Below, piece after piece: positions 1 through 64,000 of a stretch of 64,000 bases of DNA; position 1 is the stretch's first letter; each line of letters starts with the position of its first letter. The stretch spans positions 128,001 to 192,000 of the forward strand of contig CAVTHS010000002.1 in assembly GCA_963734535.1 (NCBI GenBank). Reading direction: 5' to 3'. The position numbers were made by a program, and so were the translations under genes. The notes under the pieces are model-generated. The model worked only from the letters and a program-made list of their open reading frames with translations, had not been told where the DNA came from and ran no database searches. The DNA is from an uncultured Chloroflexia bacterium (lineage in GTDB: Bacteria; Chloroflexota; Limnocylindria; Limnocylindrales; CSP1-4).

Positions 1-1149
1 GATGCGCCGCGCCTCGAGGAACGCTATCGCATCGCCGAACGGGCGATCTTCGAGGTCCTCGAGCGGACGGCGCGCCCGACCGCGGGCGAGATCGCCGGCC
101 CGGCGGCCCTCGGCGGACGCACGCCGGGCGGCAGCGCCGGGTCGATCGCCACGACCCCGCCGGCACCAAGGTCGGACGAGCCGAGAACGAGCCTTGGACG
201 GGACGCGTTCGAGGCGGCGGTCCGGGCAGCGAAGGATGCGATCGCGGCCGGCGAGGCGATCCAGGTCGTGCTCGCCCGGCGCGAGACCCGGGCGCTGCCG
301 GTCGGGCCCGACGGCCGCGCGGTCGACGGGATCGGCCTCTATCGCGCGCTCCGGCGCGTCAACCCCAGCCCATACCTGTTCTTCGTCCGGACGCCGTCCT
401 TCGAGGTGGTGGGCGCCAGCCCGGAGCTGCTCCTGCAGGTCGAAGGCGACCGCATGACCACCCATCCGATTGCCGGCACGCGGCCCCGTGGAGCCACCCC
501 CGCCGACGACGCGCGCCTTGCGGAGGAGCTTGCCGCCGACCCGAAGGAGCGTGCGGAGCACGTCATGCTCGTCGACCTGGGCCGGAACGACCTTGGGCGC
601 GTGGCGCGACCCGGCACCGTCCGCGTCTCGAAGTACATGGAGGTCGAGCGCTACAGCCACGTGCTGCACCTCGTGAGCCACGTGGAGGGACGGCTGGCCC
701 CGGGACTCGACGCGCTCGACGCGCTCCGCAGCGTCTTCCCGGCCGGGACCCTGTCCGGCGCCCCGAAGGTCCGCGCGATGCAGCTCATCGCGGCGGCGGA
801 GCGCGAGCGGCGCGGCCTGTACGGTGGCGCGATCGGCTACCTCGGCTACGACGGCAACCTCGACACCGCGATCGCCATCCGGAGCGCCGTCCTGAAGGAC
901 GGGGTGGCGCATCTCCACGCCGGCGCCGGGATCGTCGCAGCCAGCGTGCCGGAGCGCGAGTTCGAGGAGACCGAGCACAAGGCGGCGGCGCTGCGCCGGG
1001 CGCTCGAGCTCGCGTCCGGGGCCGGACGGGGCGGAACAGCCACGCGGGCCGGCGCCGATGCCGCGCCGGCCGCCGACACGGCCGGCGAGCCCGACACGGC
1101 GCCTGCATCCGATCCGGCGGGTCCAGTCTCGGCGGGAGGGTCGCGGTGA
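1..1149 (+). CDS. trpE: Anthranilate synthase component I, 5'-truncated by the window edge
   Basis: Frame is open from base 1. Motifs AGEAIQVVL, NPSPYLF, ASPELL, HPIAGTRPRG, KERAEHVMLVDLGRND, GTLSGAPKVRAM, AGAGIV. Confidence 0.95.
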   Translation, partial: DAPRLEERYRIAERAIFEVLERTARPTAGEIAGPAALGGRTPGGSAGSIATTPPAPRSDEPRTSLGRDAFEAAVRAAKDAIAAGEAIQVVLARRETRALPVGPDGRAVDGIGLYRALRRVNPSPYLFFVRTPSFEVVGASPELLLQVEGDRMTTHPIAGTRPRGATPADDARLAEELAADPKERAEHVMLVDLGRNDLGRVARPGTVRVSKYMEVERYSHVLHLVSHVEGRLAPGLDALDALRSVFPAGTLSGAPKVRAMQLIAAAERERRGLYGGAIGYLGYDGNLDTAIAIRSAVLKDGVAHLHAGAGIVAASVPEREFEETEHKAAALRRALELASGAGRGGTATRAGADAAPAADTAGEPDTAPASDPAGPVSAGGSR

Positions 1150-1898
1150 TCCTCGTCATCGACAACTACGACAGCTTCACCTACAACCTGGTCCAGGCGC
1201 TCCAGGTCGCGGGCGCGGCCGTCCGGGTCGTGCGGAACGACGCGATCGACGCCGCGGGCCTCGCCGCACTCGCCGACGATCCGGAGGCGGAGCTGCGGGG
1301 GATCGTGATCTCGCCCGGGCCGTCGGACCCGGACCACGCCGGTGTCTCGGTGCCGGCGGTCCGATTCGCTGCCCTGCGCCGGATCCCGCTGCTCGGCGTG
1401 TGCCTCGGGATGCAGTCGATGGCCGCCGCGTTCGGCGCCTCGATCGTGCGCGCCCCCACGCTGGTCCACGGCGAGGCCTCCACCGTTGCGCACGACGGCG
1501 CCGGGCTGCTCGCCGGCATGCCCGAGGAGTTCCGCGCGGCCCGCTATCACTCCCTGTGCGTGGATGCCGCCACGCTGCCGGCGGAGCTGTTCGTGACGGC
1601 TCGGAGCCTCGATGACGACGTCGTGATGGGGCTCCGCCACGCCACGCTGCCGATGGAGGGCGTGCAGTTCCACCCGGAGTCGGTGCTCACGCTCGACGGT
1701 CCGCACCTCCTGGCCAACTTCCTGCGGCTCGCCGGAGAGGGCGACGCCGGCGTCCTCGACGACGCCTCCGGGACCTTCGCGACGAAGGGCCTTGCGGCGG
1801 CGCCGGCCGACCCGACTCGCCCGGCCGTGTCGCCTCGTCCGGCCGCCCGGTCTCTGCCACCGACCCCGCCTCCCCCCGCCGTGGGCGCGATCCCGTGA
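1146..1898 (+). CDS. trpG: Anthranilate synthase component II (glutamine amidotransferase)
   Basis: IDNYDSFTYNL, ISPGP, GVCLG, RYHSL, QFHPES. GTGA overlap with the trpE stop. Confidence 0.95.
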   Translation: MILVIDNYDSFTYNLVQALQVAGAAVRVVRNDAIDAAGLAALADDPEAELRGIVISPGPSDPDHAGVSVPAVRFAALRRIPLLGVCLGMQSMAAAFGASIVRAPTLVHGEASTVAHDGAGLLAGMPEEFRAARYHSLCVDAATLPAELFVTARSLDDDVVMGLRHATLPMEGVQFHPESVLTLDGPHLLANFLRLAGEGDAGVLDDASGTFATKGLAAAPADPTRPAVSPRPAARSLPPTPPPPAVGAIP

Positions 1899-3009
1899 GC
1901 GACGCCGTCCGCGCCGCCCTCGCGACCGTGATCGACGGTGGAACCCTCGACCGTGACGAGGCCTACCGCGCGATGGGCGCGGTGATGGACGGCGAGTCGA
2001 CGCCCGCGCAGCTCGCCGCGCTGCTCGTGGCGCTTCGGATGCGCGGCGAGACGGTCGATGAGCTGACCGGGTTCGCCAGCGCGATGCGGGAGCGCGTCCT
2101 CCGCGTGGAGGCGCCCGCCGGGGCGATGGACATCGTCGGGACCGGTGGCGACGGCTCGGGCACGTTCAACATCTCCACGACGGCGGCCGTCATCGTCGCG
2201 GCGGCCGGCGTGCCCGTGGCCAAGCACGGCAACCGGGCGATCACGTCGCGATCCGGGTCCGCGGACGTCCTCGACGCGCTCGGCGTGCGGATCGACCACG
2301 ACGCGGACTCTGCCGCCGCCGCGCTCAGGAGCATCGGCTTCGCGTTCCTCTTTGCCCCCGGCTTCCACCCGGCCATGCGGCACGCAGGGCCGACCCGACG
2401 CGAGATCGGCGTCCGGACGGCCTTCAACCTGATCGGCCCGGTGACGAACCCGGCCGGGACGCGGCGACAGCTCGTCGGGGTCGGGGATCCGGTGGCCGCG
2501 CCGAAGCTGGCCGAGGTCCTGCGCGTCCTCGGGACGGAGCGCGCCCTCGTGGTCCACGGCGCCGGGGTGGACGAGCTGCCGCTCGACGGGAGTGGCGTCA
2601 TCCACGACGTGACGCCCGGCGGCGTCGTGCGTCGGGAGGTGGACGTGGCCGCGCTCCGGCTGGCCCGGGCCGCGACGTCGGAGCTCGCGGGCGGCTCGCC
2701 CGCCGAGAACGCCGCGCTCGTGGAGGCGATCCTGGCGGGCACGGAGCGCGGGCCGCGGCGCGACGTCGTCCTCCTCAATGCGGGTGCCGCGCTCATCGCG
2801 GCCGGCCGCGCGATGGACCTTGCCGATGGCATCGTCGCAGGCGGCGGCAGTCGTCGATTCGGGGGTCGCGACCCGGCTGCTGGCGCGACTCCGGGCCGAG
2901 CGGCTGGCTGCCGACGCGGCTGGAGCACGGGCGCGGCCGAGCGGCGGGTGCGGCCGAGGCGCCGGACGCCGTGCGCGTGCCCGCGCCATCGTCGGAGGCT
3001 CGAGCATGA
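1895..3009 (+). CDS. trpD: Anthranilate phosphoribosyltransferase, with apparent indels near the 3' end (~2835 and later)
   Basis: DIVGTGGDG, FNIST, KHGNR, SGSADVL, RTAFNLIGP. The C-terminal helix AAAVVDSGVATRLL is in another frame. End inferred from the ATGA overlap at 3006-3009. Confidence 0.85.
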
Positions 3010-5931
3010 CACTCACGGTCACGCCGCACGTCCGCGCCACGGCCCGGGCCACCACCGGCCCACGGGCCCGCCGGGGTGGGATCCTCGCCGAGATCGCCGC
3101 CCGGCGCGCGCACGACGTCGCCGCCGATCTCGGCGATGCGACGTACGCGGCGCTCGTCCGCGCGACCCGCGCCGCGCCCGCGCCCGCGCCCGATCGCCGA
3201 GCGGCTCGCCGCCCCGGGCCTGCACCTCATCGCCGAGGTCAAGCGCTCATCGCCGTCGGCCGGCGCGATCGCCCCGGCGGCGGACGTCGCTCCGGCGACG
3301 GATGTCGTCGCGCGTGCCCGCGCCTACGCGGCCGGCGGGGCGGCGGTCATCTCCGTCCTCTGCGAGCCGCACTGGTTCGGCGGGACGGTCGCGGATCTCC
3401 GGGCGGTGCGCGCCGCGGTCGCGATCCCGGTCCTCGCCAAGGAGTTCGTGGTCGATCCCCGCCAGCTGCCCGTCCTGCGCACGGCCGGCGCCGACCTCGT
3501 GCTCCTGCTCGCCGCCCTCCACCCCGCGCGGCGGCTGGCGGACCTCGTGCGGCGTGCCCTCGACCTCGGCATGGAGCCGCTCGTCGAGATCCACGCGGAG
3601 CGCGAGCTCGATGCCGCGCTGGCCAGCGGGGCGCGCCTGGTCGGCGTCAACAGCCGTGACCTCCGAACCCTCGAAGTGGACCCCGACCGCCCGATCCGCC
3701 TCCGGGGGCTGGTGCCGGGCGACCGGATCGCGATCGCCGAGTCCGGCGTCCGGGACGCCGGCACGCTGCGCCGCTGGCGCGCCGCGGGCTACGACGCCGC
3801 GCTCGTCGGCGAGACCCTCATGCGAGCGGCCGATCCGCGTGCGGCGGCGGCATCGTTCGTCGATGCCGGCACGGTCCCGGACGATCCGGGAGCCCGCGCC
3901 CGGGCCCCGTTCGTCAAGATCTGCGGGATCGTCGATGCGGCGGGCGTCGAGGCGGCGCTCGTCGCGGGCGCCGACGCGCATCGGCCTCAACTTCGTCGCT
4001 GGGACTCCGCGCGTGCTCTCGCTCGCCGAGGGCGCGGCCCTGGCACGCCGCGCGCGTGCGCGCGGCCCCGGGCGGCCGTGCGCCCGGTCATCGTGGCGAT
4101 CACCGCGGACGCGGACGCCACCCTGCTCAGCCGCGATCGTCCGCGACGTCGACCCGGATGCCGTCCAGTACGCGGGCGGGGAGTCCCCGGAATGGATTGC
4201 CGCCTCGCCGCGCCCAGCCTGGAAGGTGCTCCACCTGCCAGCGGACGCGGGCGACAGTGGCGGCCGACATCGCGGCGACGGTCGTAGCGGAGTCGGACGC
4301 GCGATTCCTCGCCGCCGGCGCGGAGCGGATCCTCCTCGACACCGCGGGCGGCCCGCACCCGGGTGGCACGGGCACGCAGGCGGACGCCGACGGTCGCCGC
4401 CGCGGTCGCCCGCGAGATTCCCGTCATCCTGGCCGGCGGGCTCAACCCGGCGAGCGTCGGGGCGGCGCTCCTGCGCCGTGCCCGCCGTCGGAGTGGACGT
4501 CGCGTCCGGGGTCGAACGCCCCCGCCTGGCCGGGGAGCGGCCCGACCAAGGATCCGCTCGCCGTGGCGCTCTTCGCGAAGCGTGCCCGCGCGGCGCGTTT
4601 CGACAGGCCGCACGCGCCCGCCCGTCCCGAGCCCGTGGATCCGGGCCTCCTCGCGGCCGACGCCGCCGGCCGCTGGGGCGTGGACCGATCGTTCGGTGGC
4701 CGCTACGTCCCGGAGACGCTCGTCACCGCGCTCCGCGAGCTGGAGGACGCGTACGGGGCGCTGCGGGACGACCCGGTCTTCTGGGCGGAGCTGCGGGCGC
4801 TCCTTGCGACGTACGCGGGCCGGCCGACCCCGGTCTACCGCGCCGACCGTCTCGCCGCGGACGTCCTGCGCACGGGCGCGGGAGCTCGACCCGACGGCCG
4901 ACCTTCCGGCTGGCCTCCGGATCTACCTGAAGCGCGAGGATCTCGCGCATACGGGCGCCCACAAGATCAACAACGCGCTCGGCCAGGCGCTGCTCGACGC
5001 GGCGCCTCGGCAAGACGCGCGTGATCGCGGAGACGGGCGCGGGCCAGCACGGCGTCGCGACCGCCACCGCCTGCGCGCTCCTCGGCCTGCCCTGCGTCGT
5101 GTTCATGGGCGCGGTGGACATCGACCGCCAGCGGCCGAACGTCCTGCGAATGGAGGCGCTGGGCGCCGAGGTCCGTCCGGTCACGTCGGGCACGGCGACG
5201 CTCAAGGACGCGGTCAACGATGCGATGCGCGACTGGGTCACGAACGTCGCGACGACCCACTACGTGCTGGGCAGCGCGATGGGCCCCCACCCGTACCCGA
5301 CCCTCGTGCGCGACCTGCAGCGCGTGCATCGGGGACGAGGCCGCGGCCCAGCTCCAGGCCGTCGAGGGGCGGCTGCCCGACCTCGTCGCGGCGTGCGTCG
5401 GCGGCGGCTCCAACGCGATCGGCCTCTTCTCGCGCTTCATCGGCGAGCCGTCCGTCCGGCTCGTCGCCGCCGAGGCGGCGGGGGAGGGGATCGCGACCGG
5501 CCGGCACGCGGCGGCCCTCGCGGGGGGCACGCCGGGCATCCTCCACGGCGCCCGGTCGTACATGCTCCAGGACCGGGACGGGCAGGTCACCGAGGCGCAC
5601 TCGCTCTCGGCCGGGCTCGACTACCCGGGCGTCGGGCCGCAGCTGTCGGCACTCTACGAGGCGGGGCGCCTGGAGGTGGTCTCGACGACCGACGACGACG
5701 CCGTCGCCGCGATCCGGGACCTGTCGCGCGCGGAGGGGATCCTGCCGGCCCTCGAACCCGCCCACGCGCTGGCCGCGCTCCCGCGGATCCTCCTGGGGCG
5801 CACCCGCGGGCCGAACGGGCCGCTTCCGCCAGCTGGCGCTCCCCGCCGACGCGCTGATTCTCGTCGGCCTCTCTGGCCGCGGCGACAAGGACCTCGCCGC
5901 GCTCGAGCGGCGGGAGGGGACGTCGCAATGA
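3006..5931 (+). CDS. Apparent TrpC-TrpF-TrpB fusion (IGP synthase, PRA isomerase, tryptophan synthase beta), broken by many single-base indels
   Basis: TrpC: [27 protein letters not shown]. TrpF: [24 protein letters not shown]. TrpB: [57 protein letters not shown]. The C-F and F-B junctions each lie within one open frame. Confidence 0.8.
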
Positions 5932-6809
5932 GCCCTGCGTCGGCCGCACCCACCAGCGGGAACCGCGCGACGATCGCGGGTCCCGCCCAGGGGACCGGGT
6001 CGACGCCGGGCGCGGCCCGCATCGCGGACGCGTTCGCGCGCGCCGGCGCCGCGAATCGCGCCGCGCTCATCCCGTACATCGTGGCCGGCTACCCGGACGC
6101 GGCCGGCAGCCTCGCGGCGGCCGTCACGGCGATCGACGCCGGTGCGGATCTCCTCGAGGTCGGCCTCCCGTACTCCGACCCGCTCGCCGACGGCGCCACG
6201 CTCCAGCGGGCGTCCGGCGTCGCGCTCCGCGCCGGCGCAACCCTGGACCGGTCCGTCGCGCTGCTCGCCGAGATCGCGGCCGCCCGCCCGGGCGTCCCGC
6301 TCGTGCCCATGTGCTATGCGAACCAGCTCCTCGCCGGGGGCGGCGGCGCGACCGCGGCGCGGCGGCTCGCCGACGCGGGCGCGTCCGGCGTGATCGTGGC
6401 CGACCTGACGCCCGACGAAGGCGCCCCGTTCGAGTCCGCCTGCCGGGATGCCGGCCTCGCGCTCGTGTACCTCGTCGCACCGACCACGCCGGCCGATCGG
6501 CGGGCCGCGATCGCGGCCAGGACCGGCGGCTTCCTGTACACGGTGTCGCTCGTCGGCGTGACCGGCGCGCGGACCAGCCTCCCGCCGGAGGTCGGCCGCT
6601 ACGTCCGTGCGGTGAAGGCGGCCAGTCCCGTGCCCGTGGCCGTGGGGTTCGGCGTCTCGCGCCCGGCGCACGTCCGTGCGCTCGTCCGGGCGGGTGCCGA
6701 CGGGGTCATCGTGGCATCCGCCCTGATCGATGCGCTGGGCCCGGACGGGCGCGGCACCGCCGGGCTCGGCCGGCTGGTCGGCCTGTTGCGGGCAGCGGCA
6801 GCGCGCTGA
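5928..6809 (+). CDS. trpA: Tryptophan synthase alpha chain
   Basis: [49 protein letters not shown] overlap with the trpB stop. Confidence 0.95.
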
Positions 6810-7587
6810 CGGTGGGGCAGGTCCGGCGCGTTCCGAGGCGGTGAGCGGCCGCGCACGTTCGGGTTGGACCCGAATGCGGACCAGCCACTTCGACCCGGCC
6901 GAATCCGGCCCTGCTACGGCGTCGCCCCTCGGCAGTCTGCAGCTCCGGCAGGAGGATCACGACCAGCCCCCCGTCCTTCGTGGGAACAGGGTCGTCGGGG
7001 CGCGCGTGGTGGACGCTCTCCACGGCCGGCGGCACCGTCCTGAACACCTGCTGGTCGAAGCCGACGAGGATTCCACCGATCGTCGTGCCTGCGGACTGAC
7101 GCTTCTTCCGCATCATCGGCTTCGAGGTGCCTCCCCGACGGCGCCCCTCTGTCCATCGTTCGACCCCACCGACCGTGTCCGGTCGCCCGACCCGCTTCTG
7201 CGCGTGCTGGACGCGCCGCGTCGCCGCGATCAGCTTCCGGTACAGGGCGACGAGCTCCGGGTCCGGGAAGAGCCCCGCCGATGCGCTCGTGACGCGCTCG
7301 AGGACCTCGGCCTCACGGGCAGGGTCGCGCACGGTTCGCCGTCCCGTCTCCTGCTTGACGCGGCCGATCTCGAGCGCGATCTGGGCGCGCTCATTGAGGA
7401 GCGCCACGATCTCGTGGTCGATTGCGTCGATCCGGTCCCGGAGCGGAGCGAGCGCCACGGCGGTGGGGTCGGCCGGTGAGGCAGCCTGGGCCGCCGAGCC
7501 AGTCGCGGCCGTCGAGCGCGTCCCGGCGCCCGAGCCCGTGCCGGCCGCCGGTTCGTCGCCAGCCAGCTCGTTCCGACGCTCACCCAT
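6706..7587 (-). CDS. Chorismate mutase (AroQ-type) at ~7190-7587. The frame runs on into an unrelated small protein, so the true 3' end is uncertain.
   Basis: [30 protein letters not shown]...[11 protein letters not shown]. Last gene of the aro operon. Confidence 0.8.
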
Positions 7588-8095
7588 TCGAGGCCTCCGC
7601 GTCCCCGGCGTGCGCCGGGATCAGGCCCGCGACCCAGCGCCTCGCGAGCTCCTCGAGCGCCAGCGTGTAGCCGCGCGCCTGCAGGCCCACGAATCGGGCC
7701 GCGGCGATGTCCTCCAGGAAGTTGACCCGGCGGAACGGCTCCCGCGTCGACGGATCGGAGAGGTGCACCTCCACGAACGGGCGTTCCACGGCCAGCAGTG
7801 CATCGCGAAGGCTGACCGACGTATGGGTGAGCCCGGCCGCGTTCACGATCGCCGCATCGAAGTCGCGCGCGTGGAGCCGGTCGATCAGCGCTCCCTCGTG
7901 GTTCGACTGGAAGAAGGTGATCATCACGTCGAGCTCCACGGCTCGCGCGGCGATCCCCGCGTTGACCTCGTCAAGCGTCTCGCGCCCGTAGATCGCCGGT
8001 TCTCGCGTTCCGAGCAGGTCCAGGTTCGGGCCGTTGAGGACGAGCACGCGCAGCACGCGCGGTGCCGCCCCACGTGCGGGCTCGGCCGCGCTCAT
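7580..8095 (-). CDS. aroQ: Type II 3-dehydroquinate dehydratase
   Basis: LNGPNLDLLGTREPAIYG, QSNHEG, THTSVSLRDA, EVHLS. Confidence 0.95.
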   Translation of the reverse strand: MSAAEPARGAAPRVLRVLVLNGPNLDLLGTREPAIYGRETLDEVNAGIAARAVELDVMITFFQSNHEGALIDRLHARDFDAAIVNAAGLTHTSVSLRDALLAVERPFVEVHLSDPSTREPFRRVNFLEDIAAARFVGLQARGYTLALEELARRWVAGLIPAHAGDAEASNG

Positions 8096-9732
8096 GCGTT
8101 CGCCGCCGCGGGCGTGCCGGCCAGGACGCTCCGGGCGGCCGCTGCGACAACGTCGTCGGGAACATCCGCGCGGACGGTCCAGCCCCCGGCGGTCGCGAGC
8201 ACCCAGCGGAGCCGGCCGTCGTGATGCTTCTTGTCGGTCGCGACCGCGTCGAGGACCCCGTCGGGCGGGTAGGGGAGCTCGGCGCAGCCGAGGTCCAGGC
8301 GGTCCAGCAGCGCCTCGACGCGTTCGGCTCGCTCGGGCGGCGTCGCCCCCACGGTGACCCCCACTCGGAGCGCGGCCCGAAGCCCGTACGCGACGGCCTC
8401 GCCGTGCAGGATCCCCCGGAAGGCAGCAACGGTCTCGATCGCGTGCGCCAGCGAGTGCCCGAGGTTGAGCGAGATCCGGCCGCCCTGCTCGCGTTCGTCG
8501 GCCGTCACGACCTCGATCTTGGCCGTCGCGCAGCGCTCCACGAGCTCGGCCATCGCGCCCGAGGCGAAGACGGCGGGATCGCCCGCCGCGAGGGCCGGAC
8601 CCTCGGCCTCGAGGAGCTCGAGGAGTCGCTCGTCGCCCAGCGTGCCCATCTTGACGGCCTCGCCGAGCGCAGCACGCAGCTCCCGCGGATCGAGCGTCCG
8701 GAGGAACCGGATGTCCGAGATGTTGGCGACCGCCTGGTGGAAGGCACCGACCAGGTTCTTCCCCTCGGGAAGGTCCACCGCCGTCTTGCCACCGATGGAG
8801 CTGTCCAGCTGCGCGACGAGGGTCGTCGGGACATGAACGAGCGGGACGCCACGGAGCCAGGTCGCCGCGAGGAAGCCGGCCGCGTCGCCAAGGGCCCCGC
8901 CGCCGATCGCGACGATCGGGTCGGTCCGCTCGGCCCGAAGGCGGGCCAGCTCGCGCGCCGCCTCCTCGATGACACCGAGGCGCTTGGCGTCCTCGCCGCG
9001 CGGCAGCAGGATCCGCTCGGTCGGGATCCCGGCCGCCGCGAGCGCGCCGGCGAGCGCGGACCCGGCCACCTCCCAGGCGCGCGGCTCGGAGACCAGGATG
9101 GCGCGGCGCGCCTCCAGCCGCCCGATGGCCGCCTCGACCCCGGCCGCAGCCGTCCCGTCGCCGAGCTCGTAGCGGCCGAGGGCGGTCGTCGCGCGCAGGA
9201 GCAGGGTGGCGTCGGGGAGCGCGTCGTCCAGGTGCCGCTCGAGCGTCTCGACGATCCCGGCCAGGCCAACGATGCCGTTCACCCGGAGCGCTGGCTCGTA
9301 GAAGGAGGCTCGCGTCGAGGCAAGGCTGCGCATCGCGGCGACGGGGTCGCGTCCGCTCAGCAGCGGTCGCGGCACCGGGGAGTTCCGAATTCGCTGCGCC
9401 AGGATCTCGGGTGGGGCGTCGAGCCAGGCCGCCATCCGACCGCGGTAGAGGCGCCAGCGATTGCGCGGATCCACGGGCGCGCCGCCGCCGGTCGCGATGA
9501 CGCGGGTCAGGCCGGGCCGAGGGTCGGCCGGCCCCAGCGCCTCGATGGCCCGGCGCTCCCGGGCGCGGAAGCCCGGCTCGCCTTCCTCCGCGAAGATCGA
9601 CGGGATCGGGCGACAGGCGTCGCGCTCGATCTCCTCGTCGAGATCGACGAATGCGGCCCCGTGGCGGCGAGAAAGCCGGCGTCCGACGGCGCTCTTGCCG
9701 CTCCCGGGCAGCCCGACGAGGACGAGGTCCAC
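8092..9732 (-). CDS. aroKB: Bifunctional shikimate kinase / 3-dehydroquinate synthase
   Basis: N-terminal GLPGSGKS, GEPGFR, ATGGG. C-terminal GGGALGDAAG, DSSIGGKT, KNLVGAFH, LNLGHSLAHAIE, HGEAV. Confidence 0.93.
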   Translation of the reverse strand: MDLVLVGLPGSGKSAVGRRLSRRHGAAFVDLDEEIERDACRPIPSIFAEEGEPGFRARERRAIEALGPADPRPGLTRVIATGGGAPVDPRNRWRLYRGRMAAWLDAPPEILAQRIRNSPVPRPLLSGRDPVAAMRSLASTRASFYEPALRVNGIVGLAGIVETLERHLDDALPDATLLLRATTALGRYELGDGTAAAGVEAAIGRLEARRAILVSEPRAWEVAGSALAGALAAAGIPTERILLPRGEDAKRLGVIEEAARELARLRAERTDPIVAIGGGALGDAAGFLAATWLRGVPLVHVPTTLVAQLDSSIGGKTAVDLPEGKNLVGAFHQAVANISDIRFLRTLDPRELRAALGEAVKMGTLGDERLLELLEAEGPALAAGDPAVFASGAMAELVERCATAKIEVVTADEREQGGRISLNLGHSLAHAIETVAAFRGILHGEAVAYGLRAALRVGVTVGATPPERAERVEALLDRLDLGCAELPYPPDGVLDAVATDKKHHDGRLRWVLATAGGWTVRADVPDDVVAAAARSVLAGTPAAANA

Positions 9733-9741
9733 GGCGGGTGC

Positions 9742-11071
9742 CTAGTCGTCCCCGCCGGAGCCGGCGGCTCCCGAGCCTCGGCCGGCGGGGGAACCGGCCC
9801 CGGCGGGCGATCGCGGCTGGCCGGGTCCGCCCGGGTCCGCGTCGGCGGCGTGGTCCGACCCGGGTCCGCGTTCGATCCGTTCGAGGTAACGCGCCAGGTT
9901 GTCCTGCACCTCGGTGAGCGAGTCGCCCCCGAACTTCTCAAGCACCGACGCGGTCAGCGTCAGGAGCACCATCGCCTCGCCGATCACGCCAGCCGCCGGG
10001 ACGACGCTGATGTCCGAACGCTCGTAGTGCGCCTTCTCGACCGCCTCGCCCGTCACCAGGTCGGCGGAGGGCAGCGGCCGCGCAAGCGTCGAGATCGGCT
10101 TCACCGCGCCGCGGACCACCAGCGGCTGGCCGTTCGTGATGCCACCCGTGAGGCCGCCGGCATTGTTCGTGCGGTGGATCCAGGCCCCGGCTCCGTCGCG
10201 GCGTTCGATCACGTCGTGGACCTCGGAGCCGAGCAGCCGGGTCTGCGCGAATCCGAGCCCGAGCTCCACGCCCTTCACGCTCTGGATGCTCATCACGGCA
10301 GCGGCCAGGGCGCCGTCGAGGCGGCGGTCCCAGTGGACGTGGCTGCCCAGGCCGATCGGGAGCCCGTGCGCGACCACCTCGAAGACCCCGCCGACGGTGT
10401 TCCCGAGCGAACGCGCCTCGTCGATCCGCGCCACCATCCGCGTCTCCGCGTCGGGATCCGGGCAGCGCAGCGGGCTCGCCTCGGCGTCCGCGCGGCTCCG
10501 GGTGCAGTTCGCCGGGTCGACGGCCACGCCCCCGACCTCCGCCGTGAACGACCAGACCTCGATCCCGAGCGCGGCAAGGAATGCGCGGCAGACTGCGCCC
10601 GCCGCGACCCGCGCGGCGGTCTCGCGCGCGGAGGCGCGCTCGAGCACGGGGCGAACGTCGGCGAAGCCGTATTTCAGGGCGCCGGCAAGGTCGGCGTGCC
10701 CCGGCCGGAGTCGAGTCACCGGCTGTGCGCGCAGGTTGCCCCCGGCAGCGAGCGCGGCCAGCTCCTCCGCCTGGGCGTCAGTGAGCGGCTCGACCTGCAT
10801 CACACGGGTCCAGCTGTCCCAGTCCCGGTTGCGGACCAGGAGGAGGATCGGCGAGCCGATCGTCAGCCCGTGCCGGATCCCGGCCAGGATCTCCGCCCGG
10901 TCCTGCTCGATGACCTGGCGCGCGCCGCGCCCGTAGCCGCCCTGGCGCCGCCGAAGGTCCCCGGCGATCGCGTCGGCCGTCACGGCGGATGCCGGCAGGC
11001 AGCCCCTCGAGCGTGGCGCCGAGCGCCGGCCCGTGCGACTCCCCGGCGGTGAGGAACCGGAACGCGGTCAT
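9742..11071 (-). CDS. aroC: Chorismate synthase, with one apparent indel at ~10990
   Basis: FLTAGESHGP in one frame. RRQGGYGRG, RPGHAD, ERASARETA, NNAGG and ERSD in another. Confidence 0.93.
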
Positions 11072-11961
11072 CCCGCTCCCGGGTCACCCGGCTCGGCCGC
11101 GGACCCGGCCTCGGAGGCCGTGACCGCGAGCTCGGATTCGAGCTTCTCGCGCATCAGCTCCACGGGCGCGGGCTGCCCGGTCCAGAGCGTGAAGGCCGCC
11201 GCTCCCTGGTGGAGCAGCATGAGCTCGCCGTTCTGGGTCGAGCATCCGGCGGCGGCCGCGTCGATCAGGAGCCGCGTCTGGGGCGGGTTGTAGATCAGGT
11301 CGAGGACGAGCAGGTCGCTCGGCAGCAGCTCGGCCGGGATGGGGCTGACGTCGCCCGCCAGCCCCACCGACGTGGCGTTGACGAGGACGCGGGCCCGGGT
11401 GAGCTCCGCCTCGATGATCGACTCGTGCCAGGGCATCGCGCGCAGCTCCATGTGGGCCGCGCTTCGTCCGAAGAACTTCACCAGCGCCTCGGCCCGATGG
11501 AGATGCCGGTTGAAGACGACGATCCGCTGGAATCCCTCCGTCACCAGGCCGTGAACCACGGCCCGGGCGCCACCGCCCGAACCCAGGACGACGGCCTGGC
11601 GGGGCATCTTCTGCTTGCCGACGAGGCGGTCGAGCGCGACCCGGAAGCCCGGGACATCCGTGTTGTGGCCGACGAGCTTCCGCCCCTCCTTCGTGATCGT
11701 GTTGACCGCACCGGTGGCGTGCGCTTCCTCGGTGAGGCGATCCATCAGCGCGGCGACCTTCTCCTTGTGGGGGATGGTCACGTTCGCACCCAGGAAGTCG
11801 TCTCCGCGCAGCTCCGTCATGGCGTCGGGAAGCTCCGCTGCGGTCCGGTCCCAGAGCTCGTAGGTCGCGGGGATTCCCAGGGAGTCCAGGGCAGCCTGCT
11901 GCATCGCGCCCGAGAGCGAATGGGCCACGGGATGGCCGATGAGCACGATCCGCTTCGTCAT
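11068..11961 (-). CDS. aroE: Shikimate dehydrogenase
   Basis: GHPVAHSLS, GANVTIPHK, GAVNT, NTD, GSGGGARA, NATSVG, DLIYNP. Confidence 0.95.
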   Translation of the reverse strand: MTKRIVLIGHPVAHSLSGAMQQAALDSLGIPATYELWDRTAAELPDAMTELRGDDFLGANVTIPHKEKVAALMDRLTEEAHATGAVNTITKEGRKLVGHNTDVPGFRVALDRLVGKQKMPRQAVVLGSGGGARAVVHGLVTEGFQRIVVFNRHLHRAEALVKFFGRSAAHMELRAMPWHESIIEAELTRARVLVNATSVGLAGDVSPIPAELLPSDLLVLDLIYNPPQTRLLIDAAAAGCSTQNGELMLLHQGAAAFTLWTGQPAPVELMREKLESELAVTASEAGSAAEPGDPGAG

Positions 11962-13307
11962 GCGCGCACCCTTTCCAGCTCGTCGAAGAAGCCCGGGTAG
12001 GAGACGTCGGCGGCGCCGGCGTTCCCGACGAGCGTGTTCCCCTCCGCGATGAGGCCCGCGATGGCGAACGTCATCGCCAGGCGGTGGTCGTCATGGCTGG
12101 CGACCGCAGCGCCCCGGAGCGCCCGGCCACCCTCGATCTCGATCACGTCTCCGTCCGCCCGAATCCGGGCCCCGAGGGCCGCGAGCCCGGCAACGATGCC
12201 TGCGACGCGGTCCGATTCCTTGTGGCGCAGCTCCCCGATGCCGCGAATCCGGCTGCGGCCGGACGCGACCGCGGCAGCGAGGCAGAGGATCGGGATCTCG
12301 TCGATCGCCCCCGCGACATCGGCGGGATCCACGTCGATTCCGTGAAGCGAGCTGCTCCGGACGACGAGATCGGCGATCGGCTCGCCGGACGCGCCGTCCG
12401 CGCCGGTCCCGACCGGCCGTTCTTCGATGTCGGCGCCCATCCGGCGCAACAGGTCGATGATCCCACGCCGCGTCGGGTTCGTCCCGACGTTCCGGATGAG
12501 CAGGTCGGCGTCGGGGTGGATGGCTGCGGCCACCAGCCAGAACGCCGCTCCCGAGACGTCACCCGGCACGCGTTCGTCGAGCGGATGCACCGCTGCCGGC
12601 CCGACGACCTCGTGGATGGCGCTTCCGTCGCCGAGGATGTCCGTGTGGACGGGCACGCCGCGGGCGCGCAGCATCCGCTCGGTGTGGTCGCGGGTCTGGA
12701 GCGCCTCGCGCACGACGGTCGGGCCCGCGGCGGCCAGCCCGGCAAGCAGGACGCACGACTTCACCTGGGCGCTCGGGACCGGAGAGGCGTGCTCGATCGC
12801 GCGGAGCCGTGCCGAACCGGTGATCGCGAACGGCGCCAGCGTGGTGTCGGCTCGCCCGGCGATCGCTGCGCCCATCGCGAGGAGGGGCGCGGCGATCCGT
12901 CCCATCGGCCGGCGCCGGAGCGACTCGTCTCCGTCGAGGATGCCGAACGCGGGCAGGCCGGCCAGGATGCCCGCCACCAGCCGGAACGTGGTGCCGGAGT
13001 TCTGGCAGTCCAGGACCGCGGCCGGCTCGCGGAGCGCCGCGCGGCCCGGTGAGACGACGAGGTAGTCCACGGTGCGAGCGTCACCGCCGAGTCGCGTCAC
13101 GCGCGCTCCCAGCGCCGATGCCACGCCGGCCGTGGCCCGCACGTCTCGCCCGTCACCGGCGCCCGTGATCCGGCTCTCGCCCTGCGCGAGGAGCGCCAGC
13201 AGGAGCGCCCGGTGGCTGATCGACTTGTCGCCGGGCAGCTCGAGCTGGCCCCGCAACCGGCCCGCCGGGCGCACGGTCACCTGGTCCGCGATGGGCGCGT
13301 CGAGCAT
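11958..13307 (-). CDS. aroA: EPSP synthase
   Basis: PGDKSISHR, NSGTT, RRPM, SAQVKS, RDHTERML, KESDR, DHRLAM. Start taken as the ATG at 13307. Confidence 0.95.
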   Translation of the reverse strand: MLDAPIADQVTVRPAGRLRGQLELPGDKSISHRALLLALLAQGESRITGAGDGRDVRATAGVASALGARVTRLGGDARTVDYLVVSPGRAALREPAAVLDCQNSGTTFRLVAGILAGLPAFGILDGDESLRRRPMGRIAAPLLAMGAAIAGRADTTLAPFAITGSARLRAIEHASPVPSAQVKSCVLLAGLAAAGPTVVREALQTRDHTERMLRARGVPVHTDILGDGSAIHEVVGPAAVHPLDERVPGDVSGAAFWLVAAAIHPDADLLIRNVGTNPTRRGIIDLLRRMGADIEERPVGTGADGASGEPIADLVVRSSSLHGIDVDPADVAGAIDEIPILCLAAAVASGRSRIRGIGELRHKESDRVAGIVAGLAALGARIRADGDVIEIEGGRALRGAAVASHDDHRLAMTFAIAGLIAEGNTLVGNAGAADVSYPGFFDELERVRA

Positions 13308-13315
13308 GGCCGCGC

Positions 13316-14380
13316 TCAGCTCGTCGAGCCGGCCGCAGAGATCGCGCCGCCGCGGGGCGCGTGGAGCGGCGCGGCCTGCGCGTGCACGGGCCGGACGGCG
13401 GCGACGAGCGCCGCGAACTGCTCCAGCGTCACGGACTGCTCGCCGTCGGAGAGCGCCTCCTGCGGGCGCGGGTGAACCTCGATGAGGAGGCCGTCGGCGC
13501 CGATCGCGGCCGCTGCCAGCGAGAGTGGTGCCACCAGCCATCGCTTGCCGGTCGCATGGGACGGATCGATGACCACGGGCAGGTGGGTCAGCTCGTGCAT
13601 CAGCGGCACGGCCGCGATATCGAGCGTGTTGCGCGTCGCCGTCTCGAACGTCCGGATGCCGCGCTCGCAGAGGATGACGTTCGGGTTGCCGCTCGACATG
13701 ACGTACTCGGCGGCCATCAGCCACTCCTCGATCGTGCCCGACAGCGCGCGCTTGATGAGGACGGGACGCCCGGTCTTGCCGACGGCCGTCAGCAGCGAGT
13801 AGTTCTGCATGTTGCGTGCACCGATCTGGAGGATGTCGGCGTACTCGGCCACCGGCTCCACCTGGCCGGGCTCCATCACCTCCGTGATCACGGGCAGGCC
13901 CGTCCTCTCGCGAGCCTCGGCCAGGAGCCGCAGGCCGTGAAGGCCCAGGCCCTGGAACGAATAGGGGCTCGTTCGCGGCTTGAACGCGCCGCCCCGCAGC
14001 ACGTCGGCGCCCGCCGCGGCGACCGCGTCGGCCGTCTCGAAGAGCTGCTCCCTGGACTCGACGGCACAGGGCCCGGCCATGATCGCGAGCGAGCCGTCCC
14101 CGATCCGGACGGCGCCAACCTCGACCACGGTGTCCTCGGGATGGAATGCCCGCGAGGTGAGCTTGAAGGGGCGGTTCGAGCGGGTCACGGACGCCACTCC
14201 CGGCAGCGCTCCCAGGCGGGCGCCGAGGCGGTCGAGCCGGGCTCCGCCCTCGCCCAACACGGCGATCACCGTCCCGCGCGAACCCCGGTTCTCGTGGGGC
14301 GTCAGCCCCTCGTCGAGGATCAGGCTGCGAACGGCATTGAGCGCTTCCTCGCTCGCCCCGAGCGACATGACGACGAACAT
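13316..14380 (-). CDS. aroF: DAHP synthase type I-beta with N-terminal regulatory domain
   Basis: [57 protein letters not shown]. Confidence 0.93.
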
Positions 14381-14430
14381 CTGGCTTCGCCTCGCGTCCC
14401 GATCTTCCCGTGCCGGGCATCCTGCTGGAC

Positions 14431-14463
14431 AAACAAAAAAGCAGAGGCTTGCGACCCCTGCTT
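14431..14463 (-). terminator. Intrinsic terminator (attenuator) upstream of aroF
   Basis: Minus strand reads AAGCAGGGGTC-GCAA-GCCTCTGC-TTTTTTGTTT: a stem with a GNRA loop, then a U-tract. Confidence 0.85.
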
Positions 14464-14508
14464 CCACCCGGCACGAGCCGTGCCTCGGAGCCTACGCCCC
14501 GCGGACGG

Positions 14509-14547
14509 TCATGCCGGGTCCATAAAGAAGAAGTGGTGCGCCTGCAC
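14509..14547 (-). CDS. Putative 12-aa Phe-rich leader peptide MQAHHFFFMDPA
   Basis: GTG CAG GCG CAC CAC TTC TTC TTT ATG GAC CCG GCA TGA, lying between a promoter and the terminator. Confidence 0.75.
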   Translation of the reverse strand: MQAHHFFFMDPA

Positions 14548-14556
14548 GGTGCCCGG

Positions 14557-14586
14557 ACGATAGCGGCCGCCGGCGGACCCTGTCAA
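14557..14586 (-). promoter_or_regulatory. Sigma70-type promoter of the aro operon
   Basis: Minus strand TTGACA-18 nt-TATCGT, 9 nt before the leader GTG. Confidence 0.65.
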
Positions 14587-14673
14587 CGCGCCGACCGATC
14601 GCGTCGCGGCGCACTCGGACTCCGCCGGCCCGGCTGCACCTCGGCGTCTGCTAGAATCCGCCGGCCGTGGCCC

Positions 14674-14765
14674 GGAGAGGTCGCATAGAGGCCTAGTGCA
14701 GCGGTTTGCTAAACCGCCATGTGGGGTAACCTGCATCGAGGGTTCGAATCCCTCCCTCTCCGCCA
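14674..14765 (+). tRNA. tRNA-Ser(GCT)
   Basis: Cloverleaf with long variable arm, GCGGT-TTGCTAA-ACCGC and encoded CCA. Upstream extended -10 TGCTAGAAT. Confidence 0.95.
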
Positions 14766-14773
14766 CCTCTCGT

Positions 14774-14849
14774 GCGCCCGTAGCTCAGTGGATAGAGCGC
14801 CAGGTTGCGGACCTGGAGGTCGTGGGTTCGAGTCCCGCCGGGCGCGCCA
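14774..14849 (+). tRNA. tRNA-Arg(GCG)
   Basis: 76-nt cloverleaf with anticodon arm CCAGG-TTGCGGA-CCTGG and CCA end. Confidence 0.92.
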
Positions 14850-14952
14850 CGCGCCTCCCCGTGGCCTCCAGGGCCCCCGGGTGACGACATCGCGCGCCCC
14901 CAGCCCGCCGATCGGCGCCTCAGTGCGCCATCCCGGCCGATCTCCAGCCGGC

Positions 14953-16239
14953 TCAGCGATGCAGGTTTCCCGCCGCCACGAAGCTCAGGCCGTGCTCGGT
15001 CAGGGCGCGCGCCGTGTGGTTCGTCGCGTCGAGCTTGTCCATGAAGTTGAGGGCGAGGTTCTCCCAGTCCCCGCTCTCGACGACCTCGGACTCCGCCCGG
15101 AAGTAGTCCAGGATGTCGGAAGGGTGCGCCCGGGCCCCGTCGACCGCCGGGTCGCCGCCCTCGTGCTTGGCCGAGATGTTGGGCACGTGGCCGGCCAACG
15201 CCATGAGCTCCTCGCGCCGGTCGTACGGCTGGAGGACGATGCTCTTGAACGTCTCGGTGATGTGGTGCTCGAAGCGGATCGCGTCCTCGAAGCCGAGCGC
15301 CCGCCGGATCTCGGCCGTGATCTCGAGCGTCTCGTTGTTCGTCGAGTTGCCCCAGTTGAAGCCGACGAGCGGCGACGTGCCGTCATCGCGGGCGAACAGC
15401 TTCGCCCCGACCATGGTCCACATCCCGGCATACGGGTTGTCGTTGCCCATGAAGACCGAGATCTTGAACTCGATGTCCACCCCCAGGCGGTGGAGGAGGT
15501 AGCCCGCCAGCACGGTCCCCGGGTTGATGTTGAGGACCTGGCGCACCCCGTACTCGGTGTAGTAGTGGAGGAACTCGTCGAGCCACAGGAGCACGTGATT
15601 GTTCGGCTGGCCGATCCCGCCGAAATACCCCGTGATCGTGGCGGGACCGCCGAGGTGGACGTTCGATCCGTCGGTGCCCTTCGTGTCGAGCGTCTCGACA
15701 TAGCTCGAGCCGATGATCTGCATGGCCGCCGCAATCGCCGGGAGGTCGCCCTCCGCCTCCTGCTCCTTCATGCGGCGGACCTGGATCCAGCGAGCCGGCA
15801 TGAGCGAGCGCTCCGCGATCGTCTTCCGGGCGGCCGCGATGACCCACGGGAAGTACTGGAGAGCGCTGACCTCGAGCGTCACCGCCATGTCGTCCGCGAA
15901 CGTCATCGAATCCGCGCGCGTGCCGAGGACGCTCCTGCGGAAGTCGGCGACGCCGACGAAGGCACCCCGGTCACGCTCCGCGGCGAGCCATTCGAGGTCC
16001 GCGAGGTATGCCGGGTGGTCGTTCCGGACGCGCTCGATGAGGGCCGGCAGCTGGCCCGCGATCCGCGCCCGGCGATTGATCTCCTCGGGTGTGCCGTACC
16101 TGGCGACGACGGCCAGGATGTCGTTGACGACCCGCGAATCCGGGTCGACCAGGAACGCGTTGAGCTCGTCGAGCCGTTCGGTCGGGATCGCGAGCCTCTG
16201 GCGGAGGTCGGCCCCGACCTCGATCACCGCGCTGGTCAT
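14953..16239 (-). CDS. Uncharacterised 428-aa enzyme-like protein coupled to panB
   Basis: ATG overlaps the panB stop (ATGA). Globular composition, e.g. ETLDTKGTDGSNVHLGG, EFKISVFMGNDN, RFEHHITE, SAKHEGGD. Confidence 0.85.
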   Translation of the reverse strand: MTSAVIEVGADLRQRLAIPTERLDELNAFLVDPDSRVVNDILAVVARYGTPEEINRRARIAGQLPALIERVRNDHPAYLADLEWLAAERDRGAFVGVADFRRSVLGTRADSMTFADDMAVTLEVSALQYFPWVIAAARKTIAERSLMPARWIQVRRMKEQEAEGDLPAIAAAMQIIGSSYVETLDTKGTDGSNVHLGGPATITGYFGGIGQPNNHVLLWLDEFLHYYTEYGVRQVLNINPGTVLAGYLLHRLGVDIEFKISVFMGNDNPYAGMWTMVGAKLFARDDGTSPLVGFNWGNSTNNETLEITAEIRRALGFEDAIRFEHHITETFKSIVLQPYDRREELMALAGHVPNISAKHEGGDPAVDGARAHPSDILDYFRAESEVVESGDWENLALNFMDKLDATNHTARALTEHGLSFVAAGNLHR

Positions 16240-17090
16240 CCGAGCAGCCTCGCGAGCTCGTCGTATTCCTCGTCCTTCATCCCGAACCAGTTCTCCGGCT
16301 GGGGGAACGTCCGCTCGGTCACCTCGCGGACGTAGCCCGCGAGGCCCTCGCGAATCACGGCCCCGGCGTCGGCGAAGACCTTCGCCATCCGCGGCGTGAA
16401 CTTCGGGTAGAGCGCGAACGCGTCGTGGTAGATGAGCAGCTGGCCGTGGGCGTCGGGCCCCGAGCCCAGGCTCATGATGATGCAGTGCTGCGCCCGCTCG
16501 GTGATGAGCCGGCAGACACGGTCGGGGACGAGCTCCAGCAGGATGCAGAACGCCCCCGCCTCCTCGAGGGCCCGCGCGTCGTCGACGATCTTCTTCGCCT
16601 GTGCCGCGCCCTTGCCCTGGAGACGGAAGCCGCCGAGCGCGCTCACGCTCTGCGGGGTCAGGCCAAGGTGGCCGATGACCGGGATGCCGGCCCGCGCGAT
16701 TCCCGCGACGCGATCCGCCATCTCCGCGCCGCCTTCGAGCTTGACCGCATCGCAGCCCGCCTCGGCCATGAAGCGGCCCGCATTGCGGATCGCGCTCTCG
16801 ACGCTCGGCTGGTAGCTCATGTACGGCATGTCGCCGACCAGCCAGGCCGTCGGCGCCCCGCGGCGCACGGCCGCCGAGTGCCGGATCATGTCGTCCATCG
16901 TCACGGGCAGGGTGCTGTCGAAGCCGAGCATCGTCATGCCCAGGCTGTCCCCCACGAGGATCATGTCGATGCCCGCCTGTTCCTGCAGGTGGGCGGTCGG
17001 GTAGTCGTAGCAGGTCAGCCACGTGATCGGCGTGCCCTCCGCCACCTTCGCGAACAGCGCGGGCAGGGTGACCTTCTTCCGATCCGCCAC
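16236..17090 (-). CDS. panB: 3-methyl-2-oxobutanoate hydroxymethyltransferase
   Basis: TCYD, ILVGDSLG, GDMPY, VKLEGG, GHLGLTPQ. GGAGG precedes the GTG. Confidence 0.92.
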   Translation of the reverse strand: MADRKKVTLPALFAKVAEGTPITWLTCYDYPTAHLQEQAGIDMILVGDSLGMTMLGFDSTLPVTMDDMIRHSAAVRRGAPTAWLVGDMPYMSYQPSVESAIRNAGRFMAEAGCDAVKLEGGAEMADRVAGIARAGIPVIGHLGLTPQSVSALGGFRLQGKGAAQAKKIVDDARALEEAGAFCILLELVPDRVCRLITERAQHCIIMSLGSGPDAHGQLLIYHDAFALYPKFTPRMAKVFADAGAVIREGLAGYVREVTERTFPQPENWFGMKDEEYDELARLLG

Positions 17091-17193
17091 CGTGGCCTCC
17101 TCTCGTGGACGGCCGCGGCGCGGCAACGTCCAGCCGCATCATTCCGGGCCCGCCAGGGTCCGGGGAAGTGCCGTTCCGCCTACACTGCCGCCC

Positions 17194-18090
17194 ATGTCGG
17201 AACGAACCCAACCCCGGATCGGCGTCGTCGGCCTCGGCACCATGGGCGGCGCCATGGCCGCCAACCTGGCCCGGGCCGGGTTCCCGCTCGCCGCCTGGAA
17301 CCGGACCCCGGGGCGCTCGCACGAGCTCGAAGCGCTGGGCATCGACATCGCCGCGACGCCGCGGGCCCTCGCCTCGACGGCCGACATCGTGCTGGTCTGC
17401 GTCTCCGACACGCCAGACGTCGAGGCCGTCCTCTTCGGCCCGGAGGGCGTCGCCGAGGGTGCGGCGCCCGGGTCCCTCGTCATCGACTGCTCCACGATCG
17501 ATCCCGCCGGCAGCCGGCGATTCGCGGCTCGCCTCGCCGAGAACGGGATCGGCTTCGTCGACGCACCGGTCACCGGCGGCAGCGAAGGCGCGCGGAACGC
17601 GACGCTCGCGATCCTCGTTGGCGGCGCCCCGGCCGATGTCGAGCGTGCCCGGCCGGTCCTCGCGGCGATCGGCCGGACGATCACGCACCTCGGCCCCGTC
17701 GGGTCCGGCCAGGCGGCGAAGGCCGTCAACCAGGTGATCCTCGCGGCCACCTACCTGGGCGTCGCCGAAGGCCTCGTCCTTGCCCTCAAGGCCGGTCTCG
17801 ACCCGCACCAGGTGGTGGAGGCCCTCTCCGGCGGGGCGGCCCAGAGCTGGGTCCTCGCCAATCGGAGCGGGCGCATGCTCGCCAACGAGTACCCGCTCGG
17901 CTTCAAGGTCGCGCTGCACCTGAAGGACCTCGGGATCGCGCTGGACATCGCCCGCGAATCCGGCGCTGTCCTGCCGATCGCGGGGCTCGTCGCCCAGCTC
18001 GAGGCCGGCCTCGTCGCGACAGGTCATGGAGACGACGACATGTCCGCCCTCGCCCGCGCGATCAGGGGGCTCTCGGGCCTCGAGGCGTGA
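17194..18090 (+). CDS. NAD(P)-dependent beta-hydroxyacid dehydrogenase (MmsB/GarR family)
   Basis: GLGTMGGAMA, DCSTI, DAPVTGG, GSGQAAKAVNQ, KDL. Confidence 0.9.
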   Translation: MSERTQPRIGVVGLGTMGGAMAANLARAGFPLAAWNRTPGRSHELEALGIDIAATPRALASTADIVLVCVSDTPDVEAVLFGPEGVAEGAAPGSLVIDCSTIDPAGSRRFAARLAENGIGFVDAPVTGGSEGARNATLAILVGGAPADVERARPVLAAIGRTITHLGPVGSGQAAKAVNQVILAATYLGVAEGLVLALKAGLDPHQVVEALSGGAAQSWVLANRSGRMLANEYPLGFKVALHLKDLGIALDIARESGAVLPIAGLVAQLEAGLVATGHGDDDMSALARAIRGLSGLEA

Positions 18091-18122
18091 ACGGCACGAC
18101 CGAGGCAGGGTAGGCTGTCGCC

Positions 18123-18563
18123 ATGCACTACGAGCTCTTCATGGGGGCCGCGCTCGCCGAGGCTCGCGCCGCGGTGGAGAAGGGCGAGCGCCCGCGCGGT
18201 GCCGCCGCGGTCCTCGACGAGGCCCTCGTTGCCAGCGGCCACGAGGAGGTGGTCGCGCGCACCGACCCGACCGCGCACGCGATCGTCGTGACCCTTCGCG
18301 AGGCCGCGGGGCGGCTCGGGAAGACGTCGCTGGCCGGCGTCACCGTCTTCGCGGTCGTCGAGCCCTGCGCAATGTGCGTCGGCGCCCTGCTCGAGTCGGA
18401 CGTCGACCGTCTCGTCTACGCGATCCCGAGCCCGTTCGCCGGTGCCGCCGGCTCGGTGATCCAGCTGGCCGATCATCCCGCGCTCTCGCGGCGGATGGAC
18501 CTCGTCTCGGGGATCCTCCGGGCCGACGCCGCCGACCTGATCGCGGTCGCCACCGAAGCCTGA
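18123..18563 (+). CDS. tadA: TadA-like deaminase-fold protein lacking the catalytic Glu
   Basis: FMGAALAEA, DPTAHAI (canonical DPTAHAE), EPCAMC, GAAGS. Synteny with tRNA-Ser-ffs-dnaX. Confidence 0.8.
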   Translation: MHYELFMGAALAEARAAVEKGERPRGAAAVLDEALVASGHEEVVARTDPTAHAIVVTLREAAGRLGKTSLAGVTVFAVVEPCAMCVGALLESDVDRLVYAIPSPFAGAAGSVIQLADHPALSRRMDLVSGILRADAADLIAVATEA

Positions 18564-18674
18564 ATGCCGGTGAGCGGGCGCCAGCCCGCCCCGGCGTTCC
18601 ACGGTCCGCCCCGCTATCCCGCGAGCGATTCGTGCCCGACCCCCCGGCCCTCTGCCTTTGGTATCCTCTCGAGC

Positions 18675-18760
<86 letters not shown>

Positions 18761-18805
18761 CGCCACTCGGACCCGACCTGCCGGTCCCCGCGCCGACGTG
18801 CCCGC

Positions 18806-18893
18806 GGAGAGGTCGCCTAGAGGCCTAGGGCGCCGCACTGGAAATGCGGTATGGGGCAACCCATCGAGGGTTCGAATCCCTCCCTCTCCGCCA
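18806..18893 (+). tRNA. tRNA-Ser(GGA)
   Basis: CCGCA-CTGGAAA-TGCGG, variable arm, CCA. Confidence 0.95.
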
Positions 18894-18931
18894 CACCCCG
18901 GGTCCATCCCAGCCCCCTGCTATGATCCCGA

Positions 18932-19199
18932 TGCCGTGCTAGGCGGGGAACTAGCGGTGCCCTGTACCTGCAATCCGCTCCAGCAGGGCTGAATTCCCTC
19001 CCGAGGTCCTCGTCTTCGAGAGCCGCCGGCGTGAACGGCGCCGAGGATCGGGTCCCGCGCAGCGGCGACACGCGAACCGCGTCAGGTCCGGAAGGAAGCA
19101 GCGCTAAGCGAGGCTCGTCGGGTGCCGCGGCCAGGCCTGGTCTGAGTCGATCACGTCGGTGGGCGCGGGGACGGCTTGATCGACGGAGGGTGCACGGCA
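18932..19199 (+). ncRNA. ffs: Large (Bacillus-type, Alu-containing) SRP RNA
   Basis: 5' GCCGTGCTAGGCGGGG...GCGGTGCCCTGTACCTGCAATCCGCT; helix 8 TCAGGTCCGGAAGGAAGCAGC; ends pair (GCCGTGC/GCACGGC); TGCTATGAT promoter upstream. Confidence 0.93.
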
Positions 19200-19238
19200 A
19201 ATCTTCTTCCTGTTGCCGCGACCCGGATCGGGAGCCCA

Positions 19239-36262: not shown

Positions 36263-37318
36263 GTGATTCGCATCATTCGGCTCCTCGGCGCAGCCCTCGG
36301 GCTCCTCGTCGGTCTCTCGTTCGTGGCCGGCAATGGGGGACCATTCGGCGATTCGACGTATGCCGGCGCGCTCATCGCGGCCTGGCTGGTCGCCTGGCTC
36401 GTGGTGGGCTTCGCGGTGCTGCCCTACCTGACCGTCGTGCCGGCCGGCTTGCTGATCAACGGCGTCCAGCGGCTGTCGACCGCGGAGTTCGTGACCGCGG
36501 TGCTCGGCCTGCTCCTGGGCCTGGTGATGGGGCTCCTCCTCGGCCTGCCGCTGGCCGCGGTGCCCGCCCCCCTGGGGACGTGGCTGCCGCTGGGCGTCTC
36601 GGTCTTCCTGGGGCTTGGCATGTCCGGCCTGACGGTCGCGAAGCGCAACGACCTGATCCTGGCAACGGAGGCGATCGGGATCTTCCGACGCCCGACGCCC
36701 GAGGACGTGCCGCGGGCGAACGAGCCACAGGTGGCGGTCGACACGAGCGCGATCATCGACGGCCGGATCGCCGACATCGCGGAAGCCGGCTTCCTCCAGG
36801 GGACGCTGGTCGTCTCGCGCGTCGTGCTCGACGAGCTGCAGCGAATCGCCGACAACGCCGATACGCTGCGCCGCAACCGCGGTCGGCGGGGCCTGGAGAT
36901 CCTGTCCCGCCTCCAGAAGGACTCCCGCGTGAACGTCGAGATCGTCGAGGACACGTTTCCCGAGATCAGCGAGGTTGACGCGAAGCTGGTCGCGTTGGCT
37001 CGCTCGCGGAGCGGCGTGATCCTCACGAACGACTTCAACCTGAACCGGGTGGCCGAGATCCAGGGCGTTCGCGTCATGAACGTCAACTCGCTGGCCAATG
37101 CCCTCAAGCCTGCCGTCCTGCCCGGCGAGGATCTCCGGGTTCGCGTGATCCAGGAAGGGAAGGAGGCCGGGCAGGGCGTCGGCTTCCTCGACGACGGGAC
37201 GATGATCGTGGTGGAGGGCGGCGCGCGGCACCTCGACCGCGAGATCGACGTCGGGGTCACGCGCGTGCTCCAGACCGTCGCGGGACGCATGATCTTCGCC
37301 CTGCCCAAGCAGGAGTGA
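36263..37318 (+). CDS. PIN/TRAM domain membrane protein (YacL family)
   Basis: TM segments, DTSAIIDGRI, RGRRGL, TNDFNL, GVGFLDDGTMIVVE, LQTVAGRMIFA. Confidence 0.93.
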   Translation: MIRIIRLLGAALGLLVGLSFVAGNGGPFGDSTYAGALIAAWLVAWLVVGFAVLPYLTVVPAGLLINGVQRLSTAEFVTAVLGLLLGLVMGLLLGLPLAAVPAPLGTWLPLGVSVFLGLGMSGLTVAKRNDLILATEAIGIFRRPTPEDVPRANEPQVAVDTSAIIDGRIADIAEAGFLQGTLVVSRVVLDELQRIADNADTLRRNRGRRGLEILSRLQKDSRVNVEIVEDTFPEISEVDAKLVALARSRSGVILTNDFNLNRVAEIQGVRVMNVNSLANALKPAVLPGEDLRVRVIQEGKEAGQGVGFLDDGTMIVVEGGARHLDREIDVGVTRVLQTVAGRMIFALPKQE

Positions 37319-37363
37319 GCGGTCGCGGCGGCCAGGTCCCGCTGGGTCCGACCCGGCGCCGAC

Positions 37364-38546
37364 GTGATCGTCGTGGCGGCCGGAGCGAGCTCCCGGATGG
37401 GCGGGGTGGACAAGCTCTCCGCCGCGGTCGGCGGACGGCCGTTGCTGGCCTGGACCCTTGACGCCCTTTCGCGCTCGTCGAGCGTGTCGCGGGTGGTCGT
37501 CGTCACCGCGACGGACCGGATCCCCGGGATCGCGGGGGCGTCCTGGCTGCCCGACGCGGTGTGCGCGGTCGTGGCGGGTGGCGCACGGCGGCAGGACTCG
37601 GTTGCCGCCGGTGTCGCCGCGCTGGCGGACGGCCCGGCCGACGGGGTGATCCTGGTTCACGACGGTGCACGCCCGCTCGTGTCGCCGGCCCTGGTCGACG
37701 CGGTCGCCGGGGCCGCCGCCGAGCATGGCGCCGCGATCCCGGTGCTGCCGGTGGTCGATACGCTGAAGCGCGTCGAGCTCGGGCGCGTCACCGGCACCGT
37801 CGAGCGGATGGGCCTCGTCGCCGCGCAGACTCCCCAGGGCGTCCGGCGCGACCTCCTCGCGGCTGCCTATGCGGCCTTCCCGCCCGACGGGCCGGAGACG
37901 TGGACCGACGAGGCCGCCCTGCTCGAGGCCTGTAGAATCCCGGTCCATGCGATCCCCGGCGAATACGGCCAACCTCAAGGTGACCCTGCCCGACGATCTC
38001 CGGCGGGTGGAGAGGGCCCTGGTCGATTCCGGCCGGATCGCGGTCTCGTCTCGCGCACCCGGGGCCGTGCGCGTGGGCATCGGCGACGACGGACACTCCT
38101 TCGGCCCCGGCGCCCCGCTGGCCCTCGGGGGCATCTCCATCGACGGGGCGCCGCGCCTCCACGGCCATTCGGACGGGGACGTGGTGCTCCACGCCGTCTG
38201 CGACGCGCTCCTCGGCGCTGCAGGGCTTGGCGACCTCGGCCGGATCTATCCGCCCGGCCCGGCGACACCCGCCGGGATCGCGAGCGCCGCGCTGCTGACC
38301 GGGTGCCTCGGCCGGGTGCGCGAAGCGGGCCTGGTTCCGCTCTCCGTGGACGTGACGATCGTGGCTGCGCGGCCGCGACTGGCTGCCAGGCTGCCCGGGA
38401 TGCGCGACGCGATCGCGCGCCTGCTCGCGTTGCCGGTCGACCGGGTGAACGTCAAGGCGTCGACGGGGAACCTGGGGGGCTGGGAAGGGGCAGGCCGCGG
38501 CATCTCTGCCCGCGCCGTGGCCGTCGTCGGGGAGGCGCCCGGGTGA
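37364..38546 (+). CDS. ispDF: Bifunctional IspD/IspF, with an apparent indel at ~37960; start may lie slightly upstream
   Basis: AAGASSRMG, GGARRQDSV, HDGARP, AQTPQ. NLKVT..DDL continues in frame into RVGIGDDGH, GHSDGDV, GDLG, VNVKAST. Confidence 0.9.
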
Positions 38547-39962
38547 CGGTTCGGCTCCATGACACCCTGACCGGGGAGCTGCAGGCGCTGGACCCGCTCG
38601 AGGCCGGGCACGTCCGGATCTACTCGTGCGGCCCGACGGTCTACGGACCCGCCCACGTCGGGAACTTCCGTTCGTTCCTCTTCGCGGACGTGCTCGTGCG
38701 CTACCTGCGGTGGCGGGGCTACCGGGTCACGTGGGTCATGAACCTGACGGACGTGGACGACAAGATCATCCGGGGCGCGGCGTCCGAGGGAATCGGCATC
38801 GAGGCGCTCGCGGCCCGCCACATCGAGGGGTTCCTCGCCGACGCGGCGACGCTCCGGATGACAACCCCGGACGAGTTGCCGCGGGCGACCGCCCACATCC
38901 CGCAGATGGTCGACGCTGGTCGAGACGCTCCTCGAGCGGGGCCACGCGTACCGGACCGACGACGGCTCCGTCTTCTTCCGAATCGCCTCGTGGCCGGCCT
39001 ATGGGCGCCTGGCGCGGCTTGATCCGGACGCGATGCGGGTCGGCGAGCGGGTGGCCGCCGACGAGTACTCGAAGGACGATGCGCGTGACTTCGTCCTCTG
39101 GAAGGCGGCAAAGCCCGGCGAGCCCAGCTGGGACACGGCCGTCGGGTCGGGGCGGCCCGGCTGGCACCTCGAGTGCTCGGCGATGAGCATGGCCTACCTG
39201 GGCAGCTCGTTCGACATCCATACCGGCGGCGTGGACCTCGTCTTCCCGCACCACGAGGACGAGATCGCCCAGTCGGAGGCCGCCACCGGCGTGCCGTTCG
39301 TGCGGACCTGGCTCCACTGCGCCCATCTCCAGATGGGTGGTCGCAAGATGGCCAAGTCGGAGGGCAACATCGCCGGCGTCTCCGAGCTCCTGGCGAGCGG
39401 CCTGGAGCCCCGCGCGCTGCGGTACTCGCTCATCGCGGCCCACTACCGCACGGGCCTCAGCTTCAGCGACGAATCGACCGGCGCCGCGGCCGCGGCGGTC
39501 GCCCGCCTGGACGCGTTCGTCGCCGCCCTTGCGGACGTATGCCGCACGATGTGCCCGACGACCCGGGTCTCCCGCCCGTGATCGGGGCGGCCCGGGAGGC
39601 ATTCGCGGCCGCGATGGACGACGACCTCGGGATATCGGCCGCCCTCGCGGCCGTCTTCGAGCTCGTCCGCGACGTGAACCGGCGGATCGCGACCCGGACC
39701 ATCTCCACGGCCGACGCCCGGCGCGCCCTTGACGCGCTGCGCGATCTCGACCGGGTTCTCGGCGTGCTGCCAGATGCCGGAGAGCCCGCGCTCGAGGCCG
39801 ATCTCGCCGAGCTGCTCGACCTCCGCGCGACCGCGCGCGCCGCCCGTGACTGGGCCGCCTCGGATCGCCTGCGGGACGAGCTGGCCGCCCGGGGGATCGC
39901 CGTGGAGGACTCGACGGGACGGGCAGCGCTGGCGTCGCATCGGGCTGCCGTCGGGTGCCTGA
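38543..39962 (+). CDS. cysS: Cysteine--tRNA ligase, with apparent indels at ~38913, ~39540 and ~39914
   Basis: CGPTVY, HVGNFR, TDVDDKII, DFVLWK, GRPGWHLECS, FPHHEDE, KMAKS, SDRLRDEL. Confidence 0.93.
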
Positions 39963-41400
39963 GCCGCCGGACCCGCGTCGACCCCGGGGCGACGACGGGC
40001 CGCCCTGGCGCAAGGAAGGGCGTCACGATCGATCCCGGTGGCCCGGCGGGGGCGGTCCCGCGGGCCGACCCCCGGCCGGTCGCGGTGAACCGGGCCGGAT
40101 CGGGGGACCCGGCCGGACCGGTGAAGCCCGCCGGACCAACGGACCTGGCCGACCGGGCGGCAGCGACGGATCGAGCAGACCCGGCGGCAGCGGCGAAGGG
40201 ACCGAACCGGGCCGGACCGCGCCTGCCGGTCGTCCGGGAGTCGGCGACGGACATGCCCGGCGAGGCCCCGAGCGCGAGTGGCAGGACCGCCCGGGGTTCG
40301 GCGGGCCCTCCCGCCCCGGGTTCCGTCCGCCGGCCCGCCCCGGGTTCGGCGCGCCGTCCGCCCGGGTTCGGGCGCCGTCCCGCCCGGAGCGGCCGGCCCA
40401 TGGGCACCTGCCCGCCGAAGGTGACGCGACGCAGGCGGGTCAGCCCGGCCCGGCGTCGAGTCACGTTCCGCGCCCGGCGTTCACGCCCGGTCCCCGGGTC
40501 GGTGCTCGACCGCCGCGAGCGTTCGATGGCGCCCGGCCCTGGCCCGCGGTCCGGGGAGCCCAGCGTCCCTCCGGGGCGGCGCTCGTCATGGCGGACGACG
40601 AGGAGCTCGTGGCCGGGCGGCGCCCGGTGGAGGAAGCGTTCGTGGCCGGCCGTGCCGCCCGCCGCCTGCTCGTCACGCCCCAACGGCGCGACGCGCTCGA
40701 ACGGCTGGTGCTCCACGCGACCGCCTTGCGGATCCCGATCGTGGAGGTCGAGGGTGGCACCCTGACCGCGACCGCCGGCTTCGATGGGCACCAGGGCGTG
40801 GCCCTCGTGGTGGAGGCCCGACGTTTCGCGGCCCCGGACGAGATCCTCGCCCGCGCGATCGGGCGCGACGCCGCGCCGTTCGTCCTCGCCCTCGACTCCC
40901 TCGAGGATCCGCAGAATCTCGGCTCGCTGCTGCGGAGCGCCGAGGCGGCCGGCGTCGACGGCGTGCTGTTCCCGACGCGCCGCCAGGCTCCGCTCAGCCC
41001 GGCTGCGGTCAAGGCGTCCGCGGGTGCCACCGAGCACCTGCTCCTCGCGCCGGTCGACGACCTGGCGGCCGCGCTCGCGGGGCTCCACCTGCGGGGGCTC
41101 CGGATCGTGGGCGCAGACGCGGATGCCGCCCTGACCTACCGCGAGGCGGACCTTCGCGGCCCGCTCGTGCTGGTCGTGGGCAGCGAGGGACGCGGTCTCG
41201 CGCCGCCGATCCGGCGTCGCTGCGACCTTCTCATCCGGATCCCGATGCGCGGCCGGATCGCCTCGCTGAATGCCGCGGTGGCAGGCTCGATCCTCGTCTT
41301 CGAGGCGGCCATGCAGCGCGGCGGGCCGGAGGCACTGCCCGTGTCCGGCCCCGCGGCCGCCGGCGGTGTGCCCGCAGCCCGGCCCGGCGGACGTCGGTGA
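39955..41400 (+). CDS. rlmB: 23S rRNA Gm2251 methyltransferase (TrmH/SpoU family) with a low-complexity N-terminal extension
   Basis: GRRPVEEA, HQGVAL, EDPQNLGSLLRSA, GSEGRGL, IPMRGRIASLNAAVA. The core begins ~40588 and the start is uncertain. Confidence 0.85.
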   Translation: MPEPPDPRRPRGDDGPPWRKEGRHDRSRWPGGGGPAGRPPAGRGEPGRIGGPGRTGEARRTNGPGRPGGSDGSSRPGGSGEGTEPGRTAPAGRPGVGDGHARRGPEREWQDRPGFGGPSRPGFRPPARPGFGAPSARVRAPSRPERPAHGHLPAEGDATQAGQPGPASSHVPRPAFTPGPRVGARPPRAFDGARPWPAVRGAQRPSGAALVMADDEELVAGRRPVEEAFVAGRAARRLLVTPQRRDALERLVLHATALRIPIVEVEGGTLTATAGFDGHQGVALVVEARRFAAPDEILARAIGRDAAPFVLALDSLEDPQNLGSLLRSAEAAGVDGVLFPTRRQAPLSPAAVKASAGATEHLLLAPVDDLAAALAGLHLRGLRIVGADADAALTYREADLRGPLVLVVGSEGRGLAPPIRRRCDLLIRIPMRGRIASLNAAVAGSILVFEAAMQRGGPEALPVSGPAAAGGVPAARPGGRR

Positions 41401-41587
41401 CGCGCAACCCGGGGTGGTCGATCCGGGCGCCGCCGCGCTCCCCTGGGACGCTCCGCCCTCCGCTCCGCCCGACGACGCGATGCCCGGCTGACCGCTGCCC
41501 GTGGAGGCCACGCTTGACCGCGATCGTGGCCGCCGCCTATGATGGCCGCCGCGCCTCGGAGACGACTGCGGTGTTCTCCTGCGCCTT

Positions 41588-41663
41588 GCCGACGTAGCTC
41601 AATTGGTAGAGCAGCGGTTTTGTAAACCGCCGGTTCCGGGTTCGAGTCCCGTCGTCGGCTCCA
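41588..41663 (+). tRNA. tRNA-Thr(TGT)
   Basis: GCGGT-TTTGTAA-ACCGC, CCA. Confidence 0.96.
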
Positions 41664-41726
41664 ATTGAAGACGTCGGCCGGGCGCACCACGGAGCCGCAG
41701 CTCCCGTTCGACCGCGCGGTTCCGGT

Positions 41727-41811
41727 GGGTAGGTTGAGCAGGTGGTGAGCTCAGCTGACTGTAAATCAGCCGTCAACGACTGTAGAGGTTCGATTCCTCT
41801 CCTGCCCACCA
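41727..41811 (+). tRNA. tRNA-Tyr(GTA)
   Basis: GCTGA-CTGTAAA-TCAGC, variable arm, CCA. Confidence 0.94.
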
Positions 41812-41835
41812 TCAACCCCGCGACTCCGGTCCGGG

Positions 41836-41911
<76 letters not shown>

Positions 41912-41956
41912 GCAACCTTGTTTGGCCCCGTCCATAGGTAGCAGGTAGACGCGCAC

Positions 41957-43153
<1,197 letters not shown>

Positions 43154-43157
43154 CCCG

Positions 43158-43325
43158 ATGCCGAAAGCAGCCGATCACCGGCCGATTGTTCAGCTCGCCT
43201 GTACCGAGTGCAAGGAGCGGACGTACACCACGCGCAAGAACAAGAGGAACGATCCCAACCGGATCGAGCTTCGGAAGTACTGCCCGCGGGACCGCCGCCA
43301 CACCCTGCATCGCGAGGCGAAGTAG
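43158..43325 (+). CDS. rpmG: Ribosomal protein L33 (not in the ORF track)
   Basis: [55 protein letters not shown]. Confidence 0.95.
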
Positions 43326-43338
43326 CAGGGGGATCCAC

Positions 43339-43414
43339 AGGGGCGTAGCTCAATTGGCAGAGCACCGGTCTCCAAAACCGGTGGTTGTAGGTTCGAGTCC
43401 TATCGCCCCTGCCA
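43339..43414 (+). tRNA. tRNA-Trp(CCA)
   Basis: CCGGT-CTCCAAA-ACCGG, between rpmG and secE. Confidence 0.96.
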
Positions 43415-43455
43415 GCCTTTCGACCCCACCTACCAGGGAAGTGCAGTAGCCCATC

Positions 43456-43644
43456 GTGCGACGCATCCGTCGGTTCATCGATGAATCGTGGTCCGAACTC
43501 AAGAAGGTCTCCTGGCCCACGCGCGACCAGGTCCGCAACCTGACCGTGCTCGTCTTCGCGGTGAGCGCGGCGATCGGCCTGTTCATCGCGGCCTGGGACT
43601 TCGTGTTCACCGAAGCGGTCCGGCTCATCACGCCGGCGGCATAG
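43456..43644 (+). CDS. secE: Preprotein translocase SecE
   Basis: ELKKVSWPT plus one TM helix. Confidence 0.93.
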
Positions 43645-43654
43645 GGGGACGCTG

Positions 43655-44218
43655 ATGACCGAGATGGTCCGGGCCCCCGAGAAGCGCTGGTTCGTGATTC
43701 ACACGTACTCGGGCTATGAGAACAAGGTCAAGGCGAACCTCGAGCACCGCATCGAGTCGATGGGCATGGAGGACAAGATCTTCCAGGTGCTCGTCCCGAT
43801 GGAGGACGAGATCGAGATCAAGCAGGGCCAGCGGCACACCGTCCAGAAGAAGGTGTTCCCCGGCTACGTCCTCGTGGAGATGATCTACGACCCCGAGTCC
43901 TGGTACGTCGTCCGGAACACGCCGGGCGTCACGAGCTTCGTCGGCACCGGGAACATCCCGGGCAGCCGCAGCGAGCCGATCCCGCTCGAGGAGCACGAGG
44001 TCAAGCAGATCCTGCGCCAGATGGGCGTGGAGACGCCGAAGTACCGCGTCGCGTTCACCAAGGGCCAGAGCGTCCGGGTGACCGACGGGCCGTTCGCCGA
44101 GTTCGTCGGCACGGTCGACGAGGTCGACCCGGAACGCAACAAGGTCAAGGTCCTCGTCAGCATCTTCGGCCGCGAGACCCCCGTCGAGCTCGACCTTCTC
44201 CAGGTCGAGAAGCTCTGA
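43655..44218 (+). CDS. nusG: Transcription factor NusG
   Basis: [40 protein letters not shown]. Confidence 0.97.
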
Positions 44219-44239
44219 TCGAAAGGAACATCGGCCACC

Positions 44240-44665
44240 GTGGCGAAGAAGATCCGAATCGTCCTGACCCTCCAGCTGCCGGCCGGCAAGGCCACCCCGG
44301 CGCCGCCCGTCGGCACCGCGCTGGGCCCCCACGGCATCAACATCATCGAGTTCACCAAGAGCTATAACGAGAAGACCGCCGACAAGGCGGGCCAGATCAT
44401 CCCGGCCCAGATCACGGTCTTCGAGGACCGCTCCTTCACCTTCATCCTGAAGACGCCGCCGGCCGCCGACCTGCTCCGCAAGGCAGCCGGCATCGACAAG
44501 GGCGCCGCGACCACGAGCCGCGAGACCGCCGGGCGCGTGACCCGCGACCAGGTCCGCGAGATCGCCGGCCAGAAGCTCGCCGACCTCAACGCGAACGACA
44601 TCGAGGCCGCCATGCGGCAGGTCGAGGGGACGGCGCGGAGCATGGGCATCGAGGTCGTCGGCTAG
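44240..44665 (+). CDS. rplK: Ribosomal protein L11
   Basis: [22 protein letters not shown]. Confidence 0.98.
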
Positions 44666-44787
44666 CGCCGGCAACCGAGGTCGTCGGCGAGCCCGACGAC
44701 GACGCGTTCCGGCCGCGCTCGAGCCGGACGAGGACCCCGCGTCACGGGGGAGGCCGGAACGCCGGCCGCCAGCACGAGGAGCCAGGC

Positions 44788-45498
44788 ATGGCCCAGCACG
44801 GCAAGAAGTATCGCGAGGCATTCGGCCTGATCGACCGGACCCGGGCCTACCCGCCCGCCGAGGCGGTCGACCTGGTCAAGCAGACCTCGATCGTCAACTT
44901 CGATCCCTCGGTGGAGGCGCACCTCCGCCTCGGCGTCGACCCGCGCCACGCCGACCAGATGGTCCGCGGCACGGTCGTCCTCCCCCACGGGACCGGCAAG
45001 GTCGTCCGCGTGGCCGTCTTCGCCCAGGGCGAGAAGGCCCAGGAAGCGCTTCGCGCCGGCGCGGACGAGGTGGGCGGCGAGGACCTCGTCAAGAAGATCG
45101 AGGGTGGCTGGCTCGAGTTCGACGTCGCGGTCGCGACGCCGGACATGATGGGGATGGTCGGCAAGCTGGGCCGCATCCTCGGCCGGCGCGGCCTCATGCC
45201 GAACCCCAAGGCGGGCACGGTCACGTTCGACGTGGAGCGGGCGATCAACGAGGTGAAGGCCGGTCGGGTCGAGTACAAGGTCGACAAGTCCGGGATCATC
45301 CACGTGCCCGTGGGCAAGGCCAGCTTCGAGGCGGCCGCGCTGGTCGCGAACCTGGCCGTCCTCCTGGACGCGATCAACCGGGCGAAGCCGGCGGGGGCGA
45401 AGGGAACCTACCTCAAGGGTCTCACGATCGCCAGCACCATGAGCCCTGGCGTCCGCGTGGACCTGCCGGGCCTGCTCGCGGTCGCCAACGCCGCCTGA
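44788..45498 (+). CDS. rplA: Ribosomal protein L1
   Basis: [26 protein letters not shown]. Confidence 0.98.
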
Positions 45499-45589
45499 GC
45501 GCCACCTCATCGCCGGCGCACGTCGCGCCGGCAGGCTGTACCATCACACGCCGCGGCGCCCGAGAGGCGCGTCGCACAGCACACAGACG

Positions 45590-45730
45590 GACCGCCGCAG
45601 ACAGCCTGCGCCCGCGGACCGGAGCCCGATCACTCGGGAGGCCGGTCGGGGCTTGATCCGTCGGACCGGATCGGACGCCCGCAGCATCGGGCAGCCGGGG
45701 ACGCCGACGAGCACGCCGAGGCAGGTCTCC
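45590..45730 (+). promoter_or_regulatory. Candidate L10 autoregulatory leader
   Basis: 360-nt structured rplA-rplJ gap containing CCGCAGACAGC...CCGAGG, resembling the L10 leader. -10-like TACCAT at 45539. Confidence 0.4.
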
Positions 45731-45859
45731 GACCGCGAGCCCTCACCCGGAGGCCCCGCTGCGGACCCTGCAGGACGCGAGGAAGCACCGTCAGGCAGGG
45801 GATCCCGCCGGGTGGATCCGCCGGGCGCGCCGGACGCGCGCAGCGCAGCAGAGGGCCCT

Positions 45860-46387
45860 ATGCCGACCGACGCGAAGCGCGCCACCGTGGCCGAGCTCCG
45901 GGGCGACCTGTCCCGCAGCACCACGCTCGTCACCACCGAGTACCGCGGGCTCACCGTGAAGGAACTCGGCGAGATCCGGCGGGCGCTTCGAAAGCAGCAC
46001 GTCACCTACCGGGTCGTCAAGAATCGCCTCATGCGGATCGCCGCGGAGCAGGAGGGGAACCCGGGCATCGGCCCGCTCCTCCGCGGCCCCTCGGCCATCG
46101 CCTTCGGGAGCGGCGACGAGGCGCTCGTCGCACGGACCGTCCTCGAGGCCGTCCGCCCCTACAAGCTCGTCAAGGTCACCGGCGGCGTCGTCGGCGGGAA
46201 GTCCTACGACCTCGCGGGCGTGACCAGGCTTGCGACCCTCCCGCCCCGCGAGATCCTTCTCGCCCAGCTCGGCGGCGCGTTCAGCGCACCGGCCACGCAG
46301 GTCGCCGGGCTCATGGCCGCGAACCTGCGAAACCTCGGCAATGCGCTGACCCAGCTGCAGGAGCAGCTGGCGCAGGCCGTGGCCTAG
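45860..46387 (+). CDS. rplJ: Ribosomal protein L10
   Basis: [28 protein letters not shown]. Confidence 0.96.
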
Positions 46388-46457
46388 GCGCCACCGAACA
46401 GGAACCCAACGCGCCCGCCAGCCGCGGGCGACGCGACTTCAAGGAGACATGAACGCA

Positions 46458-46844
46458 ATGGCCACGCTTACCCACGACGAGCTGCTCGACCAGATCGGCG
46501 CGATGACCCTCGTCGAGGTTGCCGATTTCATCAAGAAGTTCGAGGCGAAGTTCGGCGTCACCGCCGCCGCTCCGGTCTCGGCGGCCGCCGCGCCGTCCGC
46601 CGCCGCCGCCCCCGTCGAGGCGGTCGAGGAGCAGACGGAGTTCACGGCGATCCTCGCCGAGATCGGCCCCAACAAGATTCCCGTCATCAAGGTCGTGCGC
46701 GAGCTCACCGGCCTTGGCCTCAAGGAGGCCAAGGACCTCGTCGACCAGTCGCCGAAGCCCGTCAAGGAAGGCGTCGCCCGCGACGAGGCAGAGAAGATCA
46801 AGGCGGCCCTCGAGGCGCAGGGCGCAAAGGTCGAGATCAAGTAG
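46458..46844 (+). CDS. rplL: Ribosomal protein L7/L12
   Basis: [30 protein letters not shown] spacing favours the ATG at 46458. Confidence 0.97.
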
Positions 46845-46952
46845 CTGCCGACCGCCACGCTGGGAGTGCCGGCAGCACCTCGCCGTCCGGCCGACCCACT
46901 CGCCGCCACGCCGGGATGGTGCACGGGCGCCACCCGGCGTTCGCGTGCGCGC

Positions 46953-46980
46953 TTGACAACTTCTGCGTGAGCGATACAAT
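46953..46980 (+). promoter_or_regulatory. rpoBC promoter
   Basis: TTGACA-16-TACAAT. Confidence 0.75.
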
Positions 46981-47039
46981 TTCCAATTCCGTGAGCGCGG
47001 CCCTCTTTCCTTTCTCCCTCCTCCGTCAAGGAGCGGTTC

Positions 47040-50528
<3,489 letters not shown>

Positions 50529-50604
50529 CCCCAGCCTTCACATCGCGGGGCCGGCGCTCGGCCGGCCCGGCCCCGCTCGCACCCGGTCCGTATCGCGCCG
50601 CTGA

Positions 50605-55223
<4,619 letters not shown>

Positions 55224-55275
55224 CCCAGCGCCGGCGGGCCGCGCCCGCCGGCGACATCCCGCGAGGCGGCGGCCT

Positions 55276-55305
55276 TTGACACGTCCGCTGCCTCACTGCT
55301 AAACT
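55276..55305 (+). promoter_or_regulatory. str operon promoter
   Basis: TTGACA-18-TAAACT with a TG extension. Confidence 0.65.
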
Positions 55306-55457
55306 CCGCCTTCGCGGCTACGACCGGTCGGTCGTCTCCGCGTGCTCCGCCCCGCGTTCACCGCGTCGGGCGGCGAGCGGCCCGCATTGCTGCCCGGGAC
55401 ACACCCGGGTGACGGGGCCGCCGGACCAGCAGACCACGAGAAAGGAACAGCGTCTCC

Positions 55458-55892
55458 GTGCCGACGATCAGCCAGCTCGTGCGCCACGGCCGGAAGCCGA
55501 AGATCTCGAAGGTCAAGGCCCCGGCGATGCGCAAGATCTGGAACAGCCTTGACCAGCGCCAGATGCCGATCCCGGGTGCCCCCCAGAAGCGCGGCGTCTG
55601 CCTGCAGGTCCGCACGATGACGCCGAAGAAGCCGAACTCGGCCCTCCGCAAGATCGCCCGTGTCCGGCTCACCAACCAGATGGAGGTCACGGCCTACATC
55701 CCGGGGATCGGCCACAACCTCCAGGAGCACTCCGTCGTGCTGGTCCGGGGCGGCCGCGTGAAGGACCTCCCGTCCGTGAAGTACCACATCATCCGCGGTG
55801 CGCTCGACACAGCCGGCGTCCGCGACCGCAAGCAGGGCCGCTCGAAGTACGGCGCGAAAGCGACCGCCAGCCTGCCCGGCCAGAAGAAGTAG
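55458..55892 (+). CDS. rpsL: Ribosomal protein S12
   Basis: [25 protein letters not shown]. Confidence 0.98.
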
Positions 55893-55897
55893 GGACC

Positions 55898-56365
55898 ATG
55901 CCGCGTCGCGCCAGCATTCCCCGCAAGTCGAAGTACGAGACCATCCCGGCGAACCGGACGACCGCCCGCATCTCCGCGAAGCTGATGATGGACGGCAAGA
56001 AGATCCTCTCGAACCGGATCCTTCGCCAGGCTCTCGCGCGCGCCGAGGCGCAGGCGAAGCGGCCCGGCCTCGAGGTGCTCGAGACCGCCCTTCGAAACGC
56101 GACCCCGATCATCGAGGTCAAGCCGCGACGCGTCGGCGGCGCCACCTACCAGGTCCCGGTCGAGATCCGCGGCGATCGCCGCCTTTCGCTCGGCGTTCGC
56201 TGGCTGGTGCAGGCCGCCCGGAAGCGCAACGGCAAGAGCATGAGCGAGAAGCTCGCCTCCGAGTTCGTGGATGCCTCAAACGGGATCGGCGCCGCCGTCA
56301 AGCGGCGCGAGGACACCCACAAGATGGCCGATGCCAACAAGGCATTCAGCCACTTCAAGTGGTAG
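55898..56365 (+). CDS. rpsG: Ribosomal protein S7
   Basis: [23 protein letters not shown]. Confidence 0.97.
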
Positions 56366-56381
56366 ACCGGAGACCCTGACC

Positions 56382-58457
<2,076 letters not shown>

Positions 58458-58529
58458 CAGAGGCGGAGGTCCGAGGCGGGTCCAGGCGGGCCCGGCGCGG
58501 CGACGTGGAGCCAGGGAGCGCGAACAGCG

Positions 58530-59726
<1,197 letters not shown>

Positions 59727-59730
59727 CCCG

Positions 59731-60039
59731 ATGCCGAAGCAGCGGATCCGGATCCGCCTCAAGGCCTACGACCACCGCCTGCTTGACCAGTCCGCGGCCC
59801 AGATCGTCGAGACCGCTCAGCGGACCGGCGCCGACGTGGTCGGCCCGGTCCCGCTCCCGACCCGGATCGAGAAGTTCACCGTGCTCCGCTCGCCGTTCAT
59901 CGACAAGGACAGCCGGGAGCAGTTCGAGATCCGCACGCACAAGCGACTCGTGGACATCCTCGACCCGTCGGCCAAGACGGTCGACGCCCTGATGCGCCTC
60001 TCGCTGGCGGCGGGTGTCGACATCGAGATCAAGATGTGA
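59731..60039 (+). CDS. rpsJ: Ribosomal protein S10
   Basis: [23 protein letters not shown]. Confidence 0.98.
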
Positions 60040-60178
60040 TGAAGTCTCACTCGCTCACCCGACACTTGGCCGCGTTGTCGCCTGCGCGCGGTCGCTCACG
60101 CACCGCACGTGCGCTCGCTCCCGTGCTCGGCTCCGCCTTGCCCTGGGCGCGGCTGAGCGGTGAGACAGGTACCGTGCG

Positions 60179-60787
60179 ATGAGCATTGGATTGATCGGCC
60201 GCAAGGTCGGCATGACCCAGGTCTTCCAGGCCGACGGCACCATGATCCCGGTCAGCGTCGTGGCCGTGGGGCCGAACACCGTGACGCGTCTTCGGACGCC
60301 GGAACGGGACGGCTACACCGCCGTGCAGCTCGGGATCGAGCCCTCGAAGAAGCTCACCAAGCCCGAGGCCGGGCAGCTCAAGGACCTTCCCAAGGTCGCG
60401 GTGATCCGCGAGTTCCTGCTCGAGGACGTCTCCGAGTACACCGTCGGGCAGACCCTCGACGTCACCCTCTTCGCCGTCGGCGACGTGATCCACGTCACCG
60501 GGACCTCGAAGGGCAAGGGCTTCGCGGGCAACATCAAGCGCAACAACTTCCACCGCGGTCCGAAGACGCACGGCTCCGACCACCATCGCGCGCCGGGCTC
60601 GATCGGCCCGGGCACCACGCCCGGCCGCGTCTACCGGGGCATGCGGATGGCCGGCCACATGGGTGACGAGCGCGTCACCGTCAAGAAGCTGCACGTCGTG
60701 CGGGTCGATACCGAGCGCAACCTCCTCCTCGTGAAGGGGTCGGTGCCGGGAGCGCCCCACGCGCTCGTCCTCGTGAAGAAGGCCTGA
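60179..60787 (+). CDS. rplC: Ribosomal protein L3
   Basis: GRKVGMTQ, SKGKGF, MAGHMG. Confidence 0.98.
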   Translation: MSIGLIGRKVGMTQVFQADGTMIPVSVVAVGPNTVTRLRTPERDGYTAVQLGIEPSKKLTKPEAGQLKDLPKVAVIREFLLEDVSEYTVGQTLDVTLFAVGDVIHVTGTSKGKGFAGNIKRNNFHRGPKTHGSDHHRAPGSIGPGTTPGRVYRGMRMAGHMGDERVTVKKLHVVRVDTERNLLLVKGSVPGAPHALVLVKKA

Positions 60788-60789
60788 CG

Positions 60790-61413
60790 ATGCCGCAGAC
60801 CACGCTCTATGCCCGGACGGGCGAGGCGATCGGAACGGTGGAGCTCTCGGACGAGCTCTTCGCCGCCCCGGTCAACGCCGCCGTCCTCCACCAGGTCGTC
60901 ACGGCGCAGCTCGCCGGGCGCCGCCTGGGTACCAGCGACACGAAGACCCGCGGCGAGGTCCGTGGCGGCGGCGCGAAGCCGTATCGCCAGAAGGGGACCG
61001 GCCGTGCCCGCCAGGGCTCGCGCCGCGCACCGCACTTCGCCGGCGGCGGCGTCGTGTTCGGGCCGCATCCGCGCTCGTACGCGCAGCGCCTGCCACGCAA
61101 GATGAAGCGCCTCGCGCTCCGCGGCGCGCTGACCGCCAAGTTCGGCGGCGACGCCATCCGGGTCCTCGACGCGTTCGGGCTCGAGGCGATCAAGACCAGG
61201 GAGCTCCTTGGCGTGCTCGGCAACCTGAAGGTCGCCGGCCGCGTGCTGATCGTCTCTCCGGCCCGCGACGAGCGGCTGGACCTCTCGGCGCGGAACCTGC
61301 CGCGGGTGGCGGTCCTCCTCGCGGACTCGCTCAACGTCGTGGACCTGCTCAACGCGGACACGATCGTCATCGAGCAGACGGCGCTCGCCCGCCTCGAGGA
61401 GGTGTACGCATGA
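60790..61413 (+). CDS. rplD: Ribosomal protein L4
   Basis: KPYRQKGTGRARQGS, GGGVVFGP. Confidence 0.98.
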   Translation: MPQTTLYARTGEAIGTVELSDELFAAPVNAAVLHQVVTAQLAGRRLGTSDTKTRGEVRGGGAKPYRQKGTGRARQGSRRAPHFAGGGVVFGPHPRSYAQRLPRKMKRLALRGALTAKFGGDAIRVLDAFGLEAIKTRELLGVLGNLKVAGRVLIVSPARDERLDLSARNLPRVAVLLADSLNVVDLLNADTIVIEQTALARLEEVYA

Positions 61414-61712
61414 CGCTCACCGCCCACGAGGTGATCGTGCGGCCGATCATCAGCGAGAAGTCGATGGATGAGTCCGGCCGCGGCAAGTACACGTTCGAAG
61501 TGCACGGCGACGCCTCGAAGATCCAGGTCAAGGCGGCCGTCGAGGAGCTCTTCAAGGTCCAGGTCACCGCGGTCAACGTCCTCACGACGAAGGCCAAGGA
61601 GAAGCGTCGCGGTACCAAGCGCGGCCGGATCACGGGCTGGACCACGCCCTGGCGCAAGGCGATCGTGACGCTCGCCGCGGGCCAGAAGATCGAATTCTTC
61701 GAGGGGGTGTAG
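61410..61712 (+). CDS. rplW: Ribosomal protein L23
   Basis: [23 protein letters not shown]. Confidence 0.97.
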
Positions 61713-61714
61713 CG

Positions 61715-62545
61715 ATGCCGCTCCGCAGCTACAAGCCCACGTCGGCCGGCCGGCGGTTCATGACGCGCTCGACCTTCGAGGAGATCACCACCAAGGAGCC
61801 CTACAAGCCGCTGCTCGAGCCGAAGAAGCGTGGCTCGGGTCGCAACAACCAGGGCCGCCTCACCGTCCGTCATCGCGGCGGCGGCGAGAAGCAGCACTAC
61901 CGGATCATCGACTTCAAGCGCGACAAGGTCGGCGTGCCGGCGAAGATCGCCACCGTGGAGTACGACCCGAACCGGTCGGCCCGCATCGGCCTTCTCCACT
62001 ACCGGGATGGCGAGAAGCGCTACATGCTCCTGCCCCACGGCCTCAAGGTCGGCGACCTCGTGGTCGCCGGGCCCGACGCCGAGGCCCGGGTGGGGAACGC
62101 CCTGCCACTCTCGAGCATCCCGCTCGGCACCACCATCCACAACATCGAGCTCGTGCCCGGCAAGGGCGGCCAGATCGTCCGCTCGGCGGGTGGCGCGGCG
62201 CAGCTCCTCGCGAAGGAAGGCGACTACGCCACCGTCCGACTCCCGTCGGGCGAGATGCGTCGCGTCCCGCTGCGCTGCGTGGCGACGATCGGGCAGGTCT
62301 CCAACCTGGACCACGAGAACCAGAGCCTCGGGAAGGCCGGCCGGGCCCGCCACATGGGCCTTCGTCCGGAGACCCGGGGCGTCGCGATGACCCCGCGCGA
62401 CCATCCGCACGGCGGCGGCGAGGGCAAGTCCCCGACGGGAATGCCCCCCAAGACGCCGTGGGGAAAGCCGGCGATGGGGTACCGGACGCGGCGCGCGACG
62501 ACAGGCGATCGCCTGATCGTCCGGTCGCGGCACCGCAAGTCGTAG
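61715..62545 (+). CDS. rplB: Ribosomal protein L2
   Basis: [23 protein letters not shown]. Confidence 0.98.
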
Positions 62546-62558
62546 GAGGAGCAGAAGC

Positions 62559-62843
62559 ATGTCGCGTTCGGTCAAGAAAGGACCGTTCGTCGAGGCGCGG
62601 CTCCTCGGCCGCGTCCAGGAGATGAACAAGAAGAACGAGCGGAAGATCGTCCGCACGTGGTCCCGCGCCTCGGTCGTCTTCCCGGACTTCATCGGGCACA
62701 CGATCGCCGTCTACAACGGGCGCAAGCACGTGCCGGTCTACGTCACCGAGAACATGGTCGGTCATCGGCTGGGCGAGTTCGCCCCGACCCGCACGTTCCG
62801 CGGGCACGACAAGAAGACCGACCGCGCCACGGCCGTGCGGTAG
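62559..62843 (+). CDS. rpsS: Ribosomal protein S19
   Basis: [22 protein letters not shown]. Confidence 0.98.
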
Positions 62844-62854
62844 GGGACGAGAAC

Positions 62855-63193
62855 GTGCGCGTTTCTGCCACTGCCAAGTACCTCCGCGGGTCAACCCGCA
62901 AGGCGAACCTCGTCGCGTCCGCCATCCGTGGGCGCCGGGTCGAGGACGCGAGCGCGATCCTGCGCTTCATGCCGCAGGGGGCCGCGCGCGATATCGCGCG
63001 CGTCCTCGCGAGCGCGACCGCGAACGCCGAGAACAACCACAACCTCGCGGCCGAGGATCTCGTGATCGTCGAGGCCCACGCGAACGAGGGGCCCACCCTC
63101 AAGCGCTGGAAGCCGCGAGCCCAGGGACGGGCCTTCGCCATCCACAAGCCGATGACCCACATCACCATCGTCCTCGAAGAGCGGGAGGCCTGA
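62855..63193 (+). CDS. rplV: Ribosomal protein L22
   Basis: [26 protein letters not shown]. Confidence 0.97.
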
Positions 63194-63194
63194 C

Positions 63195-63884
63195 ATGGGA
63201 CACAAGGTCCACCCGTACGGCTTCCGCCTCGGGACGAGCCGCACCTGGTCCGCGAAGTGGTACGCCGACAAGGACTACGCGACGCTGCTCCAGGAAGACC
63301 TCGCCATGCGCAAGCTCATCGAGCGGCGCCTGGCGAACGCCAGCGTCGGCGGCGTCGAGATCGAGCGCGGCATCAACTACGTGACGGTGACGATCCACAC
63401 GGCCAAGCCGGGGATCGTGATCGGCAAGGGCGGTGCGAACGTCGAGATCCTGCGCAAGCAGATCGGCGACCTCACGAAGCCCCGCAAGGTGAAGCTCGAG
63501 ATCAAGGAGATCCGCCAGCCGGAGCTGGACGCCTACCTGGTGGCCGCCAACGTCGCCCAGCAGCTGAGCCGCCGGATCGCCTTCCGCAAGGCCATGAAGC
63601 AGGCCATCCAGCGGACGATGAAGGCCGGCGCGAAGGGCGTGAAGATCGCCGTCGCCGGTCGCCTCGGTGGCTCCGAGATGGCCCGGCGCGAGTGGGACCG
63701 CGAGGGTCGCATCCCGCTCGGCACGCTCCGCGCGGACATCAGCTACGGCTACGTGCTGTCGCGGACCACGTACGGCACGATCGGCGTCAAGGTCTGGATC
63801 TACCGGGGCGACGTGCCCGACCAGCGGATCGCGCGACCGGTGGCCGCCCCGGCCATCGCGCCCGTCGCGGCCCAGGGGGCATGA
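63195..63884 (+). CDS. rpsC: Ribosomal protein S3
   Basis: [32 protein letters not shown]. Confidence 0.98.
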
Positions 63885-63888
63885 CGCC

Positions 63889-64000
63889 ATGCTGATGCCC
63901 CGTCGCGTCAAGCATCGGAAGGTCATGCGCGGCCGGATGGCCGGGATGTCCAAGGGTGGCACGGCCGTCTCCTTCGGGGAGTTCGGCCTCATCACCCTCG
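63889..64000 (+). CDS. rplP: Ribosomal protein L16, 3'-truncated by the window edge
   Basis: [16 protein letters not shown]...FGEFGL. Confidence 0.95.

Follow-up and report, generated by a model that had tools for sequence, protein, structure and literature searches.

Is the short region upstream of a shikimate operon in an uncultured Chloroflexia bacterium an attenuator that responds to aromatic amino acids, and if so, how would a ribosome on its leader peptide decide whether the terminator forms? We examined this question in a stretch of 64,000 nt, referred to here as the window (assembly GCA_963734535.1, contig CAVTHS010000002.1, positions 128,001 to 192,000 of the forward strand; GTDB lineage Bacteria; Chloroflexota; Limnocylindria; Limnocylindrales; CSP1-4), and all coordinates below are positions in it. 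On the minus strand, a promoter-like site is followed by a 12-codon ORF (ORF1), a hairpin (P1), an intrinsic terminator, 50 nt of further sequence, and the operon headed by aroF. An earlier note on this DNA had proposed a phenylalanine-sensing attenuator at this site. Judging from sequence comparisons, we consider it very probable that this aro leader is an attenuator of the aromatic leader-peptide type.

A conserved leader precedes a complete shikimate operon

The operon consists of seven genes, covering all seven steps of the shikimate pathway plus chorismate mutase, and Pfam searches bore out the gene order given in the earlier note (aroF-aroA-aroE-aroC-aroKB-aroQ-chorismate mutase). All lie on the minus strand: aroF (13316-14380), a DAHP synthase with an N-terminal ferredoxin-like regulatory domain (PF00793, 1.7e-80; PF18152); aroA (11958-13319), EPSP synthase (PF00275, 3.6e-105); aroE (11068-11961), shikimate dehydrogenase; aroC (9742-10983, start codon approximate), chorismate synthase (PF01264, 2.2e-98); an aroK-aroB fusion (8092-9732) encoding shikimate kinase and 3-dehydroquinate synthase; aroQ (7580-8095), type II 3-dehydroquinase; and chorismate mutase (6706-7587). 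The last of these matched Pfam CM_2 over residues 49-128 of 293, and the Pfam search matched no family outside these residues. A T-box-like leader does occur in this genome, at the trp operon. At the aro leader, the T-box family (Rfam RF00230) gave no match, and an Rfam search of the leader on its own strand, with E-values up to 10, matched no family, including Phe_leader.

The promoter described in the earlier note, TTGACA and TATCGT with an 18-nt spacer, was recovered with its -35 box at 14581-14586 and its -10 box at 14557-14562 of the minus strand. It was the only promoter-like site in a scan of positions 13500-15500, for which shuffled sequences gave an expectation of 0.1, and the -35 box is conserved in relatives: TTGAC is kept in all 30 relatives found via AroF and, by regular expression, in 143 of 146 leaders. 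Because the start codon lies only 9 nt past the -10 box in the window (6-13 nt in most leaders), we infer that the leader mRNA is leaderless or nearly so. The 180-nt leader folds at -92.1 kcal/mol, compared with -75.3 kcal/mol after shuffling (z = -3.9). Metatranscriptome contigs that span the terminator into aroF (X1 record 8, X3 record 16, and X6 record 24) are assembled and give no levels or conditions, and two contigs (X6 record 24 and X7 record 32) extend 15-25 nt upstream of the predicted start; since assembled contigs cannot show where an RNA starts or ends or at what level it is present, and may include DNA, we counted this material neither way.

The earlier note had suggested comparing aroF upstream regions among relatives, and this comparison found the ORF with its aromatic codons, a covarying P1, and the terminator all conserved. 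Promoter, ORF, P1, and terminator were present at 30 of 30 loci found via AroF, which span 60-99% identity and two families. A pattern search that specified only the P1 base and the terminator stem, leaving the leader ORF unconstrained, returned 118 stretches, 116 of them leaders on further Limnocylindria contigs; aroF lay downstream in 111 of the 118, with too little flanking sequence in five and two chance matches. Diverged forms of the leader occur in other Chloroflexota families, the spread through the phylum being based on 38 upstream regions from the best AroF matches. A strict scan of the genome for other leaderless ORF-plus-terminator units found only the aro leader, a result that proves little because the scan required a TTGAC promoter and a strong terminator.

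The leader peptide carries aromatic codons at fixed positions

ORF1 (14509-14547, minus strand) encodes the peptide MQAHHFFFMDPA through the codons GTG CAG GCG CAC CAC TTC TTC TTT ATG GAC CCG GCA TGA, with its stop inside the 5' strand of P1. The near-leaderless ORF with TTC TTC TTT that the earlier note had placed 9 nt after the -10 box is thus confirmed in position, with the correction that it starts at GTG and not ATG. Translation of this frame is suggested by the position of start codons: a start lying 3-15 nt past the -10 box and in frame with the ORF1 stop was found in 115 of 117 distinct leaders, compared with 19 and 2 for the other two frames. The leader ORF is short, apparently translated, and rich in codons for the end products of the pathway that the operon downstream encodes.

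The three aromatic codons of the window (14524-14532, minus strand) are the seventh, sixth, and fifth from the end of ORF1, and codon counts across 106 distinct ORF1 sequences, mostly of 11-12 codons, point to these as the regulatory positions. The fifth-from-last codon is aromatic in all 106 (78 Phe, 28 Tyr), the seventh in 91%, and the sixth in 62%; Phe and Tyr interchange at the fifth and seventh positions. TTC, TAC, and TTT are the commonest codons at the seventh, sixth, and fifth position, respectively, making FYF the commonest motif. All 78 Phe codons at the fifth-from-last position are TTT, while TTT usage in the genes of the window's operon is 0/48; this position uses codons that would be read by wobble (TTT, TAT) and are otherwise avoided. 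The last aromatic codon lies 5 nt from P1 in the window and throughout its order, and 3-6 nt from P1 in five other families and a sister family, in whose leaders Trp joins Phe and Tyr. The proposal of Phe sensing thus has strong comparative support as far as aromatic codons in an apparently translated leader ORF are concerned and needs widening in its specificity, the conserved signal being Phe plus Tyr rather than Phe alone. A second input through the two His codons, also suggested in the earlier note, found no support because His codons are confined to the window's clade: His occupies the ninth-from-last position in 25 and the eighth-from-last in 10 of the 106 distinct ORF1s, and the His pair is limited to that clade.

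From these counts, the leader probably works by ribosome-mediated transcription attenuation, sensing charged tRNA-Phe and tRNA-Tyr and controlling the whole common shikimate pathway together with chorismate mutase. They also bear on a reading that does without amino-acid sensing, in which the terminator is constitutively leaky and the small ORF makes a micropeptide, or the terminated RNA of about 115 nt acts in trans as a small RNA. Such functions have a precedent in Sinorhizobium rnTrpL/peTrpL, where the accounts consulted describe trans functions for an attenuator-derived small RNA and leader peptide; folding predicts the terminator in all states (see below), and an invariant terminator stem could be a seed or binding site. 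The peptide, on the other hand, varies everywhere except at the aromatic positions and in its last two residues, where P1 dictates the sequence, and this is the pattern of a codon sensor and not of a functional peptide. Regulation in cis is favored by the position-specific wobble-read codons, by their constant distance from P1, and by the leader's association with aroF alone (111/118), and we regard the trans-acting reading as highly improbable.

The first hairpin is conserved as RNA and overlaps a second ORF

P1, identified by folding and covariation, is a 54-nt hairpin (14466-14519, minus strand) whose base is formed by CCCGGCAUGA and UCGUGCCGGG. Its basal stem pairs ACCCGGCATGA (14519-14509) with TCGTGCCGGGT (14476-14466), and is the 11-bp stem that the earlier note had seen covering the leader stop. 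Over 90 distinct sequences, P1 averages 22 bp and -39.6 kcal/mol, with a mean z of -4.85 against shuffled sequences. The basal pairing CCCGGCAUGA/UCGUGCCGGG is invariant and the apex covaries, apical pairs alternating among CG, GC, AU, and UA. RNAalifold on a MAFFT alignment recovered only the P1 base and the terminator, missing the apex because it was misaligned; the covariation counts given here were instead anchored on the base and the loop. Across Chloroflexota families, the P1 core GGCAUGAC/GUCAUGCC is conserved although it is read in all three frames (CGG CAU GAC, GGC AUG ACG, and GCA UGA), and its conservation is therefore at the level of the RNA and not of the peptide.

An overlap absent from the earlier note lies at the foot of P1: the ORF1 stop forms an ATGA with the start of a second ORF (ORF2, 14492-14512, minus strand; ATG ACC GTC CGC GGG GCG TAG, six codons). 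In 108 of 110 distinct leaders the ORF2 stop falls within the P1 apical loop; it is TAG in 60, TGA in 38, and TAA in 10, and where it shifts, it does so in 3-nt steps. In three leaders (L059, L147, and L057), one extra upstream nucleotide moves ORF1 out of the TGA frame, and ORF1, as read by eye, then continues in the frame of ORF2. Some other families have one long ORF in place of two, which runs into the P1 5' strand and stops at the apex. Leader stops are thus found in or at the first hairpin, that of ORF1 in the P1 base and that of ORF2 or the long ORF at the apex. Where the ORF stops at the P1 base, as in the sister family and in leader L012, opening the basal pairs alone seems to be enough. 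We weighed programmed -1 frameshifting from the aromatic codons into the ORF2 frame, since their spacing from P1 matches that of known frameshift stimulators, and dropped it, as the P-site codon varies (TAC, TTT, CTC, CGC, GCC) and no slippery heptamer is present.

The put antiterminator RNAs of phage HK022 act on polymerase in cis, and P1 could likewise be a sequence-specific cis element that acts on polymerase, or a protein-binding site, with folded P1 conferring resistance to the terminator and translation inactivating P1. A core kept across families while read in all three frames is RNA-level conservation of the kind that such an element would show, and the absence of a competing helix (see below) fits as well. 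P1 nevertheless looks like a plain hairpin with a freely covarying apex and no Rfam match, and no candidate binding protein was found. Nor would such an element need strict abutment of P1 and terminator, or exact spacing of 3-6 nt between aromatic codons and P1. We therefore judge a put-like role quite improbable.

The terminator abuts P1 and has no detectable competitor

An intrinsic terminator (GGAAGCAGGGG, loop, CCUCUGCUUUU, U-tract; 14431-14465, minus strand) separates the leader ORF from the first structural gene. Its hairpin occupies 14465-14437, with 12 pairs in the window, and is followed by a T-tract to about 14431; terminators among the leaders average 10.5 bp and -16.1 kcal/mol and carry a U-tract. 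The earlier note had described a GNRA-capped terminator with a U-tract: the terminator and its U-tract are present, and the GNRA cap is not conserved, loops varying among relatives. All 30 AroF-derived leaders share the stem AGCAGRGG/CCUCUGCU unchanged, and it has a single occurrence in the genome; AGCAGAGG/CCUCUGCU is maintained across families. P1 and terminator adjoin with no intervening nucleotide in 74 of 110 distinct leaders and lie no more than 4 nt apart in any of the 110. From the terminator to the aroF start codon (ATG at 14380) the distance is 50 nt in the window, as the earlier note had estimated, and 30-140 nt among the leaders.

Downstream of the terminator, CCCGGCACG (14409-14417, minus strand) is a near copy of the P1 5' base and is complementary to the P1 3' strand. 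A motif of this type was present in only 45 of 126 distinct downstream regions, and its candidacy as a partner of the P1 3' strand was dropped on that count; the copy is restricted to the window's clade and probably lies outside the core. The terminator 5' strand also struck us as reminiscent of a tRNA-Phe arm, and mimicry of the tRNA was likewise dropped, the genome's own tRNA-Phe showing no such similarity.

The earlier note could not assign an antiterminator helix, and we also found none: no helix sharing a terminator strand was detectable among 120 leaders by folding with a ribosome footprint placed on each codon in turn, by duplex energies of every segment pair against shuffled sequences, or by comparison of cognate with swapped partners. 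When the leader was folded under ribosome-footprint constraints, as the note had proposed, the terminator was retained in the minimum-energy fold of 119-120 of the 120 leaders at every ribosome position, and no segment pair beat its shuffled or swapped controls. The same folding procedure, applied to E. coli pheL-pheA as a positive control, lost the terminator with the ribosome at Phe codons 8 and 11; it did not remove it with the ribosome at Phe codon 14 or at the stop. Because the antiterminator is missing, nearest-neighbor folding predicts termination in every state of the aro leader. The absence of the element that defines classical attenuators counts against reading this leader as an attenuator.

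A classical attenuator with alternative hairpins may have escaped recognition if the antiterminator consists of the aromatic codons paired with the terminator 5' strand, extending P1, or of the P1 3' strand paired with the terminator loop and the start of the terminator 3' strand. Several transcripts cut before the terminator 3' strand fold with the aromatic codons on the terminator 5' strand; by eye, the codon run (UUCUACUUU) resembles the terminator 3' strand (CCUCUGCUUU), and some clades have 7-8 bp between the P1 3' strand and the terminator loop. Double duty could also account for the invariance of the terminator stem. Against shuffled sequences, however, pairing of the codons with the terminator 5' strand gave z = 0.10, cognate partners doing no better than swapped ones, and pairing of the P1 3' strand with the loop and 3' strand gave -11.92 kcal/mol for cognate and -11.93 kcal/mol for swapped partners. 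A clade with the peptide 'MCAIYRFTCPA' has, by eye, only about 4 bp of codon pairing. Pairing of the codons moreover needs them to be free of ribosomes, which is the wrong sign for a sensor of starvation. A hidden classical antiterminator is thus unlikely.

If the pairing between codons and terminator in ribosome-free transcripts is nonetheless real, stalling would favor termination, which is the opposite of the sign expected under our attenuator reading. Were that pairing the true antiterminator, it would follow that stalling at the aromatic codons leads to termination and smooth translation to read-through. Such wiring would silence the pathway just when its products run short, in a runaway loop. 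To our knowledge, stalling gives read-through in every characterized leader-peptide attenuator of a biosynthetic operon. Corynebacterium glutamicum aroR, as reported in the accounts consulted, also works the opposite way to such a reversed leader. A reversed sign is, in our view, extremely improbable, and we proceed on the reading in which stalling gives read-through.

A possible steric link between ribosome position and termination

In the mechanism that we propose, scarcity of Phe-tRNA or Tyr-tRNA would stall the ribosome when the fifth-from-last codon occupies the A site. From the P site to the first base pair of P1 it would then be about 12 nt, which places that pair at the mRNA entrance, and a ribosome stalled there would reach only the foot of P1, which would therefore stay closed. 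With charged tRNAs plentiful, the ribosome would enter and unzip P1, as far as the apex by way of a restart at AUGA. Closed P1 would present a GC-rich basal clamp 0-4 nt from the terminator stem and could prevent the lowest pairs of the terminator from closing within the polymerase's RNA exit channel, allowing read-through, while opened P1 would provide the single-stranded run-up that the terminator needs, leading to termination. P1 probably pauses the polymerase as well, which would keep transcription and translation in step.

We put this steric link between P1 and terminator forward tentatively, as the most likely of the links because no RNA helix competes with the terminator. It does not account for the fact that two sequences are conserved across families, AGCAGAGG/CCUCUGCU in the terminator stem and GGCAUGAC in the P1 core, the latter even where its reading frame differs, and we found no published precedent for it in the literature as far as its available text extends. 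The broader proposal is more speculative still: the leaders may represent a phylum-wide class of ribosome-dependent attenuators that do without an antiterminator helix, in which a long, GC-clamped hairpin abutting the terminator blocks it by its mere presence at or in the exit channel until a ribosome unzips the hairpin, the sensing codon parking a starved ribosome at the hairpin foot and AUGA relaying a fed ribosome to the apex.

We found no cis-regulatory element for aromatic amino-acid synthesis in Chloroflexota in the literature or in Rfam, and the aro leader would be the first to be described. It offers a clean and very well conserved case, with 106 distinct leader ORFs and 90 distinct P1 hairpins, and suggests a division of labor in which the common pathway and chorismate mutase would respond to Phe and Tyr through a leader peptide and the trp operon through a T-box-like leader. 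Having no antiterminator, two directly adjoining hairpins, a fixed 3-6-nt spacing, and a proposed AUGA relay, it is well suited for studying how a terminator could respond to ribosome position where no RNA helix competes. Addition to RNA family libraries could improve the annotation of mostly uncultured soil and freshwater bacteria.

Comparison with known systems

Phe-rich leaders attenuate E. coli pheA (pheL) and pheST (pheM), and the aro leader resembles both in its Phe-rich leader ORF, a stop inside the first hairpin, and a terminator before the structural gene. In pheL, the Phe codons lie inside segment 1 and there is a clear antiterminator, whereas the codons of the aro leader lie just before the hairpin and there is none; pheL-pheA also differs in having a Shine-Dalgarno sequence and controlling one gene. 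Attenuation without an antiterminator helix is known from E. coli pyrBI and pyrE, where a ribosome translating up to the terminator blocks it. The aro leader is like these in lacking such a helix and in making terminator formation depend on ribosome position. Close coupling gives read-through in pyrBI and pyrE, whereas in the aro leader translation stops about 30-50 nt short of the terminator, and read-through must come from the stalled ribosome.

For leaderless leader peptides, 14 have been predicted in Deinococcus deserti (de Groot et al., 2014; PMC4007540). As in those cases, little or no untranslated sequence would precede the start codon of a short ORF with many cognate residues, those reported in D. 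deserti lying upstream of amino-acid or tRNA-synthetase genes; D. deserti belongs to a different phylum, and the available text describes its leaders without RNA structure.

The closest known case is C. glutamicum aroR, a Phe-Tyr-Phe leader peptide before the DAHP synthase gene aroF, for which Phe limitation is reported to increase aroF transcription through ribosome stalling (Neshat et al., 2014, via PMC11802643, PMC4046766, and PMC7356990). Both have an FYF-type leader directly before a DAHP synthase gene, as far as these accounts describe aroR, one in Actinomycetota and the other in Chloroflexota (Limnocylindria). The earlier note's remark that the arrangement was not known to be described holds for Chloroflexota, where we found no precedent, and does not hold more widely: in the accounts consulted, aroR is a precedent before aroF and D. 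deserti one for predicted leaderless leaders. The aro leader heads a seven-gene operon of the shikimate pathway and chorismate mutase and, compared with aroR as these accounts describe it, is set apart by its AUGA-overlapping ORFs, a 22-bp hairpin abutting the terminator, and no antiterminator. The principle is known, and the aro leader is an undescribed version of it, of unusual build.

A conserved leader upstream of the aro operon

All the elements that the earlier note had placed before aroF were confirmed on the window's minus strand: promoter, 12-codon ORF, stem over the stop codon, and terminator. Upstream, the -35 box TTGACA (14586-14581) and, after an 18-nt spacer, the -10 box TATCGT (14562-14557), both read from the sequence, form the only promoter-like site in 13500-15500, where shuffles gave an expectation of 0.1. 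ORF1 (MQAHHFFFMDPA), the small leader ORF, begins with GTG at 14547, 9 nt past the -10 box, and ends at a TGA (14511-14509) inside the 5' strand of P1, a 54-nt hairpin (14519-14466). The terminator hairpin (14465-14437) follows P1 with no gap and runs into a U-tract reaching about 14431; the aroF ATG is at 14380 (all minus strand). An Rfam search of the leader returned no family match. Fourteen nucleotides past the U-tract, CCCGGCACG (14409-14417, minus strand) is a near copy of the P1 5' base that could pair with the P1 3' strand around the terminator; motifs of this type occur in 45 of 126 distinct downstream regions.

Pfam assignments confirmed the proposed gene order of a whole shikimate operon downstream: aroF, aroA, aroE, aroC, an aroK-aroB fusion, aroQ and a CM_2 chorismate mutase, covering the seven common-pathway steps in full and the opening reaction of the Phe/Tyr branch. 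AroF is a DAHP synthase with an N-terminal ferredoxin-like domain (Pfam). The last ~165 of the 293 residues of the chorismate mutase ORF have no Pfam family match, and this ORF (minus strand, ending at 6706) converges with the trpA ORF (plus strand, ending at 6809), their 3' ends overlapping by ~100 nt. Divergent genes for tRNA-Ser(GCU) and tRNA-Arg(GCG) (14674-14849, plus strand) lie ~90 nt upstream of the leader -35 box, a neighbourhood also seen in several relatives.

The element is genuine, and its conservation is strong. A search for AroF relatives in 41 genomes returned 30 loci, all of which were examined; they span two families and AroF identities of 60-99%, and each of the 30 has the promoter-ORF1-P1-terminator unit upstream of aroF. 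Comparison of aroF upstream regions, as the earlier note had proposed, supports an aromatic leader ORF and a terminator. A pattern search over one genome per species, specifying the P1 base and the two terminator-stem halves and leaving the leader ORF free, matched at least 118 stretches. Among the matches listed, 116 of 118 are leaders (the exceptions, L066 and L070, lack promoter and aroF), 111 of 118 have aroF downstream with gene order unchanged up to contig ends, and 5 of 118 have flanks of at most 208 nt. Record titles of the listed matches are nearly all Chloroflexota, Candidatus Limnocylindrales, Ca. Limnocylindrus or Ca. Aquidulcis. Typical Limnocylindria leaders also appeared on three contigs binned as other phyla: L075 and L091 (title Verrucomicrobiia) and L108 (title Ca. 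Methylomirabilota). L075 and L108 carry the aro operon as well, the L091 flank extends just 25 nt past the terminator, and these are likely mis-binned contigs. In L153 (G226:C32:14161-14621, reverse strand), ~260 nt of tandem repeats with units such as GGCGCCAGGAACGGTGTCAAGGACAGCGTGAGGAAC separate terminator and aroF, and the terminator stem has a compensated outer pair (GGCAGAGG/CCUCUGCC).

In a wider sample of the phylum, AroF matches were found in 264 of 301 genomes, and 38 upstream regions, chosen among the best of these matches, were taken for reading. The leader is present in 14/14 sampled regions from the window's own family, as a variant in 4/4 from the sister family of the same class, and in a diverged version in 10/20 from other families; seven of the ten other-family regions lacking it have coding sequence immediately upstream of aroF.

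Aromatic codons in the leader ORF

A start codon 3-15 nt past the -10 box and in frame with the P1 stop is present in 115 of 117 distinct leaders, against 19 and 2 for the other frames. The 106 distinct ORF1 sequences among the leaders listed encode 101 peptides, mostly of 11-12 codons. The fifth-from-last codon is aromatic in all 106 (78 Phe, 28 Tyr); the aromatic share is 91% at the seventh-from-last codon, 62% at the sixth, 42% at the eighth and at most 10% at all others. The leader of Phe codons described in the earlier note is upheld as an aromatic leader, with Tyr in 28 of 106 at the key position. The His codons, proposed there as a second input, are restricted to the window's clade among the leaders listed, so that role is not supported.

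Phe at the fifth-from-last position is TTT in 78/78 cases, and TTC predominates (61) at the seventh-from-last. Since the seven operon genes use TTT in 0/48 and TAT in 1/20 cases, the decisive codon is wobble-read and otherwise avoided by the genome, a choice to be expected if it serves as a sensitive sensor of starvation. Pro-Ala (CCG GCA) is a fixed ending of the peptide, since these two codons form part of P1. Start-codon frame and codon usage indicate a leader that is very probably translated and responds to supply at its aromatic codons.

Features beyond those in the earlier note are a second small ORF, a fixed spacing between the last aromatic codon and P1, the abutment of P1 and terminator, and the structure of P1. 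The second ORF, ORF2 (6 codons; 14512-14492, minus strand), starts at an AUG that shares bases with the stop of ORF1 (AUGA), and its own stop lies in the P1 apical loop. An in-frame stop inside the loop occurs in 108 of 110 distinct leaders (TAG 60, TGA 38, TAA 10), shifting by 3 nt where loop size displaces it. Three leaders (L059, L147, L057) have one extra nucleotide upstream of P1 and no ORF1 found in the TGA frame; read by eye, their ORF1 follows the frame of ORF2 as far as the stop in the loop. Other families have one long ORF from the aromatic cluster up to the P1 apex, and in the sister family and L012 the ORF ends at the P1 foot. By eye, the leader ORFs of families f31 (L170, L172, L187) and f25 (L168, with GGAG ahead of a GTG start) lie ~45-50 nt past a promoter-like site, so the leaderless arrangement is a feature of some lineages only.

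A terminator without a competing helix

Mean values are 22 bp and -39.6 kcal/mol for P1, and 10.5 bp and -16.1 kcal/mol for the terminator. P1 has a mean z against shuffles of -4.85 (90 distinct sequences), 12 nearly invariant basal pairs and a covarying apical stem. The two helices adjoin directly (gap 0 nt) in 74 of 110 leaders, and the gap never exceeds 4 nt among the 110.

The earlier note could not assign an antiterminator helix, and we likewise found none by footprint folding, duplex energies or swapped partners. When 120 leaders were folded with a ribosome footprint at each codon from the seventh-from-last through the ORF2 stop, 119-120 of the 120 minimum-energy folds still contained the terminator at each position; it was likewise kept in other families. 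No segment pair was more complementary than shuffled controls (z 0.10 to 0.87; the terminator itself scores -4.55), and no cognate pair exceeded partners swapped in from other clades. Under the same masking, E. coli pheL-pheA (L192) behaved classically: an antiterminator took the place of the terminator when the ribosome sat on Phe codon 8 or 11, and the terminator was retained when it sat on Phe codon 14 or the stop codon. The masking method therefore works, and the aro leader truly differs, showing no antiterminator of the classical kind.

A proposed mechanism

Anatomy, conservation and coding evidence are shown by the sequences; how the element works is inferred from them. It is very probably an attenuator sensing aromatic amino acids. 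In the window's order 5 nt separate the last aromatic codon from P1, and elsewhere 3-6 nt, so that with the sensing codon in the A site the first P1 pair is ~12 nt from the first P-site nucleotide. This distance corresponds to the mRNA entrance of the ribosome, where frameshift-stimulating structures sit; a stalled ribosome would thus abut P1 without opening it. Phe or Tyr starvation would park the ribosome at the fifth- or seventh-from-last codon, leaving P1 closed, and when amino acids are plentiful the ribosome would enter P1 and open the hairpin. As the short-ORF variants would open basal P1 pairs only, the state of the P1 base beside the terminator would have to be the readout.

We propose that a closed, GC-clamped P1, 0-4 nt from the terminator stem, would block the lowest terminator pairs inside the RNA exit channel and cause read-through, and that an opened P1 base would give the terminator a single-stranded run-up and allow termination. 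P1 is probably also a pause hairpin. This steric proposal would yield a biologically sensible sign and account for the spacing, the abutment, P1 stability and the ORF2 relay. It leaves two facts unexplained: several families share the terminator stem AGCAGAGG/CCUCUGCU, and the P1 core GGCAUGAC is retained despite being read in three different frames. This conservation lends some weight to two other, less probable readings: P1 may be a polymerase-binding or protein-binding element, or the aromatic codons may engage in a hidden pairing with the terminator.

Trp codons and the trp operon

Trp is almost absent from leaders of the window's order (one TGG in total). It stands alongside Phe and Tyr in the sister-family f3 leaders L163-L166 (MFHTWFYV, MTYTWFYG, MNHPFWYYA, MNLVCWYYV), which have the stop codon at the P1 foot and differ in P1 and terminator sequence. 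It was also seen in a few own-order or own-family leaders (L040 MRHLFYWYRRPA, L160 MTRFYWFTDPA, L162 MTTYFWYRSPA); L057 has TGG TTC TTC TAC after ATG, in a differing frame by eye. The trp operon occupies window 1-6809 (plus strand), including the TrpE chorismate-binding domain (202-981) and a TrpB fragment with TrpA (5220-6809). Directly before the window start, on the same contig (L188 419-691, about 127120-127392 of G000 contig C2), is a T-box-like leader. It scores 48.9 bits (E = 1e-9, spanning the whole model), which is short of the Rfam cut-off, 93. Trp would therefore be sensed separately, by a device other than that for Phe and Tyr.

Comparison with known systems

Leader-peptide attenuation is textbook knowledge, and classical examples have an antiterminator, unlike the aro leader; what is new here is this variant, in which the step from P1 to terminator is our proposal. 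We consider it moderately interesting for its architecture and phylogenetic setting. Our literature search found no description of a Limnocylindria aro leader. Actinobacteria yielded no RNA element for Phe or Tyr in a 2005 survey; neither Chloroflexi nor aro genes are mentioned in one on premature terminators from 2010, and a 2016 leader-gene survey treated Chloroflexi as too sparsely sampled. Leaderless leader peptides have been predicted in Deinococcus deserti (PMC4007540). The earlier suggestion that the arrangement is undescribed holds, within our search, for this lineage and not for the kind: Corynebacterium glutamicum is reported to have a Phe-Tyr-Phe leader, aroR, ahead of a DAHP synthase gene (PMC11802643, PMC4046766, PMC7356990), and the aro leader resembles it in placing an aromatic leader peptide before such a gene.

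What the first reader, a model, noticed from the sequence alone, without database searches (positions are those of the whole stretch)
18123..18563. Syntenic TadA orthologue that has lost its catalytic glutamate
Seen: the motif reads DPTAHAIVVTLRE versus canonical DPTAHAEIxALR. The codon at 18282-18284 is ATC, at least two changes away from any Glu codon, so this is not a single-base error. The zinc ligands H and PCAMC are kept, but the C-terminal FFxxRR helix is absent. The ORF is intact and has its own -10 (TAGGCT). It sits before tRNA-Ser-ffs-dnaX-ybaB-recR, the tadA position known from Bacillus subtilis. Known: the HAE Glu is the proton shuttle for A34-to-I deamination, and eukaryotic Tad3/ADAT3 is a Glu-less pseudo-catalytic subunit. 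Inference: a retained pseudo-enzyme repurposed after its substrate tRNA-Arg(ACG) was replaced, possibly as an RNA binder or partner subunit.
Basis: partly seen in the sequence, partly recalled or inferred. Interest (0 to 1): 0.8.

Follow-up and report, generated by a model that had tools for sequence, protein, structure and literature searches.

The report
Glutamate-less TadA kept without its substrate
A soil bacterium of the phylum Chloroflexota no longer needs A-to-I editing of its arginine tRNA, yet it keeps the editing-enzyme gene under purifying selection with the catalytic and tRNA-binding residues replaced, so the protein probably now does something else.

Summary
ORF 18123-18563 (+) encodes a 146-aa protein with the TadA fold. 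It reads DPTAHAIVV, so Ile (ATC) replaces the proton-shuttle Glu. The adenine-binding Asn and the C-terminal FFxxRR motif are also gone; the zinc ligands are kept.

The genome (Chloroflexota, class Limnocylindria) has tRNA-Arg(GCG) 3.3 kb upstream. None of its 51 predicted tRNAs has A34, and there is no second TadA.

All 73 distinct orthologues from two Limnocylindria families carry Val, Ile or Leu at this site. They form one clade on a long stem. All are intact, with pairwise dN/dS of 0.21-0.32, against 0.32 for canonical TadA in sister families that keep tRNA-Arg(ACG). A streamlined sister family (0 of 42) and ten other GCG-type Chloroflexota lack the gene.

An Omnitrophota genome shows the same combination, and this scan had already reported it for that phylum on other DNA.

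Best reading: a catalytically dead, zinc-binding, probably dimeric pseudo-TadA kept for an unknown non-catalytic role. It resembles eukaryotic ADAT3 but has no catalytic partner. The suggested RNA-binder and partner-subunit roles are not favoured. The claimed -10 element is unsupported.

I searched the literature and found no description: a new variant of a known kind.

The parts
18123..18563 (+). Glu-less TadA-like ORF, 146 aa plus stop
   Evidence: ORF and translation. NCBIfam TadA equivalog NF008113 scores 106.4 bits, below its cut-off of 150. Pfam PF14437 and PF00383 match. AF2 model pLDDT 82.2; best Foldseek matches are TadA structures at TM 0.88-0.90. GC3 0.93.
18282..18284 (+). Codon 54, ATC (Ile), at the position of the proton-shuttle Glu of the HAE motif
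   Evidence: Of 73 orthologues, 59 have Val, 12 Ile and 2 Leu; 30 of 30 canonical relatives have Glu. No listed difference at this place in the run X1 DNA contig.
18243..18245 (+). Codon 41, GAG (Glu), at the position of the adenine-N3-binding Asn (Asn42 of S. aureus TadA)
   Evidence: Alignment columns: Asn in 30 of 30 canonical relatives; Asp, Glu, Arg or other in 71 of 73 Glu-less proteins. The role of Asn42 is taken from passages of PMC8216470.
18276..18377 (+). Retained zinc site: His52 (18276-18278), Cys82 (18366-18368), Cys85 (18375-18377)
   Evidence: Invariant in 35 of 35 sequences of alignment A1 and in both groups.
18519..18560 (+). C-terminal helix and tail without the FFxxRR motif
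   Evidence: Helix 133-145 in the model. The tail varies among orthologues. F143/F144 are conserved only in canonical relatives.
14774..14849 (+). tRNA-Arg(GCG), the G34 replacement for the TadA substrate tRNA-Arg(ACG)
   Evidence: ARAGORN and Rfam tRNA at 71.2 bits. The same anticodon arm occurs in families f1, f2 and f4.
14674..14765 (+). tRNA-Ser(GCT), paired with tRNA-Arg(GCG)
   Evidence: The Ser(GCT)-Arg(GCG) pair lies upstream of the ORF in most related loci.
18675..18893 (+). tRNA-Ser(CGA) 18675-18760 and tRNA-Ser(GGA) 18806-18893, directly downstream
   Evidence: The same order occurs in the five f4 loci examined, with gaps of 23-61 nt after the ORF.
18934..19197 (+). SRP RNA (ffs)
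   Evidence: Rfam RF01854, 184.2 bits.
19176..21946 (+). dnaX (broken frame), ybaB 20980-21315, recR 21329-21946
   Evidence: NCBIfam TIGR02397 342.6 bits, TIGR00103 84.8 bits and TIGR00615 239.1 bits, all above cut-off. The dnaX C-terminal part lies in another frame.

Best explanation
The ORF is the positional orthologue of tadA. It has become a catalytically dead pseudo-enzyme.

Shown:
- The lineage decodes CGN with tRNA-Arg(GCG), (CCG) and (UCG) and has no A34 tRNA.
- The protein keeps the TadA fold and zinc ligands. A TadA-like homodimer is predicted.
- It has lost the proton-shuttle Glu (now Val, Ile or Leu), the adenine-binding Asn and the tRNA-contacting C-terminal motif.
- It has been kept intact under purifying selection across two families of Limnocylindria.

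Inferred:
- It no longer deaminates A34 or any base (about 0.9).
- It has a selected, non-catalytic and dispensable role (about 0.8).

What the role is remains unknown. My split within that 0.8 is:
- about 0.45: binding of a protein or small ligand through the preserved pocket and dimer surface;
- about 0.25: RNA or tRNA binding in a non-canonical mode;
- the rest: other.

In its inactivating changes it works like eukaryotic ADAT3, but it stands alone without a catalytic partner.
For: Motif and codon. TadA is the best family by sequence and by fold.

Own genome (90% complete):
- One TadA-family match only.
- The only other CDA-fold gene is a small cytidine-deaminase type.
- 0 of 51 tRNAs have A34. 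The Arg anticodons are GCG, CCG, TCG, TCT and CCT.
- CGC is the commonest Arg codon at 37.9 per 1000.

Orthologues:
- 25 of 25 loci of the genus are Glu-less, G000 included.
- 23 of 23 Limnocylindria loci from genome contigs are Glu-less.
- 40 of 40 further f1 and f4 genomes are Glu-less.
- After removing duplicates this gives 73 distinct sequences, all complete ORFs.
- They form one clade: SH-aLRT 98 with stem 0.82; 100/99 with stem 1.34 substitutions per site.
- Median pairwise NG86 dN/dS is 0.21 (genus, 300 of 300 pairs), 0.32 (other f1, 371 of 378) and 0.23 (f4, 190 of 190). Canonical TadA of f3/f5 gives 0.32 (431 of 435).
- 28 columns are invariant in 35 sequences.

Correlation with the tRNA:
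- f1, f2 and f4 show the GCG arm; f3 and f5 show ACG (f1 44/44, f2 6/6, f4 50/50 with a match; 54 of 61 f4 genomes, all 56 rows G34).
- 30 of 30 f3/f5 TadA sequences are HAE with FFxxRR.
- 5 of 5 ACG-type Chloroflexota have canonical TadA.
- 0 of 10 GCG-type Chloroflexota outside the class have any TadA.

Homodimer model: score 0.75 against a best control of 0.24. That mark was reached by 20 of 30 proteins solved as pairs and by 1 of 23 solved as single chains. The runs agree in at least 98% of contacts, and the partner's pLDDT is at least 94. TadA dimers are solved, so the pass may reflect likeness only.

Second lineage: an Omnitrophota genome has a single TadA-like gene with HAV, Thr at the Asn site and no FFxxRR. 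It lies between tRNA-Arg(GCG) and tRNA-Ser(GCT) with 6-nt gaps.
Against: - No biochemical data exist. Zinc binding, dimerisation and inactivity are all inferred.
- The genome is a 90% complete MAG with 7% contamination, so a second tadA or a tRNA-Arg(ACG) could be unassembled. However, no ACG arm was seen in the listed rows of f1 genomes or in any of the 56 f4 rows.
- The gene is dispensable. It is absent from 42 of 42 streamlined f2 genomes (the only hits were 19-21 bits inside 417-419-aa ORFs) and from 10 of 10 other GCG-type Chloroflexota. That fits a weak or conditional function.
- NG86 on 72% GC genes with dS of 0.7-0.9 is rough.
- Evidence of expression is weak: two low-depth contigs from RNA libraries (2.9x and 3.6x) overlap the ORF, and DNA carry-over is not excluded.
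- No conserved protein-coding neighbour points to a partner. The upstream gene differs between f1 and f4.
Confidence: 0.8

Rival explanations
1. It is a non-catalytic tRNA or RNA binder. It would still recognise tRNA-Arg(GCG), or the precursor of the tRNA operon it sits in, acting as a chaperone, processing factor or shield.
For: The gene stays inside the tRNA-Ser/Arg cluster in two phyla, 23-111 nt before tRNA-Ser(CGA) in Limnocylindria. In the Omnitrophota genome it lies 6 nt behind tRNA-Arg(GCG). Position 64 is Arg or Lys in 73 of 73 Glu-less proteins but variable in canonical ones. The pocket-lining DPTAHA and GAAGS stretches are kept.
Against: The linkage to the tRNA genes is ancestral for tadA, so it need not reflect function. 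Residues conserved in canonical TadA are lost: Asn41, R43/E44, K105, N122/H123, W127/R128 and F143/F144 plus the following Arg. Of these, the role of Asn42 and of the C-terminal helix in anticodon-loop contact is documented in passages of PMC8216470. The protein is acidic, with median charge -5 to -8. Genomes with the same tRNA-Arg(GCG) arm do without the protein.
Confidence: 0.2
2. It is still an enzyme: a zinc hydrolase or deaminase on a new substrate. Another acidic residue (for example Glu/Asp41 or Glu4) or the substrate itself would take over proton transfer.
For: The zinc ligands and pocket loops are invariant. Position 41 is Asp or Glu in 63 of 73. Glu4 is invariant in the clade. The long stem followed by renewed constraint fits a change of function.
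Against: Position 41 is Arg in 5 f4 sequences, and Ala, His or Asn in 5 others, so it is not a conserved catalytic residue. Glu4 is also present in E. coli-type TadA in the alignment. From established knowledge of the family, no CDA-fold deaminase is known to work without the HxE/CxE Glu. ADAT3, with the same Glu-to-Val change, is inactive (PMC8216470, passages read).
Confidence: 0.07
3. It is a pseudo-subunit that pairs with a catalytic deaminase, as ADAT3 pairs with ADAT2.
For: It carries the same Glu-to-Val/Ile change and the same loss of C-terminal tRNA-binding determinants as ADAT3 (for ADAT3; here). ADAT3 chains are found by sequence at E 1.9e-11. Some members of the genus carry an HAE-type nucleoside-deaminase paralogue.
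Against: The own genome has no second TadA-family or HAE nucleoside deaminase, only a small tetramer-type cytidine deaminase. The HAE paralogue appeared in 13 of the 24 other genomes of the genus. There is no ADAT3-like N-terminal domain. The self-dimer model passes its controls.
Confidence: 0.05
4. It is a decaying relic, or an ORF kept open only because it lies in the transcription unit of the essential tRNA-Ser and SRP RNA genes (for example to avoid polarity). The protein would have no role of its own.
For: It is dispensable in family f2 and in other Chloroflexota. The ORF lies directly upstream of tRNA genes.
Against: 73 of 73 ORFs are intact across lineages only 45-54% identical to the window's protein (f4). 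dN/dS of 0.21-0.32 is no higher than for active TadA. The zinc ligands, the N-terminus and 28 columns are invariant. Polarity avoidance would conserve an open frame, not particular residues.
Confidence: 0.04

Closest known systems
Bacterial TadA, tRNA adenosine(34) deaminase (NCBIfam NF008113; structures 1Z3A, 2B3J, 1WWR, 3OCQ)
   Same: Fold (TM 0.88-0.90, 31-33% identity). Gapless sequence alignment over residues 3-140. Zinc ligands and the EPCxMC motif. The predicted homodimer interface. Gene position before tRNA-Ser(CGA), ffs, dnaX, ybaB and recR.
   Different: No catalytic Glu, no Asn42 equivalent and no FFxxRR motif. The protein is acidic. The HMM score is below the equivalog cut-off (106.4 against 150). 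No tRNA-Arg(ACG) substrate was found in the genome.
Eukaryotic ADAT3/Tad3, the inactive subunit of the ADAT2/ADAT3 tRNA deaminase (PMC8216470, passages read; PMC3239186, passages read)
   Same: Derived from TadA. The proton-shuttle Glu is replaced by Val, the zinc site is kept, the C-terminal tRNA-binding determinants are lost, and the surface over the pocket is negative.
   Different: ADAT3 works only as a heterodimer with catalytic ADAT2 and has an N-terminal tRNA-binding domain. Here there is a single 146-aa domain, no catalytic partner in the genome and no A34 tRNA at all.
Loss of tadA with the ACG to GCG switch in Mollicutes (Yokobori et al. 2013, PMC3711424; abstract and passages read)
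   Same: The same decoding solution: tRNA-Arg(GCG) plus tRNA-Arg(UCG) replaces tRNA-Arg(ICG).
   Different: In those Mollicutes the tadA gene is lost outright. Here a Glu-less copy is retained and constrained. The organisms are free-living and high-GC, not reduced parasites.
Glu-less TadA beside tRNA-Arg(GCG) in Omnitrophota
   Same: The same combination: Glu replaced by Val (this locus) or Ile (P0176), Asn lost, FFxxRR lost, a single TadA-like gene, and an adjacent tRNA-Arg(GCG).
   Different: Only 39% identical to the window's protein. It keeps several canonical residues that Limnocylindria changed. Whether it arose independently or shares an origin is unresolved.

Membership tests
TadA (tRNA adenosine(34) deaminase) | Scores above the curated equivalog cut-off of NF008113 (150 bits) | tested here: not met
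   106.4 bits. Other Glu-less members score 116-129 bits; a canonical Limnocylindria TadA scores 147.7.
TadA (tRNA adenosine(34) deaminase) | CDA/TadA fold with helix 4 and C-terminal helices | tested here: met
   AF2 pLDDT 82.2 and pTM 0.83. The top Foldseek matches are all TadA, at TM 0.88-0.90.
TadA (tRNA adenosine(34) deaminase) | H-A-E motif with the proton-shuttle Glu | tested here: not met
   H-A-I here. Val, Ile or Leu in 73 of 73 orthologues.
TadA (tRNA adenosine(34) deaminase) | Zinc ligands His plus PCxxC (EPCxMC) | tested here: met
   H52, C82 and C85 are invariant.
TadA (tRNA adenosine(34) deaminase) | Asn in strand 2 that binds N3 of the wobble adenine (Asn42 of S. aureus TadA) | tested here: not met
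   Glu41 here. Asn is kept in only 2 of 73. The feature is taken from PMC3239186 and PMC8216470.
TadA (tRNA adenosine(34) deaminase) | Basic residue after strand 4, and conserved E and F in the C-terminal helix (FFxxRR region) | tested here: not met
   K105, F143, F144 and the following Arg are conserved only in canonical relatives.
TadA (tRNA adenosine(34) deaminase) | A substrate tRNA-Arg(ACG) is encoded in the genome | tested here: not met
   0 of 51 tRNAs have A34, and tRNA-Arg(GCG) is present. The MAG is 90% complete, so this is 'not found' rather than proven absent.
TadA (tRNA adenosine(34) deaminase) | Orthologous genomic position | tested here: met
   Followed by tRNA-Ser(CGA), as are canonical tadA genes of other Chloroflexota and a Nocardioidaceae genome.
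TadA (tRNA adenosine(34) deaminase) | Homodimer | tested here: inconclusive
   The model supports a dimer (0.75 against a best control of 0.24; the mark was reached by 20 of 30 proteins solved as pairs and 1 of 23 solved as single chains). Solved TadA dimers may explain the pass.
TadA (tRNA adenosine(34) deaminase) | A34-to-I34 deaminase activity | not testable with these tools
   Needs an enzyme assay.
ADAT3/Tad3-type pseudo-subunit | Glu of HxE replaced by a hydrophobic residue, with the zinc site retained | tested here: met
   The ADAT3 feature is taken from PMC8216470.
ADAT3/Tad3-type pseudo-subunit | An obligate catalytic partner (ADAT2/Tad2-like) is encoded in the same genome | tested here: not met
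   One TadA-family match in the own genome. The other CDA-fold gene is a small cytidine deaminase.
ADAT3/Tad3-type pseudo-subunit | N-terminal tRNA-presenting domain | tested here: not met
   146 aa, one domain. Pfam matches cover residues 3-125 and the TadA profile covers 3-140.

The most novel reading that the evidence does not exclude
A stand-alone bacterial pseudo-TadA family arose when wobble-inosine decoding of arginine was abandoned, and was then recruited to a new, selected, non-deaminase function. It converges on the inactivating changes of eukaryotic ADAT3 and is present in at least two phyla (Chloroflexota class Limnocylindria, and Omnitrophota). It sits within a phylum, Chloroflexota, that largely decodes CGN with tRNA-Arg(GCG) and no TadA at all. 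That runs against the textbook picture of bacterial tRNA-Arg(ICG).
Probability: 0.6. Interest if true: 0.75.

Novelty: new variant of a known kind. Interest (0 to 1): 0.65.

Why it matters
TadA is treated as near-universal and essential in bacteria. It is also the parent of the eukaryotic ADAT2/ADAT3 enzyme and of adenine base editors.

This case is a natural experiment. The substrate tRNA was replaced, and the outcomes differ by lineage: most relatives lost the gene, while one clade kept a dead copy under constraint as strong as that on the active enzyme.

It therefore bears on two questions. What else can the TadA scaffold do without chemistry? And how might an ADAT3-like pseudo-subunit arise?

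There are also practical points. Automatic annotation (JGI 'tRNA(adenine34) deaminase') wrongly implies I34 in these organisms. And a recent preprint's statement that Arg-tRNA GCG is absent where ACG is preferred (10.64898/2026.05.15.725136, passages read) does not hold for this phylum.

Tried and rejected

- Lead P0150, a Glu-less singleton from the representative search. 80 of 80 genome relatives (Rhodothermales, Myxococcota and others) are HAE. It is an isolated variant or an error, not a second lineage.

- Lead P0176. Of 80 loci, only L233 (Omnitrophota) is Glu-less; 78 are HAE and one gave no motif.

- Independence of the Omnitrophota case. A quick tree joins it to the Limnocylindria clade (SH-aLRT 92). 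After dropping 18 trait columns the free tree no longer joins them, but the joined tree is not rejected (p-AU 0.574). This is unresolved.

- Placement of the Glu-less clade. It groups only weakly with other Chloroflexota TadA (74/48), so I claim no donor or order of events.

- RNA libraries X15-X17. Most bins of the ORF have no cover. The cover there is consists of two low-depth contigs plus one high-depth piece at 18309-18385 in X15 and X16, which belongs to a contig joined to the SRP RNA region and so probably comes from elsewhere.

- Ten other-class Chloroflexota genomes. Their best 'TadA' hits turned out to be RibD or cytosine-deaminase-like ORFs.

- The ARAGORN 92-nt tRNA-Arg(CCG) has no Rfam support.

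- Look-ups of earlier findings by place and by sequence gave nothing relevant.

- Supplementary tables of the papers cited could not be seen. They may list TadA or tRNA-Arg(GCG) distributions that I could not check.
Full report
**1. The observation**

ORF 18123-18563 (+) encodes 146 aa and contains DPTAHAIVVTLRE. Codon 54 (18282-18284) is ATC.

Family and structure searches all point to TadA:
- Pfam gives PF14437 and PF00383.
- The best NCBIfam model is the TadA equivalog NF008113, at 106.4 bits, below its cut-off of 150.
- Against solved structures, the best sequence matches are TadA enzymes. E reaches 1.9e-24, and the alignments shown are gapless over residues 3-140.
- An AlphaFold model built on 35 orthologues has pLDDT 82.2 and pTM 0.83. 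Confidence is lowest in residue blocks 41-50 and 101-110.
- The model superposes best on TadA structures (TM 0.88-0.90), ahead of guanosine deaminase, ADAT2 and ADAT3.

His52, Cys82 and Cys85 are present.

At the position of the Asn that binds N3 of the wobble adenine (Asn42 of S. aureus TadA; PMC8216470, passages read) the protein has Glu41.

A C-terminal helix is predicted, but the FFxxRR motif is missing.

A DNA contig from public run X1 covers 17000-18578 with 15 listed differences, none of them at codon 54.

**2. Surroundings**

Downstream of the ORF:
- tRNA-Ser(CGA) and tRNA-Ser(GGA)
- SRP RNA
- dnaX, ybaB and recR

Upstream:
- a 2-hydroxy-3-oxopropionate reductase / HIBADH-family dehydrogenase that ends 33 nt before the ORF's start codon
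- a tRNA-Ser(GCT)-tRNA-Arg(GCG) pair at 14674-14849, 3.3 kb upstream

**3. The genome**

Record titles of close relatives name Chloroflexota, Candidatus Limnocylindrales and Limnocylindria. The assembly is 3.2 Mb in 14 contigs, 72% GC, 89.9% complete and 7.1% contaminated.
- It has one TadA-family match, this ORF.
- It has one other CDA-fold gene, a small cytidine-deaminase type with CAE and PCGGC motifs.
- ARAGORN finds 51 tRNAs, none with A34.
- The arginine anticodons are GCG, CCG, TCG, TCT and CCT.
- One of the two 92-nt 'tRNA-Arg(CCG)' calls, at window 31765-31856, has no Rfam support.
- CGC (37.9 per 1000) and CGG (29.5) dominate arginine codon use. CGA is at 5.0 and CGT at 4.3, in a crude set of 1155 long high-GC3 ORFs.

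The set GCG + CCG + UCG reads all CGN codons without inosine.

**4. Orthologues**

- In the genus, 24 of 24 other genomes have an orthologue at 72-97% identity. All 25 loci, the window's included, read H-A-[I/V/L].
- 23 of 23 further Limnocylindria loci, down to 55% identity, read the same. tRNA-Arg(GCG) lies upstream wherever the locus reaches far enough.
- A class-wide search with NF008113 matched 138 of 151 genomes: f1 39/44, f2 0/6, f3 48/49, f4 49/50, f5 1/1.
- The 30 best loci are HAE with FFxxRR. They come from f3 and f5, plus one short contig, L056, from f4 genome G088. L056 groups with a Nocardioidaceae TadA and is probably contamination.
- I fetched 20 f4 and 20 non-genus f1 matches from those listed. 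All 40 are Glu-less.
- After removing duplicates there are 73 distinct Glu-less proteins: Val 59, Ile 12, Leu 2. The 30 canonical ones all have Glu.
- The codons suggest GAG>GTG at the Glu site and AAC>GAC>GAG at the Asn site.

**5. Correlation with the tRNA**

An anticodon-arm pattern read out position 34.
- f1 (44/44 with a match) and f2 (6/6) show UUGCGGA loops. The listed f3 and f5 rows show CUACG[A/G]A. Only 150 of 251 rows were listed.
- One exception is G089 (f3, 86% complete), which has a GCG arm and no TadA hit.
- In f4, 54 of 61 genomes match exactly, and all 56 rows are G34.
- Family f2 (genomes of 0.7-1.4 Mb) has no orthologue. With the Glu-less profile, 0 of 42 genomes gave a real match. 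Five had 19-21-bit hits inside 417-419-aa ORFs.

**6. The phylum**

With a stricter pattern, 78 of 151 Chloroflexota genomes at 95% completeness or more had a match.
- 73 had GCG only, 4 had ACG only and 1 had both. That is 90 rows, 85 of them G34.
- 73 genomes had no match and remain unknown.
- I picked ten near-complete GCG-type genomes from other families. 0 of 10 have a TadA or TadA-like gene; their best hits are RibD or cytosine-deaminase-like.
- Five ACG-type genomes: 5 of 5 have canonical TadA at 147-174 bits, with HAE and FFxxLR. Two of them are followed by tRNA-Ser(CGA).

Across the phylum the pattern is therefore: ACG goes with TadA, and GCG goes with no TadA. The exception is Limnocylindria f1 and f4, which keep a Glu-less copy.

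**7. Selection**

- All 73 ORFs are complete.
- Median pairwise NG86 dN/dS:
  - 0.21 for the genus (300 of 300 pairs usable)
  - 0.32 for other f1 (371 of 378)
  - 0.23 for f4 (190 of 190)
  - 0.32 for canonical f3/f5 (431 of 435)
- dS is 0.7-0.9 in very GC-rich genes. The absolute values are rough, but the comparison is like for like.
- The Glu-less proteins form one clade. In 109 rows it has SH-aLRT 98 and a stem of 0.82. In 48 rows under LG+C20 it has 100/99 and a stem of 1.34 substitutions per site.
- Inside the clade, f4 separates from f1 as in the taxonomy.
- The picture is a burst of change followed by renewed constraint.

**8. What changed and what stayed** (73 Glu-less against 30 canonical)

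Residues conserved in at least 90% of canonical relatives but lost or variable here:
- H20, D22, V23
- N41, R43, E44
- E54
- W68, R69, R93
- K105
- N122, H123, W127, R128
- F143, F144 and the following Arg

Residues kept in both groups:
- DPTxHA, EPCxMC, GA at 87-88, and G107-A108

Residues newly fixed in the Glu-less clade:
- the N-terminus M-x-Y-E-L-F/Y-M
- T74, F76, V86, A100, G110, A116, S129-G130
- an invariably basic residue at position 64

Median pI is 4.97-5.42, against 6.48 for canonical relatives.

A homodimer model passes its controls. The score is 0.75 against a best control of 0.24. That mark was reached by 20 of 30 proteins solved as pairs and by 1 of 23 solved as single chains. 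The runs agree in at least 98% of contacts, and the partner's pLDDT is at least 94. The interface includes residues 43-52, 82-93 and 112-122. TadA dimers are solved, so this shows likeness and does not prove binding.

**9. Context in relatives**

In the five f4 loci examined, the ORF is followed after 23-61 nt by tRNA-Ser(CGA), tRNA-Ser(GGA) and dnaX; recR follows in four of them and a ybaB-sized ORF in one. The upstream gene is different, and divergent in four of the five. The only conserved linkage is the ancestral one to the tRNA cluster.

**10. Expression**

Three RNA libraries were laid. Two hold low-depth contigs that overlap the ORF: X16 at 17985-18206 (2.9x) and X17 at 18140-18297 (3.6x), at 90% likeness or more. 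DNA carry-over cannot be excluded, so this is only a weak hint.

**11. A second lineage**

A profile search of 1.84 billion representatives listed 150 proteins. 105 are HAE, 34 are Glu-less, and 11 were unreadable by my motif. Most of the Glu-less ones look like Limnocylindria fragments, judged by motif only.

One, P0176, led to an Omnitrophota MAG (L233/G578).
- Its single TadA-like gene scores 134 bits. It reads HAV, has Thr at the Asn site and has no FFxxRR.
- It lies 6 nt behind tRNA-Arg(GCG) and 6 nt before tRNA-Ser(GCT).
- The tRNA-Arg pattern found GCG, TCG, CCG and CCT in that genome, but no ACG.

This scan had already reported such a clade in Omnitrophota (finding e1-5218687). I checked only this one genome. 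Whether the two lineages share an origin is unresolved.

**12. Literature**

- Yokobori et al. 2013 (PMC3711424; abstract and passages) describe tadA loss with ACG>GCG plus UCG in Mollicutes.
- Iyer et al. 2011 (PMC3239186; passages) list the TadA synapomorphies and note that Tad3 lacks the Glu.
- PMC8216470 (passages) explains the inactivity of ADAT3.
- Diwan and Agashe 2018 (PMC6063277; passages) place TadA at the bacterial root.
- Searches found no paper describing a Glu-less bacterial TadA, or GCG-type decoding in Chloroflexota. Supplements were closed, and the library lacks most subscription journals.

**13. Unpublished genomes**

The counts include genomes flagged as unpublished: G102, G122, G131, G135, G157, G167, G185, G259, G369 and G453. 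Two of the 30 canonical sequences, L060 (G135) and L081 (G102), entered.

**14. Verdict**

The suggested RNA-binder and partner-subunit roles are not favoured. The function is unknown. I commit to a non-catalytic, zinc-bound, probably dimeric protein with a dispensable but selected binding role. It is a new variant of a known kind.

Noticed in passing
Phylum-wide; the example in the window is 14774-14849: tRNA-Arg(GCG) predominates in Chloroflexota. Of 78 genomes (of 151 searched) that matched a strict anticodon-arm pattern, 73 have GCG only, 4 have ACG only and 1 has both. 0 of 10 GCG-type genomes from other families have any TadA, while 5 of 5 ACG-type genomes have canonical TadA. Much of a major bacterial phylum appears to decode CGN without inosine.
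   Followed up: partly
window 19176-21344 and 20032-20907: dnaX changes frame. The N-terminal part (TIGR02397, 342.6 bits) is in one frame and the C-terminal tau part (matching model positions 392-579 of 585) is in another. Three relatives (L039, L042, L049) have a single ORF of 619-676 codons between stops. This is either an assembly indel or a real frameshift.
   Followed up: partly
window 31765-31856 (-): ARAGORN calls a 92-nt tRNA-Arg(CCG) here, with a second one on contig C4. Rfam finds no tRNA in 31600-32000 even at E of 0.01 or lower. It is probably a false call in GC-rich DNA.
   Followed up: yes
own genome G000:C11:65735-65810: A tRNA-Ile with anticodon TAT is predicted. From memory, this anticodon is rare in bacteria, where AUA is usually read by a lysidine-modified CAT tRNA.
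   Followed up: no
L056 (G088:C60) and the f3/f5 TadA loci L057-L085: Canonical TadA of Limnocylindria families f3 and f5 groups with a Nocardioidaceae TadA (83/88) rather than with other Chloroflexota TadA. Genome G088 (f4) carries both a Glu-less copy and an HAE TadA on a 3.4-kb contig, which is probably contamination. Whether f3/f5 regained tadA plus tRNA-Arg(ACG) by transfer was not tested.
   Followed up: no
L027-L031 (genomes G021, G006, G013, G016, G001): 13 of the 24 other genomes of the genus carry a 151-164-aa HAE-type nucleoside-deaminase paralogue ending in ...WLAKPDRV(P/S)Y. It scores 74.9 bits to the TadA model over its first 105 residues. It was not found in the window's genome.
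   Followed up: partly
G089 (family f3, genus g18): This is the one f3 genome with a GCG arm and no TadA hit (best E 1.8e-10, 86% complete). Its arm is identical to that of a genome from another family, G571. It may be contamination or an independent switch.
   Followed up: no
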